In this document: positions 1 to 64,000 of the stretch, in pieces
Layout of the letters: every line of letters begins with the position of its first letter
How positions within the stretch are numbered: the stretch's first letter is position 1
Assembly (NCBI GenBank): GCA_964500725.1
Contig: CAZCNP010000001.1
Coordinates: 321,520-385,519, forward strand
DNA: 64,000 bases
Reading direction: 5' to 3'
Source of the DNA: an uncultured Gammaproteobacteria bacterium
Lineage (GTDB): Bacteria > Patescibacteriota > Microgenomatia > Daviesbacterales > UBA10151
The notes under the pieces: generated by a model
Database searches by the model: none
Seen by the model: the letters and a program-made list of their open reading frames with translations, nothing else
What the model was told of the DNA's origin: nothing
Translations under genes and position numbers: made by a program

Positions 1-596
1 GCATCTAAAATGAAAGTACTAAACCTATCAAAATATATCTTAATACTCTCTACTATTAATAGGTACCTCAATAATTTAAATAATCCTCTGGCAAATCTTG
101 CCTGATAAATTATTAAGTATGTTAAAAGAAGAGTTGCAAAAAGTATTACTATAATAATCATGATAAACTTCATATTTAAAGTGGTAGGAACTACAAAAAA
201 CAACACTGCAGTTAATAACAAAACAACTAAAAAATCTACAAATCTATCCATAAATATCCAAATTACAGATTTACCTAAAGGCAGCTTATACTGAGTGTTC
301 AGATAAACCCCTTTTAATATCTCCCCAGCCCTGATAGGAATAAAAAAATTAAGTATCTGAGCAGCTCCGTTTAAAAAGATTAGATCTAACAGTTTAATTT
401 TAGTAATTTCTGTTAAAAAAACCTTTAACCTAACTGCCCTTATTAGCGGAGAAAGTAGCATAAATAAGAAAATAGGGACCAAATAAATTAAATTTACCTT
501 AGATAGATTAGAAATTATTTGGGGAATATCAACAAATCGGGACCAAATATAGATTAAAATAACACCTAAAACAGTGTTTAAAAGTATTTTGAGCAT
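1..596 (-). CDS. Partial multi-TM membrane protein running off the window start; UPF0104/flippase-like (lysylphosphatidylglycerol-synthase TM-region-like) family
   Basis: Open minus-strand frame from ATG (complement of cat at 594..596) to position 1 with no stop. It is absent from the ORF track because it has no stop inside the window. Translation MLKILLNTVLGVILIYIW...LLSPLIRAVRLKVFL...IPIRAGEILKG shows several hydrophobic helices and the LxxxRxxRL and GE motifs typical of this family. Confidence 0.45.
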   Translation of the reverse strand, partial: MLKILLNTVLGVILIYIWSRFVDIPQIISNLSKVNLIYLVPIFLFMLLSPLIRAVRLKVFLTEITKIKLLDLIFLNGAAQILNFFIPIRAGEILKGVYLNTQYKLPLGKSVIWIFMDRFVDFLVVLLLTAVLFFVVPTTLNMKFIMIIIVILFATLLLTYLIIYQARFARGLFKLLRYLLIVESIKIYFDRFSTFILD

Positions 597-644
597 AAGT
601 TATTGCCAACTCTCCTTATTAAATATACACTATTCATATAGATT

Positions 645-1538
645 ATGTTTTCTACTTTTAAACAAAGGTTAATTTTAGGAATTTATATTTTTATCCTACT
701 TTCTATTCCAGCAGGAGCTTTTCTGGTTTCCCAATACAGAACTACTGTCAAAAGCAGCGCTTTTGAACAAAAAGGTGTTAAACCTACCTTACAAATTCCC
801 CCAAAACCAGCAACCCCTTCAGCCAGACAATTACTAAATGCCTCACAACAAGCTGCTAACTCTACAGCTGGATCAACTACTGCTTCTTCTTCCGAGCCTT
901 CTCCTACCCCTGAAGGCTCATCCCCTACTATTGCCACCTCTTATGGCCCAACCTTATCCCTTAAAGTAGCCTTGGAAGGCAGAGCTGAAAATAATCAAAC
1001 TACTAAATTGTTTGTAGGTATTGCAGAAGGAGCTCTAACAGCTAACCCTAAATTTGTCTTAAGTTTTTCTGTGGATCTGCCTGCTTCAGGGCAATATTCT
1101 AATTTATCCTTGGCAGGGCTCACTGTAGGATCAAATTACACTGCTTTGGTAAAAGGAGCTGCTCAAATTGCCGGCTCTGCTGCCTTTACTATGGCTCCTA
1201 CAATTACAAACCTAAATGATGGCGTAGTGATTAATTTAACTTCAGGAGATTTAAATGAAGATAATGTCATAAACTCTACAGACTATACTATTGCCCAAAA
1301 AGCCATTGGCTCTACCTCAAAATCTGCAAATTGGAATGAGACTGCTGATATTAATAGAGATGGTATGGTAAATACTTTTGATTTAGGAATAATTTCTAAA
1401 AATATTGGCAAGACTGGGGATTCAGGAGCCTGGACTTCACCTATACCTAAAACCTCAACTCCTTCTGCAGGACTGGCTGCTCCTCCTATGGGTTCCCCTG
1501 ATGGCAGTGATGGCTACTGGCTCTGGCTACCCAAATAA
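645..1538 (+). CDS. Membrane-anchored/secreted protein with a C-terminal type-I dockerin-like domain
   Basis: N-terminal hydrophobic anchor (LILGIYIFILLSIPAGAFLV) and a P/S/T-rich linker. Two tandem Ca-binding dockerin repeats: DLNEDNVINSTDYTIAQKAIG and DINRDGMVNTFDLGIISKNIG (DxNxDGxVNxxD pattern). Confidence 0.55.
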   Translation: MFSTFKQRLILGIYIFILLSIPAGAFLVSQYRTTVKSSAFEQKGVKPTLQIPPKPATPSARQLLNASQQAANSTAGSTTASSSEPSPTPEGSSPTIATSYGPTLSLKVALEGRAENNQTTKLFVGIAEGALTANPKFVLSFSVDLPASGQYSNLSLAGLTVGSNYTALVKGAAQIAGSAAFTMAPTITNLNDGVVINLTSGDLNEDNVINSTDYTIAQKAIGSTSKSANWNETADINRDGMVNTFDLGIISKNIGKTGDSGAWTSPIPKTSTPSAGLAAPPMGSPDGSDGYWLWLPK

Positions 1539-1559
1539 TCCTCATAGATCCCATAGGAC

Positions 1560-1588
1560 TTGACATAGTGATTTATATATGCTATCAT
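1560..1588 (+). promoter_or_regulatory. Sigma70-like promoter TTGACA-N17-TATCAT upstream of the 1602 gene
   Basis: ttgaca at 1560..1565, 17-nt spacer, tatcat at 1583..1588; the start codon is 14 nt downstream. Confidence 0.4.
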
Positions 1589-1601
1589 ACACACTTGTAT
1601 T

Positions 1602-2420
1602 ATGAAAATTATAAGTCTTTCTAACATTAGCAAAAAAGTTTTAGCCCTTAGTTTTATTGGGTTATCTATCTTATCCCCTCTTAATATTCTAGCCGTCGAA
1701 CAACCAGTTTCTGCTCCAATTACTATTCCAGTGCCTGTCCCACAACCCTCAACTACTCCCATCCCATCTTCTACCCCGATACCTACACCTTCTGCAACTC
1801 CATCCGCTACCCCCTCAGCTACCCCTACTCCAGTACCAGCCGCACCAGAGATGGTTTATCCAAGAAATGGTCAGACCTTAGATTTAGAAGGAGCATATAT
1901 GTTCAAAGTAAAACCTGTAGCAGGAGCCCGTGGTTATTTATTTGGTTTATTCCAAAATGGACAAATGGTATATGAAAATTATAGAGATACTAGACAATTA
2001 AATCCTAATGGAGAATTTGTCCTTACACAATCCAACCCTGCTCATGCCAAGTTTCATGCTGGTAACATGACACTTATGGTTAGAGCTCAAGTTAATGGCA
2101 AATGGACTGATGCACGCACAATTACTGTAACTTTAAAGCAACGGATTTTCTTACCTCAAATTACTACAACTTGGCCTGCTACACTAAAAGAAGGCAGATT
2201 CTTCGTCCTCACAGGTAACAATTTTGGCAATTCAGGCGGAGTCAAATTATACAAAAGCGGAGTTGCTTATAATGCTACAGTTTATTATTGGTCAAACAAT
2301 ACGATCTTTGCTGCTATCCCAGCTAACTTCTCTACGTACAGAACATACAACGTTGGCATACAAGTTAACACCCCAAATAACAAACAAAGTCCTATTGTAT
2401 ATCGCTCTGTAAGTAAATAA
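1602..2420 (+). CDS. Secreted hypothetical protein: signal peptide, Pro/Thr-rich linker, C-terminal beta-rich (IPT/TIG-like) domain
   Basis: Signal peptide MKIISLSNISKKVLALSFIGLSILSPLNILA; PT-rich repeats TPIPSSTPIPTPSATPSATPSATPTP; C-terminal FFVLTGNNFGNSGGVKLYKSG... Confidence 0.5.
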   Translation: MKIISLSNISKKVLALSFIGLSILSPLNILAVEQPVSAPITIPVPVPQPSTTPIPSSTPIPTPSATPSATPSATPTPVPAAPEMVYPRNGQTLDLEGAYMFKVKPVAGARGYLFGLFQNGQMVYENYRDTRQLNPNGEFVLTQSNPAHAKFHAGNMTLMVRAQVNGKWTDARTITVTLKQRIFLPQITTTWPATLKEGRFFVLTGNNFGNSGGVKLYKSGVAYNATVYYWSNNTIFAAIPANFSTYRTYNVGIQVNTPNNKQSPIVYRSVSK

Positions 2421-2438
2421 TTGCTATAGTTAGTATCT

Positions 2439-3911
2439 ATGGCTTCTCTGTCCCGGACCAGTTGGTTGTTTGTATTTCTGGTTTTTGCCCTTCCTTTAGT
2501 TTTTTTCCCTTATACTTACCTTGCTTTTGAAATGCCAAAAGTCTTTTTATTGTATCTTTTTACAGTTTCCACCCCTTTTCTTTTACTCAAGTCAGGCTAC
2601 AGATTAGGCAATTTTAGTAAAGTTTACTTACTGTATTTGGTGTTCTTTGCTTGGATTATCTTGACCGCTGCCTTGGGCTTATCTTTTGGGCAAAGTTTTT
2701 TAGGCAGCTATTTTAGGTGGCAGGGAATAATAACCTGGATATGTTACTTTGTGTTATTTTTTATATCTGCCAAGTTATTTGAAAACCCTCATTTTAAAAA
2801 ATACACCTGTTACGCTATTTTAATAGCTAGCACTGTTACCGCACTGTTGGCTATCACTCAATTTGCTCTTTATTGGTTTGATGGGAATACCACCCAACTA
2901 CTATATAACCGCAGAGTAATATCCACCTTTGGCCAGCCTAACTTTTTAGGAGCCTACTTGGTCATGTCGCTTCCATTTACCTGGCTTTTACTCAAACAGG
3001 CCAACCTAAAGCAAAAGGGGTTAATAGGCTTGGGGCTAATTATTATAATTTTAGGCATCCTTTCTACTACCTCAAGAAGTGCTTATTTAGGCTTGATCTT
3101 TCTAGCTTTAATTTGGGGAATTTTTCATTACCGTCTGCTTCTTGCAGGCATTATTGCCTCAATAATACTTCTTACTATCTTAGCAAATCTTTTTCCTTTA
3201 CTAGTGTTCAATGAGTGGTATAGATTTAAGATTGATACTACCTCAAAATGGACAGCTGAAAACAGGCTCCTTATAGCCCAGAGATCAGTTCAATTAGTTC
3301 TACAAAAACCCCTTACTGGGTATGGTTTGGAGAATTTCTCCTTAGCCTTCCCTGCTGTTGTTAACAGTCAAGATTTAGGCTTGAAAGATATTGTGGTTGA
3401 TTCTTCTCATAACCTATTTTTGGACTTAGCAGTCCAATTAGGCCTGGTAGGATTAGGGCTATTTCTTGCTTCTGTCTCCTCTGCTTTAATAACTGGCTTA
3501 AAACGCCTCAAATCGGCAGATATAGAGTCTCAGCAACTTATCAAAGCAGCTATATGTGTAGTCATCACCTTCTTGAGCATGCACCAATTTTCTGTTGTTT
3601 CAGTTGTGCCAATGGTACTTTTTTGGGTCTCCTTAGGAATCATCACCGGACCAGCTTTAGCTTATCATGCAATCTCCAAATTAAGTAGAAATATTATAAG
3701 CCTTGCTGGGATCAGTTCCATAATAATTATATCTCTCCTTATTATTCAAACAATTAGGGCAGATATTTTATTTCGGGAAGCCAGTGCTTATGAAGTATCT
3801 GATATACATAGATCTATTAAGCTAGATAATGATGCAATTAAAATAGCCCCATGGATCTATTTTTATCAAGTTAGAAGAGATTTCCTCCTCAAGCAACTCG
3901 GGTATAATTAG
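2439..3911 (+). CDS. O-antigen ligase (Wzy_C)-like polytopic membrane protein, possible O-oligosaccharyltransferase/polymerase
   Basis: At least 10 predicted TM helices; central motif STTSRSAYLGLIFLALIW...H with a large periplasmic loop, as in the WaaL/PglL/Wzy_C family. Confidence 0.5.
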   Translation: MASLSRTSWLFVFLVFALPLVFFPYTYLAFEMPKVFLLYLFTVSTPFLLLKSGYRLGNFSKVYLLYLVFFAWIILTAALGLSFGQSFLGSYFRWQGIITWICYFVLFFISAKLFENPHFKKYTCYAILIASTVTALLAITQFALYWFDGNTTQLLYNRRVISTFGQPNFLGAYLVMSLPFTWLLLKQANLKQKGLIGLGLIIIILGILSTTSRSAYLGLIFLALIWGIFHYRLLLAGIIASIILLTILANLFPLLVFNEWYRFKIDTTSKWTAENRLLIAQRSVQLVLQKPLTGYGLENFSLAFPAVVNSQDLGLKDIVVDSSHNLFLDLAVQLGLVGLGLFLASVSSALITGLKRLKSADIESQQLIKAAICVVITFLSMHQFSVVSVVPMVLFWVSLGIITGPALAYHAISKLSRNIISLAGISSIIIISLLIIQTIRADILFREASAYEVSDIHRSIKLDNDAIKIAPWIYFYQVRRDFLLKQLGYN

Positions 3912-3936
3912 CCATCACCTTCAATTTACTTATAAC

Positions 3937-4683
3937 TTGCGTTATAGTCACTCTGTTCCTGTAAGTTTGACTTATAGGCCTAAATATAGTATAATAGTCC
4001 CTCCTATTTTTGTATTTTACTATAGGAAATATATGGCTATTAATCAAATAGAACTAGGCTCAGCTGCAATTGCGCATATGATAACCATGGCTTCTGGTGA
4101 AGCAATAGGGGTAGCTGCTGCATTAACTCATGAAAAAAGACCCTTATCAGCCGAGGAAAGACTTCGATTGCTTGGGTTCACCCTACCTGAAACAATAGAA
4201 CAAGGACATAACGGACTTAAAGGCCATCTGCAAATCGCAGGTAAACTTATGCAAAGAAATGGCAACGTAAAAGGATACTGGCATACATGCTGGCTAAACG
4301 AAGCTGTTGACATAAACCAAAAAGCAATCATACCCATAAGAAACCTAATCATAGATGGTCATTTTGACAGCAATCCACAAGCGGGAATAAATGCCATGCT
4401 TGCTTTAAACCCTGAACTTATTGGTCGCGCAAGAGCAATTGCCATGGGTATTCACAAAAAACTCCTTCCTAAGCCCCTTTTAGAAAATATTTCCCAAATT
4501 GTGCCAAATACTCAGAGATTACTTGATCTTGGTATCGAAAATTATGAGCAACTTCTTGTTTTAGATCAAACTTTAAGACTTCCACCAAACTATCCAATAG
4601 ATATTTACCATGGCTATAACGGAGATCCTATTCTGCTTATTGCAAAAAAACACCTCCCGGAAAACATGAAGCAAGCAGCCTAA
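3937..4683 (+). CDS. Hypothetical protein; likely true start at MAINQIELG (about 4033)
   Basis: ORF-track translation. The first 32 codons are hydrophobic and low-complexity and overlap the upstream gene's terminator region. No recognisable motif. Confidence 0.3.
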   Translation: MRYSHSVPVSLTYRPKYSIIVPPIFVFYYRKYMAINQIELGSAAIAHMITMASGEAIGVAAALTHEKRPLSAEERLRLLGFTLPETIEQGHNGLKGHLQIAGKLMQRNGNVKGYWHTCWLNEAVDINQKAIIPIRNLIIDGHFDSNPQAGINAMLALNPELIGRARAIAMGIHKKLLPKPLLENISQIVPNTQRLLDLGIENYEQLLVLDQTLRLPPNYPIDIYHGYNGDPILLIAKKHLPENMKQAA

Positions 4684-4827
4684 AGCTTTAATTCCTCTTA
4701 CCTTAACTTATGCCGAAACTAAAAGACAGATAACCTCAGTTTAATCCTGCCAGGCTTTTCTGATATCTTGACAAGGTATATTATTTTAACTCATACTAGA
4801 ATTAGCAGATAGCAGACGGGCAATTTA

Positions 4828-7800
4828 ATGGTTAGCCCTAAAAAAACCTTTTTGGCTGTTGTAAGTCTTTTATTGGTTGTTATTTCTGTATTTCCTCAAC
4901 CTCTTTTTGCCTCCCAAAAACAATATTTTGACTATGGCCCTTACTATTCTACCTCTCAAGTCTTAGGTTTTTCCTTCTCCTCTTTAGAAAACCTGCCTGC
5001 TTTAAAAGTTCCTGATAATTTAATACCAGCAAAAGCCAGCGGTGTTTTGCCAGACAGTCCTTTTTATTTTTTTGAGAAAGTTGCTGAAAATACCCAACTA
5101 ACATTTACCTTTGATCCAGTTAAAAAAGAACAATTAAGAGTAAGTTTTGCTGCCGAAAGATTAACTGAAGCTAAAACTCTGATGGACCAAGGTAAAACAG
5201 GTCCAGCTTCCCAAGCTTTAAATGATTACAGCAGGACTTTAGATACACTTGCTCAAAACCTGCCAGCAATTGCCCAAAGAAATGATCCAGCCTCTCAGCA
5301 GTTACTGACTCAGGTAGAAAAAGTTACTGCTGATCAAGCGGTGGCAGCTACTGCCTTAAGTTTGACTTCCTCCCCTGCTCAAGCTGAAAACTGGACTGAG
5401 GCCCAAAATACTGCCAGGCAGGTCTTGGATAAAATTACTGAAAGCAAAGGCGAGAGCGCTATTCCACAAGATTTATCAACAAGCCTTCAGCAACTCAAAG
5501 AGCAGGGTTTAATCTCAGAAGAAGAAAGCGGTAAAATATACAGCTTAAAAAACCGCGGCGAGGTCCGGGAAGAATTAAACAAGTTAGCTTCCTCAGGAGG
5601 CATTCCTCCTTCAGAACTCCTTAAGCTAGATACATCTGTAGCTAAATACTACCCAGATGTTCAAAAACAGGAAATTGCTAATTGGCAGATAGTAGAACTT
5701 AGAAGTTATCAATCTTTACCACAACCTACTGAAGAAATTATAGAGCAGCTGGAAAAATGGCAAAATCAATCAAATATCCCCCCATCAAATGATATCAAAC
5801 CATATCTTTGGTATACTAGAGCTTCTGATTTAGCTCAAAAAGTAGACTTATCAAACTTTACCTCTGAGCAGCAAACTGAAGCAGTCAAGTCTTACCCTGC
5901 TATTGCTGCCAACCCTACCTATTCACCTCCTCCCAGCCCTACACCCACTCCTTCTCCTTCACCAGCAGCTGATAATACATCTCCAGTGCCTTCAGCCACA
6001 CCTTTATCCTCAGCTCCCCCAGCATCTCCGCCTCCTGTCCCGGTTGAACCATATTTGGAAGAAACCGTTGGAGCTTTGCCTGGCCAACCTACCTATATAT
6101 TAAAGCAGCTAGGTGAAGGTTTCAGTCTAGCTTTCACTTTTGATCCTGCTGAAAAAGCCAGGCTGCAAATGCAAGTGGCTGAACGCCGTCTAGCTGAAGC
6201 TGAAGCACTCTCCAGCGATCCTAAAAAAGCTAGTCTTTATGAGGCTACCCTGAAAAATTATCAACAGGCAGTAAATACTGCCTCAACTTTTGTTAAAGAA
6301 TTGAAGGATCCCAAAATTGCCAAACAGGCAGCAGAAAGGCTGGAATCCCAGTCTGCCAGGCATGAGGTAGTTTTTGAAAAAGGACTCCTGCCTGCCCCGG
6401 CTGAAAATCCCAATCTAATTTCAGATGTTATTAATGCTGCTGAAGATGCCATGGACAGAAGCGCTGATGTTTTGGATCGTCCTGCCTTGCCGCCGCAACT
6501 TGCATCCAGATTAGGCGATCTGAAAGCTCAGGGGTTGATTTTAGAAGAAGAAGCTGCAGATTTAGTCAAATCTGCTACTAGAGAAGAAGCGCGCAGTAAA
6601 ATCAGAAAACTGTTAGAAGCCCAAACTTTTCCTCTGGCTGATGCTAAAAAGCTGGATGAGGCCCAAAGTTTTGTCAACTCAACTGACTACAATCAACTAG
6701 TAGAGGTTAGAAAAGTTGAGGAACTGCAAAACTTAAGATCAGTACAAACAGATCTGGCCCAAACTCCCACACTCAAATCTCAAGCTACCAACTTAGCCCA
6801 AAAAGAAGCAGTTTTAACTAGCTCTTTTGATCCTGCCCTTATCAATAAAGAAGATCTGGCTGGCAAAGAGAACTTAGTTAAAACTTATGAAAAACTCTCA
6901 TCAATCCCCCGTCCGATTAACGGCGGACAGTTTGGGTCCGAGGCTACTCCAGGGGCCAAACCCGCAGCTACCCCCTTACCCCAAGATGCAGTTTTAACAG
7001 CTTGCCCTGAAGGTGCTGTTTTCAAGCAATATGAAGGCTGTGTGTGGGCTGACAGCGGTAAAAAGCTCAACGACTATGATCAGTACAAATGCGAAGGCCC
7101 CAGGCAGTATTATTCTTTTGCTGTAAGAAAATGTGTGGCTTATGATTCCTCTCAAGGCTATCAACAAGATGCCCAGCCTGTTTGTCCTGTAGGTTATCAA
7201 TGGAGTTGGCAAAATCAAAGCTGTCAAACTTCAACTGGAGGTATTTTACCTTGGCCCAGCCCTTCAGCCCAACCAGAACCTAAAGACGAAAAAGAAATAG
7301 AAGAAAGATCAAAAAGCTGTCCTGAAGGCTCTTCCTACAAACCTCCCCAGGGCTGTGTTTGGGATGATGATGGCAAATCAGTTTATGATTCTGAGCAGTA
7401 TCGCTGCAACGGACGTGGTCAATATTACTCTTTTGAACAAGGAAAATGTGTAGCTGCTCCTAAAGAGGGAGAGCCATATCCCAAAGATACCTCCCCTGCT
7501 TGTAAAGAACCTGACACTTATTGGAATTGGTCCCAAGGCAAATGTGTTAAAACTGTTGAGGCAGTCGCCGCTACTCCGCAAGCTATTAATATTGATGAAG
7601 TTAGGCCAAATTTTGCCACCCCTGGTAATCCTTTCTATTTCCTAAAACAAGCTGCTGAAAGAGTGCAAGAATTTACCGCCTTTACTCCTGAGGCTAGAGA
7701 ACAAGTCCGCGCATCTCAAGCCAAAGAAAGACTGGCTGAGGCTATTGATGCTTCAAAAAGAGAAGATGAAACAGGGATTAAAAATGCTTTATCCGCCTAT

Positions 7801-10344
7801 ACCTCTACCATGCAGAATCTGGTAAGCGATCTGTCTAAAGCTCAACTTTCTGATACTGCCAAAAATCAAATCAGCAAAAATTTAGCCCAAAGCTCTGTTG
7901 AACAAAACCTCCTGTTGCAAAAACTCCAAGCTTTGGCGGGAGCCGAACAAGATACTCCTATCAGCGCTGCAGTTTCAGCCACTATCTTAGGTGTAGATAA
8001 AGCAGCAGATATTGGCGGTGAGCCTCCTATTCCTGCTGATGTAAAAGAAAAAATTGAAGCCTTGCCAGAGAAAATGATCTCTGATGGTGACAAGAAAAAA
8101 CTTTTGGAGATGAAATCCCGGGTAGAAGCCAGACTCACTTTAGGAGGCTTGATAGCAAATGGCGCTTTAACACAAACTGATACTAATTTTCTAAATGAAG
8201 ATTTTGACAAGGTAGACCAAAATACCAAGATTAAGGTAGAAGAACTCAAAAAACTAGAAGAGATTGCAACTGCAACTGAAAGCAAGGATAAACTTGATGA
8301 AAAAATCAAAAAAAATGAAGATGTGGCCCAAAAATTACAAGAATTTGAAAAAACTTTTGAAGTTGGCCAGGAAGTTCCTGTGGAGATTAGACCTTATGTT
8401 AGACTCACCAGAATCAATGAGGTAACCCAGACTATCAGGCCTGACCTAGTCAGACTTAATGAGTTCCAAAACCGCAAAGATATACAGCTGGCTGTGGCTA
8501 CTTTACAAGAAGAGTTTAAACCAACAGCTGAAAACTTTGGAAAGATTGAAGAATTCCGAAGAAGAAACCCCTCCTCGCCTCTTCCTCCAGATCTAGCCAG
8601 GGTCGAGGCTCTATCTTACAATTTAGGAGTAAGGAGGGAAGCAGGACCATGTTTTCTACCCACTCCACCTTTTGCACCAAACACTCCTTGTCCAGCAGCT
8701 GGAGCAGCTATCCCTGTTACTTCATACTATAGCTTCGTCACGCTCTATGCACCAGAGGATCCAGGTTCTCTCAACCCTTCCATACCCTCCACTGACAAAG
8801 ATGGCAAACCTTTAGTTTACGGACAAGGGCCAAAACCCGCAAGTCCTGGAGTTTGTCCATCAGACTCTCATTGGATGTATGACAGCGGAGGCTGGTGTAT
8901 GTCCAACAGCGGCAACTATAGTTCATCTTACTCTTACACACCAACTGGCACTGGCGCAGGTTATACTCCTTACAGCTCTTATTACACTGCCCCAGGAGCG
9001 CCTCCAGCAACCTACGGCTATCCTGCAGCAGGAGGTAATTACAACTACTCTTCCTACAGCCCGCCAAGTTATTACGGCACTGCTCCCACTTATTACACCA
9101 CTAACCCTCCTGCTGGTACTGTGCCTGGTTCAGGACCAAAACCTACCTCACCTGGTCAATGTCCATCAGGGTACCATTGGATGAGTGATAGTGGTGGCTG
9201 GTGTATGGCTGATGGACCAACCTATGTACCAAGTGGTTCTTACCAAAGCTCTTATCCTGCAGGCGCTACCACCAGTGAAACTCCACCCTCAGGAGGCTAT
9301 AATTGTGGCAGCCAGCCATATGATCCTGTCACCAAAAGATGTAAAGACGGAGCTTGTCCAGGAGGATTTAATTGGGATGGTAGCAAATGTGTAGCAAGTA
9401 GTCCTTATTATTCCCCTAATTTAACTCAGTCAAGCTGCGGTCCTGGATATTACTGGGATGGTAGAGGTTGTATTCCCACCTATTCCGGAGGAAACAGCAA
9501 CGGAGGAAGTTACTCTAGCAGCGGAGGCGGGTATTCTCCCGGCTCATACCAGTATGGCTGTACTCCAGGATATTATTGGGATGGTAGTAAATGTGTGGCA
9601 GGCAGCAATGAAGGCTCAGGCTGGTCAGATACTGCTGCCCGATCCCAATCCTGGTGTCAACCTCCCTCAAACGGCTGTGGCTCTAACTCTTATTGGGATT
9701 ATGGCAGCTGTTATTGCCGAAGCTCAAGCACTTATTCTGGAGGTAGCGGTCCCTCACCCAGCAATCAATGTCAAGGTCTAAGCTGCGGTGGAGGTGCATG
9801 GTTAGATTACTCAACCTGTAGTTGTAAGTATTCAGGTGGTTCTGGAACTAGTTCTACAGGATCTACCATCACTTGTTATCCTCCTTCTGCAGGTTGTCCA
9901 GGCGGCTGGTATGACTATAGCAGTTGCAGCTGTAAAACCAGCTCCTATAGCACAGGTTCATCAGGCGGGACTTCTGGTGGATCATCTTCAGGCTCTTGCC
10001 CCTCAGGCTCTCATTGGATGAGTGAGAATGGCGGTTACTGTATGTCTGATGCTGAAAGAGATGCTGCTTCCACCGGCGGTTCTTCCGGCGGATCATCCTC
10101 TTCCGGCTCCTGTCCTTCAGGCTACCATTGGATGGATAACAGCTGGTGTATGCAAGATGGCAGCGGTAGCACCTCTACACCCGCACCTACTAGTACCAAC
10201 TCTACACCTACTCCAACCTCTCAACCTGAACAGCAACAGCAAACACCCCAACCTACTTCCCAACCTGAGCAACAGCAACAATCCACCCCCCAACCTGAGC
10301 AACAGCAGTCTACTCCTCAACCTGCATCCTCTCCTTCATCATAA
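4828..10344 (+). CDS. Large secreted protein (1,838 aa): signal peptide, three DUF5667-like helical domains, novel Cys-rich repeat modules, Y/S/G-rich low-complexity region, C-terminal Q/P/T repeats
   Basis: Signal peptide LAVVSLLLVVISVFPQPLFA. Three copies of the FYF[FL]K...F.F.P...LAE helical module (DUF5667-like) at aa ~75, ~430, ~940. Four copies of CPSG[YS]HWM..GGWCM, three of C.PGYYWDG..C, paired CPEG...GCVW...Y.C...QYYSF..KCVA modules. YS-rich stretch SSYSYTPTGTGAGYTPYSSYYTAPG.... Terminal TPQPTSQPEQQQQ x3. Confidence 0.7.
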   Translation: MVSPKKTFLAVVSLLLVVISVFPQPLFASQKQYFDYGPYYSTSQVLGFSFSSLENLPALKVPDNLIPAKASGVLPDSPFYFFEKVAENTQLTFTFDPVKKEQLRVSFAAERLTEAKTLMDQGKTGPASQALNDYSRTLDTLAQNLPAIAQRNDPASQQLLTQVEKVTADQAVAATALSLTSSPAQAENWTEAQNTARQVLDKITESKGESAIPQDLSTSLQQLKEQGLISEEESGKIYSLKNRGEVREELNKLASSGGIPPSELLKLDTSVAKYYPDVQKQEIANWQIVELRSYQSLPQPTEEIIEQLEKWQNQSNIPPSNDIKPYLWYTRASDLAQKVDLSNFTSEQQTEAVKSYPAIAANPTYSPPPSPTPTPSPSPAADNTSPVPSATPLSSAPPASPPPVPVEPYLEETVGALPGQPTYILKQLGEGFSLAFTFDPAEKARLQMQVAERRLAEAEALSSDPKKASLYEATLKNYQQAVNTASTFVKELKDPKIAKQAAERLESQSARHEVVFEKGLLPAPAENPNLISDVINAAEDAMDRSADVLDRPALPPQLASRLGDLKAQGLILEEEAADLVKSATREEARSKIRKLLEAQTFPLADAKKLDEAQSFVNSTDYNQLVEVRKVEELQNLRSVQTDLAQTPTLKSQATNLAQKEAVLTSSFDPALINKEDLAGKENLVKTYEKLSSIPRPINGGQFGSEATPGAKPAATPLPQDAVLTACPEGAVFKQYEGCVWADSGKKLNDYDQYKCEGPRQYYSFAVRKCVAYDSSQGYQQDAQPVCPVGYQWSWQNQSCQTSTGGILPWPSPSAQPEPKDEKEIEERSKSCPEGSSYKPPQGCVWDDDGKSVYDSEQYRCNGRGQYYSFEQGKCVAAPKEGEPYPKDTSPACKEPDTYWNWSQGKCVKTVEAVAATPQAINIDEVRPNFATPGNPFYFLKQAAERVQEFTAFTPEAREQVRASQAKERLAEAIDASKREDETGIKNALSAYTSTMQNLVSDLSKAQLSDTAKNQISKNLAQSSVEQNLLLQKLQALAGAEQDTPISAAVSATILGVDKAADIGGEPPIPADVKEKIEALPEKMISDGDKKKLLEMKSRVEARLTLGGLIANGALTQTDTNFLNEDFDKVDQNTKIKVEELKKLEEIATATESKDKLDEKIKKNEDVAQKLQEFEKTFEVGQEVPVEIRPYVRLTRINEVTQTIRPDLVRLNEFQNRKDIQLAVATLQEEFKPTAENFGKIEEFRRRNPSSPLPPDLARVEALSYNLGVRREAGPCFLPTPPFAPNTPCPAAGAAIPVTSYYSFVTLYAPEDPGSLNPSIPSTDKDGKPLVYGQGPKPASPGVCPSDSHWMYDSGGWCMSNSGNYSSSYSYTPTGTGAGYTPYSSYYTAPGAPPATYGYPAAGGNYNYSSYSPPSYYGTAPTYYTTNPPAGTVPGSGPKPTSPGQCPSGYHWMSDSGGWCMADGPTYVPSGSYQSSYPAGATTSETPPSGGYNCGSQPYDPVTKRCKDGACPGGFNWDGSKCVASSPYYSPNLTQSSCGPGYYWDGRGCIPTYSGGNSNGGSYSSSGGGYSPGSYQYGCTPGYYWDGSKCVAGSNEGSGWSDTAARSQSWCQPPSNGCGSNSYWDYGSCYCRSSSTYSGGSGPSPSNQCQGLSCGGGAWLDYSTCSCKYSGGSGTSSTGSTITCYPPSAGCPGGWYDYSSCSCKTSSYSTGSSGGTSGGSSSGSCPSGSHWMSENGGYCMSDAERDAASTGGSSGGSSSSGSCPSGYHWMDNSWCMQDGSGSTSTPAPTSTNSTPTPTSQPEQQQQTPQPTSQPEQQQQSTPQPEQQQSTPQPASSPSS

Positions 10345-10363
10345 TTTGTGATAGTATAAATTT

Positions 10364-12313
10364 GTGAATAGATTATCAACAGTTATAATCTTTATTGAAG
10401 ATAAACGTAAAATCCTCATCTCGCTATTTTTAGTTGTTGGTCTTGTAAGCGCCACCATAGACGGAATTATTCTTGTGCAACGTCCTGTAACCTACCAGTC
10501 AAAAGCCAGCAGCAAATTCCAAAAAAAACTTTCTGTAGTAGAACCTGCCCAACCTTCCTCTGTAGTCAAATTTGCCTCTCCCAAAGGTTTGTATAAACTT
10601 TCTTATGACCCAAAACAATGGACTTTAATACAAGATAAAGAAAGAGTGACTTTTAACCTAAGAAAAGAATATGGCTATGCCAGGTTAGATATTCTTGAGG
10701 GCGAAAGCCAAAAAGATCTGGATAGTTTGAAAGAAGAAATAATCAAACTATCCCCTGCCAAACCTATTAGCGTAGAGGCTACTACATTCAAAGGCAAGAG
10801 CGCATATTTATTAACTTACCAAGAAACAACTCTAGGGACAGAAACGTATTATTATCAACAGATTGTCAAAGATAATAATAAATTTCTCATTTTAGAAAAG
10901 AGGTTCCCTCGTTTAAGCTATCAAACTCCCTATTTGGATAACTTACTGGAGAACATTTCCTTAAACAGTCAAACCCCACCACAAGTTAAAGGCATTTCTG
11001 AAAATAGGACTAAGCTAACAACAGTTGAGCTGGTAGATTTAGTCCGCCCTGCTGTTGTCAATATTGTCCATACCTATTGTGTTGATATTGTTAATCTTTC
11101 ACCGGAGCTTTCCAAACTCACCAAAGACAAATATAACTTTTGCAGTTTATCAAAAGGATCAGGATTTTTAGTAGATGAAAAAGGGGTAGTTGCTACCAAT
11201 GGCCATGTTGCCAAAACCTATCCAGAAGAAGGTTTGGTAACCAATATTCTCTCTGGTGGCAATAAAATTTTAGCTATAGATTTAATCAAAGGTGTATATG
11301 CTTCCTCAGGATTTGCTGCCAGTGAAGGCCAAATTGAGGATTTTTATACAAAAGTTAGTCTAAACCCCCAATACCTTGATCATATTTTGGCAGAAATTTT
11401 TAAGCTGCTTGATAAAAAAGCTGTCTCAGTTGCAATCAGCAATGAAAAATATTATGTCAATGTAGGCAACGAACCGATCAAAATAAACTATCAAACTCAA
11501 ACTGTAATACCTTCTTCTACCACCTATAGCGCCAATATGTTGGATTTTGATTATCCTAATAAGTACATAAAATCCCAGCCTGGTTCTGATGTAGCTTTAC
11601 TGCAGATTAAAAATTCATCTAATAGTCTTTTTCCAGCACTGGCACTGGTCAACACTCAAAATCTAAGAGAAGGTTCAGATGTGATAGTTGCGGGCTACCC
11701 TGTTTTGGTTGAAGGAGGAGAAGGACCAGGAGCTACTATCAGTTTTAAAACCTCCACCAAACCTACTGTAACCCGGGGAATTATCAGCGCTATAAAACAA
11801 GATCCTTCAGGCAGACAAGTATTTCAAACAGATGCTTCTATAGATCATGGCAACAGCGGCGGTCCTGCATTCAACTTACAAGGTGAGACAATAGGTATTG
11901 CCACCTTCTTTTTTGAAAGCAAAAGCGGTAATTTTAACTTTTTGCGAGATATTTCAGACCTTAAAACACTAATGTCTAAAAATAATATAAAAGGCGGAGC
12001 TGGAAAGCTGACTGACACTTGGAAAGCAGGCTTAACCCAGTTTAGGCAATCATATTATAAGCAGGCAATTAAATATTTTGAGGAAGTCAAAACTCTATCT
12101 CCTACCCACCCTACTGTTAAAGAATTTATTAAACTTTCTCAGGATGCTATTGAAAGAGGTGAAAGCTTAGAGGGACTAGTAGGCTTTGTGAAAAACGGGC
12201 AAGGAACAAACATCATTCTAGTAGTATTTGGGGCTATTTCAATAGTAAGCTTTTTATCAGCAGGGTTCTTGGCCATCTTGCCTTTTTTTACCAAATATGA
12301 TAAAGTAGCTTAA
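10364..12313 (+). CDS. Trypsin-like serine protease (S1/DegP-like catalytic domain) with N- and C-terminal TM anchors; GTG start
   Basis: Catalytic triad context VATNGHVAK (His), GSDVALLQI (Asp), DHGNSGGPAF (Ser, GxSGGP). TM segments near both termini. Confidence 0.7.
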   Translation: MNRLSTVIIFIEDKRKILISLFLVVGLVSATIDGIILVQRPVTYQSKASSKFQKKLSVVEPAQPSSVVKFASPKGLYKLSYDPKQWTLIQDKERVTFNLRKEYGYARLDILEGESQKDLDSLKEEIIKLSPAKPISVEATTFKGKSAYLLTYQETTLGTETYYYQQIVKDNNKFLILEKRFPRLSYQTPYLDNLLENISLNSQTPPQVKGISENRTKLTTVELVDLVRPAVVNIVHTYCVDIVNLSPELSKLTKDKYNFCSLSKGSGFLVDEKGVVATNGHVAKTYPEEGLVTNILSGGNKILAIDLIKGVYASSGFAASEGQIEDFYTKVSLNPQYLDHILAEIFKLLDKKAVSVAISNEKYYVNVGNEPIKINYQTQTVIPSSTTYSANMLDFDYPNKYIKSQPGSDVALLQIKNSSNSLFPALALVNTQNLREGSDVIVAGYPVLVEGGEGPGATISFKTSTKPTVTRGIISAIKQDPSGRQVFQTDASIDHGNSGGPAFNLQGETIGIATFFFESKSGNFNFLRDISDLKTLMSKNNIKGGAGKLTDTWKAGLTQFRQSYYKQAIKYFEEVKTLSPTHPTVKEFIKLSQDAIERGESLEGLVGFVKNGQGTNIILVVFGAISIVSFLSAGFLAILPFFTKYDKVA

Positions 12314-12323
12314 GCTTAAGATA

Positions 12324-12404
12324 GTGAGCACTAAAGTTAAGTCTCACTGAGGCAATCGGACTGAAAAGTTCAAAACGATGTCCTCGCTTAAGCGAGGATT
12401 TTTA
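12324..12404 (+). promoter_or_regulatory. rplJ leader: two hairpins, the second sequestering the GAGG Shine-Dalgarno immediately 5' of the start codon (putative L10/L12 autoregulatory leader)
   Basis: GTGAG(N14)CTCAC at 12324..12347. TCCTCGC-TTAA-GCGAGGA at 12381..12398 followed by TTTTTA, then ATG at 12405. Confidence 0.35.
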
Positions 12405-12911
12405 ATGGCTAAAACTAGACAACAAAAAGAAGAAACAGTAATACAGCTTCAGGAAAAAATAGCTAAAGCAAAAGCTTTGGTATTTGCAGACTATAAAGGT
12501 TTGAGTATGAAACATCTCTCTGACCTAAGAAATAGCCTTAGAGAGGTAAATAGCGAACTTGCTGTTACTAAAAATACCCTTCTCAAAAAAGCCTTACCAG
12601 AAGCTAATGCAGAAGGCCCAACTGCTACCCTATTTGCTTATGATGATGAAATCTCCCCTATTAAAATTTTAGTTAAAGCTTTAAAAGATGCTGCTATTGG
12701 TAAAGTAAAAGGCGGCTTTTTAGGCAGTTCCCCTTTAGATGAGGCAAAAGTTTTACAACTTGCAACTTTACCTACTAAAGATGAGCTAAGAGGCAAAACT
12801 GTTGGGGTTTTAGTTGCTCCTCTGCAAGGCATTGTTTCAGTTCTGCAAGGAAACTTAAGAAACTTAGTATATGCACTTTCCGAAATCAAAAAAGTGAAGG
12901 GAGGTGTTTAA
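12405..12911 (+). CDS. rplJ: 50S ribosomal protein L10
   Basis: MAKTRQQKEETVIQLQEKIAKAKALVFADYKGLSMKHLSDLR... is a typical L10 N-terminus. The ORF-track start at 12378 lies inside the leader hairpin; the ATG at 12405 is preferred. Confidence 0.85.
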   Translation: MAKTRQQKEETVIQLQEKIAKAKALVFADYKGLSMKHLSDLRNSLREVNSELAVTKNTLLKKALPEANAEGPTATLFAYDDEISPIKILVKALKDAAIGKVKGGFLGSSPLDEAKVLQLATLPTKDELRGKTVGVLVAPLQGIVSVLQGNLRNLVYALSEIKKVKGGV

Positions 12912-12914
12912 AGT

Positions 12915-13421
12915 ATGGCAGACGATCAAACAAAAACAGAAGAAGTAAAAGCCGAAGAAGCAGTAGAGGAAGTTAAAGAAGTTGTACAAGAAGCAAAAGC
13001 TGAGGAAGCTCCTAAAAAAGAATCCAAGGCAGTTTCAGCTAATTTAGAAAAAATCATAGAAACAGTAGAGAAATTAACTGTTTTAGAACTGGCTGATTTA
13101 GTACATGCTTTAGAAGACAGATTTGGTGTTTCAGCCTCAGCCCCAGTAGCTATAGCAGCAGCCGGGAACGGTGGCGCAGTAGCTGCAGGTGAACCAGCTG
13201 AAGAGAAAACTACCTTTAATGTTATCTTAGCAGGAGCAGGAGCAAACAAAATTGCAGTTATTAAAGCTGTAAGAGAACTCGTTCAAACCTTAGGCTTAAA
13301 AGAGGCTAAAGATTTGGTAGAGGCAGCTCCAAAACCAGTTTTAGAAGGTGTTAATAAGGCAACAGCTGAAGAAGCTAAAGCAAAACTCACAGCAGCAGGA
13401 GCAACAGTTGAGCTTCAGTAA
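12915..13421 (+). CDS. rplL: 50S ribosomal protein L7/L12 with an unusually long acidic N-terminal extension
   Basis: C-terminal domain [57 protein letters not shown] is canonical L12 CTD. About 40 extra N-terminal residues rich in E/K/A. Confidence 0.85.
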
Positions 13422-13430
13422 TAATCAATT

Positions 13431-13479
13431 ATCACCTCGGACAAGAAGTTAACGAATACTCTTCCGAGGTGATTTTTTG
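13431..13479 (+). terminator. Rho-independent terminator after rplL
   Basis: Stem ATCACCTCGGA (13431..13441) and TCCGAGGTGAT (13463..13473) followed by TTTTTT. Confidence 0.7.
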
Positions 13480-13500
13480 AAGGAAATCGAAACTAAACCC

Positions 13501-13531
13501 TTGACACTGTCTGTTTTGTTATGATATATAA
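13501..13531 (+). promoter_or_regulatory. Sigma70-like promoter TTGACA-N17-ATATAT(AAT); transcript would be near-leaderless
   Basis: ttgaca at 13501..13506; TGaTATATAAT extended -10 at about 13521..13531; ATG at 13541. Confidence 0.45.
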
Positions 13532-13540
13532 TGAGTCAGA

Positions 13541-13777
13541 ATGGCTGACAAGATATCACTCGAGAGTCTCCCCGATTTATTAACAGTCAAAGAAGTTGCA
13601 GAAATTTTGCGTGTATCTCCCTTAACTATTAAACGCTGGGGCAAAAGAGGAAAACTCCCAGCAATAAGAATTAACTCCAGAGGAGATAGAAGATATAAAA
13701 AAGAGGCTGTTTTATGGTTATTAGGCATCACCCAAAAAACATCTTCATCTGACTCTTCACAAGTAAGTTCTTATTAA
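13541..13777 (+). CDS. Small MerR/excisionase-family helix-turn-helix DNA-binding protein
   Basis: LTVKEVAEILRVSPLTIKRWGKRGKLPAIRINSRGDRRYKKEAV is an excisionase/MerR-type HTH. It is paralogous to the N-terminus of the giant ORF at 16417. Confidence 0.6.
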   Translation: MADKISLESLPDLLTVKEVAEILRVSPLTIKRWGKRGKLPAIRINSRGDRRYKKEAVLWLLGITQKTSSSDSSQVSSY

Positions 13778-13804
13778 GAATTCCACAAAAAAAATATTAG
13801 AAAA

Positions 13805-13833
13805 GCAGCAAAGCCACAACTGTGGCAAGCTGC
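13805..13833. terminator. Nested perfect hairpin between convergent genes; T-run on the minus-strand side, so likely the terminator for the 13902 gene
   Basis: GCAGC-aaa-GCCACA-act-TGTGGC-aa-GCTGC. The reverse complement is followed by ttttctaatatttttttt. Confidence 0.4.
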
Positions 13834-13901
13834 ATTATTAGCACTCAGTTCAGATAAATTGCTAATTGGGTTTGAATATGTTGTCAGAGAGCCAAAAAGG
13901 G

Positions 13902-14408
13902 TTACTCTGTAGCAATTTGGGGATGAACCTGATAGTTAGGATTTTGCTCAAAGACAATTTCCCCTTTTTTCTCTACTACATAATAAGCAAGGCCTCTTTT
14001 TTCTATTATTGGCTGAGCAACCTGATATTTTTTATCCAAAACTATATTGGCCAAAACCACCAAAAAATTATTGCCAGTATTAACAAGACACATTCCCCAT
14101 CCTGCAGGCACTGAAAAACTTTTTAAAGGATTTAAAACCATCACTTTAAATTCTTTAGCATCTCCTAGCTGATCATTTCTTTGCAGCAGTAAAATTCCAG
14201 ACCCATATAAGCACTGAAATGTTTGTACTCCAGGGAAATTACTGACAAACCCTTCAGTTTTATTAAACTCTACACCATTTCTACCAGCAGAAACTACAAA
14301 AATTGTTTGGTTTTTATCTTCTATCTGGTAGTAAGGAGTTTTTACTCCCTTTACTTTTGGTTCCATCAGCACTGGCTTTAAATCCTGAGCTGTCTTTTCA
14401 GTAACCAT
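13902..14408 (-). CDS. Cupin-type phosphoglucose-isomerase (cPGI)-like protein lacking the metal-binding histidines
   Basis: GSGILLLQ...GDAKEF...VPAGWGMCLVNTGNNFLVVLAN...EKRGLAYYVVEKKGEIVFEQNPNY aligns to the archaeal cupin PGI core (GKGGMLLQ...GDAKW...VPPYWAHRTVNIGDEPFIFLA). The GHxH and WAHR His positions read GRNG and WGMC here. This comparison is from memory of the family, not a search. Confidence 0.4.
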   Translation of the reverse strand: MVTEKTAQDLKPVLMEPKVKGVKTPYYQIEDKNQTIFVVSAGRNGVEFNKTEGFVSNFPGVQTFQCLYGSGILLLQRNDQLGDAKEFKVMVLNPLKSFSVPAGWGMCLVNTGNNFLVVLANIVLDKKYQVAQPIIEKRGLAYYVVEKKGEIVFEQNPNYQVHPQIATE

Positions 14409-14428
14409 AGTATTTCTAGCTTAACATA

Positions 14429-15124
14429 TTATCTTTTAGCAAGTAAAAGGAGGTAGTTTATAAGCGCAAATTGCCTCTTTACCCTCCAAGGCTGCATCAC
14501 CAACCTAAACAACCACTCCAATCCTAAACTCCTGACCCATTTAGGGGCTCTTGGGATACTGCCTGAAAGATAATCAAATGCTCCTCCTACTCCCATACTA
14601 ACATGGGCAGGAATTTTAGCCAAATTATCAGCAATCCATTTTTCCTGCTTTATATGCCCAAAAGCAACAAAAAGAATATCCAGAGGAGGAACAGTTAAAT
14701 TAGCAGTTGTCTTCCCCTCTTTATTAACATCTCCACCTGAGTTAATAAAGTTTACTTTTAACCCTGGGTACTTTTTCTTTAAGCGCTCAACTGTCCTCTC
14801 TGCTACCCCTTCTTTACCTCCTAAAAAACCTATTACAAAGCCTTTTTCTGCAGATAGCTTAATTAATTCTTCCATAAAATCAGTCCCAGAAATAGTGTTT
14901 TTTACACTACCAGACAGTCTTAAACCAGCTCCATCAGGAATAGATAAATCTGCATCATTTAATATCTTCTTAAAATGTGAATCTTTTTGCGCTGACACAA
15001 TAAATTCTGGATTAGGAGTAACAATATAATATTTACCAGGAGCTATTATCCACTTCTCCACTTGGGCCAAACCCTCATCCATACTAACATCATCAATTTT
15101 AACTCCTAGAACTTTAACTTTCAT
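14429..15124 (-). CDS. WecB/TagA/CpsF-family glycosyltransferase (N-acetylmannosaminyltransferase-like)
   Basis: MKVKVLGVKIDDVSMDEGLAQVEKWI...YIVTPNPEFIV...DADLSIPDGAGL; family-typical N-terminus and length. Confidence 0.75.
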   Translation of the reverse strand: MKVKVLGVKIDDVSMDEGLAQVEKWIIAPGKYYIVTPNPEFIVSAQKDSHFKKILNDADLSIPDGAGLRLSGSVKNTISGTDFMEELIKLSAEKGFVIGFLGGKEGVAERTVERLKKKYPGLKVNFINSGGDVNKEGKTTANLTVPPLDILFVAFGHIKQEKWIADNLAKIPAHVSMGVGGAFDYLSGSIPRAPKWVRSLGLEWLFRLVMQPWRVKRQFALINYLLLLAKR

Positions 15125-15131
15125 ATACCTT

Positions 15132-16253
15132 CTATACTGCTTTTTCTAAAACAGCAAGTGTTTCTTTGGCGCATTTTTCCCAACTAAATCTTTTAACGTT
15201 TTCAAATCCCTCTTTTATTTTTTCCATTCTCAATTTTCCATCGTCAACTTTCCTCATTCCCTCTACTATATCATTAATTTTATAGGGGTTTACATAGATT
15301 GCCCCTTTCCCAGCTATCTCAGGCATACTGGAAAGATTGGAGGTAATCACAAGACATCCGCAAGCTTGAGCCTCAATAATAGGCAAACCAAACCCTTCAA
15401 AAAGGGATGGAAAAATTAGGGCAGCTGCGCCACTATAAAAAACAGGTAGTTTTTCGTCTGGCACATACCCTAAAAATTTAACTCTATCTTCTACCCCTAA
15501 TTTCTTAGGTAATTGGTAAATGTCATCACTAAGCCAACCTTTAGAACCAATTATAACTAACTTTTTAGAAAAGGTTGGAGATATCAATTTACTAAAGGCA
15601 GAAATTACCCTCTCCAAATTTTTCCTTGGTTGAACAGTTCCCACAAATAAAAAATATCCTCCAGGTTCAAGACCATACTGCCTCAAACTATAAACTAATG
15701 TATCACTCCTAACTGGCTTAAACAAACTTTTATCATACCCTTCATAAACTGTCTGAATTTTAGCTGGGTCAATCCCTTCTCTATCAATTAGATCTATTTT
15801 GGTAGCTTTTGATACAGTTATGATTTTTGTGGCTTTTTGCAGTTGATACCTTTGCATAAACCCCAGATAAAGCCTTTGTTTTAACTGATGCATTGAAGGC
15901 AGGTACTGCGACCCTAAATCATGAACAGTTACCACAGTTTTAAGTCCTGGTTTAATAATTACTGGCAAGGTGTGGGCAGGAACAAACAAGAGATCTAAAT
16001 TGTCCCTAAAAGTCTGCAAAGACAAACCTGCTTGTGTCCATAACCTTTGAAAAGGAATTTCCTTAAACTGGAATTTTTTTGACCAAGAAGAACCTTGCAA
16101 ATCCCCTCTTCGCCTGCTTTGAGGACGTAAATAAATTATATATTTATTTTTTTGATCAATCTTAGATAGGGCTCTTAAAAGCTGGTAAGAATAGTTTTCT
16201 GTGCCAGTCCGCCAGCTGGCGAATGCCCTGGATCCATCAATACCAATCACCAT
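15132..16253 (-). CDS. GT4 (group 1) glycosyltransferase
   Basis: C-terminal EGFGLPIIEAQACGCLVITSNLSSMPEIAG (EX7E-type GT-B motif). Confidence 0.75.
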   Translation of the reverse strand: MVIGIDGSRAFASWRTGTENYSYQLLRALSKIDQKNKYIIYLRPQSRRRGDLQGSSWSKKFQFKEIPFQRLWTQAGLSLQTFRDNLDLLFVPAHTLPVIIKPGLKTVVTVHDLGSQYLPSMHQLKQRLYLGFMQRYQLQKATKIITVSKATKIDLIDREGIDPAKIQTVYEGYDKSLFKPVRSDTLVYSLRQYGLEPGGYFLFVGTVQPRKNLERVISAFSKLISPTFSKKLVIIGSKGWLSDDIYQLPKKLGVEDRVKFLGYVPDEKLPVFYSGAAALIFPSLFEGFGLPIIEAQACGCLVITSNLSSMPEIAGKGAIYVNPYKINDIVEGMRKVDDGKLRMEKIKEGFENVKRFSWEKCAKETLAVLEKAV

Positions 16254-16285
16254 AGTTTAAGTATATCTCAAGTCTTATTATATAT

Positions 16286-16362
16286 GTTGACGTGTTTTAT
16301 TATATATGATACTGTAAAAATAATACTGCATATATGCATGCATAGGTGGGTGCATATATGCA
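16286..16362 (+). promoter_or_regulatory. Divergent promoter region with two copies of the palindrome TGCATATATGCA (putative operator) upstream of the giant ORF
   Basis: ttgacg at 16286..16291. Palindromic 12-mers at 16327..16338 and 16351..16362, centres 24 bp apart. Confidence 0.4.
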
Positions 16363-16416
16363 AAGCCGTAAAAGAGCAATTTAGGAATAAAAACGGCAGC
16401 AGACGGACGGATTTAA

Positions 16417-19400
16417 ATGTTAAAAGTTAATTCGTCCAAAAAATCACTTGTTAAAATTGCCCAAGCCTCCAAGTTATTAGGCGTCCACAAAGATACTTTA
16501 AGAAGATGGGAAAAAGCTGGCAAAATTAAAGTAGTCCGAGACCAAAAAGGAGACAGGCTTTATGATGTTTCTAAACTAATTAACTCAGCTCCTGCTTCTC
16601 AAACCTCCAAGGTGCCTACAACTGAGCAGCTGTTAAAGTCAGCTTCCCAACACGCTCAACAATCCACCTTACAACCTCAGCTACCAGCTTTAGATTACTC
16701 TGCTTTGTTAGATCAAACTATATCAAAGGATAACAAGCAAACAGGCAGAAGGTTTTATTTTATGGCTGCAGGCTTCTTCCTGCTCTTAGTGCTGATAGGC
16801 TTAGGTTATATTAGAGTTTTATCTACTCAATCCAAACCACAAATAATTACTTCTTTGGAAAACAAGATACTGGCAGCTATCACCTCTCAACCTTTAGTTA
16901 AGATAAATGCTGATGTCAAAGTAAGAGGGTCATTATCTGTATCAAACGATATCAATGGGCTGGCGATTGCCACTGATTCAGCAGGCTTTACCTTAACTTC
17001 TGAAAATGGCAAATTAACTGTGGTTGGCGATGCCTTGTTAAACCAAGACTTATCTTCCAGCGGCTCCCCTACTTTTTCTTCTCTAAATTTATCCTCAACC
17101 AGCAATCAGCTAGTCTTTCAATCAGGCGGACCAGCAGGCACCTTAACCTGGACTCCAACTGCTGCAAGAACTATTACCCTGCCAGACACCACTACTACTT
17201 TAGTTGGAAAAGATACCACCGATACTTTTACTAACAAATCCATTTCTGGGTCTTCTAACACTTTTACCAATATCCCCAACTCTGCTCTAACAAATAAAAA
17301 AATAACTGTTACAGCTGGAACTAATTTAACCGGCGGAGGAGATGTAGAACTTGGTTCATCAATTACTTTGAGTTTAAAAGAATCCCCTACTTTCTCCGGT
17401 GTAGTCTTACTTTCTGATGGCACAGCTGCTGCCCCAGGCTTAGCTTTCAGCAATGATACTAATACAGGTTTATATAGAATTGGTACAGATAAAATTGCCC
17501 TGATCACAGGAGGATTAGCTACCTCAGGGATTACCATTGATTCTTCTGGCAATTTAGGAATAGCCAATAATTCTCCAGCATATAAATTAGATGTAACAGG
17601 CACTGCCAATATTACCAGCAATACTACTATTGGTGGAACTCTGGGAGTAACAGGTATCTCTACTTTTTCATCAACTATGGGGGTGTCGTCAGGATTATCT
17701 GTAGGTAGTACCTATTCTTCTCTGTCACCACCAACCAGCGGTGCCATTATAGAAGGAAATGTCGGTATCGGAACCAGCGCCCCTGGTTCTTTTGCGTTAA
17801 ATGTAAGCGGCAATACTTACCTTAACGGGAGGCTAGAAACTTCAGGTAATGTTGGTATAGCTAATTCTGCTCCATCTTTTACTTTGGATGTAGTAGGTAC
17901 TGGCAGATTTTCTTCTTTACTTAATGTCTTAGGTAATATAGGTATTGGTACCTCTGGTGCAGCAGGATCAGCCCTGCAGGTTAATGGTGGAGGATTATTT
18001 GGCTGGGGAACAACTTCTACTGCTTTATCTTCTGGAGCTATCTTAGGAGTTAATGGAAATGTAGGAGTTGGGACTACTTCCCCTCTGGCTAACCTGCATG
18101 TTGTTGGACAATGTGTTGTTGGGGAAACAAAACTTAAAAGAAGAAGGAGAAAGAAGGGCAAAAATGGTGAGTGGTCAGATGAATATGAAGATGTAGAGAT
18201 TAAGGATATCAAGGAAGGGGATGAGATACTAACACTTGATGAAAGTACCGGCAGATTTGTACCTGCTAAAGTTAACGCCCTCAAAGATATGGGGATCAAA
18301 GAAATCTTTGAGTTGACCACTGCTACCGGAAAAACCATCAGGACCACCGGCAACCATCCCTACCTGGCACTTGGCGTAGAACACCTAGCCCTCACTAGTC
18401 ATGATTCGGCATCAGGTGTTACCGGTGCTTCCTTGCTCAACTCTACCATTTTATCTCTCACAAGAGGGAACAAAGACCACCGGATCGCCGTCTTTATCGA
18501 TGCGGCAAACCTTGAAAAATCCGTTGAGAAAATAGGCTTCAAAGTCCACTATAAAAACCTTAAACGCCTAATTGCTTCTTTAGGTTCTCTTGACTATATT
18601 GGTTATTTTACAGTAGCTACTTCTTCAGAACAGAATGTGACTCTTCGCCAGTCTCTGCTGCGCTTTGGTTATAACGTGGTTACCAAACCTCTAAAACTTA
18701 TTAAAACCGCCAAAGGCCTGAAACCCAAGGCTGATGTTGATGTAGAGATTACCACCGAAGTAATGGAACGCAAAGATGACTTTGATCTGATGATTCTCTT
18801 TTCAGGAGACAGCGATTTTTACTATCCAATTAAGCTCTTACAAGAAAAGTATGGAAAGAAAGTAATAGTTATCTCTACCAGATACAGTGTCTCCAGGGAA
18901 CTACTCAAAGTTGCTGACCGTTACATTGATATTGCCAAGCTTAAAGGGGAAATTGCCAGAGGGCAAAAAGAAAGCCCGTCTTTTGCAACGGGCGACTCAT
19001 CTTTCGACGAGAGCAATCTTACGACTGCACTTCAAACTATATCAGATATCCTGCCTTTTGTCAAGAATTTGGGCAAATGGACTAAGGTGTCAGGGCTAAA
19101 GACCGGCCAGATGATAGCTGCAGTAGGGAAAGACAACCAACCTCAGTTTGAAAAAATTGCCTCTATTAAGAAGGTTAAACGCGAGCAGGTCTTTGATATA
19201 GAAGTAGAAGGCACCCATAACTTTGTAGGCAATGATATAGTAGCTCATAATACTTTTATTACAGGTAATGTTGGGATTGGGGCTGCTTTTACCACCTCAG
19301 GTATAGTTACCCCCACTAATGGTTTAGCTGTCCAGGGTAATGTAGGTATAGGAACTTCTACCACCAATGCTGCCTTAACAGTAATAGGTGGGATAACAAC

Positions 19401-22400
19401 TACTGGCAATGTTGGTATTTCAAACTCTGCCCCATCATTTACTTTGGATGTAGTAGGCACTGGCAGATTTTCTTCTGATCTAACTGTTTCTGGAACTACC
19501 TTCTCTGCCTCATCAGCTGCTGGATCATTTGATTCCTTAACAGTAGGAGGAGGTTATGGATCAACAGGAGTATCAATCTCCAATGCTGGAGTAATCCAGG
19601 CTAATGGAGCTTTAACTGCTGATGGACTGATTACTGGTTCAACAGGTTTAACTATTACTGGAGGTGTAGTTTCTTTGAATGCTTCCTCAAATAATGCTGT
19701 CAATATAAACACAGGATCATCTACAGGTGCTTTAACATTAGGAGGAGGATCTGGAACTGTGGAAGTGGCTTCCACCAGCTGGGATATTTCTACTTTAGGA
19801 GCTATCTCTGGTGTCACTGGTATTACTACCTCAGGAGGATATACCCAATCTGGTACTTCCGAGAACCTCTTTACTGGTAATGTGGGTATAGGAGTATCTG
19901 CTACAGGAGCTAAACTTTCTTTAAATGGCGGAGCATATATCTGGCCAATTACAACTAATATTGCTGCTCCTAATAACGGATTAGCTGTTTATGGTAGAGT
20001 GGGCATTGGTACTACCTCCCCCGCAACCAATCTCCACTTGATTGATACTTCTGGCAACACTGAGATAGCCAGGTTTACCTCCACGACCAACTCTAAGGAC
20101 TCCTATGTTCAGTTCAATACTACTTCTTCCACTTCTTCTATGGGATTGCAACTTTCTAGCACTGCTGCTAACTCAGTAGGTATGAGAATTGATGGCTCAG
20201 GAAACTTATCTTTCCATACAGGTGCAGCCAGCAGCTCAGTTATGGCTAATAATAATAAAAAGATGACTATTGATACCAATGGGAATGTGGGTATAGGCAG
20301 CAGTGCCAGCAATGGTATTAGCGCAATTCAACTTTTCCAGGTTAATGGAACCTCCTCCTCCCCATTTGTAGTTACTTCAGCTGGTAATGTTGGTATAGCT
20401 AATTCTGCCCCATCTTTTACTTTGGATGTAGTAGGTACTGGCAGGTTTTCTTCTTTACTGAATGTTTTAGGAAATGTGGGGATAGGAACATCAGGAGTAG
20501 CAGGATCAGCCCTGCAGGTTAATGGTGGAGGATTATTTGGCTGGGGAACAACTTCTACTGCTTTATCTTCTGGAGCTATCTTAGGAGTTAATGGAAATGT
20601 AGGAGTTGGGACTACTTCCCCTCTGGCTAACCTGCATGTTGTTGGACAATGTGTTGTTGGGGAAACAAAACTGAAAAGAAGAAGGAGGAAAAAAGGCAAA
20701 AATGGCAAGTGGATTGATGAATGGGAAGAGGTGGAAATCAAGGATATTAAAGAAGGCGATGAGATACTTTCCTTAAACGAGAGTACTGGTGAGTTTATTC
20801 CCAGAAAAGTTAAGGGGCTTTTGGGTATGGGAATGCAGGAGGTGTATGAAATCTTAACCGAAGAAGGTAAAACCATCCAAACCACCAAAAACCATCCTTA
20901 CCTGGTAGACCTCTCTGAAACAGCAGGTACAGCGCTTCATTTTATTCAAAAAGCCACTTTTGAATATAGCGAGAGATTAGGAAAAGAGTTTTATATTGAT
21001 CATCTTGCAGGCAAGAAAATAAAATCAAAAGCATTAAATGACACTATCAACTTTACTCATACAGGCTGGAACCACTTTACAGAAAAAAGCAGATCAATCA
21101 ATGAATTGATTACCAGATTTTTTGCTCTTCCCTATGCTATTACAGTTCTATCTCAAGCCAGCAAAGTAAAAATTCATGAGGAAAGAAAGAAACCAGATAT
21201 GGTAGTGGAATACTGGATTTTTGAAGAAATTATCGAGTATGCGTTAATCCGGGTAGTAATTTCTGCTGTGAATCATGGCCCTAAGTTTTTCTTGTCTTGT
21301 TCCTGGCTGGGGACACAGGCAGAAGGAGGAATTTTAGCCAACAAAAAAGAGCTGTCTCTCTCGCAGGCAGTTACTCCTGGTCGACGTCGGGAACTGGTTA
21401 TCCCTCAGCTCTTTACTAAGCTGTTTATACCAAAAAATGTCAAAAATGTCAAGTGGGTTGAGGTTAGAAACTTAACAGTTGGGGCTAGTATCGCCACTAT
21501 TTCAGGTTGGGAAAAGATAGTTTCCATCAAAAATATGGGTAGAAAATCTACTTTTGATATAGAGGTAGCAGGGACTCATAATTTTCTAGGCAATAATATA
21601 GTTGCCCATAATACTTTCATTACAGGTAATGTTGGTATAGGAGCTGCTTTTACCACCTCAGGTATAGTTACCCCTGCTGATGGTTTAGCAGTCCAGGGCA
21701 ATGTAGGTATAGGGACAACTACTACCAATGCTGCTTTAACAGTGATAGGAGGAATAACCAGTACTGGTAATGTGGGTATTGCTAACTCTGCTCCATCATA
21801 TACTTTGGATGTAATAGGTACTGGCAGATTCTCTTCTACTCTGCTAGCTAATACCTTCTCCTCCTCAGAGGTAACCATCACTGGTGGAACCATCAATAAC
21901 ACCAGTATTGGAGCAACTGTAACCTCAACTGGCGCTTTTACTACTCTTTCTGCCTCTGGAGCTTTGGCTGCCAATGGTGGGATTACCTTTGATAATGCTA
22001 CTGATACATTAGGAGCTTTTACTGCTGCTGGAACTATCAATATGAATGGCAATATTATTACCAATATAGGGGCAACAGATACCAGCTTTGCCACCACTGG
22101 AGCCTTAGCCATTACCTTAGATGGAGCTGATGCCAGTGGCGCTCTCTCTGTTTCCAATGCCTCTCAAACCTCAGATATCTTTGTGGCCAAAGATAACACT
22201 ACTGCTGTGTTTACCATTAAAGATGGAGGCAATGTTGGGATAGGCTTTACCTCTCCTTCAGCTTTGCTTCATCTCAGACAAACAGGATCAGGTAATGCTT
22301 TCTATGTAGAAGATCAGGCAGATGATACTTCTTCTCCTTTTGTGATCAATGCTGATGGTAATGTTGGTATAGCTAACTCTGCTCCATCATATACCTTGGA

Positions 22401-25400
22401 TGTAGTAGGAACTGGAAGAATATCTTCTGATCTGGTAGTAAATGGCACTACTTTCTCTGCCTCATCAGCTGCTGGATCATTTGATTCCTTAACAGTAGGA
22501 GGAGGTTATGGATCAACAGGAGTATCAATCTCCAATGCTGGAGTAATCCAGGCTAATGGAGCTTTAACTGCTGATGGACTGATTACTGGTTCAACAGGTT
22601 TAACTATTACTGGAGGTGTAGTTTCTTTGAATGCTTCCTCAAATAATGCTGTCAATATAAACACAGGATCATCTACAGGTGCTTTAACATTAGGAGGAGG
22701 ATCTGGAACTGTGGAAGTGGCTTCCACCAGCTGGGATATTTCTACTTTAGGAGCTATCTCTGGTGTCACTGGTATTACTACCTCAGGAGGATATACCCAA
22801 TCTGGTACTTCCGAGAACCTCTTTACTGGTAATGTGGGTATAGGAGTATCTGCTACAGGAGCTAAACTAGCCATTAATGGTGGAGCATATATCTGGCCTA
22901 CTACCACAGCTATCTCTGCTCCCAATGATGGGCTGGCTGTATATGGTAATGTTGGTATAGGAACTACTACACCTTTAGCTAACTTACATGTTGTAGGACA
23001 ATGTGTAACTGGAGATACCAGACTGAGAAGAAGGAAGAAAAAGAAGAATGGTGAGTGGTCAGATGAATATGAAGATATAGAGATTAAAGATATCCAAGCA
23101 GGAGACCAGATACTGTCCTTAAATGAAAAGACAGGGCAATTTGAACCTCACACTGTTCTCGCCCTAAAAGATATGGGAATCCACCAAACTTTTGAGTTGA
23201 TTACTGCCTCCAGGAAATCAATCAGAACAACAGCTAATCATCCATACCTTATTAAACAACAAAAAACCCGCCTTTCAGCGAGTTCTTTGACTGAGTTTAA
23301 TGCTGATGCACTATACTCGGGTCTGAGTATCAATACTCTACCACAAAATACCAATAATGTCAAGTCTATGACTGCACGAAGTGGAACTAATGTGGACCTG
23401 ACGGGAATTGAACCCGCAAACCCAGATTTCTCAGACCCGAGCGTACACCAGTACCAGGCCCACATAAAATTATTATCTCATAAATGGATTAAAGTTTCAG
23501 GGCTTAAACCAGGCATGGAAATAGCTACTATTAATGGATGGGAAAAAATAGCAGCTATTAAAAAATTTGCCAGAGAACAGGTTTTTGATATAGAAGTTGA
23601 AGGAACACATAACTTTGTAGGCAATGATATAGTTGCCCATAATACTTTTATTACAGGTAATGTTGGGATTGGGGCTGCTTTTACCACCTCAGGTATAGTT
23701 ACCCCCACTAATGGATTAGCAGTCCAGGGTAATGTTGGTATTGGGACAACTACTACTACTAATGCCTTAACTGTTGCAGGTAATGTTAATACTACTGGTA
23801 ATTTAGGAGTTGGAACATCAGCTACAGGAGGATATAACTTAACAGTACAGGGTACTACCAGTATTACTGGAGCTGCCACTTTTGGATCTACTGGTACCTT
23901 TGCCTCTACCTTAACAGCTTCCAATGGCTTAACTTTAACAACTGGAGCTTTAAATCTAACCTCTACCTCAGGACAGGCTAATCTAGCTCTAACCAATAAC
24001 ACCAACACCTTCACTGTTAATGGATTATTTGGGATAGACACTACCAATAACAGAGTTGGTATTGGAACCACTGCCCCCTCTGCAGCAAGGCTTGAAGTTA
24101 TTGGAGCAGGATCCGTGACAGGACGCACCTTCTGGGTTACTGGATCAAATCTTTCCTCAGGCCTGGCAGTACTGGATAATGGTAACGTGGGTATTGGTAT
24201 TAGTGGACCAACTGCCAGTTTGGATATTGTGGGAACCTCATATACTACTGCCTTAGATCAATCTCAAACAAGTACTAATGGATTTTATAGCTCCAGTATA
24301 CAAGCGCAATCTTTCACCCCTTCTGTTACCGGCCCTTTCATGTATGCTGATATAAAAATCCAATCAGGAGGAGGAGCTCCAGGCAATACCGCTCTTACCC
24401 TCCGCTCAGGAGAAGATGTTTCAGGTACAGTTTTGGCTACTTCAACCAGTGTTGCCAGTTTAGGCAGTGGTTGGTATCGGATTACTTTTGACAATACCCC
24501 TACTTTAACTGCCGGACAGCAATACACCATCCGCTATGATAGAACAAGTACAAACGACTGGGGAATACAAGGTGCTAATCCCTATTCTGGAGGAAGATTC
24601 TATGGCTTAGGAGCTTGGAAAACCGATGATGGTGCCTTTAAAACTTATGTCTATACAACAGATACTACACTGGCAGATGCAGTTAAAATGGCTAATAATT
24701 ACACCTCGGCAAACAGCGGGGCTGTTTTAAACATTACCACAGCTGGAATAGCTGGAAGCTATGCCTTAAGAGTTAACGATGACGGTACATTTACCGATAC
24801 CTCCCCCTTTGTTATTGATACTACTGGTAATGTTGGTATAGCTAACTCTGCTCCATCATATACCTTGGATGTAGTAGGAACTGGAAGAATATCTTCTGAT
24901 CTGGTAGTAAATGGCACTACTTTCTCTGCCTCATCAGCTGCTGGATCATTTGATTCCTTAACAGTAGGAGGAGGTTATGGATCAACAGGAGTATCAATCT
25001 CCAATGCTGGAGTAATCCAGGCTAATGGAGCTTTAACTGCTGATGGACTGATTACTGGTTCAACAGGTTTAACTATTACTGGAGGTGTAGTTTCTTTGAA
25101 TGCTTCCTCAAATAATGCTGTCAATATAAACACAGGATCATCTACAGGTGCTTTAACATTAGGAGGAGGATCTGGAACTGTGGAAGTGGCTTCCACCAGC
25201 TGGGATATTTCTACTTTAGGAGCTATCTCTGGTGTGACTACTTTGAATATGTCAGGCGCCATCACTGCTGCTACTGCCTCCAATACCATCAATGGTTTAA
25301 TTATTAACTCTGGAGCATTATCTGGTGTCACTGGTATTACTACCTCAGGAGGATATACCCAATCTGGTACTTCCGAGAACCTCTTTACTGGTAATGTGGG

Positions 25401-28400
25401 TATAGGAGTATCTGCTACAGGAGCTAAACTTTCTTTAAATGGCGGAGCATATATCTGGCCAATTACAACTAATATTGCTGCTCCTGATAATGGCTTGGCT
25501 GTATATGGCAATGTGGGTATTGGTACTACTACTACCAATGCTGCTTTAACAGTGATAGGAGGAATAACCAGTACTGGTAATGTGGGTATTGCTAACTCTG
25601 CTCCATCATATACTTTGGATGTAATAGGTACTGGCAGATTCTCTTCTACTCTGCTAGCTAATACCTTCTCATCATCAGATGTAACAATCACAGGAGGAAC
25701 TATTAATGACACTACTATTGGAGCAACTATTACCTCAACTGGAGCTTTTACCACTTTAACTTCATCAGGTAATACCACCTTGGGTACAGGAGCATCATCT
25801 GTCAATACCATTGGTTCAACCACTACTCCAGGAACTCTAACCCTGCATGGAGCCACTACTTTGGACAATACCTTCACTGTTTCAGGAGCCAATCTCACTT
25901 CTTTGGGTGGGAACTTATCTTTTACTGGCACTGCTCCATCTTTAACTTCTGGATCATCAGTACTAGGAATATTTGCTGGAGGTAATGTAGGAATTGGGAC
26001 TACTTCTGCCATGGCCTCCTCTTTTAATGTTAATGGCAATCAGGTTATTGGTTCATCTTTCATTGGAGGTGCTGCCCCCACTAATGGATTAGCAGTCCAG
26101 GGTAATGTTGGTATTGGGACAACTACTACTACTAATGCCTTAACTGTTGCAGGTAATGTTAATACTACTGGTAATTTAGGAGTTGGAACATCAGCTACAG
26201 GAGGATATAACTTAACAGTACAGGGTACTACCAGTATTACTGGAGCTGCCACTTTTGGATCTACTGGTACCTTTGCCTCTACCTTAACAGCTTCCAATGG
26301 CTTAACTTTAACAACTGGAGCTTTAAATCTAACCTCTACCTCAGGACAGGCTAATCTAGCTCTAACCAATAACACCAACACCTTCACTGTTAATGGATTA
26401 TTTGGGATAGACACTACCAATAACAGAGTTGGTATTGGAACCACTGCCCCCTCTGCAGCAAGGCTTGAAGTTATTGGAGCAGGATCCGTGACAGGACGCA
26501 CCTTCTGGGTTACTGGATCAAATCTTTCCTCAGGCCTGGCAGTACTGGATAATGGTAACGTGGGTATTGGTATTAGTGGACCAACTGCCAGTTTGGATAT
26601 TGTGGGAACCTCATATACTACTGCCTTAGATCAATCTCAAACAAGTACTAATGGATTTTATAGCTCCAGTATACAAGCGCAATCTTTCACCCCTTCTGTT
26701 ACCGGCCCTTTCATGTATGCTGATATAAAAATCCAATCAGGAGGAGGAGCTCCAGGCAATACCGCTCTTACCCTCCGCTCAGGAGAAGATGTTTCAGGTA
26801 CAGTTTTGGCTACTTCAACCAGTGTTGCCAGTTTAGGCAGTGGTTGGTATCGGATTACTTTTGACAATACCCCTACTTTAACTGCCGGACAGCAATACAC
26901 CATCCGCTATGATAGAACAAGTACAAACGACTGGGGAATACAAGGTGCTAATCCCTATTCTGGAGGAAGATTCTATGGCTTAGGAGCTTGGAAAACCGAT
27001 GATGGTGCCTTTAAAACTTATGTCTATACAACAGATACTACACTGGCAGATGCAGTTAAAATGGCTAATAATTACACCTCGGCAAACAGCGGGGCTGTTT
27101 TAAACATTACCACAGCTGGAATAGCTGGAAGCTATGCCTTAAGAGTTAACGATGACGGTACATTTACCGATACCTCCCCCTTTGTTATTGATACTACTGG
27201 TAATGTTGGTATAGCTAACTCTGCTCCATCATATACCTTGGATGTAGTAGGAACTGGAAGAATATCTTCTAATCTAACAATAGGTGGATCATTAACTTCT
27301 ACTGGTAACCTACTTCCTTCAGCTGATGATACTTATGATTTAGGTTCTTCTTCTGCCAGATGGCAAGATCTCTATGTTGGCCCCACATCCTTAAATCTAG
27401 TTTGTACTGCAGGAGAATGTGGTACAGCCAGAACTTGGAATATTGGTGTTCAGGAATCTTCTGGAGTAGCAGCTGCCCAAGGTAATTTAAGGATTGGGCT
27501 TTCTTCCAGTAGAGACTTTCTCAATATTAACACCTCTGGAAATTTAGGAATTGGGACCAGTAATCCAGGAAACCTTTTGACTGTTTCAGGAGGCAATATT
27601 GAAATTTCCAGCGCTTCTCCACAGTTGATTTGGACAGACACCACAGCTGGTCAGGATGCTTTTGGAGCTATAGCCAACAGCGATTACTTAGAATTTATGT
27701 CCGGAGGCACCAGAAATATTTTAGTCTTGGCTGGTGCAACCCACGCAAATGCAGGTAATGTGGGGATTGGAACAGCAACTCCTGCCTTTAAACTGGATGT
27801 TAATGGTGGCATCAATTCAGGTACATCTGCTGGATATTCTGTTGGATCGTGGCTTGGTATGTCTTATGCAGCAAATGGAGCAAGTTATAACTTAAACTTA
27901 GGTGGTATTAATGCCTCTACCTGGGTGGGACTAGGTCTTTTCACTTCTGGCACAGAAAAGGTCAGAATCGATACAAATGGCGCACTATATTCAGGCAATA
28001 TTGGTACCTCTATTGCTAATGCTAATTTATTTGTCTCAGGGGCTACCTCTGGAAATGTTGGTATCGGCACTACAACTCCAAATACCAGACTGGATGTTAT
28101 AGGTAATGGGACTTATGCTGCTGATTTCATGAATGGAAGTGTGGGAATTGGAACTAGCAGCCCTCAAGCTACCCTTCATGTAGCTTCTGCCTTTACTGCA
28201 GTTTCAGATACTGGCAGCACTGGTGGTAACTTAATTATTCAAGGAACTGATACTACCAGGGATCCAACTCATGGGGCTGCTTTAAGCTTCTATCTTCCAG
28301 CTACTACAGCAGGAGGAAATCCTTATGTTCAAGCCAGAATTATAGGAGCACCAGATAATAGTTCTAATAATAATACTTCTGGAAGATTAATTTTCCAGAC

Positions 28401-31400
28401 TAGAAATAATACCAGCGCCTCTTTCAATAATGCCATGATGATAGATTCAAATGGAAATGTTGGCATTGGCACAACTGGGCCTAATGCTAAACTGGATGTG
28501 ATTGGTGGAATCAGGGTTACTAATACGAGCAGCACCAATGCTCTTGTGTTTGGTCTTGCAAATAGCAATCATTACCTCAAGCTCTACGCAGATACAGACA
28601 CTGGTATCAGCTACATTAAGAACTTATCTAACTATGATATTAGACTGGGACATGCAAGCAGTGATGATGTAATAATCAACTCTGCTGGTAATGTAGGTAT
28701 AGCAAACTCTGCTCCAAGTTATACCCTGGATGTTATAGGTACAGGCAGATTCTCTTCTGACCTTACTGTTGGAGGAAACTTAACTGTCTCTGGCACTACT
28801 TTTTCTGCCTCAGGAGCTGCAGGATCTTTTGATTCTTTAACAGTTGGTGGAGGTTATGGATCAACTGGAGTAACTATTTCCAATGCTGGGGTAATCCAAG
28901 CCAATGGGACTTTAACTGTTGATTCTACCTCTACTTTAACAGGAGCTGTCAGTATTGGAGCTTCCAATGCTGCTTTAACATTTACTGGTACTACTCCATC
29001 AATCACTTCTGGTTCCTCTGTCTTTGGAATCTTTGCTGGGGGGAATGTGGGAATAGGGACCACCTCTACCATGGGGTCAACTTTGAATGTTTCAGGTAAT
29101 CAGGTTATTGGTTCATCTTTCATTGGTGGAGCTGCTCCACAAAATGGATTAGGGATTCAGGGTAATGTTGGTATAGGCACTACTACTGCTACCTCTTATA
29201 ATCTTCAAGTTGTAGGGACTATTGGTTCAACCAGTGGTATTACTATAGATGCTGGAGCAGGCAGCTCTAATGCAACTCTTACTCTCGCAGGAAGAAATTC
29301 TGGGACAGCCCATTCTGCTTCTGTTTTCTCCAATTTTAACGGAGGCCTTAATCTAAAACCAGCCACAACTGGCAGTGATATTAATGTCTATCTTTGGAAT
29401 AATGCCACAGCTTCTACCTCCAATACCATGCCTTTAAACTTTGATTTAAATGCTACCACAGATGGTAAAACTACTTTTGCTCAAATCATGGGTCTTTCTA
29501 CTGATATTACCTCGGGAGCTGCCTCTGGAGCTTTATCTTTCTACACCAAAAATACTGGATCCTTGAAGGAAAGAATGAGGATAGATCTAAACGGTAACGT
29601 TGGTATTGGTACTTCTGCTCCATTTACTGCATTAACAGGAGCCTTCCAAGTAGCACCAGTTTCTGCCCCTGCTGCTTTCTTTGTAGGAAGTACAGGTAAT
29701 GTTGGGATAGGGACTACTGCCCCTACTAACAACTTATCAGTTATAGGCAATGTTAATACCACTGGTAATTTGGGAGTAGGGACATCTGCCACAGGTGGAT
29801 ATAACCTAACAGTAAATGGAACTGCTAGAATCTCAGGAAATATAGGTATAGGTGGTACTGCTACCTTCAGTAATCCAACTATCTTTAACAATGGTATTAC
29901 CAATAATGGAGTCTTTTCTCAGACAGGACAATTCCTAGCAGGAGATGGATCAGCTGCAGCTCCTTCGTATTCCTTCACCAGTTCCACTGGAGCAGGCCTC
30001 TGGTCACCATCTTCTAACAATATTGCCCTAACTACTGGAACTCCTACTACAACTGGTACCATTAAAGGAATCTCTGTTGATTCCTCTGGTAATGTAGGAA
30101 TTGGGACTTCTAATCCAGCAGGGCTTTTGGACATTGTTAAATTAGGAAATGATAACCCAATCTATATAGATCGATATAGTACAAACAATGGCCATGTTCC
30201 CACAATCCAATTCCGCACCAGCCAACAAAACAGTCTAGGCAACACTGCCACCACTATTAGCAACATGTATGGAAGACTTGAATGGTATGGGAATGATGGT
30301 AACGGCTTCCAAAGGGCTGCCTATATTCAAGCACAGCAGGGTTCAAGTACTGCAACTGATGCTGACTTAACAATATCTACAGGTGCAAGCGGAACAATTT
30401 TCATGGAAGGGAGTTCTGGCAATGTTGGTATTAACAATGCTGCTCCTGTGGCTAAATTACATTTAACAGGAGCTGGGATTACCACTGGAGTTAACTTCCT
30501 CTCCACAGGAGCTGGTGGAGGTGGAGGTCTAGTAGGTATTTTAGATAATGGCAATGTTGGAATAGGGACAACTGCACCAGGACAGAAACTGGATGTGGTT
30601 GGTACTATTAAATTTGGTTCCGGGGGTTATTACTCTTTGGGCACAGATCCTACCCGACTGGAAATAAGAAATGCCGCCAACGATTCCATCGCTCTTTATA
30701 CGAACGGTACGCGCGGCTTACTTATGACTGGGTCTCAAAAAGTCACAGTTGGAGGAGATATTTCTGGTGGTAATAGTTTATTCAATGTTCAAGGTGGTAC
30801 AGCAATTGGGTCAAGTTATTACCTGGCGACAGCTCCTACCAACGGCCTATTAGTTGAAGGTAATGTTGGTATTGGTACCACCAGCCCGATCACTAAATTA
30901 GATGTTAGCGGTGGAGTTGGAGACACTTCATCTACTGATCCTCAATTCTCTCTTTCCAGATGGTCTTCAACTGGTAATAACGAAGTAGTCAAATTTAGAT
31001 TAATGGAGCAAGCTTCAGGTGGCACTAACTTTGGGGTATTTACCATCCAAACCAAGAGTACAGCCTCTGCAGCAGAAAGCGATAGTTACTACACTAATGC
31101 TTTCTCAATCACTGCAGCTGGAAATGTTGGTATTGGTACCACTGGACCAGCTGTTAAGCTTGATGTTGTTGGTGGAGGAAACTATGTTGACGGTTTGAGA
31201 TTAAGATATTCTGCCTTAACTAACGGATGGAACTTTGCTCAGGGGACTGGCGGACAACTTTATTTTGGTTATGGCTCTGCTGCTTCACCAACAACCATGA
31301 TGCTGATAGATACCAATGGCAATGTTGGTATTAATAATGCTGCTCCTGTGGCTAAACTTCATTTAACTGGAGCAGGAACAACTACTGGGGTTAATTTCCT

Positions 31401-34371
31401 CTCTACTGGAGCTGGTGGAGGGGGTGGACTGGTAGGGATTTTAGATAATGGTAATGTTGGGATTGGCAACACCGGACCCTCTCAGTTATTCCAAGTAGGA
31501 CCCAATACTTCTGCTGGATCTTCTGCTATGGTATTTACCTCAGGGGGTAACTTAGGTATTGGCACAACTGGACCTGTTGGTAAGTTTGATGTTACTGATA
31601 CCTCCAACACTGGTGCCTCTTTCTCTCTAACAAATAATACTGCCACTACTATTGGAGCTGGAGTAAATACCTTGGGAGTTCTAGACCTCCAATCCACCTC
31701 TTTGACTACTGGTAACTTTATGAATATAGAATTAAATGCCCTATCTTCTGGAAAAGGTATTAATTTAACCTCTACTTCTACTGCATTTTCTACTGGATCT
31801 TTCTTAAACTTAAATTGGTCTCCTACCACCTCTACTACAGCTACAGGTGACCTAGTTTCAATTGGTATTGGAGTATCTGGAAATGTAGGAAACTTACTTA
31901 ATATTACAGATTCAGGTTCTTCTATCTTTGCTGTATCAGAATCCTCATTAACTACATCACTTCCTGCTAACTTTACTGCTGCTGGAGATGTGGCTATAGC
32001 TTATGATATTAACTTTACCAATCCTACTGCCTCATATGTTAAATCTGCTGCCCCACTATACTTACAAGCTGGAGAAACCTTTAACTCCTCAGACCTGACT
32101 TTGAAAACCTTTAACTCTGGTCAGGGAGTGTTTGATTTTGCAGGAGGAGCCAGTTTTATCCAGCCCCAAACCTGGAACTTCCCTGCTACCACTTCTATCA
32201 ATGCCTTAACATTTTCTGATTCAGCAGGCAATGATTTATTAAACCTGGATACTGCCAATACTAGGGTAGGAATAGGCACTTCTAATCCATCAGCTACTTT
32301 CCAGGTCAATGCCACCGGCACTTCTTCTTTTGTGGTTAACTCTTCAGGTAATGTGGGAATTGGAACTTCTACCACAGGTGTACCTTTGACTATCAGAAAC
32401 CTTGGCACCACCTCAGGAACTGCCTTAGTAGTAGATAGCGAAGGCCAGGTTTATAAAACAAGTTCTTCTTTAAGATATAAAAACAACGTTGCCAATTTAA
32501 ATAATAACTTTGCCAAAATTTTACAGGTTGCTCCCAAATCCTTCAATTATAAAGATACAGGAGCTGCTGATATAGGTTATATAGCAGAAGACTTTGATAG
32601 CTTGGGTCTTACAGATTTGGTACTTTATGATAACCAGGGCAGACCTGATAGTATTAAGTACGATCGGGTTGCCCTTTATGCTGTAGAAATATTGAAAAGC
32701 CAGAATCTCACCCTTAACAACTTAACTAATGCCTTATCTGTAATTGGTGGAAATGTAGGCATTGGAACCACCAATCCAACTGCTGCTTTGGATGTAGTTG
32801 GAGATACTAATATTATGGGGGTACTTTCTGTCAAAAACTCCTTGGGACAAAATCTATTCCAGGTAGATGCTTCTGGTTCTGCCAAACTGGCAGGAACTAT
32901 CACAACTGAGGCAGGAGCTTTTGATATAGCAGAAGACTATCAAGCTGAGGCAGGAATAGAAGCTGGAGATGTGGTTGCTATTTCGGAAGACAGCAGCGCT
33001 GATAACCCACAAGTAGAAAAAACCACCTCCTCCTACCAAAACAATGTCTTAGGTATTATTTCTACCAAAGCAGCCCTTAGACTTAGCTCAGGGTCTTCGA
33101 CCACCGACTCTCAACCTATCGCTTTAGTTGGTAGAGTGCCAGTCAAAGTTTCTACAGAAAATGGAGCTATACAAAAGGGAGATTACTTAACATCCTCATC
33201 TATACCAGGTGTTGCTATGAAAGCAACCAGACCAGGACAAGTTATAGGAAAAGCATTAGAATCATATTCAGAGACAGGAGTTGGCAAAATACTTATCTTT
33301 GTAAATATATCCTTTGCTGATCCAGGCAATTTCTTATCTTCCCTATCTTTGGATGATGAAGGCAATTTGATAATTCCTAAGATAAAAACTGCTAGTATTG
33401 CCCTGGATCCAAAAGTTGCCACAACGCAACAATTGGCACTCGACAATGACCAATTAACAAGCGCAGAGACCTTAAATGATAAGTCTCAAATGTCGAATGA
33501 CACTTACTATGATTTAGGCGGCAAGATTGCCTCGCTGGAGGAAAGAATTACTGAGTATGAAGAAAAGATTAAAGACTTAGAAGCTAAGGTAAATAGTGCC
33601 CCTGAGGCTACTTCTTCAGCAGAAATTAAAGATTTGGCTGATGAACTGTTAACCAGCTCAGAAAAATTGGTAGCAGAGGCCACCTCCTCAGCTACACCTT
33701 CGGCTGTCTTAGCAGATGAAACATTAAACTTAACTCCTCCTGAAGTCCTACTTAACCAGGCTTCTGCTGTCTTGACTGATTTGGAAGTTAAATCAGAAGC
33801 CACTGTTTCTGGACAATTAACTGCCTATAACTTAAATGTCCAAGACGGACTCAAATCTTTGGGAACAACCTCTTTGGGTAATACTACTATTGCTGGAGAT
33901 TTGACTGTTGATGGCACATTATCAATAGAAAATGGTAATGAGATTAATGTCTTAGGTACTCTCTACTTGCAAAAATCTATCCTGGCAACTGCTGTAGATA
34001 TCTTCAATGGCTTGGTAACTATAGATAATAAAGGTAATTTAACAGCTCAAACTATTATAGCTGAGGAAATAGTAACCACTAAATTGACAATTAATGCCAA
34101 GCCTAAAGAGGCTAGCTCCTCAGCTACTTTGGGCACTTCTACTAATGCCACCATTGGATCTGGTAAAATCCTTGCTGGAAAGACCAAAGTAGCCATATTT
34201 ACCAACCAAATCACTGAAGCTTCAAAGGTATTTATCACTTTGAAATCATCTAGCTTGGGTCAAACCCCTTATGTTGAAACTACCCTATCAGGCAAAGGCT
34301 TTGTAGTGAGCATTGATCAAACTGTTGGTAAAGATATTGATTTTGACTGGTGGATTATAAGCACACGATGA
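16417..34371 (+). CDS. Giant surface-fibre protein precursor (5,984 aa): N-terminal MerR/excisionase-like HTH, single TM, hundreds of GNVGIG-type fibre repeats, three inteins, internal peptidase-S74 intramolecular-chaperone domain, C-terminal coiled coil
   Basis: Single uninterrupted ORF. N-terminus LVKIAQASKLLGVHKDTLRRWEKAGKIKVVRDQKGDRLYD is an HTH; FYFMAAGFFLLLVLIGLGYI is a TM. Recurring 35-45-aa repeats carry the motif GNVGIG[TA]..P...L.V.G. Intein and S74 signatures are listed separately. Confidence 0.85.
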   Translation: MLKVNSSKKSLVKIAQASKLLGVHKDTLRRWEKAGKIKVVRDQKGDRLYDVSKLINSAPASQTSKVPTTEQLLKSASQHAQQSTLQPQLPALDYSALLDQTISKDNKQTGRRFYFMAAGFFLLLVLIGLGYIRVLSTQSKPQIITSLENKILAAITSQPLVKINADVKVRGSLSVSNDINGLAIATDSAGFTLTSENGKLTVVGDALLNQDLSSSGSPTFSSLNLSSTSNQLVFQSGGPAGTLTWTPTAARTITLPDTTTTLVGKDTTDTFTNKSISGSSNTFTNIPNSALTNKKITVTAGTNLTGGGDVELGSSITLSLKESPTFSGVVLLSDGTAAAPGLAFSNDTNTGLYRIGTDKIALITGGLATSGITIDSSGNLGIANNSPAYKLDVTGTANITSNTTIGGTLGVTGISTFSSTMGVSSGLSVGSTYSSLSPPTSGAIIEGNVGIGTSAPGSFALNVSGNTYLNGRLETSGNVGIANSAPSFTLDVVGTGRFSSLLNVLGNIGIGTSGAAGSALQVNGGGLFGWGTTSTALSSGAILGVNGNVGVGTTSPLANLHVVGQCVVGETKLKRRRRKKGKNGEWSDEYEDVEIKDIKEGDEILTLDESTGRFVPAKVNALKDMGIKEIFELTTATGKTIRTTGNHPYLALGVEHLALTSHDSASGVTGASLLNSTILSLTRGNKDHRIAVFIDAANLEKSVEKIGFKVHYKNLKRLIASLGSLDYIGYFTVATSSEQNVTLRQSLLRFGYNVVTKPLKLIKTAKGLKPKADVDVEITTEVMERKDDFDLMILFSGDSDFYYPIKLLQEKYGKKVIVISTRYSVSRELLKVADRYIDIAKLKGEIARGQKESPSFATGDSSFDESNLTTALQTISDILPFVKNLGKWTKVSGLKTGQMIAAVGKDNQPQFEKIASIKKVKREQVFDIEVEGTHNFVGNDIVAHNTFITGNVGIGAAFTTSGIVTPTNGLAVQGNVGIGTSTTNAALTVIGGITTTGNVGISNSAPSFTLDVVGTGRFSSDLTVSGTTFSASSAAGSFDSLTVGGGYGSTGVSISNAGVIQANGALTADGLITGSTGLTITGGVVSLNASSNNAVNINTGSSTGALTLGGGSGTVEVASTSWDISTLGAISGVTGITTSGGYTQSGTSENLFTGNVGIGVSATGAKLSLNGGAYIWPITTNIAAPNNGLAVYGRVGIGTTSPATNLHLIDTSGNTEIARFTSTTNSKDSYVQFNTTSSTSSMGLQLSSTAANSVGMRIDGSGNLSFHTGAASSSVMANNNKKMTIDTNGNVGIGSSASNGISAIQLFQVNGTSSSPFVVTSAGNVGIANSAPSFTLDVVGTGRFSSLLNVLGNVGIGTSGVAGSALQVNGGGLFGWGTTSTALSSGAILGVNGNVGVGTTSPLANLHVVGQCVVGETKLKRRRRKKGKNGKWIDEWEEVEIKDIKEGDEILSLNESTGEFIPRKVKGLLGMGMQEVYEILTEEGKTIQTTKNHPYLVDLSETAGTALHFIQKATFEYSERLGKEFYIDHLAGKKIKSKALNDTINFTHTGWNHFTEKSRSINELITRFFALPYAITVLSQASKVKIHEERKKPDMVVEYWIFEEIIEYALIRVVISAVNHGPKFFLSCSWLGTQAEGGILANKKELSLSQAVTPGRRRELVIPQLFTKLFIPKNVKNVKWVEVRNLTVGASIATISGWEKIVSIKNMGRKSTFDIEVAGTHNFLGNNIVAHNTFITGNVGIGAAFTTSGIVTPADGLAVQGNVGIGTTTTNAALTVIGGITSTGNVGIANSAPSYTLDVIGTGRFSSTLLANTFSSSEVTITGGTINNTSIGATVTSTGAFTTLSASGALAANGGITFDNATDTLGAFTAAGTINMNGNIITNIGATDTSFATTGALAITLDGADASGALSVSNASQTSDIFVAKDNTTAVFTIKDGGNVGIGFTSPSALLHLRQTGSGNAFYVEDQADDTSSPFVINADGNVGIANSAPSYTLDVVGTGRISSDLVVNGTTFSASSAAGSFDSLTVGGGYGSTGVSISNAGVIQANGALTADGLITGSTGLTITGGVVSLNASSNNAVNINTGSSTGALTLGGGSGTVEVASTSWDISTLGAISGVTGITTSGGYTQSGTSENLFTGNVGIGVSATGAKLAINGGAYIWPTTTAISAPNDGLAVYGNVGIGTTTPLANLHVVGQCVTGDTRLRRRKKKKNGEWSDEYEDIEIKDIQAGDQILSLNEKTGQFEPHTVLALKDMGIHQTFELITASRKSIRTTANHPYLIKQQKTRLSASSLTEFNADALYSGLSINTLPQNTNNVKSMTARSGTNVDLTGIEPANPDFSDPSVHQYQAHIKLLSHKWIKVSGLKPGMEIATINGWEKIAAIKKFAREQVFDIEVEGTHNFVGNDIVAHNTFITGNVGIGAAFTTSGIVTPTNGLAVQGNVGIGTTTTTNALTVAGNVNTTGNLGVGTSATGGYNLTVQGTTSITGAATFGSTGTFASTLTASNGLTLTTGALNLTSTSGQANLALTNNTNTFTVNGLFGIDTTNNRVGIGTTAPSAARLEVIGAGSVTGRTFWVTGSNLSSGLAVLDNGNVGIGISGPTASLDIVGTSYTTALDQSQTSTNGFYSSSIQAQSFTPSVTGPFMYADIKIQSGGGAPGNTALTLRSGEDVSGTVLATSTSVASLGSGWYRITFDNTPTLTAGQQYTIRYDRTSTNDWGIQGANPYSGGRFYGLGAWKTDDGAFKTYVYTTDTTLADAVKMANNYTSANSGAVLNITTAGIAGSYALRVNDDGTFTDTSPFVIDTTGNVGIANSAPSYTLDVVGTGRISSDLVVNGTTFSASSAAGSFDSLTVGGGYGSTGVSISNAGVIQANGALTADGLITGSTGLTITGGVVSLNASSNNAVNINTGSSTGALTLGGGSGTVEVASTSWDISTLGAISGVTTLNMSGAITAATASNTINGLIINSGALSGVTGITTSGGYTQSGTSENLFTGNVGIGVSATGAKLSLNGGAYIWPITTNIAAPDNGLAVYGNVGIGTTTTNAALTVIGGITSTGNVGIANSAPSYTLDVIGTGRFSSTLLANTFSSSDVTITGGTINDTTIGATITSTGAFTTLTSSGNTTLGTGASSVNTIGSTTTPGTLTLHGATTLDNTFTVSGANLTSLGGNLSFTGTAPSLTSGSSVLGIFAGGNVGIGTTSAMASSFNVNGNQVIGSSFIGGAAPTNGLAVQGNVGIGTTTTTNALTVAGNVNTTGNLGVGTSATGGYNLTVQGTTSITGAATFGSTGTFASTLTASNGLTLTTGALNLTSTSGQANLALTNNTNTFTVNGLFGIDTTNNRVGIGTTAPSAARLEVIGAGSVTGRTFWVTGSNLSSGLAVLDNGNVGIGISGPTASLDIVGTSYTTALDQSQTSTNGFYSSSIQAQSFTPSVTGPFMYADIKIQSGGGAPGNTALTLRSGEDVSGTVLATSTSVASLGSGWYRITFDNTPTLTAGQQYTIRYDRTSTNDWGIQGANPYSGGRFYGLGAWKTDDGAFKTYVYTTDTTLADAVKMANNYTSANSGAVLNITTAGIAGSYALRVNDDGTFTDTSPFVIDTTGNVGIANSAPSYTLDVVGTGRISSNLTIGGSLTSTGNLLPSADDTYDLGSSSARWQDLYVGPTSLNLVCTAGECGTARTWNIGVQESSGVAAAQGNLRIGLSSSRDFLNINTSGNLGIGTSNPGNLLTVSGGNIEISSASPQLIWTDTTAGQDAFGAIANSDYLEFMSGGTRNILVLAGATHANAGNVGIGTATPAFKLDVNGGINSGTSAGYSVGSWLGMSYAANGASYNLNLGGINASTWVGLGLFTSGTEKVRIDTNGALYSGNIGTSIANANLFVSGATSGNVGIGTTTPNTRLDVIGNGTYAADFMNGSVGIGTSSPQATLHVASAFTAVSDTGSTGGNLIIQGTDTTRDPTHGAALSFYLPATTAGGNPYVQARIIGAPDNSSNNNTSGRLIFQTRNNTSASFNNAMMIDSNGNVGIGTTGPNAKLDVIGGIRVTNTSSTNALVFGLANSNHYLKLYADTDTGISYIKNLSNYDIRLGHASSDDVIINSAGNVGIANSAPSYTLDVIGTGRFSSDLTVGGNLTVSGTTFSASGAAGSFDSLTVGGGYGSTGVTISNAGVIQANGTLTVDSTSTLTGAVSIGASNAALTFTGTTPSITSGSSVFGIFAGGNVGIGTTSTMGSTLNVSGNQVIGSSFIGGAAPQNGLGIQGNVGIGTTTATSYNLQVVGTIGSTSGITIDAGAGSSNATLTLAGRNSGTAHSASVFSNFNGGLNLKPATTGSDINVYLWNNATASTSNTMPLNFDLNATTDGKTTFAQIMGLSTDITSGAASGALSFYTKNTGSLKERMRIDLNGNVGIGTSAPFTALTGAFQVAPVSAPAAFFVGSTGNVGIGTTAPTNNLSVIGNVNTTGNLGVGTSATGGYNLTVNGTARISGNIGIGGTATFSNPTIFNNGITNNGVFSQTGQFLAGDGSAAAPSYSFTSSTGAGLWSPSSNNIALTTGTPTTTGTIKGISVDSSGNVGIGTSNPAGLLDIVKLGNDNPIYIDRYSTNNGHVPTIQFRTSQQNSLGNTATTISNMYGRLEWYGNDGNGFQRAAYIQAQQGSSTATDADLTISTGASGTIFMEGSSGNVGINNAAPVAKLHLTGAGITTGVNFLSTGAGGGGGLVGILDNGNVGIGTTAPGQKLDVVGTIKFGSGGYYSLGTDPTRLEIRNAANDSIALYTNGTRGLLMTGSQKVTVGGDISGGNSLFNVQGGTAIGSSYYLATAPTNGLLVEGNVGIGTTSPITKLDVSGGVGDTSSTDPQFSLSRWSSTGNNEVVKFRLMEQASGGTNFGVFTIQTKSTASAAESDSYYTNAFSITAAGNVGIGTTGPAVKLDVVGGGNYVDGLRLRYSALTNGWNFAQGTGGQLYFGYGSAASPTTMMLIDTNGNVGINNAAPVAKLHLTGAGTTTGVNFLSTGAGGGGGLVGILDNGNVGIGNTGPSQLFQVGPNTSAGSSAMVFTSGGNLGIGTTGPVGKFDVTDTSNTGASFSLTNNTATTIGAGVNTLGVLDLQSTSLTTGNFMNIELNALSSGKGINLTSTSTAFSTGSFLNLNWSPTTSTTATGDLVSIGIGVSGNVGNLLNITDSGSSIFAVSESSLTTSLPANFTAAGDVAIAYDINFTNPTASYVKSAAPLYLQAGETFNSSDLTLKTFNSGQGVFDFAGGASFIQPQTWNFPATTSINALTFSDSAGNDLLNLDTANTRVGIGTSNPSATFQVNATGTSSFVVNSSGNVGIGTSTTGVPLTIRNLGTTSGTALVVDSEGQVYKTSSSLRYKNNVANLNNNFAKILQVAPKSFNYKDTGAADIGYIAEDFDSLGLTDLVLYDNQGRPDSIKYDRVALYAVEILKSQNLTLNNLTNALSVIGGNVGIGTTNPTAALDVVGDTNIMGVLSVKNSLGQNLFQVDASGSAKLAGTITTEAGAFDIAEDYQAEAGIEAGDVVAISEDSSADNPQVEKTTSSYQNNVLGIISTKAALRLSSGSSTTDSQPIALVGRVPVKVSTENGAIQKGDYLTSSSIPGVAMKATRPGQVIGKALESYSETGVGKILIFVNISFADPGNFLSSLSLDDEGNLIIPKIKTASIALDPKVATTQQLALDNDQLTSAETLNDKSQMSNDTYYDLGGKIASLEERITEYEEKIKDLEAKVNSAPEATSSAEIKDLADELLTSSEKLVAEATSSATPSAVLADETLNLTPPEVLLNQASAVLTDLEVKSEATVSGQLTAYNLNVQDGLKSLGTTSLGNTTIAGDLTVDGTLSIENGNEINVLGTLYLQKSILATAVDIFNGLVTIDNKGNLTAQTIIAEEIVTTKLTINAKPKEASSSATLGTSTNATIGSGKILAGKTKVAIFTNQITEASKVFITLKSSSLGQTPYVETTLSGKGFVVSIDQTVGKDIDFDWWIISTR
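18112..19251 (+). mobile_element. Intein 1 (380 aa) in the giant ORF, carrying an NYN/LabA-like domain in the endonuclease position
   Basis: Starts CVVGETKL (block A). TTGNHPYL is block B (TxxH). VFDIEVEGTHNFVGNDIVAHN is block F/G, ending HN; the +1 residue is T (TFITGNVGIG). In frame: aa 566-945 of the host ORF. Confidence 0.8.
18478..18933 (+). other. NYN (LabA-like, PIN-related) nuclease domain embedded in intein 1
   Basis: IAVFIDAANL ... DVDVEITTEV ... LFSGDSDFYYPIKLLQEKYGKKVIVIS ... ADRYIDI. Clear paralogy to the free-standing NYN protein at 47173..47667 (AFIDASNI ... CDVDLTMDML ... LTGDGDFAPLL...IIIIS ... GDEHIDF). Confidence 0.7.
20650..21612 (+). mobile_element. Intein 2 (321 aa) with an unknown ~200-aa insert domain
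   Basis: CVVGETKLKRRRRKKGKNGKWIDEW...TTKNHPYL ... STFDIEVAGTHNFLGNNIVAHN|TFITGNVGIG; aa 1412-1732. The insert (20905..21500) contains PDMVVEYWIFEEIIEY and IDHLAGKK with no recognisable family. Confidence 0.75.
23002..23643 (+). mobile_element. Intein 3 (214 aa), mini-intein
   Basis: CVTGDTRLRRRKKKKNGEWSDEY...TTANHPYL ... QVFDIEVEGTHNFVGNDIVAHN|TFITGNVGIG; aa 2196-2409. No endonuclease-sized insert. Confidence 0.75.
23393..23461 (-). ncRNA. tRNA-like element antisense to intein 3: canonical acceptor stem, anticodon arm and T-arm, non-canonical D-arm
   Basis: Reverse complement GGGCCTG-GTACTGGTGTACGCT-CGGGT-CTGAGAA-ATCTG-GGTTT-GCGGG-TTCAATT-CCCGT-CAGGTCC-A. 7-bp acceptor with one G-U; T-loop TTCAATT; anticodon loop CTGAGAA. 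The D region can only form GTAC/GTAC with a 4-nt loop. Confidence 0.25.
23702..27270 (+). repeat. Intragenic tandem duplication: 1,196-bp perfect repeat (23702..24897 = 26075..27270), period 2,373 bp
   Basis: Identical nucleotide strings. Antisense ORFs 24285..24530 and 26658..26903 in the ORF track have identical translations. Both copies encode TNGLAVQGNVGIGTTTTTNALTVAGNVNTTG...GTGRISS. Confidence 0.85.
32455..32735 (+). other. Peptidase S74 / intramolecular chaperone auto-processing domain (as in phage endosialidase and tail-fibre C-termini), internal to the giant ORF
   Basis: SSLRYKNNVANLNNNFAKILQVAPKSFNYKDTGAADIGYIAEDFDSLGLTDLVLYDNQGRPDSIKYDRVALYAVEILKS matches the S-x-R-x-K-x-N-[IV]...Y.YK.....IG.IA.[ED] pattern. 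About 550 further residues follow it, including a coiled coil (SLEERITEYEEKIKDLEAKV). Confidence 0.6.
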
Positions 34372-34859
34372 ACACAGATCATAAAAAAAGCATGATTCTC
34401 ACGGATAAAAAACAGATCAACACCGATCAGTCTACATCCGCTTTAAATCCGCCTAAATCCTCTTCAGGATTATTATTTGCCGACTTAACTTACAGGATTC
34501 GGGGAGCAATATTCACAGTTTACAACCAGCTAGGGTTTGGTCACAAAGAACAAGTTTACCAAAAAGCTTTAGAAAAAGAATTAATAGAAACTAAACTACC
34601 TTTTAAAAGAGAAGTTAGTTTAAATGTGAAATATAAAGATGAAGTGATAGGAAGCTACAGACCTGATTTTGTTGTAGATGATAAAGTAATTGTTGAGTTA
34701 AAAGCTGTTGAGTTTATGCCTAAATCTTTTGAAACCCAGTTAATCCATTATTTAAAAACTACTGGTTATCAATTAGGACTATTGGTTAACTTTGGTTCTA
34801 CTAAGTTAGTTATCAGAAGATTGCTATGGACAGGTCAGAAGGGAGATTCTCACAAATGA
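34350..34859 (+). CDS. GxxExxY-family protein (PD-(D/E)xK-like small nuclease-fold protein); probable start at M15 (34392)
   Basis: LTYRIRGAIFTVYNQLGFGHKEQVYQKALEKEL...YRPDFVVDDKVIVELKA contains the GxxExxY signature and a D...E.K triad. The ORF-track start overlaps the 3' end of the giant ORF. Confidence 0.6.
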   Translation: MDYKHTMNTDHKKSMILTDKKQINTDQSTSALNPPKSSSGLLFADLTYRIRGAIFTVYNQLGFGHKEQVYQKALEKELIETKLPFKREVSLNVKYKDEVIGSYRPDFVVDDKVIVELKAVEFMPKSFETQLIHYLKTTGYQLGLLVNFGSTKLVIRRLLWTGQKGDSHK

Positions 34860-37800
34860 AAAGCAGCCTAACACGGATTTCTTACTATCTGCGTAAATCA
34901 GTTCTCAAATCAGCGTTTATCCTGTCTGCCATACTGGTAGCAGGAGGAGGAATTTTTCTCTATGGTTACTTCCATTCTAAGTCTGCTTCTGCTGCCTGGT
35001 TTGATGAAGGCTGGGCATACAGAAAGGCTGTGACTGTGACTGTTACTTCCTCCTCTTCTGATATTACCAACCTGGAAACTTTAATTACCGCAGATACCTC
35101 TGCCTCCGGCAGATTTCAATCTTCCTGCCAGGATTTAAGATTTACCAACACTAATGGTAAACTTCTTCCTTACTACATAGATTCAGGCTGTACTACCTCC
35201 TCCACCAAAATCTGGATTATGCTGGATTTAGTTCCTAAAAACACCACCACTTATACCCTGTATATGTATTATGGCAATCCCACAGCCTCAGCTGCTTCTG
35301 ATTCCACTAAATTTAGACTATTTAACGGCTTGAAGGGGTATTGGAAGATGAATGATAACGTTTCCGGAGATGCAAAAACTTTAACAGACGCCTCAGTCAA
35401 TGCTAACTCAGGCACCACCTATTATGGAGCCAACACCACTGGAATGGATTGTACCATCACTGCCAAATATGATAAAGGTTGTACTCTGGATGGGACAGAT
35501 GACTATGTCAGTTTAGGAAATCCAGCAGCCCTGCAAATCTCTACTGATATCACCATCAATATTTGGGTTAAACCCACCTCAGGATCATATATTATCTCAA
35601 GGCGTGGCTGGAACATCCTTCTGGGTCAACCGCCAGCATTTGAAACTAGAAACGCCGGCGATACAGGCTGGGATACAAATGCCACCGCCACCTCTACACT
35701 CCCCACTGATTCCTGGTCCATGGTTACTGCTGTCTATAGCACAACAGATCAAAAAAAGTATATCTATATCAATGGGGTACAAGAAGGAAGTGCTGCTAAA
35801 ACAGACGGCAGTATGGGAGATACTACTGCCAGAAATATCTATCTCGGCCAATACATAGTCGGTTCCCAATGGTATAACGGTTCAGAAGACGAGCTTAGGA
35901 TTTATAACCGGGCTCTTTCACAATCAGAAATCACCCAGCTTTATCAAAACCCAGGCAATATTGCCACCTATGTTGACGGTATCAGCAAACCTACCACCTC
36001 CTTTGCCACAGAAGAACAAGGCCCAGGGCCAATAGGTTACTGGAAATTTGATGATGGGCAAGGATCAACTGCCCAGGATTCTACCTCCAGCAACTATGAT
36101 GGAACCATCACTGGAGCAACCTGGCAGACAGAAGATAAATGTATCTCTTCAAAATGTTTATATCTTACCTCAGCTACAGATAGGGTAACTGCTGGCTCAA
36201 GCAATAATTTAAATATCACCTCGGGTGATGCTACTTACCAAACCTGGGTAAGACTTACCGCTGCCACCTTTTTGGATGGCTCTACCAACTGGACTTTATT
36301 TAATAACGAAAGCTACCAGGCTTCTGGAATGACTATTAGAATTGATGGCGGAACTGGAAAATTAATGTACAGATCCAGTCAAGCAGCAGCCTCTACCACC
36401 TTTACCACTACTTCAGCCCCTATTGCTTCTAATAATACCTGGTATCACATAACTGCTGTAAAATCTGGCACCACAATATCTTTCTATGTCAATGGCAGGC
36501 TTATTCAATCAGGAACTATCACCAACCCTGTAACCACTGCCAATGCTTTTACCATTGGTTCAGCTGTAGGTGGATCACAGTCAGTCAGAGGTTTTATGGA
36601 TGATGCTAAAGTCTATAACTTTGCCAGAACTCCCGCACAGATCTTGCAGGATTATGCCTCAGGTTTGGCTAATGCAGGAACTAAACAAGGCTCCTCGGCG
36701 GTACTCGGAGCAAGTACTGAAAAATGGCTGTCTGATGGGTTAGTTGGATACTGGAAAATGGATGAAAGTTCTGGAAATGCTGCTGATTCTTCCGGCAACG
36801 CAACAACTTTAACTAACAACAATATCACCACTTTTGCTGCTGGTAAGTTTGGGAATGGATCATCATATAATGGAACAAGCCAGTACTTCAGCACTGCCTC
36901 AACAATTTCCGGTGTTCAGTCAATAGCTTTCTGGGTATATCCCACTTCCACTACAGATAATTACATTAATCTTAATGGGTCAACTTACATAACTTCATCA
37001 TCCGGTACTGTCTCGGGAACCGGAATAACCTCCCCCAGCATTTATGTCAACGGAACCCTTAATGGCACAATTACTGCCAGTGCCTGGAATCATGTAGTAA
37101 TCACCACCGCCACATCTGTATCTGCATCTGTATTTGAAATTGGGCGGGCAAATAGCTCTTATCTTTCCAACACCAGCAAAATGGATGAGATCCGCGTCTA
37201 TAATCGTGCTTTATCATCCGCGGAAATCTCTTCATTATATAACTGGGCTCCTGGACCATCTGGTTATTGGAACTTTGAAGAAAGAACAGGGACTTCTACT
37301 TATGATACTTCAGGAGGAGGAAACACAGGCACCATCACCAATTCTACCTGGAATACCGGCAAGTTTGGAGCAGGGCTGTCTTTTGATGGGAACGGTGATT
37401 TTGTAAATATCCCCCAAACTACTACCTTAGACACCCCCACAGGTACCATTTCTATGTGGGCTAACTTTAATGATCTAACAGATAATGGGTATTTATGGAG
37501 CCAGAATGTTGATGAATGGAACATTTATAATAATGGCACCCAGCTAAAAACCTATTACGATAGTACTCTCGTTCATAGCTATACCCCAACATTTACAAAT
37601 AACCAGTGGGTTCACCTTTCCTTTACCTTTACTAAAGGAGGCACCTGTTACTTTTATGTTAATGGGGTTCAAGTAGCCAGTAATACCTGTTCCTCTACTG
37701 CCCCTACCCTATCAAACATTCATATAGGAGCAATGAGCAGCAACAACACATATTCTTTTAATGGAAAACTTGATGATGTTAAAGTCTACAATTATCAAAG

Positions 37801-39877
37801 GACTCAAAAACAGGTAGTCCAGGATATGAATGCTGGACATCCTGCAGTGGGCTCCCCGGTGGGATCACCAATCGGGCACTGGAAATTTGATGAAGGAGCA
37901 GATAATACTTGCTCAGGTGGAACAAATGATACCTGTAACTCTAGTTCCCAGGGATCAACTTTAGATGGAGCTTCAAGCGGTGCCACCTGGTCTCAATCCG
38001 GAAAATTCGGCCGGGCCTTATCTTTTGACGGAACTGATGACGTAGTAACAATTACTAACTCTAATCCCATAGATATGGATACCAGTTTAGCCAATTTCAC
38101 TTACTCTGCCTGGATCAATGCTACTGGCGCAGGGGAAAATAACGTGGGACAAATACTGCAAAAAGGCGCTAGCACTTATCTTAGGGTGGATAATCCATCA
38201 GGAAGTAATTTGGATGTTGAGGCAAATCTAGACTTAGCTACAACAGATGCCAATGTAAATGTTTCTGCTCCTATCACCACCAATACTTGGCATCAAATTA
38301 TAGAAACATGGGATGGAACAACTTTAACTGTCTATATAGATGGGGTGAATAAAGGCACTGGAACAGGATCTGGGGCAATATCATCAGATGCCAACAATTT
38401 ATTGATTGGAGGGACAACTACTGCTAACTTTGCCGGCACAATAGATGAATTCAAGGTTTATAATTATGCCTTAACTGCTGATGAGGTAAAGACAGAATAC
38501 AATCGTTCATCGTCAGTGGTTCTTGGTTCATTATCAGATAATTCCAGCTACCAAACCCAAGCTGCTAATCAGGAATATTGTGTCCCAGGAGACACTACCT
38601 CCTGTGCTGCCCCAGTTGGCAGATGGGATTTTGAAGAAGGAGGTTATAACGGTACTTCAGGTGAGGTTAAAGATAGATCAGGTAATGGTTATAACGGTAC
38701 TTATAATGGAACTCTAACTAATCTTTCAGCTCCTGGCAAAGCAGGTAAGGCAGGAAACTTTAATGGCAGTAATAATTATGTCCTGGCTAGCGATAATGAC
38801 ACCTTAAGCTTTACTGATAAAAAAATGACTGTCTCTGCCTGGATTAAAGGCAGCGCTTTTGGAGATAACAACGGGATTGTTGTCAAAAGGGCATCCAGCA
38901 ACTTTGAATATGGATTTTATGTATCAGCCAGCAAGCTAAGCTTCAATATTTGGACCTCTGCCGGGGCATCTGTCTGCAGCACAGCGGGAAGCGCTACTCT
39001 CTCAACCAACACCTGGTATTTTGTCACAGCGGTTGCCGACGGAACCAACTGCCTTCTTTATTTAAACGGGGCGCGGGATGGCAACGCGGGTACTGTTTCC
39101 GGAACAGTAACCAATGGAACAGCCGGAGTATATATTGGCTATGACAACAGCGGAGTTTCCAGATATTTCAATGGCCAAATAGATCAAGTCAGCATCTATA
39201 ACTATGCCAGAACTGCTGCACAAGTTGCCTGGGATTATAACAGGGGCAAGCCTGTAGGACACTGGAAATTTGATGAGTGCCAAGGCACTACTGCCTATGA
39301 TTCTTCCCCTTCGGCAGGCTCAGGGCAAGCAGGAAATAATGGAACTATTACTATTGGAGCCTCTGGAGAAGATACTGTTGGAACTTGTACTACCTCCTCT
39401 ACTGCCTGGGGCTCTGGAGTAACTGGCAAAAGAAATTATTCTCTAAGCTTGGATGGCACAGATGACAAAGTAACAATAGGTACAGCTATCAATGGGGTAC
39501 AATCTATAACATTTTGGGTCAAACCATCCACTAATACAGACTCCTTTATCGATCTTGACGGAGGGACTCATTATATTACTTCCTCCTCTGGAACAGTTTC
39601 TGCTACTGGTTTTTCCTCACCTACTATTTATGTGAATGGTATCTCAGGGGGAACAATCACTGGAGCAGCCTGGAACCATATCGTAGTTACAACAGGCACA
39701 TCCTTCAACACGACCAGCAGCATGACTTTTGGCTACAAAAGCGCAGCTACTGCAGATTATCTAAATGGTCAAATTGATGATGTCAGGGTCTATAACTATG
39801 CCCTCACCCTCACTCAAATCAAGGAAATCATGAATGATGGAGCTATCAGGTTTGGCCCAGCAACAGGAGCACCATAA
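34826..39877 (+). CDS. Large (1,683 aa) membrane-anchored protein with an N-terminal DUF2341-like domain and at least 6 LamG-like (concanavalin-A-like lectin, Laminin_G_3) domains
   Basis: TM helix SAFILSAILVAGGGIFLYGY. DEGWAYRKAVTVTV...LETL...DLRF is DUF2341-like. The repeated motif [DE][DE][IVL][RK][VI]YN[RY]AL[ST]..[EQ][IV] (LRIYNRALSQSEITQLY, DEIRVYNRALSSAEISSLY, DDVKVYNYQRTQKQV, DEFKVYNYALTADEV, DQVSIYNYARTAAQV, DDVRVYNYALTLTQI) marks the LamG C-terminal strands. The true start may be the M at 34856. Confidence 0.65.
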   Translation: MDRSEGRFSQMKSSLTRISYYLRKSVLKSAFILSAILVAGGGIFLYGYFHSKSASAAWFDEGWAYRKAVTVTVTSSSSDITNLETLITADTSASGRFQSSCQDLRFTNTNGKLLPYYIDSGCTTSSTKIWIMLDLVPKNTTTYTLYMYYGNPTASAASDSTKFRLFNGLKGYWKMNDNVSGDAKTLTDASVNANSGTTYYGANTTGMDCTITAKYDKGCTLDGTDDYVSLGNPAALQISTDITINIWVKPTSGSYIISRRGWNILLGQPPAFETRNAGDTGWDTNATATSTLPTDSWSMVTAVYSTTDQKKYIYINGVQEGSAAKTDGSMGDTTARNIYLGQYIVGSQWYNGSEDELRIYNRALSQSEITQLYQNPGNIATYVDGISKPTTSFATEEQGPGPIGYWKFDDGQGSTAQDSTSSNYDGTITGATWQTEDKCISSKCLYLTSATDRVTAGSSNNLNITSGDATYQTWVRLTAATFLDGSTNWTLFNNESYQASGMTIRIDGGTGKLMYRSSQAAASTTFTTTSAPIASNNTWYHITAVKSGTTISFYVNGRLIQSGTITNPVTTANAFTIGSAVGGSQSVRGFMDDAKVYNFARTPAQILQDYASGLANAGTKQGSSAVLGASTEKWLSDGLVGYWKMDESSGNAADSSGNATTLTNNNITTFAAGKFGNGSSYNGTSQYFSTASTISGVQSIAFWVYPTSTTDNYINLNGSTYITSSSGTVSGTGITSPSIYVNGTLNGTITASAWNHVVITTATSVSASVFEIGRANSSYLSNTSKMDEIRVYNRALSSAEISSLYNWAPGPSGYWNFEERTGTSTYDTSGGGNTGTITNSTWNTGKFGAGLSFDGNGDFVNIPQTTTLDTPTGTISMWANFNDLTDNGYLWSQNVDEWNIYNNGTQLKTYYDSTLVHSYTPTFTNNQWVHLSFTFTKGGTCYFYVNGVQVASNTCSSTAPTLSNIHIGAMSSNNTYSFNGKLDDVKVYNYQRTQKQVVQDMNAGHPAVGSPVGSPIGHWKFDEGADNTCSGGTNDTCNSSSQGSTLDGASSGATWSQSGKFGRALSFDGTDDVVTITNSNPIDMDTSLANFTYSAWINATGAGENNVGQILQKGASTYLRVDNPSGSNLDVEANLDLATTDANVNVSAPITTNTWHQIIETWDGTTLTVYIDGVNKGTGTGSGAISSDANNLLIGGTTTANFAGTIDEFKVYNYALTADEVKTEYNRSSSVVLGSLSDNSSYQTQAANQEYCVPGDTTSCAAPVGRWDFEEGGYNGTSGEVKDRSGNGYNGTYNGTLTNLSAPGKAGKAGNFNGSNNYVLASDNDTLSFTDKKMTVSAWIKGSAFGDNNGIVVKRASSNFEYGFYVSASKLSFNIWTSAGASVCSTAGSATLSTNTWYFVTAVADGTNCLLYLNGARDGNAGTVSGTVTNGTAGVYIGYDNSGVSRYFNGQIDQVSIYNYARTAAQVAWDYNRGKPVGHWKFDECQGTTAYDSSPSAGSGQAGNNGTITIGASGEDTVGTCTTSSTAWGSGVTGKRNYSLSLDGTDDKVTIGTAINGVQSITFWVKPSTNTDSFIDLDGGTHYITSSSGTVSATGFSSPTIYVNGISGGTITGAAWNHIVVTTGTSFNTTSSMTFGYKSAATADYLNGQIDDVRVYNYALTLTQIKEIMNDGAIRFGPATGAP

Positions 39878-39920
39878 TATGGTTCCTCCTTGGATGATGG
39901 CAGGCTGAGTTTACGAAGCC

Positions 39921-40211
39921 ATGAATCCATCTATTCTATGGTATAATACCATCATGAAACAGTTTACTTTTAGAACTATTATTCAAAAAGATGGTAAGGG
40001 CTACCATGGTTTTGTACCATCTCTTCCAGGATGTCATACTTATGGCAATACCATAAATGAAGTGAGAAAAAATATCAAAGAAGCGGTGGCGGGTTGGATT
40101 GAAGCCACTTCTGAACAAGGATGGAATATTCCTTCAGACGAAGGAATAGAGACTATAGAATCCATCCAAATAACGCTTCCCAATCCCAAAGCTTCCTTTG
40201 TCTATGCCTAA
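39921..40211 (+). CDS. hicB: HicB-family antitoxin (UPF0150); probable start at MKQFTF (39954)
   Basis: MKQFTFRTIIQKDGKGYHGFVPSLPGCHTYGNTINEVRKNIKEAVAGWIEA. Confidence 0.65.
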   Translation: MNPSILWYNTIMKQFTFRTIIQKDGKGYHGFVPSLPGCHTYGNTINEVRKNIKEAVAGWIEATSEQGWNIPSDEGIETIESIQITLPNPKASFVYA

Positions 40212-40431
40212 AATTCCAATTATCAATGGAACAAAGCTCGTTAAGATTTTAAAAAAGAAAGGTTTTGTTTTAAATAGAATTCGAGGCAGTCACCATATCC
40301 TCATTCACCAAGAAAAACAGATTACTGTTTCAATCCCAGTCCATAAAAGCACAACCTTAGGCAGAGGTATTACTCTGGCTATCATAAAGGATGCGGGGAT
40401 CACTACAGAAGAATTCCTGAAATTACTTTAA
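40198..40431 (+). CDS. hicA: HicA-family mRNA-interferase toxin (YcfA-like)
   Basis: KILKKKGFVLNRIRGSHHILIHQEKQITVSIPVHKSTTLGRGITLAIIKDAGI; overlaps hicB by 14 nt. Confidence 0.65.
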   Translation: MSMPKIPIINGTKLVKILKKKGFVLNRIRGSHHILIHQEKQITVSIPVHKSTTLGRGITLAIIKDAGITTEEFLKLL

Positions 40432-40543
40432 TGGCCAAATTGATTATGTCAGAATATATAACTATGCCCTAACAGCTGCCCAGGTTAAAGGGATCATGAA
40501 CGAAGGAGCTGTCAGGTTTGGCCCTTCCACCGGTTCGCCATAA
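40431..40543 (+). pseudogene. Orphan 3' fragment of a paralogous LamG gene (encodes NGQIDYVRIYNYALTAAQVKGIMNEGAVRFGPSTGSP*), abutting the hicA stop codon
   Basis: About 80% nucleotide identity to 39763..39877, the 3' end of the intact LamG gene. Its reading frame is intact, but no upstream gene body exists. Confidence 0.7.
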
Positions 40544-40572
40544 CTCCTTTGAAAAAGTGTTAAGATGAAAAT

Positions 40573-40835
40573 ATGAATGTAATTTTCTTTAACCCTAAAA
40601 TAAAAGATAACTTGTACTCTTTGGACAAGACTCCGCTCGACAAATGCCTTCGATTAATCGATCTTCTCAAGATGTTTGGGAATAAGCTAAACATGCCATA
40701 TTCAAAGAAAATCTCACACAATCTATACGAGTTGCGCATCCGTGGACAACAAGAAGTCCGCATAATCCCAAAAAACTCCTCAAAAAGAAATTGAAACTGC
40801 ATTAGCCAAAATCTCCATCTTGACAACCACATAAC
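40573..40835 (+). pseudogene. HigB/Gp49-like (RelE/ParE superfamily) toxin pseudogene, frameshift or internal deletion
   Basis: Frame 1 gives ...LYELRIRGQQEVRIIPKNSSKRN*. The family C-terminal hallmark QKTPQKEIETALAKI is encoded immediately after, in another frame. The middle RIFYF...HGF segment is missing. Confidence 0.5.
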
Positions 40836-40855
40836 GTATATGTTATATATAGTAT

Positions 40856-41140
40856 ATGAATAAATTTCAACCTATCCCATTTGAAGATGTTTTAGCAGAA
40901 GCCCTAAAAGACCCTGAGGTAAAAAAGGGGTATGATGCTCTTGAGCTGGAGTTTAGCATTATTGAACAGGTTATCAAAAAAAGGCTGGAAAAAGGCTTAA
41001 GTCAAAAACAGCTGGCTGAAAAAATTGGCACAAAACAGTCAGCCATCTCAAGACTGGAAAGCGGCAATGCCAACCCCTCGGTAGCTTTTCTGGATAAAAT
41101 ATCAAAGGCTCTGGGCAGCAAACTTCAAATCTCAATCTAG
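40856..41140 (+). CDS. XRE-family HTH antitoxin (HigA-like)
   Basis: LSQKQLAEKIGTKQSAISRLESGNANPSVAFLDKISKALG is the XRE HTH; it follows the toxin pseudogene. Confidence 0.65.
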   Translation: MNKFQPIPFEDVLAEALKDPEVKKGYDALELEFSIIEQVIKKRLEKGLSQKQLAEKIGTKQSAISRLESGNANPSVAFLDKISKALGSKLQISI

Positions 41141-41155
41141 CAATTAAGTTAAAGT

Positions 41156-41932
41156 ATGAAAAAAATCTTAATTATTTTTCTTTTATCCAGTCTAGGTTTT
41201 TTTGTGCTAACAACTTCTGCTTATGCTCAAGCCATCTCTTCTGGTGCAACTTATACCTATAAAATAGATGATACTAAAGCAGTTGATGGAGATATTTTAA
41301 CCATGTCTGATAAGGGCTTAGTTAGGGCTAATACTCCTTATACTGGCAGTATTTTTGGTGTGGTGCAAAACGATGCAGTGATAATAATTGAGCTGCTTGA
41401 CGAAGGCGGCCAACCAGTAGCTAGGTCTGGTATTGCCAAAGTTAATGTCACAAATGCCAATGGCCCAATTAAAAAGGGCGGTCTTATCGCTGTCTCTACT
41501 ACCCCAGGAAAAGGCCAACGGGCTGATAAAGCTGGGTATGTGCTGGGAACTGCTCTGGCTGATATGAATGAGGCTACTGGGCAAATCCCTGTAGCTTTGG
41601 AAATCAAATCCTATGATCTTTCCACTACCCTTAACTCAGCTACAGCCAATAGATTCTTAAAATCACTTGACGGTATTTTGCTCGCCAGCACAGAGGACCC
41701 AGAAAAACTTTCCCAACTTGTCAGGTATGTTGCAGCAGCAATTATTGTGCTGGGAGCTTTTGCCATTAGCTTTTTTACCTTTTCCAAATCTATGGCCAAC
41801 TCTGTTGAGGCAATTGGACGAAACCCCTTAGCCAAAAATTTTATCTTTTCTTCCCTGGTAATCAATATTGTTATTACTGTGGTTGTTTTGGGGGTTGCCC
41901 TGGCTGCTGCTTTTATTTTAATTAAGTTTTAA
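41156..41932 (+). CDS. Secreted/membrane hypothetical protein: signal peptide and a C-terminal two-helix membrane hairpin
   Basis: Signal peptide MKKILIIFLLSSLGFFVLTTSAYA; TM helices AAAIIVLGAFAISFF and FIFSSLVINIVITVVVLGVALAAAFILI. Confidence 0.4.
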   Translation: MKKILIIFLLSSLGFFVLTTSAYAQAISSGATYTYKIDDTKAVDGDILTMSDKGLVRANTPYTGSIFGVVQNDAVIIIELLDEGGQPVARSGIAKVNVTNANGPIKKGGLIAVSTTPGKGQRADKAGYVLGTALADMNEATGQIPVALEIKSYDLSTTLNSATANRFLKSLDGILLASTEDPEKLSQLVRYVAAAIIVLGAFAISFFTFSKSMANSVEAIGRNPLAKNFIFSSLVINIVITVVVLGVALAAAFILIKF

Positions 41933-41933
41933 A

Positions 41934-42950
41934 CTAACGTTTTGAAAGACTTCTTTTGTATAGATCTAAGTTCTCCAAAGCTAAACCAGTCCCTAACACC
42001 ACACAAAGCAAGGGGTTTTCTGCCAAAGCAACTGGCACTCCTAAAGCATCTGTTAAGGACCTGTCTAGATTTCTCAAAAGTGATGTTCCCCCGCTCATAA
42101 CAATCCCTTTATCAATGATGTCTGAGGCAAGCTCCGGGGGAACTTGTTCCAAAACTCCTTTTGCTGCAGAAATAATCTTTTTGACAATCTCAGAGATAGC
42201 CTCAGTTACCTCATCTGAGTTAACCTCAACACTTTTAGGAAGACCAGAAAAAGCATCTCTGCCTCTGACTTCCATTTTTTGCACTTCATTGGGTTTTAGG
42301 TGAGTGGCAGAACCTATTTTTATTTTGACCTCCTCAGCCATTCTTTCCCCAATGATTAAATTGTGTTTTTTGCGGACATAATTTTGGATCGCCTCATCAA
42401 TTTTGTTGCCACCAATTCTTACAGATGAGTGCACTACTACCCCACCAAGACAAACCACTGCAGCCTCAGTTGTGCCTCCGCCAATATCTACAATCATATT
42501 GCCTGAAGGATTGGCAATGGGGATTTTAGCCCCGATTGCTGCAGCCAAAGGCTCGTCGATTAAAAAAGCAGTTTTTGCCCCAGCAGATAAAGTAGCATCT
42601 AAGATAGCTCTTTTTTCCACAGATGTTACCCCAGCTGGAGCACAAACCATCACCTCTGGCTTAAAAAGCCTGCTTGATCCACAAACCTTATCTAAAAAAT
42701 ATCTAATCATTGCTTCAGTAATTACATAATCTGCAATTACCCCATCCCTCATAGGGCGGGAGGCGGTGATATTTCCAGGAGTTCTGCCTAACATTTCTTT
42801 GGCTTCATTACCTACAGCCAAAACACGGTGGTCATCTGTGGTAATGGCTACCACTGTAGGCTCATTTAAAACAATACCTGTACCTGCCAAATAGACTAAA
42901 GAATTGGCAGTGCCAAGGTCTATTCCTACCCTTTTGGAAAAATTAAACAT
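41934..42950 (-). CDS. mreB: Rod-shape-determining actin homologue MreB
   Basis: MFNFSKRVGIDLGTANSLVY...IVDIGGGTTE...VMSGGTSLLRNLD. Confidence 0.9.
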   Translation of the reverse strand: MFNFSKRVGIDLGTANSLVYLAGTGIVLNEPTVVAITTDDHRVLAVGNEAKEMLGRTPGNITASRPMRDGVIADYVITEAMIRYFLDKVCGSSRLFKPEVMVCAPAGVTSVEKRAILDATLSAGAKTAFLIDEPLAAAIGAKIPIANPSGNMIVDIGGGTTEAAVVCLGGVVVHSSVRIGGNKIDEAIQNYVRKKHNLIIGERMAEEVKIKIGSATHLKPNEVQKMEVRGRDAFSGLPKSVEVNSDEVTEAISEIVKKIISAAKGVLEQVPPELASDIIDKGIVMSGGTSLLRNLDRSLTDALGVPVALAENPLLCVVLGTGLALENLDLYKRSLSKR

Positions 42951-43019
42951 AACTGGGGATCATTTTACCAACCCAAAAACCTAGTCACAAGATATACTAA
43001 ATAGGTCAAAGGCAATCAG

Positions 43020-44171
43020 CTATTTGAGGTTTATACCATAAAGATTTGGCTCTGAAGCAGTTGGGGTGGGAAAAGAGCTAATAATAACCAGTCTTGAGGA
43101 ATCAAGCCAGGGAAATACAAAATCATCCTTAAAACTGCCAGCATATATCACAGCTTTATTTGTGCCGTCAAAATCTATCACAGAGATGGTGCCCTTCTCC
43201 ACCATAATAATATGGGTGGAGTTTGGCAGCCACATATAACCTTCTGCTTGTGGCAGGATATATTCCTTTTTCTCCTCTAAATCATATACTTTTACAGTCT
43301 CTTTGGTTTTTAATATACCGTCATTTTCAGGATTTGTTATGTTTTCTGTTGGCTTAATGTCTGATTTGGCCACAGCCATAAATTTAGTCTCATCAGGAGA
43401 CCAGCGAATCTCAGCTGCAGACGAGGCAATCTTTCTTAAATTGATATCTTTGACCGCTAAAACTCTGGAGGCTTCTTTATTTTGGCTATCTTCCTCCCAG
43501 GTTGTCAAAGTTGACTCAAGAACTGGGGTAATATCACGGGGATCAGAATTTAACCTATCAGATTCTAACAAATAATTATTATTGCCAACAGTGGCCAAAA
43601 CTTGTTTAGAGTCGGCAGACCATCTGAGGGTAGCTTGAGATAAATCCAGCAGGGTATTTTGGGTAATTTGGTGAGGTTCGGCTGACCTGGCAAAAGAAAT
43701 TGGTTGATTACGGGTCTGAGTCCAAACCCAAATTCCCCCTTTTTTAGCAAGTCCAGGCACAATATAAGCTAACTTGCCTCCATCTGGGCTTAGTATTGGA
43801 TTTTCTACTCCAGTAAAGGTCAAAGGATAAATTGTAGGAATGGCGGGAAAAAGAGTTACTTTAACTGGGGTAACTAAACCTTCTTTAACTTCTATTTGTT
43901 TTTCCCAAGGAATAAAACCTTCTTTAACAACCCTTACTGAATAACTTTTAGGAGGCAATGATGGAACTGTTGCATCTGTGGCTGTTGTTAGGTGCCCATC
44001 TATATAAACCGAGGCAGCATCAGGAACTGAGGAAACAGTAATAATCCCAGTTCCTACAATTCTTTTTTCTTTAGGAGAAAAAGTATAGCCTTTGGCTAAA
44101 AAGATAGCAATAGCTGCAGTTGCAGCAATTGCTAGCAAAGTAATAATAGTGATAATAAACCGTTTCGACAT
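43020..44171 (-). CDS. Membrane-anchored PEGA-domain plus TolB-like beta-propeller protein
   Basis: N-terminal TM; PEGA module VSSVPDAASVYIDGHLTTATDATVPSLPPKSYSVRVVKEGFIPWEKQIEVKEG; propeller-like repeats follow (LSPDGGKLAY, WSADSKQVL, WSPDETKFM). Confidence 0.55.
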   Translation of the reverse strand: MSKRFIITIITLLAIAATAAIAIFLAKGYTFSPKEKRIVGTGIITVSSVPDAASVYIDGHLTTATDATVPSLPPKSYSVRVVKEGFIPWEKQIEVKEGLVTPVKVTLFPAIPTIYPLTFTGVENPILSPDGGKLAYIVPGLAKKGGIWVWTQTRNQPISFARSAEPHQITQNTLLDLSQATLRWSADSKQVLATVGNNNYLLESDRLNSDPRDITPVLESTLTTWEEDSQNKEASRVLAVKDINLRKIASSAAEIRWSPDETKFMAVAKSDIKPTENITNPENDGILKTKETVKVYDLEEKKEYILPQAEGYMWLPNSTHIIMVEKGTISVIDFDGTNKAVIYAGSFKDDFVFPWLDSSRLVIISSFPTPTASEPNLYGINLK

Positions 44172-44196
44172 TTATTTAGTAAGTATAGAATATATA

Positions 44197-44886
44197 CTAG
44201 CTATTTACCAGCTTTGCTCTCACAACCAACCTGTTTAATAATGTTCCTGGAGGGTCACAGGTTTGCAAAGTTAGAACTGGTTCTTCATACTTGTTAGTCA
44301 AATAGGAAACATCATTTGGATTTACTATCTGTTTATCAAAGACAATATAGTCATACCTTTTATTTTTATAAAAGATAATCACTCTGTCGCCTGGCTCCAG
44401 TTCTCTTAGCAGATAAAATATGGCATTATATCTGACAATATTCCAAGGAGCATCTGTGGAATGAGAAAAAAGGTATAAATTGCCTGGCTGCCCTGGAGGG
44501 GTTGAACCCAAAGCCTCAGCCACCCCTTGTTGGAGGGCAATTTGATATTCTCTTTCGCTGGCAGGGTTAACACCAGCTATTACTTTGGCGTTGGCATTGA
44601 TTTTTTCAATCACTATCCCATACTCTGTTGAAACAGGGATAATGTTGTTTTCTGAAGCAGATACATTACCAAAATCCACTGGCCCCCCACTTGCAGTAGC
44701 TTGCCCTTCTTCAGGAATAACAATATTAGGCACGATTCTTTGGACCCCCAACAATCTATCTTTTCTATAACCAATTTCTGCCTGAACAACTGGCCCCAAC
44801 ATAAAAATAAAGGTAATTAAGCCTGTTAAGAATACTAAATATCCAATAAATCTAACAAAAAGTATTTTTTTAAAACGTTTGGTCAT
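44197..44886 (-). CDS. Sortase-family transpeptidase
   Basis: N-terminal TM; catalytic His (LYLFSHST); TLQTC active-site motif (PVLTLQTCDPPG); conserved Arg (RLVVRAKL). Confidence 0.7.
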   Translation of the reverse strand: MTKRFKKILFVRFIGYLVFLTGLITFIFMLGPVVQAEIGYRKDRLLGVQRIVPNIVIPEEGQATASGGPVDFGNVSASENNIIPVSTEYGIVIEKINANAKVIAGVNPASEREYQIALQQGVAEALGSTPPGQPGNLYLFSHSTDAPWNIVRYNAIFYLLRELEPGDRVIIFYKNKRYDYIVFDKQIVNPNDVSYLTNKYEEPVLTLQTCDPPGTLLNRLVVRAKLVNS

Positions 44887-44893
44887 GCTTAAG

Positions 44894-44966
44894 TATCCCT
44901 GGAGGGAATTGCACCCCCGACCAACCCCTTAGGACGGGGCTGCTCTATCTACTGAGCTACAGGGAC
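44894..44966 (-). tRNA. tRNA-Arg (anticodon CCT)
   Basis: Reverse complement GTCCCTG-TA-GCTC-AGTAGATA-GAGC-A-GCCCC-GTCCTAA-GGGGT-TGGTC-GGGGG-TGCAATT-CCCTC-CAGGGAT-A. Cloverleaf with G1-U72 and an atypical T-loop (G at position 55). Confidence 0.6.
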
Positions 44967-45011
44967 AATCATATGTATAATTTTATCACTAAAGAAGATA
45001 TAATTCGATCA

Positions 45012-45084
45012 CGGGACGTAGTTCATCGGCAGAACGCTACTTTCGGGAAGTAGAAGCAAGTGAGTTCAATTCTCCTCGTCCCGA
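45012..45084 (+). tRNA. tRNA-Pro (anticodon CGG)
   Basis: CGGGACG-TA-GTTC-ATCGGCA-GAAC-G-CTACT-TTCGGGA-AGTAG-AAGCAA-GTGAG-TTCAATT-CTCCT-CGTCCCG-A. Perfect acceptor, D and anticodon stems; G37; one mismatch in the T-stem. Confidence 0.6.
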
Positions 45085-45421
45085 CTATAGGTCTATATTA
45101 GCTTCAAAATAACTCTTGACATTTGGGTAATTTTCGGGTAATACTAAATGCCAGTCCTCTGTAAAGAATAGACAAGTCGAATTAATATGCGAAAACTTTC
45201 CTTGTCAAAATAAGTTTAAAAGAAGACTTAGTCAACGATCGTTCCGTAATTTTTGCTCCCAATCCTGTGCTGCAACTCTCAACAATAAATGTAGACAAAT
45301 TAATAAATACAGGATCAATAAACCTCCCTCTAAAACACTTCATACACAGAAACCTAATATTCCTCTTAAATATTGTCAGTATTGCGGAAATAGATGTTCA
45401 TTAAATCGCAATTATTGCTCG

Positions 45422-45823
45422 ATGAAATGCTGGGGAAAAGCTCATGAACTTTCACAAGAAATATTGCTTAAACAAATTAGGTTGTTGTCATTAAAATTAG
45501 GCAGATCGCCCACTAGGCGGGAGTGCAAATATCATACAACTTGCCAAAGACATTTTGGATCATGGAATAACGCTTTAATAGCAGCTGGCTTAACTCCACA
45601 TCGTTCCCTAAATCAACGTATGTATAAAAGACGTATCTGCATTGCTAGAGATGGCCATATTTGTAATTCAGTCTCGGAATTAATAATTGATAACTGGCTC
45701 CATAAACACAACATCACTCATCAAAAAGAAGCACCCTACCCTAAGGGAAAATTTGTTGCTGATTGGGCTATTGCTACAAATACTCTAGTTGAATATTTTA
45801 GTAAGGAATTGAGAATAACTTAA
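45422..45823 (+). pseudogene. Remnant of a zinc-ribbon plus Vsr/DUF559-like (PD-(D/E)xK) endonuclease gene, truncated at both ends
   Basis: The in-frame upstream sequence YPLKYCQYCGNRCSLNRNYCS has no start codon (stop at 45356). The core CNSVSELIIDNWLHKHNITHQKEAPYPKGKFVADWAIATNTLVEYF resembles the DUF559/Vsr motif. The C-terminus is cut by the overlapping recombinase gene. Confidence 0.45.
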
Positions 45824-47086
45824 AATAGCCTTCTTATTTAATTCCATCTCCTTCTTAATAGCTTCTAACTGGTCATCAGCTTCCTTTAGTTTCTTATCTA
45901 AACCCTTTAGATCAGCACTAAACACTCCTTTTATGTAGCTATCAGTCTCACTTCTTAATAAATCCTTTGTCTTCTCAATCTTGTTGTCTAAATTCCGCCT
46001 TATTTGTTGTAAGGACCTTCTTCTGCTCTCAAGCTCTAACTCCTTATCTCTAATTACATTCCTCATTTCATCCACATAGTGGCTGTAAACTGCTTTAGAG
46101 GTGAACTTATTATCCTTTAGGAACTCACAAACAAAATCAACTATTACATGGGCTCTAATTGACTTGCCATATAATTTACAGTCAGGATTATCACATCTGT
46201 AGTAAAAGTAATTAGTCAAACCTTTTTTATTTTGCTTCGGGGTTATACCTGCTATCATGTTCTCTTCACAATCCCCACAAATCACTGCTCCCCTCAGTAA
46301 ATCAGCCTGTATAGTGCCTTCTGCATTGGCTCTGAGCCGATTCTTGAATGCTCTTTCCATATTGGAGAATTTATTTATCTTTAAGAATTCGTCTACTGTG
46401 ACCATTGGCACAAAGTCGTAAATCTCAGTTAAGTCAACAAATTGCTCACCGTATTTGAGTACTCCTGTATAAAATGGATCCTTAAACATCTCCGAAATTC
46501 TACTTCTGCCCCATTTGTAGACTTCATGCTTATCTCCTGTTGAATCCACTGCTCTGGTGAAACCATTGTCATTGAGGTACTTCATAACTACTTCTTGGGT
46601 TATTCCATCTAACCTCATCTTCCAACCCGTTTTTAGAAGAGTAAAATTATCACCGTCTGGTCTTAGGAACTTATTAATATCTTTGTAATAGCCATATTTT
46701 GTTCTGCTTAGGTATTTTCCTTCTTCAATACTCCTTCTAATACCTCGTTTAACATTGTCACTTAATTGGTCTGAGTATTGTTTACTTAAAACGAAGGCTA
46801 TTCCTAAAAGCATTTTCCCAGCTGTATTATTTTGAAAGGTGAAACTAACAAAATGCAGATCCTTTATTATTTGTTTATCTAATAAATCAATAACTTCACC
46901 ATTTGAGCCTACCACCTGATTATCTGCCAAATTTTGTGCAGGTTGTTGATCCTGCTGGGATTGTTGACTATTGTTGGTATCTGTTGACTGGCTATTGTCT
47001 GACTGTTGAGGTTGAGAGTTATCACCTTGAGAAGCTAAACTTGAGGCTAAATCTGTTAAATTATCTTTCTGAATTTTGTCATCCAT
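45785..47086 (-). mobile_element. Large serine recombinase gene missing most of its N-terminal catalytic (resolvase) domain; replaced by S/Q-rich low complexity
   Basis: Only the end of the resolvase domain is present (DLHFVSF...GKMLLGIAFVLSKQYSDQLSDNVKRGIRRSIEEGKY). It is followed by the recombinase domain (YLSRTKYGYYKD), the zinc ribbon (CGDC...YYRCDNPDC) and a coiled-coil tail. The N-terminal 60 aa are SQGDNSQPQQSDNSQSTDTNNSQQSQQDQQ; no catalytic-Ser motif. Confidence 0.6.
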
Positions 47087-47172
47087 ACGCTTACCATTAT
47101 ATCACCCAAAAATTTGCATAAAAAGTGGGGTTGTGTTAGTATATCTACATAACACTGAGGGAAGATTCTAAT

Positions 47173-47667
47173 TTAGGGTCTCCCTCTTTTTTTGTACTCA
47201 ATTAAATATTTCAAACTTCCAAAATCAATATGCTCATCTCCTGCGATTTTCTTGATTTCTCTGGCAGTTCTTTTTGGAGAAGAAATTATAATGATCTTTT
47301 TCTTTTTAGAAATTAAATAAGTAAGTAGTGGAGCAAAATCCCCATCACCAGTTAACACAATCGCTCTTTTATATTCTTTTATTTTAAGAAGCATGTCCAT
47401 AGTCAAATCTACATCACAGTTTGCTTTAGTTCTTGCTCCATATCTTTTGATTTCCTTTACTCTTAAAATATATCCAAATTGCTCTAATTTTTTTAAGAAT
47501 TTCTCTTTCTTTTCACTCTTTGAGTCTCTACCATAATAAAAGAAGACTTTAGAAATCGAAAATTTATTTTTTAGATATTGAATTAGTTTCTCTTGATCTA
47601 TAAACCAACCTTCAGCTCTGGCACCATAAATAATATTAGAAGCATCTATAAAAGCATAAGTTTTCAT
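47173..47667 (-). CDS. Free-standing NYN-domain (LabA-like) protein, paralogue of the intein-embedded NYN domain
   Basis: MKTYAFIDASNIIYGAR...CDVDLTMDML...AIVLTGDGDFAPLL...IIIISS...GDEHIDF. Confidence 0.7.
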   Translation of the reverse strand: MKTYAFIDASNIIYGARAEGWFIDQEKLIQYLKNKFSISKVFFYYGRDSKSEKKEKFLKKLEQFGYILRVKEIKRYGARTKANCDVDLTMDMLLKIKEYKRAIVLTGDGDFAPLLTYLISKKKKIIIISSPKRTAREIKKIAGDEHIDFGSLKYLIEYKKRGRP

Positions 47668-47865
47668 TGCCTAAACTATAGCATAACTGGGTAACTCTGA
47701 GCTGGAAACTGCCTTTTTCCCTTAAAATAGCTTTGGACTTCTGAATTAAACAAATCAACTATTTCTATATTCTTTGTAATATAATTAAGCAGTTCAAGGG
47801 AAGTTTCAGTCTCCCGACTTAGCTTGTATCTTGTCAAAATAAACCAGATTAACTAAACTAAAAAT

Positions 47866-48471
47866 ATGGCAGAAGCTGGTGGAGAAAAACTAGTGGGAGG
47901 TAATACAAGTTTAAGAAGAAATAAGCTTCCGCGCAGGCGTTTTTTAGAAACCGTACTAGTACTTGGGGCCCAACTTGCAATAGGCAAGGCTGGTGGAATT
48001 ATAAAACTAGTAGAGATTGGAACAGGAGCAACTCAAGCTAGTCTTAAAACATTAGAGCAAAACCCTGCCAGCGCTACAGCAACTCAAAGGCAAGCAATAG
48101 AAGAATTCAATAAACTGGAAGATGAAATAAGACGAAACCCTAAAAGTCTAGAACTTCAACGAAAAAGGGTGTACCAACTAAAGACCGGCTCTCAAGGAGC
48201 CTGGCTGGTACCAGAACCATTTACTGCTGATAAACAAATTACTATGGCCAATGGAAATAAACTACTCGCAGATACTGACTATAATATCCCAGGAGGGGCC
48301 ATTAAAGTGCTGGGTAAAAACCCCTTTAACAGTACTGGCTTGCCCCAAATAGAGTGGTATTTTATAACTACTCAACGAGATCGGCAAACTCACAAAGTCG
48401 CTGGTGGATATTTCGCCTATGCTGGAAGTTTTGTCCCAACTGCCAGAGGCACTGTTGCCCAACATAAATAA
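47866..48471 (+). CDS. Hypothetical exported protein with a twin-arginine-like signal
   Basis: LPRRRFLETVLVLGAQLAIGKAGG (RRxFL followed by a hydrophobic core). Confidence 0.35.
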   Translation: MAEAGGEKLVGGNTSLRRNKLPRRRFLETVLVLGAQLAIGKAGGIIKLVEIGTGATQASLKTLEQNPASATATQRQAIEEFNKLEDEIRRNPKSLELQRKRVYQLKTGSQGAWLVPEPFTADKQITMANGNKLLADTDYNIPGGAIKVLGKNPFNSTGLPQIEWYFITTQRDRQTHKVAGGYFAYAGSFVPTARGTVAQHK

Positions 48472-48481
48472 CAGGGTTAGC

Positions 48482-48985
48482 TTATGAGCCAAACCACAGC
48501 TCAATTTCTTTTTGAGCCTCTTCAGGGGAACCTGAAGCATGAATTAAATTATATACTGGTCTTTCCTCCAAGTTAGCTTTTAAAATATTATCTGTCCCTA
48601 AATCTCCCCTGATAGTACCCTTTTCAGCTGTTGCTGGGTCTGTAAAACCAGTGGTTTTTCTAGCCACAACAACTGCATCTTCCCCTTCTAATAATAAAGC
48701 TGCAATTGGACCAGAGGTGATAAACTTCCTAAGCCAGGTAACTACTTTTCTGCCTTGATCTTCTGCAGAGGTAACTTGCTGCCCTGCAGCAATGGTTTTT
48801 TCTCCAATAAGTCTTAAGTAATCTGGGTCCATTGGATAATGTTTTTCTACTATCTCCAAAGGCGCCATCATCTCTTTTCTTTTGACTACTTTAAGTCCTG
48901 CAGCCTCATATCTTTTTATAATTTCCTCGGTCAAACCCCTCTCTACTCCATCAGGTTTTATAAGTATCAAAGTCTTCTGTAACAT
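48482..48985 (-). CDS. ndk: Nucleoside-diphosphate kinase
   Basis: MLQKTLILIKPDGVERGLTEEIIKRYE...NLIHASGSPEEAQKEIELWF; the catalytic His is in the NLIHAS segment. Confidence 0.85.
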   Translation of the reverse strand: MLQKTLILIKPDGVERGLTEEIIKRYEAAGLKVVKRKEMMAPLEIVEKHYPMDPDYLRLIGEKTIAAGQQVTSAEDQGRKVVTWLRKFITSGPIAALLLEGEDAVVVARKTTGFTDPATAEKGTIRGDLGTDNILKANLEERPVYNLIHASGSPEEAQKEIELWFGS

Positions 48986-49031
48986 GATCGAAATATTATA
49001 TACGAAAAAAATAAAAGTTTAAAGGGTAAGA

Positions 49032-50087
49032 TTATTTGATCTCTATATCCTCTAATTTTATTGAGCCATCCTCAAATACCGAAGCTACTGCAAATCTAGG
49101 GGCTTGTGGATTTCTTTCAATTGTTATAGCTCCTGCTGTGCCCATTGATAAACCAGTTACAGGCTCTTTATATTCAGAGAAGAAGTGAATATCCCCAGCT
49201 AATACCTTTTTAACACCTGCTTCTTTTAGCTCAAACATTAATTCCTTTGCCTGAGATTTTAAACTCTTCTCCACCCTGCCCATTACATGATCTGAGGAAG
49301 GATGATAAAGTGGTATATGAACAAATACAAAGATGCCCTTTGTTCCTTCATTTTTTGTTTTTTCAATTTCCTCGCTGATCCATTTTCTTTGACTGTTATC
49401 AAATCCTATATAATTATCACTATTGTCCAGCAATAAAAACTTAAAACCTTCAAAAACAAAAGATTGATAACTGGGACCAAACACTTCTTTAAAACATTCT
49501 GTTGGAACAAGCTCTCTATTTCTACAATCCCACAAATCATGATCTCCTGGTATTAAAAAGTATCTAATTCCTGCATCATCAAGAACCTTTTTGGCCTTTT
49601 CCAACTCAGCTTTAGTTCCTACAGTGGTATAGTCTCCCAAACCTATGATAAATTCAATATCTGGAAATTGGGATTTAACCTGTTCTAAAGCTTTTTGCAG
49701 ATTAAGGTTATCACTATGAGAATCAGCAATCAGCAAAAATTTAAAAGATAGGTTTGCTGTAACAGGCTCTGGTATTTTAGTATTTTCTGAAGGGATCTGC
49801 CTGCTATTTTGCTCACCCAAAATCTTTTGGTTGATTTGATCTGCCAAGCCAGAGGTGGGTTTGTTTGAAGAAAAAAATCCCAGCAGCTGCGGTGGAATTC
49901 TGCCTGCCAACAATTCTGAGACAACAGCCTGTGGGTCAAGTTTTAAAGGGTCAACACCAGTAAAAGATTTGTAGGCAGAATAAACTCCCACCAACAAAAT
50001 GGTTAACATCACCATACTCAAAACCAATCTTAATATAACAAACAATATATTAGGCGATCTTCTTCCTTGATTATGTTTTTTAAACAT
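49032..50087 (-). CDS. Membrane-anchored calcineurin-like metallophosphoesterase
   Basis: N-terminal TM; motifs LLIADSHSD, GLGDYTT, LIPGDHDLW, FVHIPL. Confidence 0.65.
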   Translation of the reverse strand: MFKKHNQGRRSPNILFVILRLVLSMVMLTILLVGVYSAYKSFTGVDPLKLDPQAVVSELLAGRIPPQLLGFFSSNKPTSGLADQINQKILGEQNSRQIPSENTKIPEPVTANLSFKFLLIADSHSDNLNLQKALEQVKSQFPDIEFIIGLGDYTTVGTKAELEKAKKVLDDAGIRYFLIPGDHDLWDCRNRELVPTECFKEVFGPSYQSFVFEGFKFLLLDNSDNYIGFDNSQRKWISEEIEKTKNEGTKGIFVFVHIPLYHPSSDHVMGRVEKSLKSQAKELMFELKEAGVKKVLAGDIHFFSEYKEPVTGLSMGTAGAITIERNPQAPRFAVASVFEDGSIKLEDIEIK

Positions 50088-51685
50088 TACATCCTCTCAG
50101 GAGCTGAAACTCCTAAAAGCTTTAGGGTATTTGCCAAAGTTATTTTGGATGCATAAACTAAAACCAGCCTTGCTTGTATTAACTGTTCATTTTCTGCCTG
50201 CAAAACAGGACAGTTTTCATAAAACTTATGAAATAAATCTGCCAAACCGATTGCATATTCTGTCAATTGATGCACTTGCAAATTAACCATGATTTCTTGA
50301 GTTAAATCAGGAAAGCTAATTAGATATTTTATCAAATCCAGCTCGCTTGGATGAACTAACCTAGTATAGTCAACCCCTTCTAGATTCAAGTTTTTGCTTT
50401 TAAGAAGAATGTTAGTCATTCTGGCATGAGCATATTGAACATAATACACAGGATTTTTGTTTGATTGCTGCTTTAGAAGCTCGACATCAAAGTCCATATG
50501 GGTTTGAGGAGAAAACCTTAGCAGATAAAACCTAAAAGCATCTACCCCTACCTCATCTAAAACTTCTCTTGCTGTAATAAAATTTCCAGCCCTTTTGCTC
50601 ATTTTGACCACTTCATCACCCTTTTTAACCCTGACATACTGATATAAAACTACTTTTAGCTTCTGAGGGTCAAAACCTAAAGCCTGGATAGCAGCCTGAA
50701 TTCTAGGTATATGACCATGATGATTACTGCCCCAGATATTTATTATCAAGTCTGCGCCTGAGGCAAACTTTTGCTTGTGGTATACAATATCGGAGGTAAA
50801 ATAAGTATAATTTCCATCAGATTTCTGGATCACAGTTTCCCTGTCTTTTAAAAACTCATCATTGGGCGCCAGCCACAAAGCTCCATCTTTTTCTTTAACT
50901 ACCCCTTCTTTCTTCAACTCATCTACAACCTCAGCTGCGCCTTCTCTTAGCTGTGATTCGTGAACAACTAAATCAAACTTTATTCCCATAGCATGAGAAT
51001 CAGCCATAATATCCTCGTACATTAAAGCTACCGCTGCCTGACCTACCTCGCTATCAGATTTATTTTCTATATCCTCCAATTCTTTTACTAAATCATTTAT
51101 ATATTCACCCTGATATTGATTTTTTGAGGCTAAATTACCATGATATGCTGCTTTAATTGTAGCTCCTAAAGCTTTAATCTGCTCTCCTACATTGTTATCA
51201 AGATATTCTCTTAATACTTTATAGCCTGAGTTTTCCAAAACATTGGCAGCCACATCTCCTAATGGTCCCCCTCTGGCATTACCAATATGTAAAGGGCCTG
51301 TTGGATTAGCAGAAATAAACTCTACTCTGGCTGTTTTACCTTGACCAACTTCTGATTTCCCAAAGGCTTCCTTATTGTCTAAAATTTCTTTTAAGTTTTT
51401 TGTTAAACTTTCTGCTTTTATAAAAAAATTAATAAACCCTCCTCCTGCTATTTCTGCATGTTCTAAATACTCAGGTTTTCCCAAATTTTGTAAAATTTCA
51501 TTAGCAATTTCTGTTGGCGATTGCTTGCCTTTTGACCCCTCGAGTTTAGCAAGCTGCAAAGCCACATTTGTACTGTAATCTCCAAAAACAGGATTTTTGG
51601 AAATAGATACAACTATATCACTATCTGTAAATCCCAAATCTCTAATTACGTTCTTTAAGTCTTCTAAAATTTGTTGCTTAATCAT
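50087..51685 (-). CDS. argS: Arginine--tRNA ligase
   Basis: FISANPTGPLHIGNARGGPLGDV (HIGH-type motif) and KMSKR near the C-terminal third; 532 aa. Confidence 0.85.
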   Translation of the reverse strand: MIKQQILEDLKNVIRDLGFTDSDIVVSISKNPVFGDYSTNVALQLAKLEGSKGKQSPTEIANEILQNLGKPEYLEHAEIAGGGFINFFIKAESLTKNLKEILDNKEAFGKSEVGQGKTARVEFISANPTGPLHIGNARGGPLGDVAANVLENSGYKVLREYLDNNVGEQIKALGATIKAAYHGNLASKNQYQGEYINDLVKELEDIENKSDSEVGQAAVALMYEDIMADSHAMGIKFDLVVHESQLREGAAEVVDELKKEGVVKEKDGALWLAPNDEFLKDRETVIQKSDGNYTYFTSDIVYHKQKFASGADLIINIWGSNHHGHIPRIQAAIQALGFDPQKLKVVLYQYVRVKKGDEVVKMSKRAGNFITAREVLDEVGVDAFRFYLLRFSPQTHMDFDVELLKQQSNKNPVYYVQYAHARMTNILLKSKNLNLEGVDYTRLVHPSELDLIKYLISFPDLTQEIMVNLQVHQLTEYAIGLADLFHKFYENCPVLQAENEQLIQARLVLVYASKITLANTLKLLGVSAPERM

Positions 51686-51718
51686 AAACTAATCATAGCA
51701 TAATTCAAAAGCTAAAAG

Positions 51719-52738
51719 TCATTTGAGTTTTGGCTTATTAATAGTCATTAGTATTCCTCCCACTATCAAATAATACCCCGCCCAAACCAACCAGAGTTGC
51801 TCTCCTATATATTCCCAGGCAAAAGGCAAAGAGGCAAAAAATTGGACTATATAAATAAAGTAAGTCAGCAAAATATTTACCCCTACTCCTACCAACCCCC
51901 CAATAAAATTTAAGACAACACTAAATCCTAACATAATAACCCCTCCAATCATAATAAAAGGTATCGTCCAAAGAATAAAAAGATTAGCAATTATCCCCAC
52001 TAAAGAAAATTGATGAAAATTTTGGGCAATAATTGGCACAACCATTACTTGAGCTGCCAAAGAAACTGCCAAATCCTGGCCAATAATAGGTAATTTATCA
52101 AGCCACCTTAAGAAAAGCGGTGCCACTACTATTACCCCAAAGGTGGCCAGAGCTGACAACTGAAAAGATATGCTGGTAATCCAGGAAGGATTAACAAGCA
52201 GCATCAATCCTAAAGTTACTGCTAAAACCCATACTCCATCTTTGGTTCTGCCGGTTAGCTGTGCTAACGCAGCCAGAGAAAACATGATGGCAGCTCTTAC
52301 AATTGGTATCTGCATACCAGTTAGCACTGTATAAAAGCTGATTGCTAACAGACTCAAAATAATAGCATTTCTTCTCTTTATTAAACCTGCCAGACTCAAA
52401 AATACCCCTCCCACCATACTTAAATTTTGGCCAGAAGCCACTACTATATGAAGGGTGGAAGTATCTCTTAAAGAAAGTTTAAGGGAACCTGGAAGGCTTT
52501 TATTTTGCCCCAGCAATATGCCTGAAAGCAATTCTGCTTGTGGAGAAGGCAAAAGCTGACTAATCTTTTGATCTAAAAATTGTCTTTCCTGCTGGAAAAC
52601 ATCTATTTTAACCTCCCATCCTCCCTGTTGATATCTAATGTAGAAAATAAGCAGATATAAAATAAGAGCTAGAATATAAGGTAACTTGTCCCAGCGCAGT
52701 AATGCAACCATAATCAGTGGCGAGTTTGAGTCAGTCAA
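51719..52738 (-). CDS. comEC: ComEC/Rec2-family competence membrane channel (competence domain only, no metallo-beta-lactamase domain)
   Basis: Polytopic membrane protein with HIVVASGQNLSMVGGVFLSLAGL (ComEC competence-domain motif). Confidence 0.6.
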   Translation of the reverse strand: MTDSNSPLIMVALLRWDKLPYILALILYLLIFYIRYQQGGWEVKIDVFQQERQFLDQKISQLLPSPQAELLSGILLGQNKSLPGSLKLSLRDTSTLHIVVASGQNLSMVGGVFLSLAGLIKRRNAIILSLLAISFYTVLTGMQIPIVRAAIMFSLAALAQLTGRTKDGVWVLAVTLGLMLLVNPSWITSISFQLSALATFGVIVVAPLFLRWLDKLPIIGQDLAVSLAAQVMVVPIIAQNFHQFSLVGIIANLFILWTIPFIMIGGVIMLGFSVVLNFIGGLVGVGVNILLTYFIYIVQFFASLPFAWEYIGEQLWLVWAGYYLIVGGILMTINKPKLK

Positions 52739-52764
52739 AAAATAAAACGAACGAGCTACATTTA

Positions 52765-53370
52765 CTAATATACCACCAATTGCTCTTTAATCTTCTCAAA
52801 AACAGGCTTGCTGAGAACTTTTTTACTTAATAAATCCTCTACTGCCTGATAAGGCCTGTCTGAGAGAATTTTGGAAGCTGTAACAGGCCCTATACCTGGC
52901 AATGCTTCCAACTCTGCTTGAGAAGCTGTATTAATATTAACTTTAGAACTTGTTTGAGTTCCAGCAACCACCCCACTACTACCAGACCCACCTGTTTGTT
53001 CTCCCTCAAACGGCACATAAACCTTACTGCCATCTGATAATTTTTGAGCCATATTGAAATACTTTGATATATATTCTTTATTGGAGTCTGGAGAAAATCC
53101 TCCTGCAGATAAAATAGCATCCTCAATCCTTGACCCCTCTTTAAGCTGGTAAACACCTGGCTTACCAACAGCTCCGGACACATCAACAGAAATTAATTTT
53201 TGACCTTCAACTAAACTTTCTTTGGGAAATCCGCCGGCTGGCGGATTTGGTTTTTGATTACTCAACCCTGAGCTAAATACTCCACCAATAATCAGCACTA
53301 ACCCTAACATACTTAAGGCTATGGGGATTTTATATTGTTCCAGCTTCTCTCTCCAGCTTAAGCTATCCAT
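52765..53370 (-). CDS. comEA: ComEA-like DNA receptor (N-terminal TM plus C-terminal helix-hairpin-helix)
   Basis: INTASQAELEALPGIGPVTASKILSDRPYQAVEDLL is a tandem HhH; the SLBB-like middle GSKVYVPFEG is also present. Confidence 0.7.
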   Translation of the reverse strand: MDSLSWREKLEQYKIPIALSMLGLVLIIGGVFSSGLSNQKPNPPAGGFPKESLVEGQKLISVDVSGAVGKPGVYQLKEGSRIEDAILSAGGFSPDSNKEYISKYFNMAQKLSDGSKVYVPFEGEQTGGSGSSGVVAGTQTSSKVNINTASQAELEALPGIGPVTASKILSDRPYQAVEDLLSKKVLSKPVFEKIKEQLVVY

Positions 53371-53373
53371 ACT

Positions 53374-53805
53374 CTACCATCTATCATCTAACAACTTCTT
53401 TCTGTATTCTTTCACCCAGGTTTTATAAGCACCATGCAAATAACCCATTCCCCGCTCAACCATTTCTCTTTTAACTACCCCGCCAGCATGAGGATAACGG
53501 TGCAACCTTGGTTGGGTGGATGAAAAACCATGAGTGAAATGTACCAACTCATGACCAATAGTATGATCAACTACTTCCGAGGGAATATTTTGATCTTTAA
53601 ACATTGAAGTGATAGTAATATAACTTGATTTTGTGCTTCTGTTGAGCCTAATGGAGCCTAATCTATATTTGGCAAACCTACCAAACTTGATAAAGACTTT
53701 GTTGTTTTGAGCTACATCTGGAAAATATTTATTCCATAGGTAATCTAAACGAAAAAGCAGCCAGGCATTATCGCGGACTGGTGATCTGGTGGGCATAAGC
53801 ATCAT
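53374..53805 (-). CDS. HExxH zinc metallopeptidase-like protein (SprT-like/DUF45-type)
   Basis: TIGHELVHFTHGF contains HExxH; small (143 aa) soluble protein. Confidence 0.4.
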   Translation of the reverse strand: MMLMPTRSPVRDNAWLLFRLDYLWNKYFPDVAQNNKVFIKFGRFAKYRLGSIRLNRSTKSSYITITSMFKDQNIPSEVVDHTIGHELVHFTHGFSSTQPRLHRYPHAGGVVKREMVERGMGYLHGAYKTWVKEYRKKLLDDRW

Positions 53806-53888
53806 TTTAGAGTTTCAAAGGCAAAATGTCAAAAATCCTGTTACATCAAGCTAAACTAGCTACTGATAAACACTAGCAATTTATAATT

Positions 53889-56345
53889 TTAATTGCTAAC
53901 TACCAAGCTAATTATCTTACCAGGTATATACACAACTTTTTCCACGGATTTTCCTGCTAAGAATTTTTCAATCTTTTTGCTCTCTTTGGCCATTTTTTCT
54001 ACTACTTCTTTGTTACTAACAGTATCTTTTTGTATCACCAAAATATCCCTCACCTTACCATTAATTTGAACAGCTATAGAAACTTGCTCTTCTTCCAAAT
54101 ATTCACTGGCATATTTTGGCCATAACTGCTTATGAATACTCCAGTTATTAGTTCGTAGTTCATACTCTGAACTATTAACTAATTGCCACAACTCTTCTGT
54201 AATATGAGGGGCAAATGGAGCCAGCAGCAACAAAAAGGTTTTATATTCCTCTGCTGAAACTGCTTGTTTTCTAGATAAATGATTCAACCATTCCATCAGA
54301 CCAGCAATAGCAGTATTGTATTTTAACTGCTCAATATCTTCTGTGACTTTTTTAATCGTTTTGTGCATCATCCTCAAGTCACTTGACTCTTGACTCTTGA
54401 CTCTTGACTCTATTTTCTCCTGCAGTCCCCAAACTCTTTGTAAAAATCTATAAATACCACCCATGCCACTATCCCTAAAATCTCCTCCATCTGAATAAGG
54501 ACCTAAAAACATCAAATAGGTTCTTAATGTGTCAGCCCCGTATTCCTTTATATATTTATCAGGATTAACAATATTACCTTTGGATTTGCTCATCTTGGCT
54601 CCATCTTTGATAACTAAGCCATGAGCCCTAAAGGTGGTAAAAGGCTCTTCAAAATTTATTAATTTCAGATCGTATAAAACCATGGTGACAAATCTAGAAT
54701 ACAAAAGGTGCAAAACAGAATGCTCTGCTCCTCCAATATACATATTAACTGGCAACCATTTCTTGATTCTGTTAGCAGCAAACGCTTCATCTTGATATTC
54801 TGTTGATGGATATCTTAAAAAGTACCAGGCAGAATCCAAGAAAGTATCAGAAACATCTGTTTCTCTTCTTCCCTTACCACCACAGTTTGGGCATTTGACA
54901 TTATAGAAATCTGGAACAGAAGCCAAGGGAGACTCGCCTTTTCCAGAAGGCCTAAAATCCTCCACAAACGGCAGCTCCACTGGCAAACCCTCTTCAGGCA
55001 CTGGCACTACTCCACATTTATCACAGTAAATCATAGGAATTGGGGGTCCCCAGTATCTTTGCCTTGAGATTAACCAATCCCTTAAATGATAATTAGTTGC
55101 TTTTCTGGCATGACCTTGTTTAATGCTATATTCAGCCACAGCTTTCCTAGCAGTAATATCATCCATACCTTCAAAATGGCCAGTATTTTCTGTCATTACT
55201 CCTCCCCCAGTGTAAGCCTCCTCCATCTCCTCCACTTTTAAATCTTTATCTGTAGGCCTTACCACTAAAATAAATGGCAAATCATACTTTTTAGCAAACT
55301 CAAAGTCTCTCTGATCATGGGTAGGCGTACATTTAACTATGCCAGTACCGTATTCCATAATGGCAAAATTAGCAATATAGAGAGGCATCTGATGACCAGA
55401 CAGAGGATTTATTACATATCTGCCTACAAAATAACCTTTTTTCTTTTTTTCAGCACTATTTGGATCCTTGATTTTATCTTGCTTGACTTCTTCTATAAAT
55501 TCTTTAGCTCCTTTTTCATATTTAGTACCGGCAACTAACTCTGCTATCACTGGATGTTCTGGAGCGATAACCATAAATGTTGCTCCCCAAGTAGTATGTG
55601 GCCAGGTAGTAAATGATTCTAGGGTCAAATCCATACCTTCTACCTTCCACTGCTCAATCAACCCTTCACTTCTACCAATCCACTGTTGTTGAGCTATCTT
55701 AACCTTTTCTGACCAATCTAATTCTTTTAAGTTATTAAGCAGTCTTTCTGCATAATCAGTAATTCTAAAAAACCACTGCTCAAGCAGTCTTTTTTCCACT
55801 ACGCTACCGCACCTCTCGCAAACACCTCCTACCACCTGCTCGTCTGCCAGCACAGTTTTATCCTTAGGACACCAGTTGACTGAAGCTTTTTTTCTGTAAG
55901 CCAAGCCTTTTTTGTACATCTGTAAAAATAACCATTGAGTCCATTTGTAATAGTTTGATTTATATGTTTCTACTGTCCTAGTCCAGTCAAAACTATTACC
56001 AATTAGATGTAACTGCTCATAAAATCTTTTTTCTGTTTTTTTAGACAGCTCCATAGGGTGCTCATTTACCTTTAAAGCATAGTTTTCACTATGAATCCCA
56101 AAGCCATCCAAACCAATTGGCTCAAATACATCCAAACCCTGCATCCTTTTAAACCGAGAATAAATATCTGAACCAGTAAAAGCATACATATTCCCAACAT
56201 GCAGCCCCTCTGCTGAGGGGTAAGGAAACATCATTAAGCTATAGTAGGGTTTTTCCGCCTTATCTAGATCAGGGCTAAATAATTTCTCTTCAGACCATTT
56301 TTTTTGCCACTTAGATTCTATCTGACCTGGTATATACTTGTGCAT
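53889..56345 (-). CDS. leuS: Leucine--tRNA ligase
   Basis: HVGNMYAFTGSDIY (HIGH) and KMSKSKGNIV (KMSKS); 818 aa with an editing-domain insertion. Confidence 0.9.
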   Translation of the reverse strand: MHKYIPGQIESKWQKKWSEEKLFSPDLDKAEKPYYSLMMFPYPSAEGLHVGNMYAFTGSDIYSRFKRMQGLDVFEPIGLDGFGIHSENYALKVNEHPMELSKKTEKRFYEQLHLIGNSFDWTRTVETYKSNYYKWTQWLFLQMYKKGLAYRKKASVNWCPKDKTVLADEQVVGGVCERCGSVVEKRLLEQWFFRITDYAERLLNNLKELDWSEKVKIAQQQWIGRSEGLIEQWKVEGMDLTLESFTTWPHTTWGATFMVIAPEHPVIAELVAGTKYEKGAKEFIEEVKQDKIKDPNSAEKKKKGYFVGRYVINPLSGHQMPLYIANFAIMEYGTGIVKCTPTHDQRDFEFAKKYDLPFILVVRPTDKDLKVEEMEEAYTGGGVMTENTGHFEGMDDITARKAVAEYSIKQGHARKATNYHLRDWLISRQRYWGPPIPMIYCDKCGVVPVPEEGLPVELPFVEDFRPSGKGESPLASVPDFYNVKCPNCGGKGRRETDVSDTFLDSAWYFLRYPSTEYQDEAFAANRIKKWLPVNMYIGGAEHSVLHLLYSRFVTMVLYDLKLINFEEPFTTFRAHGLVIKDGAKMSKSKGNIVNPDKYIKEYGADTLRTYLMFLGPYSDGGDFRDSGMGGIYRFLQRVWGLQEKIESRVKSQESSDLRMMHKTIKKVTEDIEQLKYNTAIAGLMEWLNHLSRKQAVSAEEYKTFLLLLAPFAPHITEELWQLVNSSEYELRTNNWSIHKQLWPKYASEYLEEEQVSIAVQINGKVRDILVIQKDTVSNKEVVEKMAKESKKIEKFLAGKSVEKVVYIPGKIISLVVSN

Positions 56346-56594
56346 ACTAAGATTCTACCATATTTTGCTTTAAGCGGATGAAAAGCTAATTTACGCGGAT
56401 CTGGTCTATCAGTTTTCCATCGTACAAATCTTTTTCATAGGATGTTTTCACAAGCTAAATTAAACTATATTCAGTTTGAAATGATATAGTTTATGTATAT
56501 TCTGACTTATTCTATACCCTAAGTCCTAGTCCCTATACCCTAACCTGTGCTCGTGCGGTAATTATCTTGATCTGTTTTGCTATAGAATGAGACA

Positions 56595-56717
56595 TTGACA
56601 ACGTAGTTAATTTGCGGTATGGTAAAGTTGCAAAAAAAGGAACAGGGTAGACGGCTGTTTCTTTTTTTGTACCCTTTTTTGTTCTCCTTGTCAATTATTT
56701 GCAATTCGGTGTAAAAT
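56595..56717 (+). promoter_or_regulatory. Two sigma70-like promoter candidates upstream of the atp operon: TTGACA-N17-TATGGT at 56595..56623 and TTGTCA-N18-TAAAAT at 56688..56717; the latter is near-leaderless
   Basis: Hexamer matches. The second -10 ends 9 nt before the atpF ATG at 56727. Confidence 0.35.
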
Positions 56718-56726
56718 GACCTTAAT

Positions 56727-57413
56727 ATGCCCAATCTACCTTTTGACCCAACTACCTTATTATTAATACTAGGACTTATCATTACCGCTATTTTGTACCT
56801 TCGTGAATATAACCTCAGAAACAAGTTGGAAACCAACAATGAAAAAGTCTTGGAAAAAATCAAGGAACAAAGCTGGAGTATCTTGCACGATTCTACCAAA
56901 AAATCAAATGCCATCTTAGGACAAGCAGAGCTTGAAGGAATAAAAGTTGTAGCAGGAAGCAAAGTAGAAACAGCTAAATTTGAGCAGTCTTTTTCAAAAG
57001 AGCTCTCTGAAGCTGTAGGTTCTTCTAAACAAGTTATTGTAAATGCCCAAAACCAGCTGCTTGAGTTTATGAAGGATTTACAAACAAGAAGCGCAGAGTT
57101 TGAGGAAGCCAGTAAACACGCAGGGGAACAAAGAATTAATCAACTATTTGACAGATTTGAACAAAGACTGGCTGATTTTTTGGTGCAAACAGAACAAAAA
57201 ACCACCTCCTCTATTGAACTGGAGCTTAAAAGCACAAGAGCGCTGATTGAAATATATAAAAATGAGCAGCTTAAATTAATTGATGAGAATATTATTGCCA
57301 TGATGGAACAAACCTTAAGTATAGTTTTAGCAAAAAAACTTTCCTTAAAAGATCAGCTTGATCTTGTTTACGAAGCCTTAGAAAAAGCTAAGGTAGAAAA
57401 ATTTATTGTTTAA
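56727..57413 (+). CDS. atpF: F-type ATP synthase subunit b-like (single N-terminal TM plus long coiled coil)
   Basis: TM helix LLLILGLIITAILYL followed by an E/K/Q-rich helical region; first gene of the atp block. Confidence 0.55.
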   Translation: MPNLPFDPTTLLLILGLIITAILYLREYNLRNKLETNNEKVLEKIKEQSWSILHDSTKKSNAILGQAELEGIKVVAGSKVETAKFEQSFSKELSEAVGSSKQVIVNAQNQLLEFMKDLQTRSAEFEEASKHAGEQRINQLFDRFEQRLADFLVQTEQKTTSSIELELKSTRALIEIYKNEQLKLIDENIIAMMEQTLSIVLAKKLSLKDQLDLVYEALEKAKVEKFIV

Positions 57414-57419
57414 GATTTT

Positions 57420-57896
57420 ATGAACGAGATACTCACCATTATTTTGAAAGATACTTATTCCTTATCCCAACTTAAACATAGGCTAAGAATTCTCAAAACG
57501 TCTCTCTTGAAGGCTTTTTTTGGCAGCAAGGAAGAAATCTCCTTCTCCCCTGATGAACTAAGCTGGCTGAAATCTTTACCTGATAACTTTTATCAAAAAT
57601 TCAGCAAGGACAATATCTATCAAATTTTTACTGAATTTGAGCAAGAAATTAGCAAACTACAAACGCTCACCATACATTTGACTTTTGAACCAGACGAGTC
57701 AACATTAGCTCAAATAGGCACTTACGTTAGACATCACTTTGAGGCTACCATACCTTTAGATATCAAGTTCGATCCTAGTCTGATTGCAGGCGCAGCCTTA
57801 GTCTGGAAAGGAGTCTACAAAGATTATTCCCTCAAAGCCAGACTAGATGCAAAAAAGACCGAAATGCTGCAGGAATTCAAAAGGTTTTTAAGATGA
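57420..57896 (+). CDS. atpH: F-type ATP synthase subunit delta (OSCP)
   Basis: Position between b and alpha; C-terminal ATIPLDIKFDPSLIAGAALVWKGVYKDYSLKARLD is OSCP-like. Confidence 0.6.
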   Translation: MNEILTIILKDTYSLSQLKHRLRILKTSLLKAFFGSKEEISFSPDELSWLKSLPDNFYQKFSKDNIYQIFTEFEQEISKLQTLTIHLTFEPDESTLAQIGTYVRHHFEATIPLDIKFDPSLIAGAALVWKGVYKDYSLKARLDAKKTEMLQEFKRFLR

Positions 57897-57900
57897 AATT

Positions 57901-59379
57901 ATGGATCAAAACGAAGTAGGTTATGTTGTTAGTAGTAGAAATTTTCTAGTCAACCTCAACGGCTTTCCAACTATCAAAGTCAACGATATGTTGGAATCTG
58001 ACAATAATTTAAGAGGCTGGGTTAATACCCTCGAGAAAGATAAAATTGAAGTTTTAATGCTTGATGAAGGAACTATTAAACCAAAGCAGCAGTTTAAAAA
58101 GCTACCCAACCATCTAGGAATTAGTGTTGGAGATTTTTTGCTAGGCCGGGCAATCAACCCACTTGGTATCCCAATTGATGGTAAAAAGCTAATTCCTAAC
58201 CCTAAAACAAAACTGGTTTTAGAACTTGATAGAGAAGCTCCAGGAATAGAAGCTAGAAGGTTTATCACCAACCAGTTTTTAACAGGCATCACCTTAATCG
58301 ACACTTTAATTCCCTTAGGCAAAGGGCAAAGAGAGTTAATATTAGGGGATGCTCATTCTGGTAAAACAGGTTTTTTAATTGACACTGTCATAAATCAAAA
58401 AAATACTGGGGTAATTTGTGTAATAGCTTTAATTGGCAAACCTGCTGTGGTAATAAGAAACTTAATTGATATATTAAAAAACAACGGGGCGCTCGATTAT
58501 ACTGTGGTAGTTGCTACCTCCTCTTCTGAAACAGCACCGCTAATTTACTTAACTCCAAAATCCGCAATGACTATTGCAGAATATTTTCAAAGCAAAGGCA
58601 AAGATGTGCTGTTAATTTTGGATGACCTGGGTTCTCATGCCAAAATCTATAGAGAAATTGCCCTGTTGGGTAATAAGGCTCCAGGCAGAGAATCTTACCC
58701 GGGAGATATTTTTTATCAACATGCTCATTTGTTGGAAAGGGCAGGTAGTTTCCTGCCTACATTCGGAGGAGGTTCTATTACTGCTCTACCTGTTATTGAA
58801 CTTAATTTGTCAGATTTTACTACTCTTATCCCTACCAACCTGATGTCTATAACCGATGGACATTTGATGTTTAAAGCTAGCCTGCATTCTCAAGGGCAGA
58901 TACCTGCGGTGGATATTTCACTTTCAGTTTCCAGGGTAGGCAGACAAACTCAAGACTATCTAACCAATTTACTCTCAGCTAAGGTAAGGCAAGTCTTATC
59001 TGAAGCAGCAGATTTGGAAACTATCTCTAGGTTTTCTTCAGAACTACCAGCAGAAACCCAGCTAACCCTAAAAAGAAAAGATTTAATTATGGAAATTTTA
59101 AAACAAGAACCCTTAACCACCATAGCCAAACCAATACAAACAATTTTACTTACCCTCCCCTTTAGCACATTTGTGCAAGATAAAAGCGCCGGACAAACTT
59201 TTTTGCTCAAGAGTAAAGATTTTATTGAAAAATATAAAACAACTATTATCGAGGCTTTCTTAAAGGATCCTCAACTTGTACCAATTACAAAGGCTACCAA
59301 CCAATTAAAAACTGATGAGGAATTAATCAAACTGCTAAATGGAATCGAGCCAATACTAAACAAAATATGCCCACCTTAA
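57901..59379 (+). CDS. atpA: F-type ATP synthase subunit alpha (divergent P-loop GDAHSGKT)
   Basis: GDAHSGKTGFLIDTVINQ is a Walker A motif (canonical GDRQTGKT); ILDDLGSHA and the overall length fit alpha. Confidence 0.75.
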   Translation: MDQNEVGYVVSSRNFLVNLNGFPTIKVNDMLESDNNLRGWVNTLEKDKIEVLMLDEGTIKPKQQFKKLPNHLGISVGDFLLGRAINPLGIPIDGKKLIPNPKTKLVLELDREAPGIEARRFITNQFLTGITLIDTLIPLGKGQRELILGDAHSGKTGFLIDTVINQKNTGVICVIALIGKPAVVIRNLIDILKNNGALDYTVVVATSSSETAPLIYLTPKSAMTIAEYFQSKGKDVLLILDDLGSHAKIYREIALLGNKAPGRESYPGDIFYQHAHLLERAGSFLPTFGGGSITALPVIELNLSDFTTLIPTNLMSITDGHLMFKASLHSQGQIPAVDISLSVSRVGRQTQDYLTNLLSAKVRQVLSEAADLETISRFSSELPAETQLTLKRKDLIMEILKQEPLTTIAKPIQTILLTLPFSTFVQDKSAGQTFLLKSKDFIEKYKTTIIEAFLKDPQLVPITKATNQLKTDEELIKLLNGIEPILNKICPP

Positions 59380-59383
59380 ACTC

Positions 59384-60247
59384 ATGACTATTAAACAAAT
59401 TGAAGCAATCTTAGAAGAAGGACAATCTCTTAAAGAAATTGCCCAGGCCTATTCTGAAATTGCCAGCTTGAAAGTTAAAAGATTAAGAATTGAAGTAGAA
59501 AGAAATAGAGTATTTTTTAATGAGCTTATTAAAGTTTATGGTTTAGTTAAAACTTTGGCTATTAAAAAGAAGATAGCCATCAGTAAACCTAAAAAAAGAC
59601 TTTATATCCTACTTACCTCAAATTCTAGATTTTACGGTAATATCAACTCATCTTTGCTCAACTATTTTATCGGATCAACCAGACAACTGCAGGATGTAGA
59701 TCGGTTAATCCTTGGAAAAGTAGGAATTAATTTCTTCAAAGCCACTAAATTACTACCTGATTACAAAGAGGCTGTTTTAAAGGAAGATATGCCTACCTCC
59801 CAAGAACTGATTGATTTAGTAAAACTCTCTTCTGAGTATAATCAAGTATTGGTATTTCATACTAAAATGAAAAGCTTGCTGACCCAAATGGCCACTTTTA
59901 CAGATATAACTGCAGTTTCCCTATATATGAGAGATTTCTATACCAGCTCTTTTAACGTAAATATAGGAGAAAACACTACGCGTTTTATCTTTGAGCCTGA
60001 ACTTGTCAAAATATTGCAATTTTTTGACCACCAAATACTAACTTTACTGCTTGAACAAACTTTTCTAGAATCCGAACTCTCTAGAACAGCCTCCCGTTTT
60101 ATCACCATGGATCAAGCAGAAACAGAGGCAAATAAGTTCATCAAAGAGTACCAATCCCTCAAAGCTTACGCCAAAAGAAGCCTAAACAATAATACAATTC
60201 TGGAAAATTTTGCTACCATGATAGCGGTAAGGAAAGCAAAAGAATGA
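59384..60247 (+). CDS. atpG: F-type ATP synthase subunit gamma
   Basis: MTIKQIEAILEEGQSLKEIAQAY...; the C-terminal helix and position between alpha and beta fit gamma. Confidence 0.7.
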   Translation: MTIKQIEAILEEGQSLKEIAQAYSEIASLKVKRLRIEVERNRVFFNELIKVYGLVKTLAIKKKIAISKPKKRLYILLTSNSRFYGNINSSLLNYFIGSTRQLQDVDRLILGKVGINFFKATKLLPDYKEAVLKEDMPTSQELIDLVKLSSEYNQVLVFHTKMKSLLTQMATFTDITAVSLYMRDFYTSSFNVNIGENTTRFIFEPELVKILQFFDHQILTLLLEQTFLESELSRTASRFITMDQAETEANKFIKEYQSLKAYAKRSLNNNTILENFATMIAVRKAKE

Positions 60248-61665
60248 ATGCTCAAAATCAAGCAAGAGGCATAATTACCTCAGTTAATGGTCAAATTGCC
60301 ACTATTGAAATTGAGGATGATATTTTCCCTGAGCTTTTTGAAATAATGGTCTGTCCTTCTGAACCTTCGGTTATACTGGAAGTTTTTTCCCAATCAGAAC
60401 TTTCTATTTTTGTTCAAATCTTAAGTAATCCTGAAAAGCTCTTTAGAGGTATGCAGGTTGTAGGAACAGGCTCTGATTTAAAGGTGCCGGTAGGACCATC
60501 TGTTTTAGGAAGAGCCATCAATTTATTTGGTCATCCAAAAGATAATGGTGGAAAATTAAACTCAAAAGGTGCAAATGCTTCTATTTACTCTAAAGCCCCT
60601 TCTTTAAATATCGTCCAAAGCACCTATCAAATTTTGGAAACTGGAATTAAAGCAATAGATTTTTTAACCCCAATACAAAAAGGTGGGAAAGTAGGTTTTA
60701 TCGGAGGCGCAGGAGTTGGTAAAACTATTTTGCTAACAGAACTCATGCATAATATTACTCTCAAACCAACTATCCCTACCAAGACAAATGTGTCAACCAA
60801 GCCAATATATTCTGTATTTGCAGGGGTGGGAGAAAGAATTCGAGAAGGTCAGGAGCTACATCAAAGATTACAAGAATCTCAAGTTTTAGCAAAAACAATT
60901 ATAGTTTTAGGACAAATGAATGAAAATGCTGCCATCCGTTTCAGAGTAGCTCTAGCAGCCGTTGCTCAAGCTGAATATTTTAGAGATGTGATGAAATCAG
61001 ATGTCCTGTTTTTTATTGATAATATGTTTAGGTTTGTCCAAGCTGGAGCTGAAGTAGCCACCCTGCTGGGCACCATCCCCTCTGAACAAGCATATCAAGC
61101 AACCTTACAAACAGAAGTATCATCTCTAGAAGATAGATTAATCCCCACCGCCAATGGATCAATTACCTCTTTCCAAAATGTTTATGTGCCGGCTGATGAA
61201 ATTTCTGATGCAGGAGTAATTGCTGTTATGTCTCTACTTGATAATGCCATAGTGCTATCACGTTCAGTTGCCCAAAAAGGCATTTACCCTCCTATTGATC
61301 TTTTTCAGTCTTCCTCTTCTACTGCTTCCAAATCTTTTTTGGGCGAGACTCATTTTAAAGCTTTAACGGAATTTCAAAAACTGTTAGAAGGCTATAATAA
61401 ACTCTCACATATCGTGGCAATTGTCGGAGAAGAAGAACTATCTCCGGAAAATCGTTTACTTTATAGTAGGACTAAAAAAATCATAAATTATCTAACTCAA
61501 CCGTTTTTTATGACGGAAAAACAAACTGGCAGAAAAGGAGTATATGTTCCTCGAGAAACTACTGTAAAAGATATCGAAATGATACTTTCTGGAAGGTTAG
61601 ATAACATCCCAGCAGATAAATTCAAATACATTGGTGGCTTAACCGAAGGAGGGATAATAACATGA
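60244..61665 (+). CDS. atpD: F-type ATP synthase subunit beta
   Basis: GGAGVGKTILLTELMHNI (Walker A), VFAGVGERIREGQEL, and the DELSEED-region analogue GEEELSPENRL. Confidence 0.85.
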   Translation: MNAQNQARGIITSVNGQIATIEIEDDIFPELFEIMVCPSEPSVILEVFSQSELSIFVQILSNPEKLFRGMQVVGTGSDLKVPVGPSVLGRAINLFGHPKDNGGKLNSKGANASIYSKAPSLNIVQSTYQILETGIKAIDFLTPIQKGGKVGFIGGAGVGKTILLTELMHNITLKPTIPTKTNVSTKPIYSVFAGVGERIREGQELHQRLQESQVLAKTIIVLGQMNENAAIRFRVALAAVAQAEYFRDVMKSDVLFFIDNMFRFVQAGAEVATLLGTIPSEQAYQATLQTEVSSLEDRLIPTANGSITSFQNVYVPADEISDAGVIAVMSLLDNAIVLSRSVAQKGIYPPIDLFQSSSSTASKSFLGETHFKALTEFQKLLEGYNKLSHIVAIVGEEELSPENRLLYSRTKKIINYLTQPFFMTEKQTGRKGVYVPRETTVKDIEMILSGRLDNIPADKFKYIGGLTEGGIIT

Positions 61666-61937
61666 CAGCATCAAATCTCCGCGTCCGCATTATCTCCCCT
61701 CAAGAATTAATCTTAGACACCAGAGCTTACTCAGTAAGCTCTAAAAACTCTCGAGGTAATTTTGACATTCTCCCTGCACATGCTAATTTTATTACAATTG
61801 TAGAAAATGAACCTATCATCATCCGCTCTCCGCAACAGAAACCTTTAACTTTTAAATTCCCTTTAGCCATTATTTTAACTATGGAGAACAACATTAGTAT
61901 ATACACTTATGCTTCTCCCAAAATTGTATTAAATTGA
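61662..61937 (+). CDS. atpC: F-type ATP synthase subunit epsilon (N-terminal beta-sandwich only)
   Basis: LRVRIISPQELILDTRAYSVSSKNSRGNFDILPAHANFITIV. Confidence 0.7.
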   Translation: MTASNLRVRIISPQELILDTRAYSVSSKNSRGNFDILPAHANFITIVENEPIIIRSPQQKPLTFKFPLAIILTMENNISIYTYASPKIVLN

Positions 61938-62010
61938 TCTACAAAGTTTGCTTTTGTATATAATTAATGCTAGTTGCAATTTGAGACAGAATTTCCTACT
62001 CTAAAGATAT

Positions 62011-64000
62011 ATGGATAATTCATTAATAATAGATCTAAAAAAGCTGATTAATACCTATTTTGCTTTAATCTTTAAAATAGGTTTGATAGTTGTAATACTT
62101 TCTGTTCTTTTTCTTTTTACTAATTTGCTTAGCGAGACTTATGATACTCCTAAATTTTTAGTACTGCTTGTTGTAACAGGCATTTTATTGGTACTTTTGA
62201 CTTTAAAGTTTACCCTTACTAGTAAAGTAGTGTTTATTAAAACTCCGCTAGATATCCCTTTACTACTACTTTTAGCAGTTGGTATCGTATCTACAATCCT
62301 ATCGTCATCTCCTTATATTTCTCTTTTAGGCAATCAGCTAAAGATACACGGCAGTTTAATCAGCTTAACAGTGTATATCTTGTTCTATTTTCTACTAGTT
62401 AATAATTTAAAAGGATTTAAAAAAATAAAATGGGTATTTAATATACTTATTCCAGCTTCTCAAATCCTGGCTGCTATTACCCTAGTATCGTATGCAGGAA
62501 TAAAGATACTGCCTGCTCCTTGGACTACCGGAACCAACTTTACTACCACTGGGTCGTCATTTTCTACCACAGCTATTTTGGCGCTTTTAATACCTTTTAT
62601 GGTTACAGAGATTTTAAACTCCAAAAAACCTTTACTTACTATTTTAAATAGCTTATTTTTAACACTCTCTGGTGTTACTATTGCCCTAACAGGCACATGG
62701 GCTACCTGGACTACAGCCTTAGCAGGAGTAGCTTTAACACTTTTTGCAAACAATACAAGAAGCTTAAGTTCTTTCAAACCCTTAAGCTTGATCGGTATAG
62801 TTACTCCTTTGGTGATTACTGCTTTAATTACAGTTTTATCTTTCATACCCCCAATGGGCAGTGCGAAAAACCCAATCTACACTCAAGCGCAAAGCTTTCC
62901 TAGAGAAATTCAATTAGGCTTTCAAGATTCTTGGAAAATATCAGTATCAGCTTTTCGCGATACACCTTTTTGGGGAACAGGCCCAGCAACTTATCTTTTT
63001 GATTTCACTAATTACAAACCAGCGGAATTTAATTCTTCTAAATTCTGGAATCTAAGATTTGACTGGGCATTTAATGAATACTTGCAAGTCTTAGCCACTT
63101 TAGGAGGCATTGGACTGGTAGCTCTACTATCTATTACGGCATTATTTTTCTCTAGCGCATATAAAACAATTTCTAAGCCGCACCAATTACCTGACTCTGA
63201 ACTTCACCTTCCTTTAGCTATCTCCGGCATTCTATTTTTTATAATACTCGCTTTGCATGCATCAACTCTGAGTCTATGGGTAATTGGGGTATTAATTTTG
63301 GCATCATTCATGGTAAACAACATCTCAGAAGGCTTACAAAATAGTTGGAGCAAGATATCGGATTTTAAAAGTCTACTTTCTAGAGTCGCCAGTAATGTTA
63401 CAACTGTCAATTCTTCGGAAGAAACCATAAAGGTAGAGGCTTTACCTGGTGTGCTACTCACTATAGCTTTAGCTTTAGTCTTATTTACTTTCTTTTTTGG
63501 AGGCAAATTTGCTCTTGCTGACTATCATCATAGACTAGCTTTAAATGCAGTTTCACAAAATCAAGGAATAGTCGCCTATAACGAGCTAGTAGCAGCAGAA
63601 AAATTAAATCCTTACTCAGATTTGTACAGAACAGATCTTGCCCAAACTAATTTTGCCCTAGCTAATGCAATAGCAGCTGCCAAGGGTCCGACTGAGGCTT
63701 CACCAGCTGGATCTTTAACAGATCAAGATAAACAAAACATTCAAGTCTTACTTCAACAATCTATTAACGAAGGCAGAACAGCTGTTGCTCTTTCTCCTAA
63801 ATCAGCCAGTAACTGGGAAATATTGGCGCTTTTATACAGACAAATAGCTGGTGTTGCTCAAAACGCCTTGATTTTCTCTTTAGATTCATATGGCAGAGCT
63901 ATCCTTCAAGATCCTACCAATCCTCTTTTAAGAGTAAATGTTGGTGGAGTTTATTACGCAGTTAAAAATTATGATATGGCCATCAGATTTTTCACTGATG
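62011..64000 (+). CDS. Partial (runs off window end) O-antigen-ligase-like polytopic membrane protein with C-terminal TPR-like repeats
   Basis: Open frame from ATG at 62011 (TAA at 62002) to the window end with no stop. At least 10 TM helices; WNLRFDWAFNEYLQVLATLGGIGLV is a Wzy_C-like motif. The tail is TPR-like (AVKNYDMAIRFF, NWEILALLYRQIAG). Confidence 0.5.
   Translation, partial: MDNSLIIDLKKLINTYFALIFKIGLIVVILSVLFLFTNLLSETYDTPKFLVLLVVTGILLVLLTLKFTLTSKVVFIKTPLDIPLLLLLAVGIVSTILSSSPYISLLGNQLKIHGSLISLTVYILFYFLLVNNLKGFKKIKWVFNILIPASQILAAITLVSYAGIKILPAPWTTGTNFTTTGSSFSTTAILALLIPFMVTEILNSKKPLLTILNSLFLTLSGVTIALTGTWATWTTALAGVALTLFANNTRSLSSFKPLSLIGIVTPLVITALITVLSFIPPMGSAKNPIYTQAQSFPREIQLGFQDSWKISVSAFRDTPFWGTGPATYLFDFTNYKPAEFNSSKFWNLRFDWAFNEYLQVLATLGGIGLVALLSITALFFSSAYKTISKPHQLPDSELHLPLAISGILFFIILALHASTLSLWVIGVLILASFMVNNISEGLQNSWSKISDFKSLLSRVASNVTTVNSSEETIKVEALPGVLLTIALALVLFTFFFGGKFALADYHHRLALNAVSQNQGIVAYNELVAAEKLNPYSDLYRTDLAQTNFALANAIAAAKGPTEASPAGSLTDQDKQNIQVLLQQSINEGRTAVALSPKSASNWEILALLYRQIAGVAQNALIFSLDSYGRAILQDPTNPLLRVNVGGVYYAVKNYDMAIRFFTD

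Follow-up and report, generated by a model that had tools for sequence, protein, structure and literature searches.

A giant tail-fiber-like gene of a Daviesbacteria bacterium with exact in-frame repeats, probable conversion tracts and putative inteins at one repeated motif

Here we describe a giant gene for a predicted tail-fiber-like surface protein, located in a 64-kb stretch of DNA (the window), which is probably a mosaic that carries both gene-conversion tracts and inteins. From the sequence, we infer that its exact repeats are tracts of recent ectopic gene conversion or unequal recombination between in-frame paralogous modules. As the original prediction had it, all of these repeats fall within one ORF of 17,955 nt (5,984 codons). 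The ORF and its terminal features are as follows.

16417..34371, + strand: giant ORF, 5,984 aa (ORF call, Pfam and 56 GNVGIG-type motifs)
16453..16566, + strand: MerR/excisionase-type helix-turn-helix, aa 13-50 (Pfam MerR, E=2.9e-11, 43.4 bits, cutoff 28.2)
16753..16812, + strand: sole hydrophobic segment, FYFMAAGFFLLLVLIGLGYI, aa 113-132 (read from sequence)
32464..32622, + strand: Peptidase_S74 (endosialidase-type intramolecular chaperone) motif (Pfam E=8.3e-7, 29.6 bits, cutoff 22)

The product is predicted to be a membrane-anchored, tail-fiber-like surface protein with an exported ectodomain. The N-terminal helix-turn-helix is predicted to be cytoplasmic. The hydrophobic segment directly follows a K/R-rich sequence and, by the positive-inside rule, is probably an N-in signal anchor, which would leave approximately 5,850 aa outside the cell. 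A motif listing over the ORF found 56 short motifs of the form GNVGIGTTxPxxxLxVxG in the ectodomain, which together with the C-terminal Peptidase_S74 motif bear out the earlier description of the ORF as fiber-like. A coiled coil and then a C-terminal domain lie downstream of the Peptidase_S74 motif, and relatives with Peptidase_S74 (PF13884) also contain GNVGIGTTxP...L.V.G repeats. One of the repeated modules, R, encodes fiber repeats and a β-sandwich domain (about nt 24298-24570; AF2 core pLDDT 85-90) with weak matches to CBM6 modules, phage fiber and baseplate domains, and DUF4082. The protein thus resembles phage tail fibers and tailspikes with a C-terminal Peptidase_S74 chaperone in having the same motif above the Pfam cutoff, GNVGIG repeats, and a β-sandwich cassette, the last of weak similarity. 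Unlike phage tail fibers, the protein comes from a gene in a cellular genome, next to ribosomal protein genes, and it differs further in its length of 5,984 aa, its N-terminal helix-turn-helix, and its membrane anchor. The host, as judged from its genes, is an uncultured Candidatus Daviesbacteria (CPR/Patescibacteria) bacterium; at 100% identity, its ribosomal protein L10 matches the counterpart in a Candidatus Daviesbacteria bacterium.

Exact repeats of at least 31 nt fill 17,872-27,270, and repeated 31-mers cover 4,769 nt of the window, all within the giant ORF. Groups of fiber motifs make up the larger modules P, Q, R, and S, listed below, which have two or three copies each, and every repeat offset is a multiple of 3.

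17845..18111, + strand: P1 module, N-extein flank of intein 1, ending ...GNVGVGTTSPLANLHVVGQ; 94.8% identical to P2, with the last 150 nt 100% identical
19399..20015, + strand: Q1 module, exact tract 19501-19916 = 22453-22868
20383..20649, + strand: P2 module, N-extein flank of intein 2, exact tract 20499-20672 = 17961-18134
21673..21945, + strand: S1 module, C-extein side of intein 2, exact tract 21718-21860
22356..22967, + strand: Q2 module, continuing into the N-extein of intein 3, with two exact tracts, shared with Q1 and Q3
23702..24897, + strand: R1, first copy of the 1,196-nt exact repeat, beginning 58 nt after intein 3
24820..25536, + strand: Q3 module, with 93 nt (31 codons) near 25240-25311 that Q1 and Q2 lack, and no intein after it
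25483..25755, + strand: S2 module, exact tract 25528-25670, with a chimeric Q3-to-S2 junction
26075..27270, + strand: R2, second copy of the 1,196-nt exact repeat; short-read contig L169 starts at its right border (27241)

The longest repeat had been given as 1,196 bp with copies 2,373 bp apart, and it is exact: R1 and R2 match at every position, the neighboring base differs on both sides, and the flanks are unrelated in register. A module of about 410 bp had also been placed at 19501, 22453, and 24826. There are indeed three such copies, though they do not share one identical 410-mer. Instead, the Q1-Q2 tract is 416 nt, the Q2-Q3 tract is 411 nt (22356-22766 = 24825-25235, shifted in register by 97 nt), and the three-way core is 314 nt (19501-19814 = 22453-22766 = 24922-25235). 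The Q copies are 71-80% identical outside the tracts and 88-95% identical over the whole module. The shorter module noted at 21740 and 25540 corresponds to S1 and S2. Both positions fall inside a 143-nt exact tract (offset 3,810, within a 273-nt match of 90%), but they are 10 nt out of register. Three tracts were absent from the earlier list: the 174-nt P1-P2 tract, which spans the extein/intein junction, a 77-nt tract (19246-19322 = 23638-23714), and a 165-nt tract (25321-25485 = part of 19807-19971). Three of the 12 repeat families in the reported interval (D4, D8, and D11) are intein ends and conserved target-site flanks rather than fiber cassettes.

The repeats had been flagged as an assembly hazard, and short-read assemblies of the same clone do break at both edges of the exact-repeat stretch, which demonstrates the hazard. 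Five Logan contigs run into the gene from upstream, and none of the five reaches past 17,895. A sixth comes in from downstream and begins at 27,241, covering the last 30 nt (k-1) of the 1,196-nt repeat. None of the same-clone short-read contigs crosses 17.9-27.24 kb, and the module order and copy number given for that stretch are those of a single assembly. With k=141, the region can be traversed in 28 ways; spans of at least 413 nt leave one, and below 1,196 nt the number of R units is unresolvable. The identity, copy number, or order of modules at 17.9-27.3 kb could be an assembler product, created by a wrong path through the repeat graph, by threading together coexisting strain variants, or by short-read polishing that homogenized near-identical copies. 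The scarcity of such repeats in relatives' assembled contigs (3 of 48) fits this explanation, which we nonetheless regard as unlikely by any of these routes. The independently assembled pieces that overlap the window all agree with it at 100.000% identity, over as much as 12,918 nt and also across the junction from R2 into unique sequence (27270/27271). A repeat node arises in the graph only where two real contexts flank it on the left and two on the right; R and Q must therefore each occur in the reads in at least two contexts. Polishing is also unable to produce 0% divergence directly beside 20-29%. All offsets keep the frame and the 18-kb ORF is open, but this is a weak argument because in-frame repeats would keep a wrong path open too.

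The giant gene also contains three putative inteins, each inserted at ...LHVVGQ/C...HN/T. None was mentioned in the original prediction, though inteins 2 and 3 lie inside the interval that it covered.

18112..19251, + strand: intein 1, aa 566-945, 380 aa, with C1, TTGNH, THNF, VAHN, and T+1 (Pfam Intein_splicing; NCBIfam intein_Nterm and intein_Cterm above cutoff)
18481-18933, + strand: NYN (PIN-like nuclease) domain nested in intein 1 (Pfam NYN; acidic motifs FIDAAN, KADVDVEI, SGDSD)
20650..21612, + strand: intein 2, aa 1412-1732, 321 aa (Pfam Intein_splicing; NCBIfam intein models)
23002..23643, + strand: intein 3, aa 2196-2409, 214 aa, a mini-intein whose linker is ~70 aa long (Pfam, NCBIfam)

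Their motifs (C1, TxxH, HN, and Thr+1) show these putative inteins to be of class-1 type. The three have three different middles: the NYN nuclease in intein 1, a domain in intein 2 with only a weak LPD3-like match (E=1.9e-5, below cutoff), and no recognizable nested domain in intein 3. They are only 67-72% identical to each other, and intein 1 is 81% identical to an intein of another genome. The motif copies that bear them are the only three with the variant ...PLANLHVVGQ. PDB sequence matches to intein 1 are DnaB inteins and 2qip. For intein 3, the AF2 model has a splicing domain with pLDDT >90, and its best Foldseek matches are the Npu and Ssp DnaB inteins (TM 0.85) and gp41-1 (TM 0.88). The inteins would excise after translation and restore a native-looking repeat junction. 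The spliced junction LHVVGQ^TFITGNVGIG would resemble the intein-free LTVIGGITSTGNVGIA, and the predicted ligated extein peptide is ...LHVVGQTFITGNVGIG.... The strongly basic loop directly after block A would be awkward for Sec translocation if splicing occurs outside the cell.

These Hint domains might instead not splice at all, and act by autoproteolysis in the manner of bacterial intein-like (BIL) or pretoxin-HINT domains, cutting the precursor or freeing the nested nuclease-like domains as surface effectors. BIL domains comprise A and B types (Amitai et al. 2003, as cited in passages of PMC7765530 and PMC5874633), and a non-conserved, hypervariable surface protein is the BIL context (PMC7765530). 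Pfam PT-HINT matches 49 of 102 family members, more weakly than Intein_splicing does. The nested domains are NYN nuclease, DUF3800, and LPD3-like rather than homing endonucleases, and the BIL structures 6y75 and 2lwy are among the fold matches. However, the set of intein blocks is complete, and Thr is invariant as the +1 nucleophile (104 of 104 C-junctions). A-type BILs typically lack a C′-flanking nucleophile, according to a passage of PMC7765530 and its ref. 69. The closest sequence and fold matches are DnaB mini-inteins, and ligated exteins would re-form the native repeat spacing. BIL domains also occur at diverse positions, whereas the fiber inteins occupy one precisely conserved site and carry nested inserts. 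Pretoxin-HINT (PF07591) shares the Hint domain and the setting of a giant surface protein with nuclease-like domains, but it stands ahead of a C-terminal toxin and has no C-terminal splicing block; the nuclease-like domain of the fiber is nested within a complete, mid-fiber intein. We therefore consider autoprocessing without splicing quite improbable.

Splicing inteins being the preferred reading, the three in the window belong to a family inserted at this one repeated fiber motif, a habit that is common to more than 100 predicted inteins in related bacteria. The family was found at 82 related loci, mostly labeled Patescibacteria, among public MAGs and metagenome contigs. From the giant fiber genes of relatives, 118 paired inteins were recovered, with a maximum of six in one 5,329-aa open frame. 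GTDB species genomes contain 322 stretches of the family, and there are 167 cluster representatives at E<=1e-30. The conserved blocks aligned across 11 and then 102 sequences, and a survey of 87 N-junctions and 106 C-junctions gave G at -2 in 96%, with C1 and the terminal N each at 100%. Nested domains in the 102 members are NYN (13), DUF3800 (4), and LPD3-like (1), and others carry unannotated inserts. The nearest relative, L028, has both an empty P-module site and an occupied one. The family is essentially absent from viral contigs, with only 7 weak matches in 2.9 million, and no paper describing it was found in the literature searched.

Canonical class-1 inteins such as the Ssp and Npu DnaB mini-inteins share with this family the HINT fold (TM 0.85 to 4o1r and 1mi8), blocks A, B, F, and G, Cys1, TxxH, the terminal His-Asn, and the +1 nucleophile. 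They also share a variable nested domain where the endonuclease usually sits, and presence or absence at paralogous sites. A passage of PMC2814812 states that inteins in general insert into the most conserved sequence of the host, and the fiber inteins do likewise. The host differs: it is no replication, repair, or ATPase enzyme here but a repetitive, hypervariable surface fiber, and the target is a structural repeat motif with dozens of copies per gene. Also unlike the canonical class-1 inteins, this family has no LAGLIDADG or HNH homing endonuclease in any of the 102 members scanned, and it carries its poly-basic loop after block A.

The proposed recombinational mosaic is supported by the exact tracts themselves. 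Permuting mismatches 100,000 times never gave exact runs as long as those of Q1-Q2, Q1-Q3, S1-S2, and P1-P2, and since the repeats are also confined to the ORF, chance cannot explain them. Within modules, tracts of 143-1,196 nt with 0% divergence adjoin sequence that diverges by 20-29%, synonymous sites included. Q1 and Q2 have 47 mismatches in 612 nt: the 97 nt left of the 416-nt tract contain 20, the 99 nt right of it contain 27, and the tract itself contains none. Tract borders are abrupt and lie in or beside the conserved fiber motif. The Q3-to-S2 junction (25420-25620) is chimeric, with its left part 100% Q1-like, its right part a 100% match to what follows intein 2, and the crossover point within the GLAVxGNVGIGTT motif. 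Identity between either window P copy and the two P copies of L028 is only 85-91%, and the two in L028 are 85% identical to each other; L028 also contains the same modules in a different order. The P duplication is older than the split from L028. A scan of GTDB species genomes (without the source genome) found no near-identical strain; the best orthologue has 69% aa identity. A repeat of at least 150 nt at 99% identity or higher occurs in only three of 48 related loci of at least 8 kb, making perfect tracts unusual among assembled relatives, though short-read assemblies would systematically lose such tracts. Old duplications whose identity was maintained by purifying selection at the protein level, without any recent exchange of DNA, are very improbable and already contradicted by the synonymous-site pattern: the modules do encode conserved fiber repeats and a folded domain, but the 1,196- and 416-nt tracts have no synonymous differences while the ~200 nt adjoining the latter have 25 differences in codons for the same amino acid and 22 in changed codons, and P1 and P2 are identical over 174 nt despite the age of their duplication.

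Periscope proteins such as Rib, SasG, and Aap are repeat-rich bacterial surface proteins of variable length, and pilE/pilS, msp2, and vlsE are examples of antigenic variation by gene conversion. The giant fiber gene shares with these the near-identical DNA repeats in a surface-protein gene, through which homologous recombination could alter length or cassettes, and the maintenance of repeat identity at synonymous sites. Its repeats differ in being dispersed and non-tandem, with several kinds of module in one ORF, and no silent donor cassettes lie outside the gene.

For gene conversion or unequal recombination in this gene, the ~60-100 nt of conserved motif DNA may serve as the homology anchor for exchange between modules. 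Some cassettes would then evolve in concert while cassette order is reshuffled, resulting in variable fiber length and variable binding cassettes. The occurrence of the target motif dozens of times per gene accounts for three inteins in this gene and up to six in relatives. The inteins may be retained because no other sequence of these otherwise hypervariable fiber genes is as conserved, or occurs in as many copies, as their target.

One open reading frame on the forward strand (16417-34371, 5,984 codons), which encodes a tail-fibre-like surface protein, encloses the entire interval in which the original prediction had reported perfect repeats. The repeats are genuine, and that observation is confirmed apart from small corrections of register and extent. 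Using self-comparison and base-by-base extension, we found the 1,196-bp repeat exactly as described, with 23702-24897 (R1) identical to 26075-27270 (R2) at an offset of 2,373. The module of about 410 bp does occur three times (Q1-Q3, numbered 5' to 3'), but its pairwise exact tracts fall in two registers and the core common to all copies is 314 nt. The shorter module is also real, with a 143-nt exact tract (21718-21860 and 25528-25670) inside a 273-nt match of 90%, so that its register and extent shift slightly. Three further exact tracts were absent from the original list.

Exact tracts of the Q module and additional exact tracts in the giant ORF
19501-19916 and 22453-22868, forward strand, Q exact tract of 416 nt
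22356-22766 and 24825-25235, forward strand, Q exact tract of 411 nt
17961-18134 and 20499-20672, forward strand, additional exact tract of 174 nt
19246-19322 and 23638-23714, forward strand, additional exact tract of 77 nt
25321-25485, forward strand, additional exact tract of 165 nt

Repeated 31-mers cover 4,769 nt of the 64-kb window, and 100% of these lie inside the giant ORF. Part of what had been read as repeats is of another kind: 3 of the 12 repeat families (D4, D8, and D11) are intein termini with their flanks. The intein trio, together with the family behind it, is the more interesting content of this region than the repeats themselves.

Differences between module copies are packed against the exact tracts and are unevenly distributed. 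Q1 and Q2 differ at 47 of 612 nt. The first 97 nt contain 20 of these mismatches and the final 99 nt contain 27, leaving the 416 nt between them free of differences. When the same number of mismatches was placed randomly, a run as long as the Q1-Q2 tract arose in 0 of 100,000 permutations, and the same was true for Q1-Q3, for the two S modules (S1 lies downstream of intein 2), and for the two P modules, which are the N-extein flanks of inteins 1 and 2. About half of the flank differences are in codons whose amino acid is unchanged, and there are none within the tracts, so selection at the protein level cannot explain the tract identity. The borders of R are abrupt, and beyond them the two sites are unrelated in register; because only the first 1,196 nt of the 2,373-nt unit are common to both, a tandem duplication of that unit is excluded. 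The protein also differs from "periscope" proteins, in which tandem near-identical repeats vary in number among strains, as the repeats here are dispersed and R plus its spacer is not duplicated as a unit. Tract borders lie in or beside a conserved DNA motif of approximately 60-100 nt present in 9-19 copies (families D1 and D2). The junction from Q3 to S2 is chimeric: its left side matches Q1 at 100%, its right side matches the stretch after intein 2 at 100%, and the crossover is located in the GLAVxGNVGIGTT motif. We read this pattern as the trace of recent exchange between modules that share a reading frame, by ectopic gene conversion or by unequal recombination.

The nearest relative found, locus L028 (80-88% nucleotide identity), likewise has two P modules, indicating that the P duplication predates the split between the two. 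In the window, P1 and P2 are 94.8% identical, with the last 150 nt at 100%. Against the L028 copies, each reaches only 85-91%, and those two copies match each other at 85%. This phylogenetic control supports recent exchange. Module order differs between L028 and the window, as do the inserts. The proposal that these repeats drive recombination and so vary the length and cassettes of the fiber is therefore well supported as history by the mosaic pattern and the L028 control, but ongoing variation is unproven; a metagenome scan with the unique N-terminus found no near-identical strain, the best match being 69%.

It had further been proposed that copy number and order here may be mis-assembled. 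This concern is borne out and can be localized to 17.9-27.24 kb, where short-read contigs of the same clone break. The clone is present at 100.000% identity in the public Logan short-read assemblies of at least 12 sequencing runs; the runs with this clone include SRR12113384, SRR12113385, SRR12113422, SRR12113424, SRR12113429-433, SRR4343428, and SRR4343430. Five contigs entering the gene from the upstream glycosyltransferase stop at 17895, 17860, 17796, 17164, and 16802, and the first repeated 31-mer is at 17872-17906. On the downstream side, a contig covering 27241-39997 with zero mismatches begins 30 nt (k-1) inside the end of R2. Given these upstream ends and this downstream start, the un-bridged stretch coincides with the repeat-bearing stretch. 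Counting de Bruijn traversals gave 28 full paths at k=141, four at k=176-315, and one from k=413; above k=413, the sole ambiguity is how many times the R unit occurs, and it persists up to 1,196 nt. These 9.3 kb are precisely the portion that short reads cannot order. The module order and copy number given here for 17.9-27.24 kb are thus provisional. Five Logan contigs from different sequencing runs also all stop exactly at 12943, 29 nt into the L7/L12 gene, where there is no 31-mer repeat within the window; this may reflect polymorphism among strains or a sequence repeated outside the window.

The same problem appears in relatives. Intein matches are found close to contig ends (300 nt or less) in 24 of 76 relatives' loci, compared with 10.6 expected. 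Among the 13 orthologue-like loci, the ORF reaches the locus end in all 13, and the contig itself ends there in 9-10, which indicates that giant fiber genes of CPR bacteria are systematically truncated in public MAGs. Copy numbers of such genes taken from public MAGs are untrustworthy without long reads.

According to Pfam, the N-terminal half of the protein contains three Intein_splicing/Hint domains (Intein_splicing E=5.4e-46), one of which has a nested NYN domain.

Inteins of the giant ORF
18112-19251, forward strand, intein 1 (aa 566-945), 380 aa
20650-21612, forward strand, intein 2 (aa 1412-1732), 321 aa
23002-23643, forward strand, intein 3 (aa 2196-2409), 214 aa

Their boundaries are unambiguous. 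Cys1 directly follows ...LANLHVVGQ, and C1, TT(G/K/A)NH, THNF, and a terminal VAHN are followed by Thr+1 (TFITGNVGIG...). NCBIfam intein_Nterm and intein_Cterm match all three, with the N-terminal match of intein 2 at 23.6 bits, slightly below the 24.5 cutoff. A sequence search of solved structures returned DnaB inteins; the insert of intein 1 hit the NYN/LabA-like 2qip and retains the acidic motifs FIDAAN, KADVDVEI, and SGDSD. In the AlphaFold model of intein 3, the splicing domain has pLDDT above 90, and Foldseek aligned it to the Npu and Ssp DnaB inteins and gp41-1 with TM 0.85-0.88. The PLANLHVVGQ variant occurs in only 3 of the 56 motif copies of the protein, and all three are occupied by an intein. 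In the predicted ligated product, LHVVGQ^TFITGNVGIG, the repeats are spaced as they are in pairs that lack an intein (for example LTVIGGITSTGNVGIA), and the ligated extein peptides predicted for splicing are ...TSPLANLHVVGQTFITGNVGIGAAF.... Based on the conserved catalytic residues and this native-like spacing, we infer that inteins 1-3 would be spliced out with ligation of the exteins.

Pairwise identity among the three inteins is only 67-72%; intein 1 shares 81% with an intein of L028 and 77% with a Daviesbacteria intein. This low mutual identity and the closeness of intein 1 to inteins of other genomes exclude the copying of one intein within the gene as their origin. At third codon positions, the inteins have a G+C of 0.32-0.41, higher than the 0.27 of the gene's own exteins, which is consistent with a separate evolutionary history of the inteins. 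The insert of intein 2 (20905-21480) has a sub-threshold match to LPD3, large polyvalent protein-associated domain 3 (E=1.9e-5), and an intein in a relative's protein, P0283, has a visibly similar insert. Directly behind block A of each intein is a strongly basic loop (18133-18180, 20671-20718, and 23023-23064; for example KLKRRRRKKGKNGEW), which could be a DNA-binding element or could present a translocation problem. A run of at least four Lys or Arg just after block A is found in 51 of 102 family inteins, and the family median is seven Lys/Arg in intein residues 6-30.

The inteins of the window belong to a larger family. A word-indexed protein search found 127 relatives of intein 1, most on 1-4-kb contigs, and most of those with a source name are labelled Patescibacteria. 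With one genome per GTDB species, in a set that leaves out the source genome, there are 322 family stretches, and phmmer against 1.84 billion cluster representatives gave 167 matches at E<=1e-30 and 667 at E<=1e-10, in host proteins of up to 6,089 aa. In the loci fetched, 118 inteins were paired. The N-junction consensus (n=87) is G-N-V-G-I-G-T-T-x-P-x-x-x-L-H-V-x-G(96%)-Q(68%) before an invariant Cys (100%), and the C-junction consensus (n=106) is H-N(100%) followed by T(104/104)-Y-I-x-G-N-V-G-I-G. Several inteins per gene are common, with six in locus L045, five in L008, and four in L036. The six of L045 lie in one complete 5,329-aa open frame, and this gene was assembled independently as L045, L090, and L091 with concordant junction positions (aa 786, 1639, 2078, 3028, and 3578); multi-intein arrangements are therefore reproducible when the copies have diverged. 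To our knowledge, the highest count reported for a single gene is about four, which six would exceed.

The nearest neighbor of an intein from a multi-intein locus is in another genome in 49 of 59 cases and in the same locus in 10 (counting the duplicate pair L090/L091). Together with the low mutual identity, this shows that the inteins are not recent intragenic copies. In L028, one P module is empty (...LANLHVVGQ|SSLVARF) and one is occupied, so the family has sites both with and without the insert, as is expected of a mobile element, in a comparison between paralogous sites only. The L028 intein at 5118-6215 carries a DUF3800-like insert where intein 1 carries NYN, within splicing domains that are 81% identical, which points to swapping of nested domains within a closely related intein lineage. 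In a Pfam census of 102 family inteins, Intein_splicing was found in 102, NYN in 13, DUF3800 in four, and an LPD3-like domain in one, and at E<=0.001 no LAGLIDADG or HNH homing endonuclease was found in any of them.

In sequence, predicted fold, and invariant nucleophile, the inteins of the window and of the family resemble class-1 inteins, and they are best classed as class-1-type. Nested LAGLIDADG or HNH domains are typical of full-length class-1 members but are not obligatory, and this family has NYN, DUF3800, and LPD3-like domains instead. The family shares with BIL domains the context of a hypervariable, non-conserved surface protein (PMC7765530, PMC5874633). A-type BILs are Hint domains in variable regions of non-conserved secreted proteins that usually lack a C'-flanking nucleophile and cleave rather than ligate (PMC7765530). 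In contrast, the +1 nucleophile is invariant here and the best matches are inteins. Pretoxin-HINT domains sit directly upstream of a C-terminal toxin and lack a C-terminal splicing block, whereas the Hint domains of the window are internal and complete, with nested inserts, and the protein ends in an S74 motif, a coiled coil, and a further domain; this layout does not fit a pretoxin-HINT polymorphic toxin. Inteins are described as occupying conserved host sites (PMC2814812), in particular conserved positions in enzymes of replication, repair, and other housekeeping functions (PMC5874633, PMC2814812). The family still obeys this rule, though in a new sense, with the site being a conserved repeat motif that is also multiplied within the gene. 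In the freely accessible literature searched, we found no description of inteins in CPR fiber proteins or of NYN-containing inteins, nor any of inteins combined with DUF3800, Patescibacteria, or tail fibers; a comprehensive classification of PIN-like domains does not mention inteins.

The giant protein itself has a small N-terminal domain, a single candidate membrane segment, and approximately 5,850 remaining residues that contain the 56 "GNVGIG..." motifs.

Other features of the giant protein
aa 13-50, forward strand, MerR-type HTH (Pfam, 43.4 bits)
aa 113-132, forward strand, single hydrophobic segment preceded by basic residues (from the sequence)
32464-32622, forward strand, C-terminal Peptidase_S74 (PF13884) chaperone motif (Pfam, 29.6 bits against a cutoff of 22)

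A coiled coil and then a domain of unknown function follow the S74 motif at the C-terminus. This arrangement, with a C-terminal S74 chaperone domain behind a repetitive fiber, fits a putative Peptidase_S74-type fiber. The R cassette is 399 aa with a beta-sandwich in the AF2 model, in which a core of about 90 residues is confident (pLDDT 85-90) and the whole model has pLDDT 57. Foldseek found a weak likeness of this core to CBM6 modules and to phage baseplate and fiber domains, and a DUF4082 match was below threshold. From this core and these weak scores, R is a tentative CBM-like candidate. Homologs of the R module are all remote, with at most 57% identity over 22% of the query.

The neighbors of the gene are cellular and include L10, L7/L12, glycosyltransferases, and giant proteins with DUF5667 and Laminin_G_3; the L10 protein is 100% identical to one from a Candidatus Daviesbacteria bacterium. 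In other CPR genomes, there are orthologue-like genes that combine a fiber with an anchor and an N-terminal HTH. Viral contigs, of which 2.9 million were scanned, essentially lack the intein family (seven weak matches), and with the cellular gene context this leaves a phage origin of the region or of the family unsupported.

Several further features of the locus are worth recording. A stand-alone gene for a 78-aa MerR/excisionase-type HTH (13541-13777, forward strand), of the same kind as the N-terminal HTH of the giant protein, lies between the L7/L12 gene and the glycosyltransferase cluster. The relatives' proteins P0161, P0176, and P0283 have varied small DNA-binding-type domains ahead of the membrane anchor, an integrase SAM-like domain in P0161 and HTH domains in the other two, so that a cytoplasmic nucleic-acid-binding head on an extracellular fiber recurs. 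A PDDEXK_3 nuclease-superfamily gene (34368-34859) shares 4 nt with the end of the giant gene, including its stop, and is itself overlapped by a gene for a 1,673-aa protein with seven Laminin_G_3 stretches (34856-39877), which is followed by a HicB/HicA toxin-antitoxin pair (approximately 39954-40431). Upstream, 4828-10344 encodes a 1,838-aa giant protein with three DUF5667 domains, and G+C is locally raised at 6-10 kb (0.45-0.47, against 0.36-0.40 around it). With this protein and a 649-aa trypsin-like protein, the locus is a cluster of large envelope proteins. Seven minus-strand ORFs of 153-354 aa lie within the giant gene at 17118-26501 (e.g., 24975-26039) and are most likely shadow ORFs of stop-poor repetitive sequence.

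The layout of tracts and inteins is compatible with a further reading, in which the inteins would be the engine of the mosaic rather than its passengers. For each perfect tract, an intein lies no more than 250 nt from one or more of its copies, and two tracts span intein/extein junctions (17961-18134 for inteins 1 and 2, and 19246-19322 for inteins 1 and 3). Between 24.8 and 27.3 kb, where there is no intein, the sequence is pieced together from exact matches to the regions flanking inteins 1, 2, and 3. Nested NYN, DUF3800-like, or other nucleases would cut unoccupied or paralogous copies of "GNVGIG...LHVxGQ", and repair from another copy would spread the intein among repeats, within and between fiber genes, as a form of "intragenic homing". 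The same repair would co-convert hundreds of bases of flanking extein, producing perfect tracts and reshuffled cassettes. However, the tracts fill about half of 17.9-27.3 kb, so their proximity to inteins carries no statistical weight, and related loci yield only three such perfect repeats. We therefore regard it as unlikely that nested non-canonical nucleases drive the conversion tracts. If they did, this would be a previously undescribed intein lineage specialized on a repeated structural motif, and it would also be a diversification device for CPR surface fibers.

The window and its relatives reveal an intein family whose insertion site is a structural motif repeated along giant, hypervariable surface proteins. 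The hosts are episymbiotic ultra-small bacteria, a single gene has 3-6 copies, and NYN or other domains replace the canonical homing endonuclease. For possible applications, the family provides over 100 related mini- and maxi-inteins of the Cys1/Thr+1 type, tolerant of exteins with simple, repetitive sequence. It is also a natural system in which to ask what lets inteins persist when the host site is not essential, whether homing can rely on a PIN-like NYN domain as its nuclease, and how an exported protein of 6,000 aa copes with several inteins.

What the first reader, a model, noticed from the sequence alone, without database searches (positions are those of the whole stretch)
32455..34371. 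Internal peptidase-S74 chaperone module followed by ~550 more residues
The S-x-R-x-K-x-N-[IV] ... Y-x-Y-K ... I-G-x-I-A-x-[ED] signature (SSLRYKNNV...FNYKDTGAADIGYIAEDF) is that of the self-cleaving intramolecular chaperone found at the extreme C-terminus of phage endosialidases and tail spikes. There the chaperone is ~150 aa and is discarded after trimer folding. Here it is followed by ~550 aa that include another GNVGIG repeat, a beta-rich region and a heptad coiled coil (SLEERITEYEEKIKDLEAKV). Autocleavage at the conserved Ser would therefore release a large C-terminal product of unknown function.
Basis: partly seen in the sequence, partly recalled or inferred. Interest (0 to 1): 0.6.

Follow-up and report, generated by a model that had tools for sequence, protein, structure and literature searches.

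The report
Two self-cleaving chaperones in tandem
The tail end of a 5,984-residue surface-fibre protein from an ultrasmall (Patescibacteria) bacterium has a genuine phage-type self-cleaving folding domain, followed by a second, unrelated one and a conserved end-piece, so the "extra 550 residues" are the family's standard tail, not an unknown payload.

Summary
Residues 5350-5443 of the giant ORF (window 16417-34371) form a Peptidase_S74 intramolecular chaperone domain. It scores above the Pfam threshold. Ser5350 and Lys5355 align with the catalytic pair of solved chaperones, and 541 residues follow the domain.

Those residues are not of unknown nature. They contain:
- a GNVGIG fibre unit;
- a beta-tulip domain homologous to the phi29 gp12 "D4" auto-chaperone (Peptidase_G2 type), whose D5503-x-A-E5506 motif aligns with the phi29 cleavage site S691|D692;
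- a coiled coil and a beta-rich segment;
- a tailspike-type C-terminal beta-sandwich (K1-lyase_C-like).

This 545-residue cassette is the usual C-terminus of a very large Patescibacteria family of fibre proteins anchored by an N-terminal MerR HTH and one membrane helix. Most members lack S74. The S74 domain is therefore the optional insert, seen in about 4% of related loci, and its catalytic pair is kept in 12 of 13 internal copies.

Cleavage at S5349|S5350 is plausible but untested. So is a second cut at F5502|D5503.

Verdict: a new variant of known phage-fibre maturation modules, internal and in tandem, on a cellular giant fibre. Interest is moderate.

The parts
16417..34371 (+). Giant ORF, 5984 aa. 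It is a fibre protein with an N-terminal MerR HTH, one membrane helix, about 53 GNVGIG repeats, three inteins and the C-terminal cassette described here.
   Evidence: ORF list and translation; repeat positions; Pfam. The GNVGIG region matches Bdellovibrio MAT fibre Bd2133, 8ond, E 4.9e-07.
16453..16563 (+). MerR-type helix-turn-helix, aa 13-49. Presumed cytoplasmic.
   Evidence: PF00376 E 1.5e-10 and PF13411 E 3.2e-06. 20 of 48 homologues of the C-terminal cassette carry the same N-terminus.
16750..16815 (+). Single hydrophobic segment, aa ~112-133 (RFYFMAAGFFLLLVLIGLG...). Presumed membrane anchor with the N-terminus inside.
   Evidence: It is the only 19-residue window in the protein with mean Kyte-Doolittle hydropathy >1.8. 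The K/R residues lie on its N-terminal side (read from the sequence).
32464..32745 (+). Peptidase_S74 intramolecular chaperone domain, aa 5350-5443. The predicted scissile bond is S5349|S5350. The domain ends in a 29-residue helix (aa 5415-5443).
   Evidence: Pfam PF13884 above threshold. Profile hits to solved chaperone domains. AF2 gives an alpha/beta domain with pLDDT 73-92 and a long terminal helix. Foldseek matches MyRF ICA 7dc3 (prob 1.00) and GA-1 3gud (prob 0.91).
32464..32481 (+). Catalytic pair motif S5350-S-L-R5353-Y-K5355.
   Evidence: S, R and K are invariant in alignment A3. They align with the SDxRxK of 3gud, 6f45, 8jov and MyRF. The S-x4-K spacing equals endoNF S911/K916, MyRF S587/K592 (PMC8326128) and T5 S1264/K1269 (PMC4690869).
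32746..32907 (+). GNVGIG fibre unit and short beta strands, aa 5444-5497. This is where homology with S74-less family members begins.
   Evidence: Alignment with ~900-aa MerR-type homologues starts at GGNVGIG, aa ~5443. pLDDT is low to moderate as a monomer.
32908..33345 (+). Beta-tulip domain homologous to the phi29 gp12 D4 auto-chaperone (Peptidase_G2 type), aa 5498-5643.
   Evidence: Profile vs PDB: 28nb_A Dpo31 D4 chaperone E 3e-4, 3gqh_A E 3.7e-4, 6qz9_A E 1e-3. Foldseek: 3suc is the top hit (E 3.6e-05) and 3gqh_A has TMt 0.54; beta-tulip decoration proteins also match. pLDDT >90. 5 of 48 homologues reach Pfam PF11962, best E 4.4e-09.
32923..32934 (+). D5503-I-A-E5506 motif. It aligns with phi29 gp12 D692-F-A-E695 just after the S691|D692 cleavage site, so the predicted second scissile bond is F5502|D5503.
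   Evidence: Alignment to 6qz9_A residues 689-745 ('TWS DFAEYF') and to residue 1 of 3gqh_A. Across 395 domain copies with a residue there, D is 96%, A 94% and E 97% conserved. Mature gp12* ends at residue 691 (PMC6542822).
33496..33702 (+). Coiled-coil segment, aa 5694-5762. It includes SLEERITEYEEKIKDLEAKV.
   Evidence: AF2 helices at aa 5700-5727 and 5734-5759. There are only weak coiled-coil Pfam hits. The segment is conserved as a module in homologues.
33829..34077 (+). Conserved beta-rich segment, aa 5805-5887 (LTAYNLNVQDGLKSLG...DLTVDGTLSI...). It is probably an intertwined trimeric beta structure.
   Evidence: Conserved in homologues, with nearly invariant G, N, L and Q, and recovered as a module in 49 of 81 related ORFs. 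There is a weak Bactofilin-like hit. The monomer model is poor.
34144..34365 (+). C-terminal beta-sandwich, aa 5910-5983. It is of the tailspike C-terminal / K1-lyase_C type.
   Evidence: 16 of 48 homologues hit PF24146 K1-lyase_C, best E 1.3e-09. pLDDT is ~90. Foldseek matches the C-terminal domains of Pam1 tailspike 7eea, K64-1 depolymerase 9k4a, Sf6 4urr and phi297 4ru5.

Best explanation
Window 32464-34368 encodes the C-terminal assembly cassette of a giant, trimeric surface fibre that resembles a phage tail fibre. The fibre belongs to a Patescibacteria (Microgenomates/Daviesbacteria-like) cell. It is anchored by an N-terminal MerR HTH and one membrane helix, so the C-terminus is the distal end.

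The cassette holds two different phage-type intramolecular chaperone and autocleavage modules in series:
1. an S74 domain (aa 5350-5443, Ser5350/Lys5355);
2. a phi29-gp12-D4 / Peptidase_G2-like beta-tulip (aa 5498-5643, D5503-x-A-E5506).

These are followed by a trimerising coiled coil, a beta-rich segment and a tailspike-type beta-sandwich.

Inferred mechanism:
- The C-terminal modules bring three chains into register, and folding proceeds towards the N-terminus, as in phage fibres.
- Once the upstream beta-helix is correctly trimerised, Ser5350, activated by Lys5355, cuts the S5349|S5350 bond.
- The G2-like module may cut F5502|D5503.
- The products would be the mature fibre, a 153-aa piece and a 482-aa piece (635 aa if only S74 cuts).

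Shown here: the identity, homology, order and conservation of all modules and motifs, and that S74 is a facultative insert in front of a family-wide cassette.

Inferred only: that either cut occurs, and that the cassette then leaves to expose the fibre tip.
For: S74 identity and catalytic pair.

The pair is kept in internal copies. S+K is present in 12 of 13 complete internal S74 domains found, and one has K->R.

G2/D4 homology:
- sequence profiles;
- fold, with 3suc as top hit and 3gqh also matching;
- Pfam PF11962 on homologues;
- DxAE 94-97% conserved over 395 copies.

The cassette is the family norm:
- 554 word-index hits, many of them ~900-aa MerR-HTH proteins at 99% coverage without S74;
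- at least 559 stretches in GTDB species representatives across many Patescibacteria lineages;
- architecture counts.

The same S74 -> G2-like -> coil -> beta -> sandwich order occurs in P0132, P0109, P0149 and L002.

Functional equivalence of the two modules:
- In L002, L009 and L013, S74 is fused directly to the beta-tulip and the Asp of DxAE is lost.
- The related phages GA-1 and phi29 use S74-type and D4-type chaperones respectively on the same appendage protein (PMC8326128, PMC4690869).

High conservation of the cassette (40-50% identity across lineages) contrasts with a variable fibre, which fits an assembly role.

Precedents:
- Bdellovibrio MAT surface fibres share the GNVGIG-type motif and self-cleave at S74 (Bd3182 S782; PMC10769870).
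- phi29 and K1F spikes aggregate without their C-terminal chaperones (PMC3357383).
Against: - No experimental or proteomic evidence of cleavage exists for this protein.
- The window protein itself does not reach Pfam Peptidase_G2, even at E<=10.
- Sequence similarity to phi29 D4 is confined to two short collinear motifs, with E ~1e-3 to 1e-4.
- No Arg lies 14 residues upstream of the Ser, where endoNF and T5 have their folding-sensor Arg. That position is Ala5336 and the nearest Arg is 5327 (read from the sequence). MyRF does without such a contact (PMC8326128).
- In the ~900-aa family members the cassette makes up most of the ectodomain, which is odd for something thrown away.
- The G2-like domain is usually internal and often repeated: 139 of 252 proteins have more than one copy, and only 12 of 395 copies lie within 60 aa of a C-terminus. 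It may therefore be a retained structural node.
- From my own recollection of Xiang et al. 2009, which I could not read here, release of phi29 D4 needs ATP. ATP is not available outside the cell.
- The AF2 models are monomers of an obligate trimer.
Confidence: 0.6

Rival explanations
1. Retained-node or functional-tip model. The S74 and G2-like domains serve mainly as in-line trimerisation and registration nodes. They either do not cleave or are nicked but stay attached. The conserved coiled-coil / beta / beta-sandwich end is the working distal tip of the fibre (adhesin or docking module), not a discarded chaperone.
For: - G2-like domains are mostly internal, often multiple per protein, with a median of 330 aa downstream.
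- In ~900-aa homologues the cassette is most of the ectodomain.
- The last domain resembles the retained C-terminal domains of tailspikes such as Sf6, Pam1 and phi297.
- The P22 tailspike keeps its C-terminal auto-chaperone (PMC3357383).
- Bdellovibrio NS74 fibres end in beta-sandwich tip domains 'that substitute for the S74 chaperone' (PMC10769870).
- phi29 D4 is cleaved but needs ATP for release (own recollection of Xiang 2009; a pre-mature gp12 structure, 3suc, exists).
Against: - The near-invariant Ser/Lys pair in internal S74 copies and the DxAE motif are hard to explain without catalysis.
- Loss of the DxAE Asp exactly where S74 is fused in front suggests the motif's role can be taken over by a protease module.
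- A host-recognition tip would be expected to vary between lineages, yet this cassette is the most conserved part of the protein.
Confidence: 0.3
2. A canonical discardable S74 chaperone has acquired a novel ~550-aa C-terminal extension, which autocleavage releases as an effector of unknown function.
For: The S74 domain and catalytic pair are real. The downstream part has no direct Pfam, NCBIfam or single-sequence PDB hit.
Against: - The extension is older and far more widespread than its association with S74.
- It is made of fibre-assembly modules, namely a phi29-D4-like beta-tulip, a coiled coil and a tailspike C-terminal domain.
- No enzymatic or toxin domain was detected.
Confidence: 0.07
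3. Artefact or foreign DNA. The internal S74 results from a chimeric assembly or a fused ORF, or the gene is a prophage tail-fibre gene rather than a cellular one.
For: - S74 and G2-like modules are typical of phage fibres.
- The closest S74 relatives are terminal chaperones of short 'tail fiber domain-containing' proteins.
- A serine recombinase next to two tRNA genes lies about 11 kb downstream.
Against: - The ORF is uninterrupted for 17,955 nt.
- The same module order recurs in independent assemblies: P0132, P0109, P0149, L002, L009 and L013.
- The flanks are cellular genes, including glycosyltransferase, LeuRS, ArgRS and ATP synthase.
- The N-terminus is an HTH plus membrane anchor shared by the cellular family.
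- No record among 50,697 phage genomes has both modules together.
Confidence: 0.03

Closest known systems
C-terminal intramolecular chaperone domains of phage fibres and spikes (Peptidase S74: K1F endosialidase endoNF, T5 pb1, GA-1 gp12, S16 gp37)
   Same: - Same Pfam family.
- S-x-x-R-x-K motif with the same Ser/Lys spacing.
- Alpha/beta domain ending in a long helix that forms the central triple coiled coil in solved examples.
- Preceded by a beta-helical fibre (PMC4690869, PMC8326128).
   Different: - It is not at the C-terminus: 541 aa follow it.
- It is short, about 94 aa against 133-153 aa, and apparently lacks the long 'tentacle' hairpins.
- No Arg lies at the -14 sensor position.
- The host molecule is a cellular, membrane-anchored 6-kaa protein, not a virion protein.
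phi29 gp12 D4 auto-chaperone (MEROPS/Pfam Peptidase_G2; PDB 3gqh, 3suc) and Dpo31 D4 of podovirus Carin-1 (28nb)
   Same: - Beta-tulip fold.
- Collinear motifs D-x-A-E-x-[YF]...G-[DY]-[VL]-V...I-G-V-[IV]-S and V-[AG]-L-x-G-[RQ]-[VI]-x-V-[KR]-V.
- The conserved Asp sits at the position that becomes the new N-terminus in phi29 (D692) and Dpo31 (Asp664; PMC13317679).
   Different: - Here it is internal, with 341 aa downstream, and follows another chaperone.
- The window protein falls below Pfam detection.
- The setting is extracellular, without ATP.
- Family members often carry several copies.
Bdellovibrio bacteriovorus MAT (mosaic adhesive trimer) surface fibres (Bd2133, Bd3182; PMC10769870)
   Same: - A cellular, phage-like trimeric fibre with GNVGIGT..P...L-type repeats (8ond E 4.9e-07).
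- Mosaic C-terminal ends.
- An S74 subgroup shown to self-cleave (Bd3182 S782).
   Different: - MAT fibres end either in S74 or in a non-S74 tip. This protein has S74 and then a non-S74 end.
- MATs have a signal peptide and a conserved ~130-aa N-terminal domain. This protein has a MerR HTH, a membrane helix and three inteins, and is 5-6 times longer.
MyRF (myelin regulatory factor), the established case of an internal S74/ICA domain
   Same: - An S74/ICA domain in the interior of a membrane protein that also has an N-terminal DNA-binding domain.
- Cleavage depends on trimerisation of the ICA helix (PMC8326128).
- Profile E 6.3e-06 to 7dc3.
   Different: - In MyRF the order is DBD - ICA - TM, so cleavage frees the DNA-binding trimer.
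- Here the order is HTH - TM - fibre - S74 - cassette, so cleavage would act outside the cell and could not free the HTH.
- The DNA-binding folds differ (MerR vs Ndt80).

Membership tests
Peptidase_S74 intramolecular chaperone (CIMCD/ICA) | Significant match to the family model (Pfam PF13884) over its full length | tested here: met
   aa 5350-5402, model positions 1-57 of 58, E 9.7e-07, 29.4 bits against a cut-off of 22. Profile hits to 6f45, 8jov, 7dc3, 8hqz and 3gud.
Peptidase_S74 intramolecular chaperone (CIMCD/ICA) | Catalytic Ser and Lys five residues apart (S-D/S-x-R-x-K) | tested here: met
   S5350 and K5355 are invariant in A3. They align to the Ser that starts the released GA-1 chain and to the Lys of solved homologues. 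The spacing is as in endoNF, MyRF and T5 (PMC8326128, PMC4690869).
Peptidase_S74 intramolecular chaperone (CIMCD/ICA) | Alpha/beta chaperone body ending in a helix able to form the central triple coiled coil | tested here: met
   The AF2 monomer has short helices and strands, then a 29-residue helix at aa 5415-5443, pLDDT 73-92. Foldseek prob is 1.00 to MyRF ICA and 0.91 to 3gud. Trimer formation itself was not modelled.
Peptidase_S74 intramolecular chaperone (CIMCD/ICA) | Located at the extreme C-terminus and discarded after folding (phage and Bdellovibrio members) | tested here: not met
   541 aa follow the domain. In the 120 best profile hits the median is 3 aa after the domain. MyRF shows that this feature is not universal.
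Peptidase_S74 intramolecular chaperone (CIMCD/ICA) | Autoproteolysis at the Ser after trimerisation | not testable with these tools
   This needs expression with S5350A/K5355A controls, or proteomics.
Peptidase_G2 / phi29 gp12 D4 auto-chaperone | Match to the family model (Pfam PF11962) | tested here: inconclusive
   The window protein gets no hit even at E<=10. Its homologues do: 5 of 48, best E 4.4e-09, over the region that aligns with aa ~5486-5556.
Peptidase_G2 / phi29 gp12 D4 auto-chaperone | Sequence homology to solved D4 domains | tested here: met
   Profile A4: 28nb_A E 3e-4, 3gqh_A 3.7e-4, 6qz9_A 1e-3, each with two collinear motif matches. Profile A1: 3gqh_A E 0.0011.
Peptidase_G2 / phi29 gp12 D4 auto-chaperone | Beta-tulip D4 fold | tested here: met
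   Foldseek on the AF2 model (pLDDT >90 in this domain): 3suc is top hit at E 3.6e-05, and 3gqh_A has TMt 0.54. Beta-tulip decoration proteins also match. 3SUC is listed among beta-tulip structural homologues (PMC7602432).
Peptidase_G2 / phi29 gp12 D4 auto-chaperone | Conserved Asp (new N-terminus after cleavage) and Glu three residues later | tested here: met
   D5503 and E5506 align with phi29 D692 and E695. They are 96% and 97% conserved over 395 copies. That these residues are catalytic is my recollection of MEROPS and Xiang 2009, not verified here.
Peptidase_G2 / phi29 gp12 D4 auto-chaperone | C-terminal position; autocleavage followed by ATP-dependent release | tested here: not met
   Position: 341 aa follow the domain. 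Cleavage and ATP dependence are not testable here, and the ATP-site residues could not be checked because Xiang 2009 is not held.
Bdellovibrio MAT fibre family | GNVGIG-type capping-loop repeats in a trimeric beta-helical fibre | tested here: met
   The profile aligns GNVGIGT..P...L units to Bd2133 8ond (E 4.9e-07), 8on4, 8ol4 and 8ojn. There are 53 such repeats in the ORF.
Bdellovibrio MAT fibre family | Signal peptide followed by the conserved ~130-aa N-terminal beta-rich domain | tested here: not met
   The N-terminus is a MerR HTH, with the only hydrophobic segment at aa 112-133. I made no direct comparison with the MAT N-terminal domain.
MyRF-type membrane-tethered transcription factor | DNA-binding domain and ICA on the same side of the membrane, so that cleavage frees the DNA-binding trimer | tested here: not met
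   The order here is HTH (aa 13-49) - TM (aa ~112-133) - fibre - S74 (aa 5350). Cleavage cannot free the HTH.

The most novel reading that the evidence does not exclude
The two self-cleaving modules may turn the giant precursor into a non-covalently held, multi-piece fibre outside the cell, where there is no ATP. The conserved 482-635-aa trimeric end would then be a programmed break-away or shed element. It could act as a force-sensitive joint, like GAIN or SEA autoproteolytic domains, or as a released trimer. Either would let an epibiotic Patescibacteria cell detach from, or signal to, its host. More broadly, the DxAE beta-tulip would mark a pervasive, undescribed autoprocessing system in the giant surface proteins of these bacteria. 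It is internal, often repeated, and lies in the query stretch that scores best in most of the 150 top hits, out of 10,313 representative clusters matching the 306-aa S74-to-beta-tulip query at E<=1e-10.
Probability: 0.12. Interest if true: 0.8.

Novelty: new variant of a known kind. Interest (0 to 1): 0.55.

Why it matters
Intramolecular chaperone-proteases of the S74 and phi29-D4 types are understood as terminal, throw-away devices for folding trimeric phage fibres. Here both occur together, internally, on a cellular protein: a 6-kaa membrane-anchored fibre of an ultrasmall, probably epibiotic bacterium.

The D4-like beta-tulip with its near-invariant DxAE motif turns out to be a standard, often repeated part of a very large family of Patescibacteria surface proteins. 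Databases currently label these proteins 'MerR family regulator', 'replicative DNA helicase' or 'hypothetical'.

If the cuts occur, these giant proteins are self-processing precursors. Their mature surface forms, and therefore the parts that touch host cells, would differ from what the gene models suggest.

The case also gives a natural test of whether the two chaperone types are interchangeable. Relatives with S74 fused directly to the beta-tulip have lost the DxAE Asp.

The predictions are concrete: new N-termini SSLRYK... and DIAEDY..., and fragments of 153 and 482 aa. They are cheap to test.

Tried and rejected
Searches that gave nothing useful:
- Direct annotation of the downstream 545 aa. 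Pfam at E<=10 gave only weak coiled-coil and Bactofilin noise. NCBIfam gave nothing. PHROGs gave only the S74 part and noise. Single-sequence phmmer against PDB gave nothing relevant. Homology only appeared with family profiles.
- The word-index search with the S74 region alone found just 7 proteins. The profile version returned only short proteins of <=240 aa. It shows that terminal placement is the norm, but the sample is biased.
- Xiang et al. 2009 (phi29 gp12 mechanism) is not held under its DOI or PMC2692858. Searches for Peptidase_G2, Glu695 or Asp692 returned nothing relevant. Catalytic roles and ATP-dependent release are therefore cited from my own memory only.
- No held paper links S74 with Patescibacteria, and none of the giant-gene papers listed by title and abstract (not opened) concerns this Patescibacteria fibre family.

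Ideas considered and rejected:
- A degenerate S74 remnant in the ~900-aa MerR homologues. The extended phmmer alignments of P0014 and P0027 suggested this, but a local alignment shows no S74 there.
- Prophage origin or misassembly (see rivals).
- A MyRF-like release of the HTH, which the domain order excludes.
- Extra cryptic S74 or G2-like copies elsewhere in the giant ORF. None was found at E<1e-3.

Full report
**1. What is at the coordinates**

The finding (window 32455-34371) is the 3' end of one uninterrupted ORF, 16417..34371 on the + strand, 5984 aa.
SSLRYKNNV starts at aa 5350, IGYIAEDF at 5386, a further GNVGIG at 5445, and SLEERITEYEEKIKDLEAKV at 5706.
- Pfam Peptidase_S74 (PF13884) matches aa 5350-5402 over essentially the whole model, E 9.7e-07, 29.4 bits against a gathering score of 22.
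- The rest of the ORF carries an N-terminal MerR helix-turn-helix (aa 13-49) and a single hydrophobic segment (aa ~112-133).
- It also has 53 GNVGIG-type repeats, and three inteins at aa 566-945, 1412-1732 and 2196-2409.
- The flanking genes are cellular: glycosyltransferase, LeuRS, ArgRS, ATP synthase and two tRNAs.
- The LeuRS is identical to one in MAG GCA_016198315.1.
- All close homologues come from Patescibacteria, such as Daviesbacteria and Microgenomates.

**2. The S74 domain is genuine and complete**

- A profile of aa 5325-5444 plus nine homologues (A3) hits solved intramolecular chaperone domains. These are phage S16 fibre 6f45 (E 7.5e-12), 8jov (1.2e-09), MyRF ICA 7dc3 (6.3e-06), T5 pb1 8hqz (0.015) and GA-1 gp12 3gud (0.085).
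- Ser5350 aligns with the first residue of the released GA-1 chaperone chain. Lys5355 aligns with the Lys five residues later.
- The same spacing holds for endoNF S911/K916 and MyRF S587/K592 (PMC8326128) and for T5 S1264/K1269 (PMC4690869).
- S5350, R5353 and K5355 are invariant in A3.
- An AF2 model of aa 5290-5650 gives an alpha/beta domain with pLDDT 73-92 that ends in a 29-residue helix at aa 5415-5443.
- Foldseek relates it to MyRF ICA (prob 1.00) and to GA-1 3gud (prob 0.91).
- The closest relatives (47-57% identity: P0121, P0122, P0125) are terminal chaperones that stop 95-105 aa after the Ser.
- The domain here is therefore aa 5350-5443, about 94 aa, rather than ~150.

**3. What follows is not unknown**

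Direct searches of the downstream 545 aa gave nothing. A homology search, however, found 554 relatives.

Many are ~900-aa proteins with MerR HTHs at the N-terminus. They carry this same 545-aa region at 99% coverage and have no S74. Homology with them starts exactly at GGNVGIG, aa ~5443, where the S74 terminal helix ends.

Profiles of the family then identify the parts.

(a) aa 5498-5643:
- It matches the phi29 gp12 C-terminal auto-chaperone (3gqh_A E 3.7e-4; full-length 6qz9_A aligned at 689-745, 'TWS|DFAEYF'). It also matches the D4 chaperone of tailspike Dpo31 (28nb_A E 3e-4). Each match has two collinear motifs.
- Five of 48 homologues reach Pfam Peptidase_G2, best E 4.4e-09.
- The AF2 models have pLDDT >90 here.
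- Foldseek's top PDB hit is 3suc, pre-mature phi29 gp12 (E 3.6e-05). 3gqh_A scores TMt 0.54, and beta-tulip decoration proteins such as phi29 gp8.5 also match.
- 3SUC is listed among beta-tulip homologues in PMC7602432.
- D5503-I-A-E5506 aligns with phi29 D692-F-A-E695. Mature gp12* ends at residue 691 (PMC6542822), and Dpo31 D4 begins at Asp664 (PMC13317679).

(b) aa 5694-5762 is helical, a coiled coil.

(c) aa 5805-5887 is a conserved beta-rich segment.

(d) aa 5910-5983 is a beta-sandwich with pLDDT ~90:
- It resembles the C-terminal domains of tailspikes Pam1 7eea, K64-1 9k4a, Sf6 and phi297.
- 16 of 48 homologues hit Pfam K1-lyase_C, best E 1.3e-09.

**4. How common each arrangement is**

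- The 306-aa query spanning S74 to the beta-tulip found 32,045 representative clusters at E<=0.001 and 10,313 at E<=1e-10.
- In the 150 best hits the top-scoring stretch almost always lies in the beta-tulip, inside proteins of 500-6,000 aa.
- With home-made HMMs on the 270 proteins collected (a set biased towards this domain), there are 395 beta-tulip copies in 252 proteins.
  - 139 proteins have more than one copy.
  - A median of 330 aa follow the domain, and only 12 copies lie within 60 aa of a C-terminus.
  - D, A and E of DxAE are 96%, 94% and 97% conserved.
- In GTDB species representatives, at least 559 stretches encode relatives. They span Daviesbacteria, Levyibacteriota, Roizman-, Ames-, Woese-, Curtiss-, Doudna-, Nealson-, Falkow- and Uhrbacteria and Saccharibacteria.
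- Of 80 loci retrieved, three carry an S74 domain in front of the beta-tulip.
- The full order S74 -> G2-like -> coil -> beta -> sandwich also occurs in P0132. P0109 and P0149 have the same order but lack some middle modules. Other internal S74 copies occur in P0047, P0075, P0079, P0136, P0137, P0165 (two copies), P0167 and P0254.
- Twelve of these 13 internal copies keep both Ser and Lys, and P0254 has K->R.
- In contrast, in the 120 best hits of the S74 profile a median of 3 residues follow the domain. That sample consists of short proteins.
- No phage genome among 50,697 has the two modules together. The beta-tulip alone matches PA5oct-like jumbo-phage virion proteins, and S74 alone matches a Synechococcus phage tail fibre. 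BFVD shows many phage proteins with the beta-tulip.

**5. A hint of functional equivalence**

In L002, L009 and L013 the S74 terminal helix runs directly into the beta-tulip, and the Asp of DxAE is lost. In the giant protein, P0132, P0149 and P0109 a GNVGIG spacer separates the two modules, and both motifs are kept, with A->S in some.

The literature already treats the two chaperone types as alternatives on homologous proteins. GA-1 gp12 has the S74-type, and phi29 gp12 has the beta-stranded D4 type (PMC8326128, PMC4690869).

**6. Most likely mechanism**

Shown:
- the identity, order and conservation of the modules;
- the catalytic-type motifs in place;
- that the S74 domain is a facultative insert ahead of a family-wide cassette.

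Inferred:
- The protein is N-in, C-out, with the HTH and K/R residues before the single membrane helix. The cassette is therefore the distal, last-exported end.
- By analogy with T5 pb1, K1F and phi29, chains register at the C-terminal coiled coil and chaperone, folding proceeds N-wards, and spikes lacking the C-terminal domain aggregate (PMC4690869, PMC3357383). On that analogy the cassette nucleates trimerisation.
- Correct folding of the upstream beta-helix then lets Ser5350/Lys5355 cut S5349|S5350. The D4-like module may cut F5502|D5503.
- Products: the fibre, then 153 aa plus 482 aa, or 635 aa if only S74 cuts.
- Release would expose the variable fibre end, as in T5 pb1 and Bdellovibrio Bd3182 (PMC10769870).
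- I put 0.6 on this overall. It breaks down as about 0.9 for module identity, about 0.65 for S74 cleavage and about 0.45 for release of the cassette.

**7. Main rival (0.3)**

The modules may be retained trimerisation nodes, uncleaved or nicked but attached, and the conserved end may be the working tip.

In favour:
- The D4-like domains are internal and repeated.
- The cassette is most of the ectodomain in the 900-aa members.
- The last domain resembles retained tailspike C-terminal domains.
- P22 keeps its auto-chaperone (PMC3357383).
- By my recollection of Xiang 2009, phi29 D4 release needs ATP, which is absent outside the cell.

Against:
- The catalytic-type residues are conserved.
- The DxAE Asp is lost when S74 is fused directly.
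- The cassette is the most conserved part of the protein, not the most variable.

**8. Comparison with known systems**

It works like the phage S74 and phi29-D4 maturation devices and like Bdellovibrio MAT fibres. The GNVGIG units align to Bd2133, 8ond, E 4.9e-07.

It is a sequence and fold member of the S74 family. It is a remote but supported homologue of the D4/G2 family.

It departs from both in four respects:
- the modules are internal;
- they occur in tandem;
- they sit on a cellular, membrane-anchored, intein-bearing 6-kaa protein;
- they act in an extracellular setting.

MyRF is the established precedent for an internal S74, but its domain order and outcome differ. No held paper links S74 with Patescibacteria, and none of the giant-gene papers listed by title and abstract (not opened) concerns this fibre family.

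Verdict: a new variant of a known kind.

**9. Caveats**

- The AF2 models are monomers of a presumed trimer.
- The HMM census is on a biased sample.
- Similarity to phi29 D4 at sequence level is limited to short motifs.
- The catalytic role of D/E and the ATP dependence come from memory, not from a source I could read.
- Nothing here demonstrates proteolysis.

Noticed in passing
window 18112-19251, 20650-21612, 23002-23643 (aa 566-945, 1412-1732, 2196-2409 of the giant ORF): There are three inteins (Pfam Intein_splicing; the first carries a NYN domain, and the second gives a weak LPD3-like hit). All are inserted at the same repeat motif ...LANLHVVGQ|C...VAHN|TFITGNVGIG of a surface-fibre protein, on the presumed extracellular side of the membrane anchor. 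Homologues P0001, P0002, P0096 and P0120 also carry inteins, and P0001 is mis-named 'replicative DNA helicase'. It is unclear where and when such inteins splice.
   Followed up: partly
window 16453-16815 (aa 13-133): A MerR-type DNA-binding HTH followed by a single membrane helix forms the N-terminus of the 6-kaa fibre. The same is true of about 40% of its homologues, many of which have two HTHs and are annotated 'MerR family DNA-binding transcriptional regulator'. Why a surface fibre is tethered to a DNA-binding domain is unexplained.
   Followed up: partly
window 41156-41932 (+), 258 aa: This is a separate small protein with a signal peptide, a beta-tulip domain of the same family (local HMM E 3.3e-19) that lacks the DxAE motif, and two C-terminal membrane helices. 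It may be a non-cleaving paralogue, or a membrane partner or dock for the fibre cassette.
   Followed up: partly
L002 (ORF aa 880-1127), L009, L013: In these close relatives the S74 terminal helix is fused directly to the beta-tulip, and the Asp of the DxAE motif is lost. The giant ORF, P0132, P0149 and P0109 keep both. This suggests the two cleavage modules are redundant.
   Followed up: partly
giant ORF aa ~2461-2810 and ~3252-3600 (window ~23800-24850 and ~26170-27220); also aa ~1990-2135 vs ~2815-2990: The fibre contains long near-identical internal duplications, seen in the translation (for example the block TTGNLGVGTSATGGYNLTVQG...TFTDTSPFVIDTTGNVGIANSAPSYTLDVVGTGRISS, with a weak DUF4082-like hit). 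Such repeats would promote recombination and assembly errors.
   Followed up: no
window 4828-10344, 34350-34859, 34826-39877: The giant gene sits among other very large surface-protein genes. These are an 1838-aa DUF5667 protein upstream and a 1683-aa protein with six LamG/ConA-like domains plus DUF2341 downstream. A 169-aa PD-(D/E)XK (PDDEXK_3) ORF overlaps the giant ORF's stop codon.
   Followed up: partly
window 44893-47086: A large serine recombinase (Recombinase + Zn_ribbon_recom) lies next to divergent tRNA-Arg(CCT) and tRNA-Pro(CGG) genes. This may be the edge of an integrated element about 11 kb downstream of the giant gene.
   Followed up: no
loci L002, L004, L006, L009, L032, L061 etc.: Many MAGs carrying this Patescibacteria-type cassette are titled 'uncultured Gammaproteobacteria bacterium', including complete chromosomes of 0.89 and 1.6 Mb. 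The names look like placeholder or wrong taxonomy.
   Followed up: no

What the first reader, a model, noticed from the sequence alone, without database searches (positions are those of the whole stretch)
39877..40543. HicBA cassette sitting between an intact LamG gene and an orphan LamG 3' end
Directly after the hicA stop codon (40429..40431) there is a 113-bp sequence about 80% identical to the last 115 bp of the upstream LamG gene. It keeps an intact reading frame for a paralogous C-terminus: NGQIDYVRIYNYALTAAQVKGIMNEGAVRFGPSTGSP* versus NGQIDDVRVYNYALTLTQIKEIMNDGAIRFGPATGAP*. The simplest reading is that a second LamG-family gene once lay here. Either its body was replaced by the TA cassette, or the conserved 3' ends act as recombination handles for cassette exchange among LamG paralogues.
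Basis: seen in the sequence. Interest (0 to 1): 0.6.

Follow-up and report, generated by a model that had tools for sequence, protein, structure and literature searches.

The report
Toxin-antitoxin cassette carrying replacement gene end
A small toxin–antitoxin gene pair sits inside the end of a large surface-protein gene, with one end copy keeping the gene complete and a second, stranded copy left behind it, and the same layout recurs at other genes and in long cassette arrays in related uncultured bacteria, which hints at how such cassettes spread.

Summary
Window 40422..40543, starting at the hicA stop, is a frame-intact second copy of the LamG 3' end (39756..39877): 75% nt over 122 nt and 28/39 aligned residues. 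That is somewhat below the ~80% claimed. It is not a decayed in-place duplicate: differences fall 9:2:20 by codon position and dN/dS is 0.07.

It is also not a one-off.
- An ~80%-identical hicBA in a relative (L013) sits at another site, flanked by two copies of the MreB 3' end (12 nt differences, 0 aa).
- 14 of 60 hicBA loci have such flanking repeats of a neighbouring gene's end, against 2 of 233 shifted controls.
- Stranded LamG tails follow NYN, GIY-YIG, IVP, HigBA-like and RelBE-like cassettes elsewhere, with nine tails in one array (L108).
- A second contig shows hicB-hicA-LamG tail.

Best reading: a module made of a replacement gene end plus a small selfish cassette entered the LamG 3' end and displaced the previous end. 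It probably spreads by homologous recombination on the conserved tail. This is a bacterial, toxin–antitoxin-carrying counterpart of the fungal mitochondrial mobile ORFs that duplicate gene C-termini.

Which copy was imported is unresolved.

The parts
34856..39877 (+). LamG-repeat surface-protein gene (1673 aa from the ATG at 34856; the longest ORF starts at 34826). It is the host gene of the insertion.
   Evidence: ORF list. Pfam Laminin_G_3, 7 stretches, 1.3e-130, plus DUF2341. The gene call in same-strain contigs is 1673 aa. Its 40-aa tail is the true C-terminus of a large family of ~1500-1800-aa LamG proteins.
39756..39877 (+). The LamG 3' end now in use (repeat copy 1, here called E*). It is in frame with the gene body and ends in TAA. 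It is proposed to be the replacement end that arrived with the cassette.
   Evidence: Direct repeat D2 and alignments. It is 88/123 nt identical to the tail of the relative L110, against 96/123 for the orphan (not significant).
39878..39936 (+). A 59-nt spacer between the LamG stop and the conserved cassette. It begins TAATATG, the tight stop-start junction type seen at other tail-to-cassette junctions, but here it opens only a 9-codon ORF.
   Evidence: Sequence. Nucleotide similarity to other hicBA loci starts only at 39937. Junction comparison with L105 and L108.
39937..39953 (+). Left edge of the conserved hicBA unit, carrying an extended -10 element (TG at 39939-40, TATAAT at 39942..39947).
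   Evidence: Read directly from the sequence. Cassette homology to L013, L025 and L026 starts at 39937. The consensus scan, which requires a -35 element, did not list it.
39954..40211 (+). hicB antitoxin (85 aa, short form without a DNA-binding domain hit).
   Evidence: Pfam HicB_lk_antitox 6.4e-11 and UPF0150 2.2e-8. The gene is called as 85 aa in L001-L006.
40204..40431 (+). hicA toxin (75 aa). It overlaps hicB by 8 nt, and its stop codon is the right edge of the conserved cassette.
   Evidence: Pfam HicA_toxin 2.8e-17. It is 80% aa identical to the HicA of L013 and L016. Nucleotide homology ends at 40430.
40422..40543 (+). Orphan LamG 3' end (repeat copy 2): 40 sense codons plus TAA, no start codon, +1 frame relative to hicA. 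It is proposed to be the previous, displaced end of the LamG gene.
   Evidence: Differences fall 9:2:20 by codon position. dN/dS is 0.07. It is not listed as an ORF with a start codon.
40573..40834 (+). Frameshifted Gp49/HigB-like toxin remnant. It is the first gene of an older cassette that follows the orphan tail.
   Evidence: Pfam Gp49 5.3e-8 on the 73-aa ORF. The rest of the protein continues in another frame (read). A tail followed by Gp49+HTH is also seen in L108.
40856..41140 (+). Intact HTH (HigA-like) antitoxin of the older cassette.
   Evidence: Pfam HTH_3 3e-17. It is 45% identical to the L108 HTH that sits between two tails.

Best explanation
The sequence after hicA is a former 3' end of the LamG gene, now displaced and untranslated. 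A module lies between the LamG body and that former end. The module consists of a replacement LamG end (39756..39877, in frame, so the gene stays complete), a short spacer, and a self-promoted hicBA cassette (39937..40431). The orphan tail in turn heads an older, decaying HigBA-like cassette, so the window holds a two-cassette stack.

Proposed mechanism (inferred, not shown):
1. Once a cassette sits between two copies of a gene end, the whole insert can move to a cassette-free relative by ordinary homologous recombination after DNA uptake. The gene body serves as one homology arm and the stranded tail as the other.
2. In the recipient, the imported end and the native end then differ at synonymous sites.
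3. Repeated events stack cassettes, each separated by a displaced tail.
4. HicA/HicB addiction penalises loss by recombination between the repeats, and sequence divergence of the repeats lowers that recombination.
5. For nuclease cassettes (NYN, GIY-YIG), cleavage of empty tails could turn this into true homing.

Shown: the architecture, its recurrence, and the coding-type divergence. Inferred: which copy is the imported one, the recombination route, and how the first duplication arises at a new target gene.
For: - The repeat is confirmed and intact in frame.
- Divergence between the copies is coding-type: 9:2:20 by codon position (p = 5e-4), dN/dS 0.07 with dS about 2, and P = 2.5e-5 for so few aa changes. 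Each copy therefore served as a real gene end for most of their divergence.
- The hicBA unit is discrete, 39937 to the hicA stop, and 72-77% nt identical in unrelated contexts.
- In L013 the cassette lies between the MreB body and a stranded MreB end. The stranded end occupies the position that the MreB end has in cassette-free relatives (WIN, L011, L015). The two copies differ at 12 nt and 0 of 31 aa: 59 nt identical, then 35 nt recoded.
- 14/60 hicBA loci carry flanking repeats of a neighbour gene's end, against 2/233 shifted controls (Fisher p = 5e-9). Pooled differences fall 37:20:75 by codon position (p = 1.5e-8). The targets are diverse.
- Stranded LamG tails occur behind other cassettes: L105 and L108 (NYN), the L108 array with nine tails, L111 (tail+IVP), L115 (RelBE-like between tails), and a second hicB-hicA-tail contig.
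- The orphan is slightly closer than the used end to the tail of the cassette-free relative L110 (96 against 88 of 123).
- A published precedent has the same anatomy and the same pattern of low nt identity with high aa identity: fungal mitochondrial mORFs (PMC3630166).
Against: - Which copy is imported is not established. The L110 comparison is not significant (17 against 9 discordant sites, p = 0.17), and no closely related cassette-free genome was found; the nearest relatives are about 60% aa identical in a neighbouring gene.
- hicBA encodes an RNase toxin, not a DNA endonuclease, so nothing in the 494-bp unit explains the first insertion or the 35-122-bp duplication at new targets.
- Differences in the window's repeat are spread evenly, with no crossover mosaic, unlike L013, L048, L104 and L086.
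- No older tail follows the window's HigBA-like cassette.
- L111 carries a tail+IVP unit with no LamG gene upstream.
- Three quarters of hicBA loci show no flanking repeat.
Confidence: 0.55

Rival explanations
1. Insertion-duplication with reversed or hybrid polarity. A circularised foreign fragment carrying a LamG tail plus hicBA integrated by a single (Campbell-type) crossover in the resident tail. The two copies are then donor/recipient hybrids, or the orphan is the imported piece and the used end is native.
For: It yields exactly a cassette flanked by two diverged (homeologous) copies of a gene end. It also explains why the repeats are always gene ends, since internal fragments would disrupt the gene. 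In two contigs the tail starts at the hicA stop with zero spacing, as if hicBA plus tail travelled together. L111 shows a tail attached to a cassette without a LamG gene. A competence gene is present in relatives (Competence, L013).
Against: It requires single crossovers on only 35-122 bp of diverged homology. In L013 the stranded copy sits at the native position next to the native neighbour, though a hybrid copy would too. The tight stop-to-start coupling of tail to following cassette in L105, L108 and L111 fits 'tail precedes its cassette'. The orphan is, weakly, the copy closer to the relative's tail.
Confidence: 0.2
2. A site-specific, integron-like capture system. The conserved last ~13 codons of the LamG tail are an attachment site for an unidentified recombinase or homing nuclease, and cassettes (hicBA among them) are inserted and excised there enzymatically.
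For: The L108 array has nine tails whose minimal shared unit is GAVRFGPSTGAP*. Three junctions in it have the identical upstream sequence ATGTCTAACGGGGACCAG at the same tail position. NYN and GIY-YIG nuclease genes are frequent cassettes. An NYN domain sits inside an intein in this window, in the place of a homing endonuclease.
Against: No integrase or recombinase lies next to any array; the only recombinase-like ORF in the window is 5 kb away and lacks a catalytic-domain hit. The tails have no attC-like fold (z-scores -0.7 to +0.65). hicBA cassettes show the same layout at unrelated target sequences with repeat lengths of 35-122 bp. Junction positions in the tail differ between WIN, P0128, L105 and L108.
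Confidence: 0.12
3. Relic of a tandem second LamG gene. A paralogue lay downstream, and its body was deleted or overwritten by hicBA, leaving only its last 40 codons.
For: Coding-type divergence is what a paralogue would show. LamG genes are multi-copy in these bacteria. The first half of the orphan is closer to the end of the penultimate LamG domain (81% over 63 nt) than to that of the last domain.
Against: The breakpoint coincides exactly with the edge of the conserved cassette. The same layout occurs at MreB, an aminotransferase, AcnX, Cas6b and others, where tandem paralogues are not expected. The L108 array would need nine tandem paralogues, each trimmed to its tail. No tandem LamG pair was seen in relatives except a frameshift split.
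Confidence: 0.07
4. In-place duplication at insertion followed by neutral decay: an ancient functionless target-site duplication.
For: Direct repeats that hug an inserted element are the classic footprint of insertion. Some repeat pairs elsewhere are nearly identical (L104 95%, L028 100%).
Against: In the window only 2 of 31 differences are at second codon positions, 11 aa changes accompany 31 nt changes (P = 2.5e-5), and dN/dS is 0.07 with saturated dS. L013 has 12 differences and no aa change. Across WIN, L013, L105 and L108 the codon-position counts sum to 17:7:52 (counts). A model in which only the used copy is under selection would put about 45% of differences at third positions and 27% at second. 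My own estimate, not a tool output, rejects that model at roughly p = 1e-4.
Confidence: 0.03

Closest known systems
Mobile ORF elements (mORFs) of fungal mitochondria that carry a foreign gene C-terminus (Allomyces macrogynus atp6; Glomus atp6, atp9, cox2, nad3)
   Same: The anatomy is the same: gene body, then an inserted C-terminal coding piece in frame, then a small mobile ORF, then the native C-terminus stranded downstream. The two copies have low nt identity but high aa identity (63.5% nt against 91% aa for Glomus atp6; PMC3630166). Here the values are 75% nt with dN/dS 0.07, and 12 nt against 0 aa differences in L013.
   Different: The cargo here is a hicBA toxin-antitoxin pair, whose toxin is an RNase, rather than a LAGLIDADG or GIY-YIG DNA endonuclease. 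The host is a bacterial (Candidate Phyla Radiation) chromosome. The cassettes stack into arrays of up to nine displaced tails. Homing has not been demonstrated. Which copy is foreign is not established here.
Integrative elements that insert into the 3' end of a gene and supply a replacement end (from my own knowledge: phage 21 and e14 in E. coli icd; islands in tRNA/tmRNA genes, including tandem arrays with repeated partial 3' ends)
   Same: The target gene stays intact through an element-borne surrogate 3' end. The displaced native end remains as a direct repeat. Serial integration gives arrays of repeats.
   Different: Those elements carry a tyrosine or serine integrase and have a fixed att core. 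Here the inserted unit is about 0.5-0.7 kb with no recombinase, the targets are unrelated genes, and repeat lengths vary from 35 to 122 bp.
Orphan toxin/immunity arrays downstream of cdiA and rhs genes (polymorphic toxin systems; from my own knowledge)
   Same: A large surface or secreted-protein gene is followed by an array of 5'-truncated fragments of its own 3' region, interleaved with small genes. Homologous recombination on a conserved stretch is thought to swap modules.
   Different: In those systems the orphans carry variable toxin domains preceded by a conserved segment, followed by cognate immunity genes. Here the repeated piece is the conserved extreme C-terminus itself with its stop codon, and the interleaved genes are independent selfish cassettes (TA pairs, NYN, GIY-YIG, IVP), not parts of the LamG protein.
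Integron gene-cassette arrays
   Same: Promoter-proximal stacking of small, mostly single-gene cassettes separated by a recurring sequence. TA cassettes are common cargo in chromosomal integrons (my own knowledge).
   Different: There is no IntI integrase and no attC hairpin (fold z-scores about 0). The separator is a protein-coding gene end that evolves under codon constraints.
HicAB type II toxin-antitoxin systems
   Same: Pfam HicA_toxin and HicB_lk_antitox, antitoxin-first order with an 8-nt overlap, and an own promoter.
   Different: Nothing unusual in the proteins themselves. What differs is the genomic packaging between two copies of a host gene end. I found no description of this for TA loci in the searchable library.

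Membership tests
HicAB type II toxin-antitoxin | A toxin of the HicA family and an antitoxin of the HicB family, encoded as an adjacent or overlapping pair | tested here: met
   Pfam HicA_toxin 2.8e-17 (63 bits, cut-off 27) and HicB_lk_antitox 6.4e-11 (42.9 bits, cut-off 27). The genes overlap by 8 nt.
HicAB type II toxin-antitoxin | Toxin arrests growth by RNA cleavage and the antitoxin neutralises it | not testable with these tools
   Sequence only. The HicA GSHH motif is present in all four aligned homologues.
mORF-type mobile element with C-terminal duplication | An inserted C-terminal coding segment fused in frame to the host gene, followed by a small ORF, followed by a stranded second copy of the C-terminus | tested here: met
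   Used end 39756..39877, then hicBA, then orphan 40422..40543.
mORF-type mobile element with C-terminal duplication | The two C-terminal copies differ mainly at synonymous sites, so they have different evolutionary origins | tested here: met
   Differences 9:2:20 by codon position, dN/dS 0.07, P = 2.5e-5.
mORF-type mobile element with C-terminal duplication | The stranded copy groups with the host's relatives and the fused copy does not | tested here: inconclusive
   Orphan 96/123 against used end 88/123 identical to the L110 tail; discordant sites 17 against 9, p = 0.17. MreB tails are saturated at synonymous sites, so L013 is uninformative.
mORF-type mobile element with C-terminal duplication | The mobile ORF encodes a site-specific DNA endonuclease that drives homing | tested here: not met
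   The cargo in the window is hicBA. Sister LamG-tail loci do carry NYN and GIY-YIG nuclease genes, but their activity is untested.
Integron cassette array | IntI-type tyrosine integrase with an adjacent attI site | tested here: not met
   No integrase appears among the ORFs and Pfam hits around the window locus or in L105, L108, L111 or L115.
Integron cassette array | Cassettes separated by attC sites that fold as imperfect hairpins | tested here: not met
   The tails fold no better than shuffles (z = 0.65, 0.19, 0.04 and -0.70), and they vary in a codon-like pattern.
Integrase-mediated integrative element with surrogate 3' end | Element-encoded tyrosine or serine recombinase and a fixed att core shared by all insertions | tested here: not met
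   The 494-bp shared unit holds only hicB and hicA. Targets and repeat lengths differ between loci.
CDI/Rhs-type orphan toxin-immunity array | Orphan fragments encode variable C-terminal toxin domains, each followed by a cognate immunity gene | tested here: not met
   The orphans are the conserved extreme tail only (13-40 codons) with no variable domain. The intervening genes start with their own ATG after the tail's stop codon.
Transposon/IS insertion with target-site duplication | A transposase, terminal inverted repeats, and a short fixed-length identical duplication | tested here: not met
   There is no transposase in the unit. Repeats are 35-122 bp and diverged at synonymous sites.

The most novel reading that the evidence does not exclude
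In Candidate Phyla Radiation bacteria, and some archaea, the conserved coding ends of genes act as recombination platforms for stacking small selfish cassettes. Each cassette travels with a surrogate copy of the host gene's end, needs no integrase or transposase of its own, and LamG tails form integron-like arrays. This would be a general, so far undescribed route by which chromosomal toxin-antitoxin cassettes move between genomes. NYN and GIY-YIG cassettes would be its nuclease-driven (homing) form, and NYN would be a previously unrecognised homing nuclease, as its presence inside an intein in this window suggests.
Probability: 0.3. Interest if true: 0.8.

Novelty: new variant of a known kind. 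Interest (0 to 1): 0.65.

Why it matters
Chromosomal toxin-antitoxin pairs are known to move horizontally, yet they usually carry no mobility genes. How they get in and out of genomes is an old loose end.

The window, together with 14 of 60 sampled hicBA loci and several LamG-tail arrays, points to a concrete and testable route. The cassette travels packaged with a spare copy of the neighbouring gene's end, so insertion inside a gene does no harm and ordinary homologous recombination can carry it to relatives.

This also extends a mechanism known only from fungal mitochondrial endonuclease ORFs to bacteria and to non-nuclease cargo. It explains many tiny "hypothetical" ORFs in metagenomes as stranded gene tails. 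It flags LamG gene ends in these uncultured bacteria as hot spots of gene flux.

Tried and rejected
- **Exact-protein look-ups** for HicA and the 258-aa neighbour found only the same clonal strain, with no cassette-free variant.
- **Protein-level (six-frame) repeat search** around hicBA cassettes added nothing beyond the DNA search, because repetitive proteins inflate the controls.
- **Native versus imported copy.** The test against L110 was only suggestive (p = 0.17). The MreB test was uninformative because of synonymous saturation.
- **Searching with the LamG body** returned only proteins under 500 aa and showed domain shuffling, so no clean orthologue tail could be assigned.
- **Mismatch polarity along repeats** is clear in L013, L048, L104 and L086 but absent in the window, so it cannot be used as a general argument.
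- **Repeat flanking the whole 6.8-kb island** (34372..41155): none found.
- **Other gene-end repeats in the window:** none found.
- **RNA families and structure:** no Rfam family, no DNA or RNA structure in the tails, and no convincing terminator after the orphan.
- **Known carriers:** no match to phages or plasmids. Viral contigs hold only distant HicA relatives at 37-40% identity.
- **Literature searches** for TA cassettes with duplicated gene ends, or for such arrays in these bacteria, found nothing. The first query failed on syntax.
- **The representative-library search** confirmed that the tail is a family C-terminus but ranks by summed repeats, so it could not count orphans.

Full report
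**1.

hicB (39954..40211) and hicA (40204..40431, TAA at 40429..40431) are confirmed by ORF listing and Pfam: HicB_lk_antitox 6.4e-11 and HicA_toxin 2.8e-17. The upstream gene (34856..39877) is a seven-repeat LamG protein.

The segment 40422..40543 aligns without gaps to 39756..39877. The quoted peptides are exact. The orphan frame is open for 40 codons, ends in its own TAA, has no start codon, and lies in the +1 frame relative to hicA. The similarity overlaps the hicA stop by three codons.

Seven independent assemblies from other samples are 100% identical across 38999..41200, so this is not an assembly artefact. No other copy of the tail exists in the window. Only the weaker internal LamG-domain motif copies occur.

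**2. The orphan is not a decayed in-place duplicate**

- Of the 31 nucleotide differences, 9, 2 and 20 fall at codon positions 1, 2 and 3 (p = 5e-4).
- Only 11 of 39 residues differ. Among 200,000 simulations of 31 random substitutions, the fraction with so few changes was 2.5e-5.
- Nei-Gojobori dN/dS is 0.07, with dS about 2.

Both copies therefore evolved as working protein ends for nearly all of their divergence. That divergence is as deep as between different genera.

**3. Context**

Homologue names place the organism in Candidatus Daviesbacteria, in the Candidate Phyla Radiation. The nearest relatives found are about 60% identical in the neighbouring 258-aa protein.

In relatives L013 and L015 the giant gene (window 16417..34371) is followed directly by the 258-aa gene and then by convergent mreB. 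Window 34372..41155 (PD-(D/E)XK_3 gene, LamG, hicBA, orphan, HigBA-like pair) is therefore lineage-specific.

L110, another relative, has the order giant gene, small ORF, LamG, terminator, tRNA. It has no cassette after LamG.

**4. The same cassette sits at another gene with the same packaging**

L013 carries a hicBA about 80% aa identical to the window's, but between the 260-aa gene and mreB.

- It is flanked by two copies of the MreB 3' end: 4866..4959 (stranded) and 5451..5544 (in use).
- The two copies differ at 12 nt and 0 of 31 aa. The 59 nt next to the cassette are identical, and the terminal 35 nt are as diverged as between genera.
- The stranded copy occupies the position that the MreB end has in the cassette-free genomes (window, L011, L015). 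Those genomes serve as empty sites.

At the nucleotide level the shared mobile unit is sharply bounded. It runs from the extended -10 element (window 39937) to the hicA stop (40430), and is 72-77% identical to L013, L016, L025 and L026 in unrelated contexts.

**5. The packaging is a recurrent property of hicBA cassettes**

Scans with HicA gave 89 further loci. Many of them have direct repeats hugging the cassette.

- With a fixed test (300 nt each side, local score >= 38), 14 of 60 cassettes score, against 2 of 233 shifted pseudo-cassettes (Fisher p = 5e-9).
- The repeats are ends of the neighbouring gene. Examples are the 3' ends of a class-V aminotransferase, AcnX and an RNA methyltransferase, and the 5' ends of Cas6b and a DUF357 gene.
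- Pooled differences fall 37:20:75 by codon position (p = 1.5e-8).
- In L013, L048, L104 and L086 the part of the stranded copy next to the cassette is identical to the used copy and the distal part is diverged. A crossover inside the repeat during lateral transfer would leave this pattern. The window and three other loci lack it.

**6. LamG tails are a hot spot and form arrays**

A profile of the two 40-aa tails retrieved only short ORFs, which are stranded LamG tails in other metagenomes. Their contexts:

| Locus | Order of features |
|---|---|
| L105 | LamG, NYN gene, tail, IVP gene |
| L108 | LamG, then NYN, IVP-like, unknown, GIY-YIG, Gp49+HTH, GIY-YIG and a 51-aa gene, interleaved with nine tails of 13-39 codons |
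| L111 | tRNA, tail, IVP |
| L115 | tail, tail, RelBE-like pair, tail, Y1 transposase |
| JGI contig (no DNA available) | partial gene, HicB, HicA, tail starting at the hicA stop |

The JGI contig is a second hicBA+LamG-tail instance. In L105 and L108, cassette genes start 0-13 nt after the stop codon of the preceding tail. This suggests units of the form tail plus cassette.

By that logic the window is a two-cassette stack: used end + hicBA, then orphan tail + frameshifted Gp49/HTH. The window's HTH protein is 45% identical to the one between tails in L108.

The tail itself is the authentic C-terminus of a large family of ~1500-1800-aa LamG proteins. It is thus a conserved, multi-copy DNA target.

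**7. Mechanism**

The best-supported reading is that a module consisting of a replacement gene end plus a cassette lies inside the LamG 3' end, and that the previous end is stranded behind it.

Once such a structure exists, it counts as a simple insertion relative to a cassette-free allele. The gene body on one side and the stranded tail on the other are homology arms. Ordinary homologous recombination after DNA uptake can therefore transfer it. The imported and native ends will then differ at synonymous sites, as observed. Serial events give arrays. HicAB addiction and repeat divergence would both oppose loss by repeat recombination.

These steps are inferred. What is shown is the anatomy, its statistical recurrence and the coding-type divergence.

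Still open:
- Which copy in the window is the imported one. The orphan is 96/123 and the used end 88/123 identical to the L110 tail, p = 0.17.
- Whether integration is by double crossover or by a Campbell-type single crossover.
- How the first duplication arises at a new target gene.

A site-specific or homing component is possible for the nuclease cassettes. Three identical junctions occur in L108, and in this window an NYN domain is nested in an intein where a homing endonuclease normally sits. However, no recombinase is nearby and the tails have no attC-like fold.

**8. Comparison with what is known**

The closest described system is the mobile ORF element of fungal mitochondria. There an endonuclease ORF arrives with a foreign gene C-terminus and leaves the native C-terminus downstream. 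For Glomus atp6 the copies are 63.5% nt but 91% aa identical (PMC3630166).

The present case shares that anatomy and divergence signature. It differs in cargo (a toxin-antitoxin pair), in host (a bacterial chromosome) and in forming arrays. One defining feature, an endonuclease cargo, is not met in the window.

It also resembles three other systems, and lacks the defining parts of each (see the membership table):
- integrase-borne surrogate 3' ends (icd, tRNA islands);
- CDI/Rhs orphan arrays;
- integrons.

Searches of the paper library found no description of toxin-antitoxin cassettes packaged with duplicated gene ends, or of such arrays in these bacteria. The cassette has no match in phage or plasmid collections. 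Viral contigs hold only distant HicA relatives.

**9. Verdict**

The "handle" idea is supported; the "lost paralogue" idea is not.
- This is a new variant of a known kind.
- Interest is moderately high, because it gives a testable route for toxin-antitoxin mobility and exposes cassette arrays at LamG gene ends.
- The main weakness is the lack of a closely related cassette-free genome to fix the polarity.

Noticed in passing
window 18037..19296 (inside the 5984-aa ORF 16417..34371): An intein (Pfam Intein_splicing, split across residues 48-405 of the translated segment) has an NYN domain (1.6e-23) nested where a homing endonuclease domain normally sits. The giant protein appears to hold several inteins. 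Free-standing NYN genes are the first cassette after LamG in L105 and L108, so NYN may act as a homing nuclease in these bacteria.
   Followed up: partly
window 34372..41155: The whole block (PD-(D/E)XK_3 gene 34368..34859 overlapping both neighbours, LamG, hicBA, orphan, HigBA-like pair) is absent from relatives L013 and L015, where the giant gene abuts the 258-aa gene. No direct repeat flanks the block.
   Followed up: partly
window 40573..40834 and 40856..41140: The Gp49/HigB-like toxin is frameshifted, with its C-terminal part in another frame, while its HTH antitoxin partner is intact. This is a decaying older cassette directly behind the orphan tail.
   Followed up: partly
window 45422..45823 (+) and 45785..47086 (-): A protein with a homing-endonuclease-associated repeat (HNH_repeat, 1e-14) overlaps the end of a large-serine-recombinase-like ORF. 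That ORF has only Recombinase and Zn-ribbon hits and no catalytic-domain hit. This may be a degraded integrative element about 5 kb from the finding.
   Followed up: no
L108 5922..5934 and 6192..6204; also 5097, 6194, 7549: A GIY-YIG gene is bracketed by a 13-bp inverted repeat (CCCCGTTAGACAT / ATGTCTAACGGGG). The motif ATGTCTAACGGGGACCAG precedes three stranded LamG tails at the same tail position, which hints at a site-specific sub-family of cassettes.
   Followed up: partly
L013 4866..4959 vs 5451..5544: The MreB end duplication is a sharp mosaic: 59 nt identical, then 35 nt containing all 12 differences, none of which changes an amino acid. This is consistent with a recombination breakpoint inside the repeat or with later gene conversion.
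   Followed up: partly
L040 1..609 vs 1632..2242: A hicBA cassette lies between two 611-bp copies (89% identical) of flanking sequence, far longer than the other repeats.
   Followed up: no
L110 ~7987..8001: The LamG gene of this relative is split into 2163-aa and 393-aa ORFs by a single frameshift. Its last domain combines pieces that are in different domains in the window, which indicates domain shuffling at the conserved NGQIDDVxIYNYALT motif.
   Followed up: partly
L016 630..669 vs 1663..1702: A 40-nt repeat (85% identical) brackets hicBA together with an AdoMet-decarboxylase-like gene next to mscL. Larger two-gene insertions therefore show the same flanking-repeat footprint.
   Followed up: no
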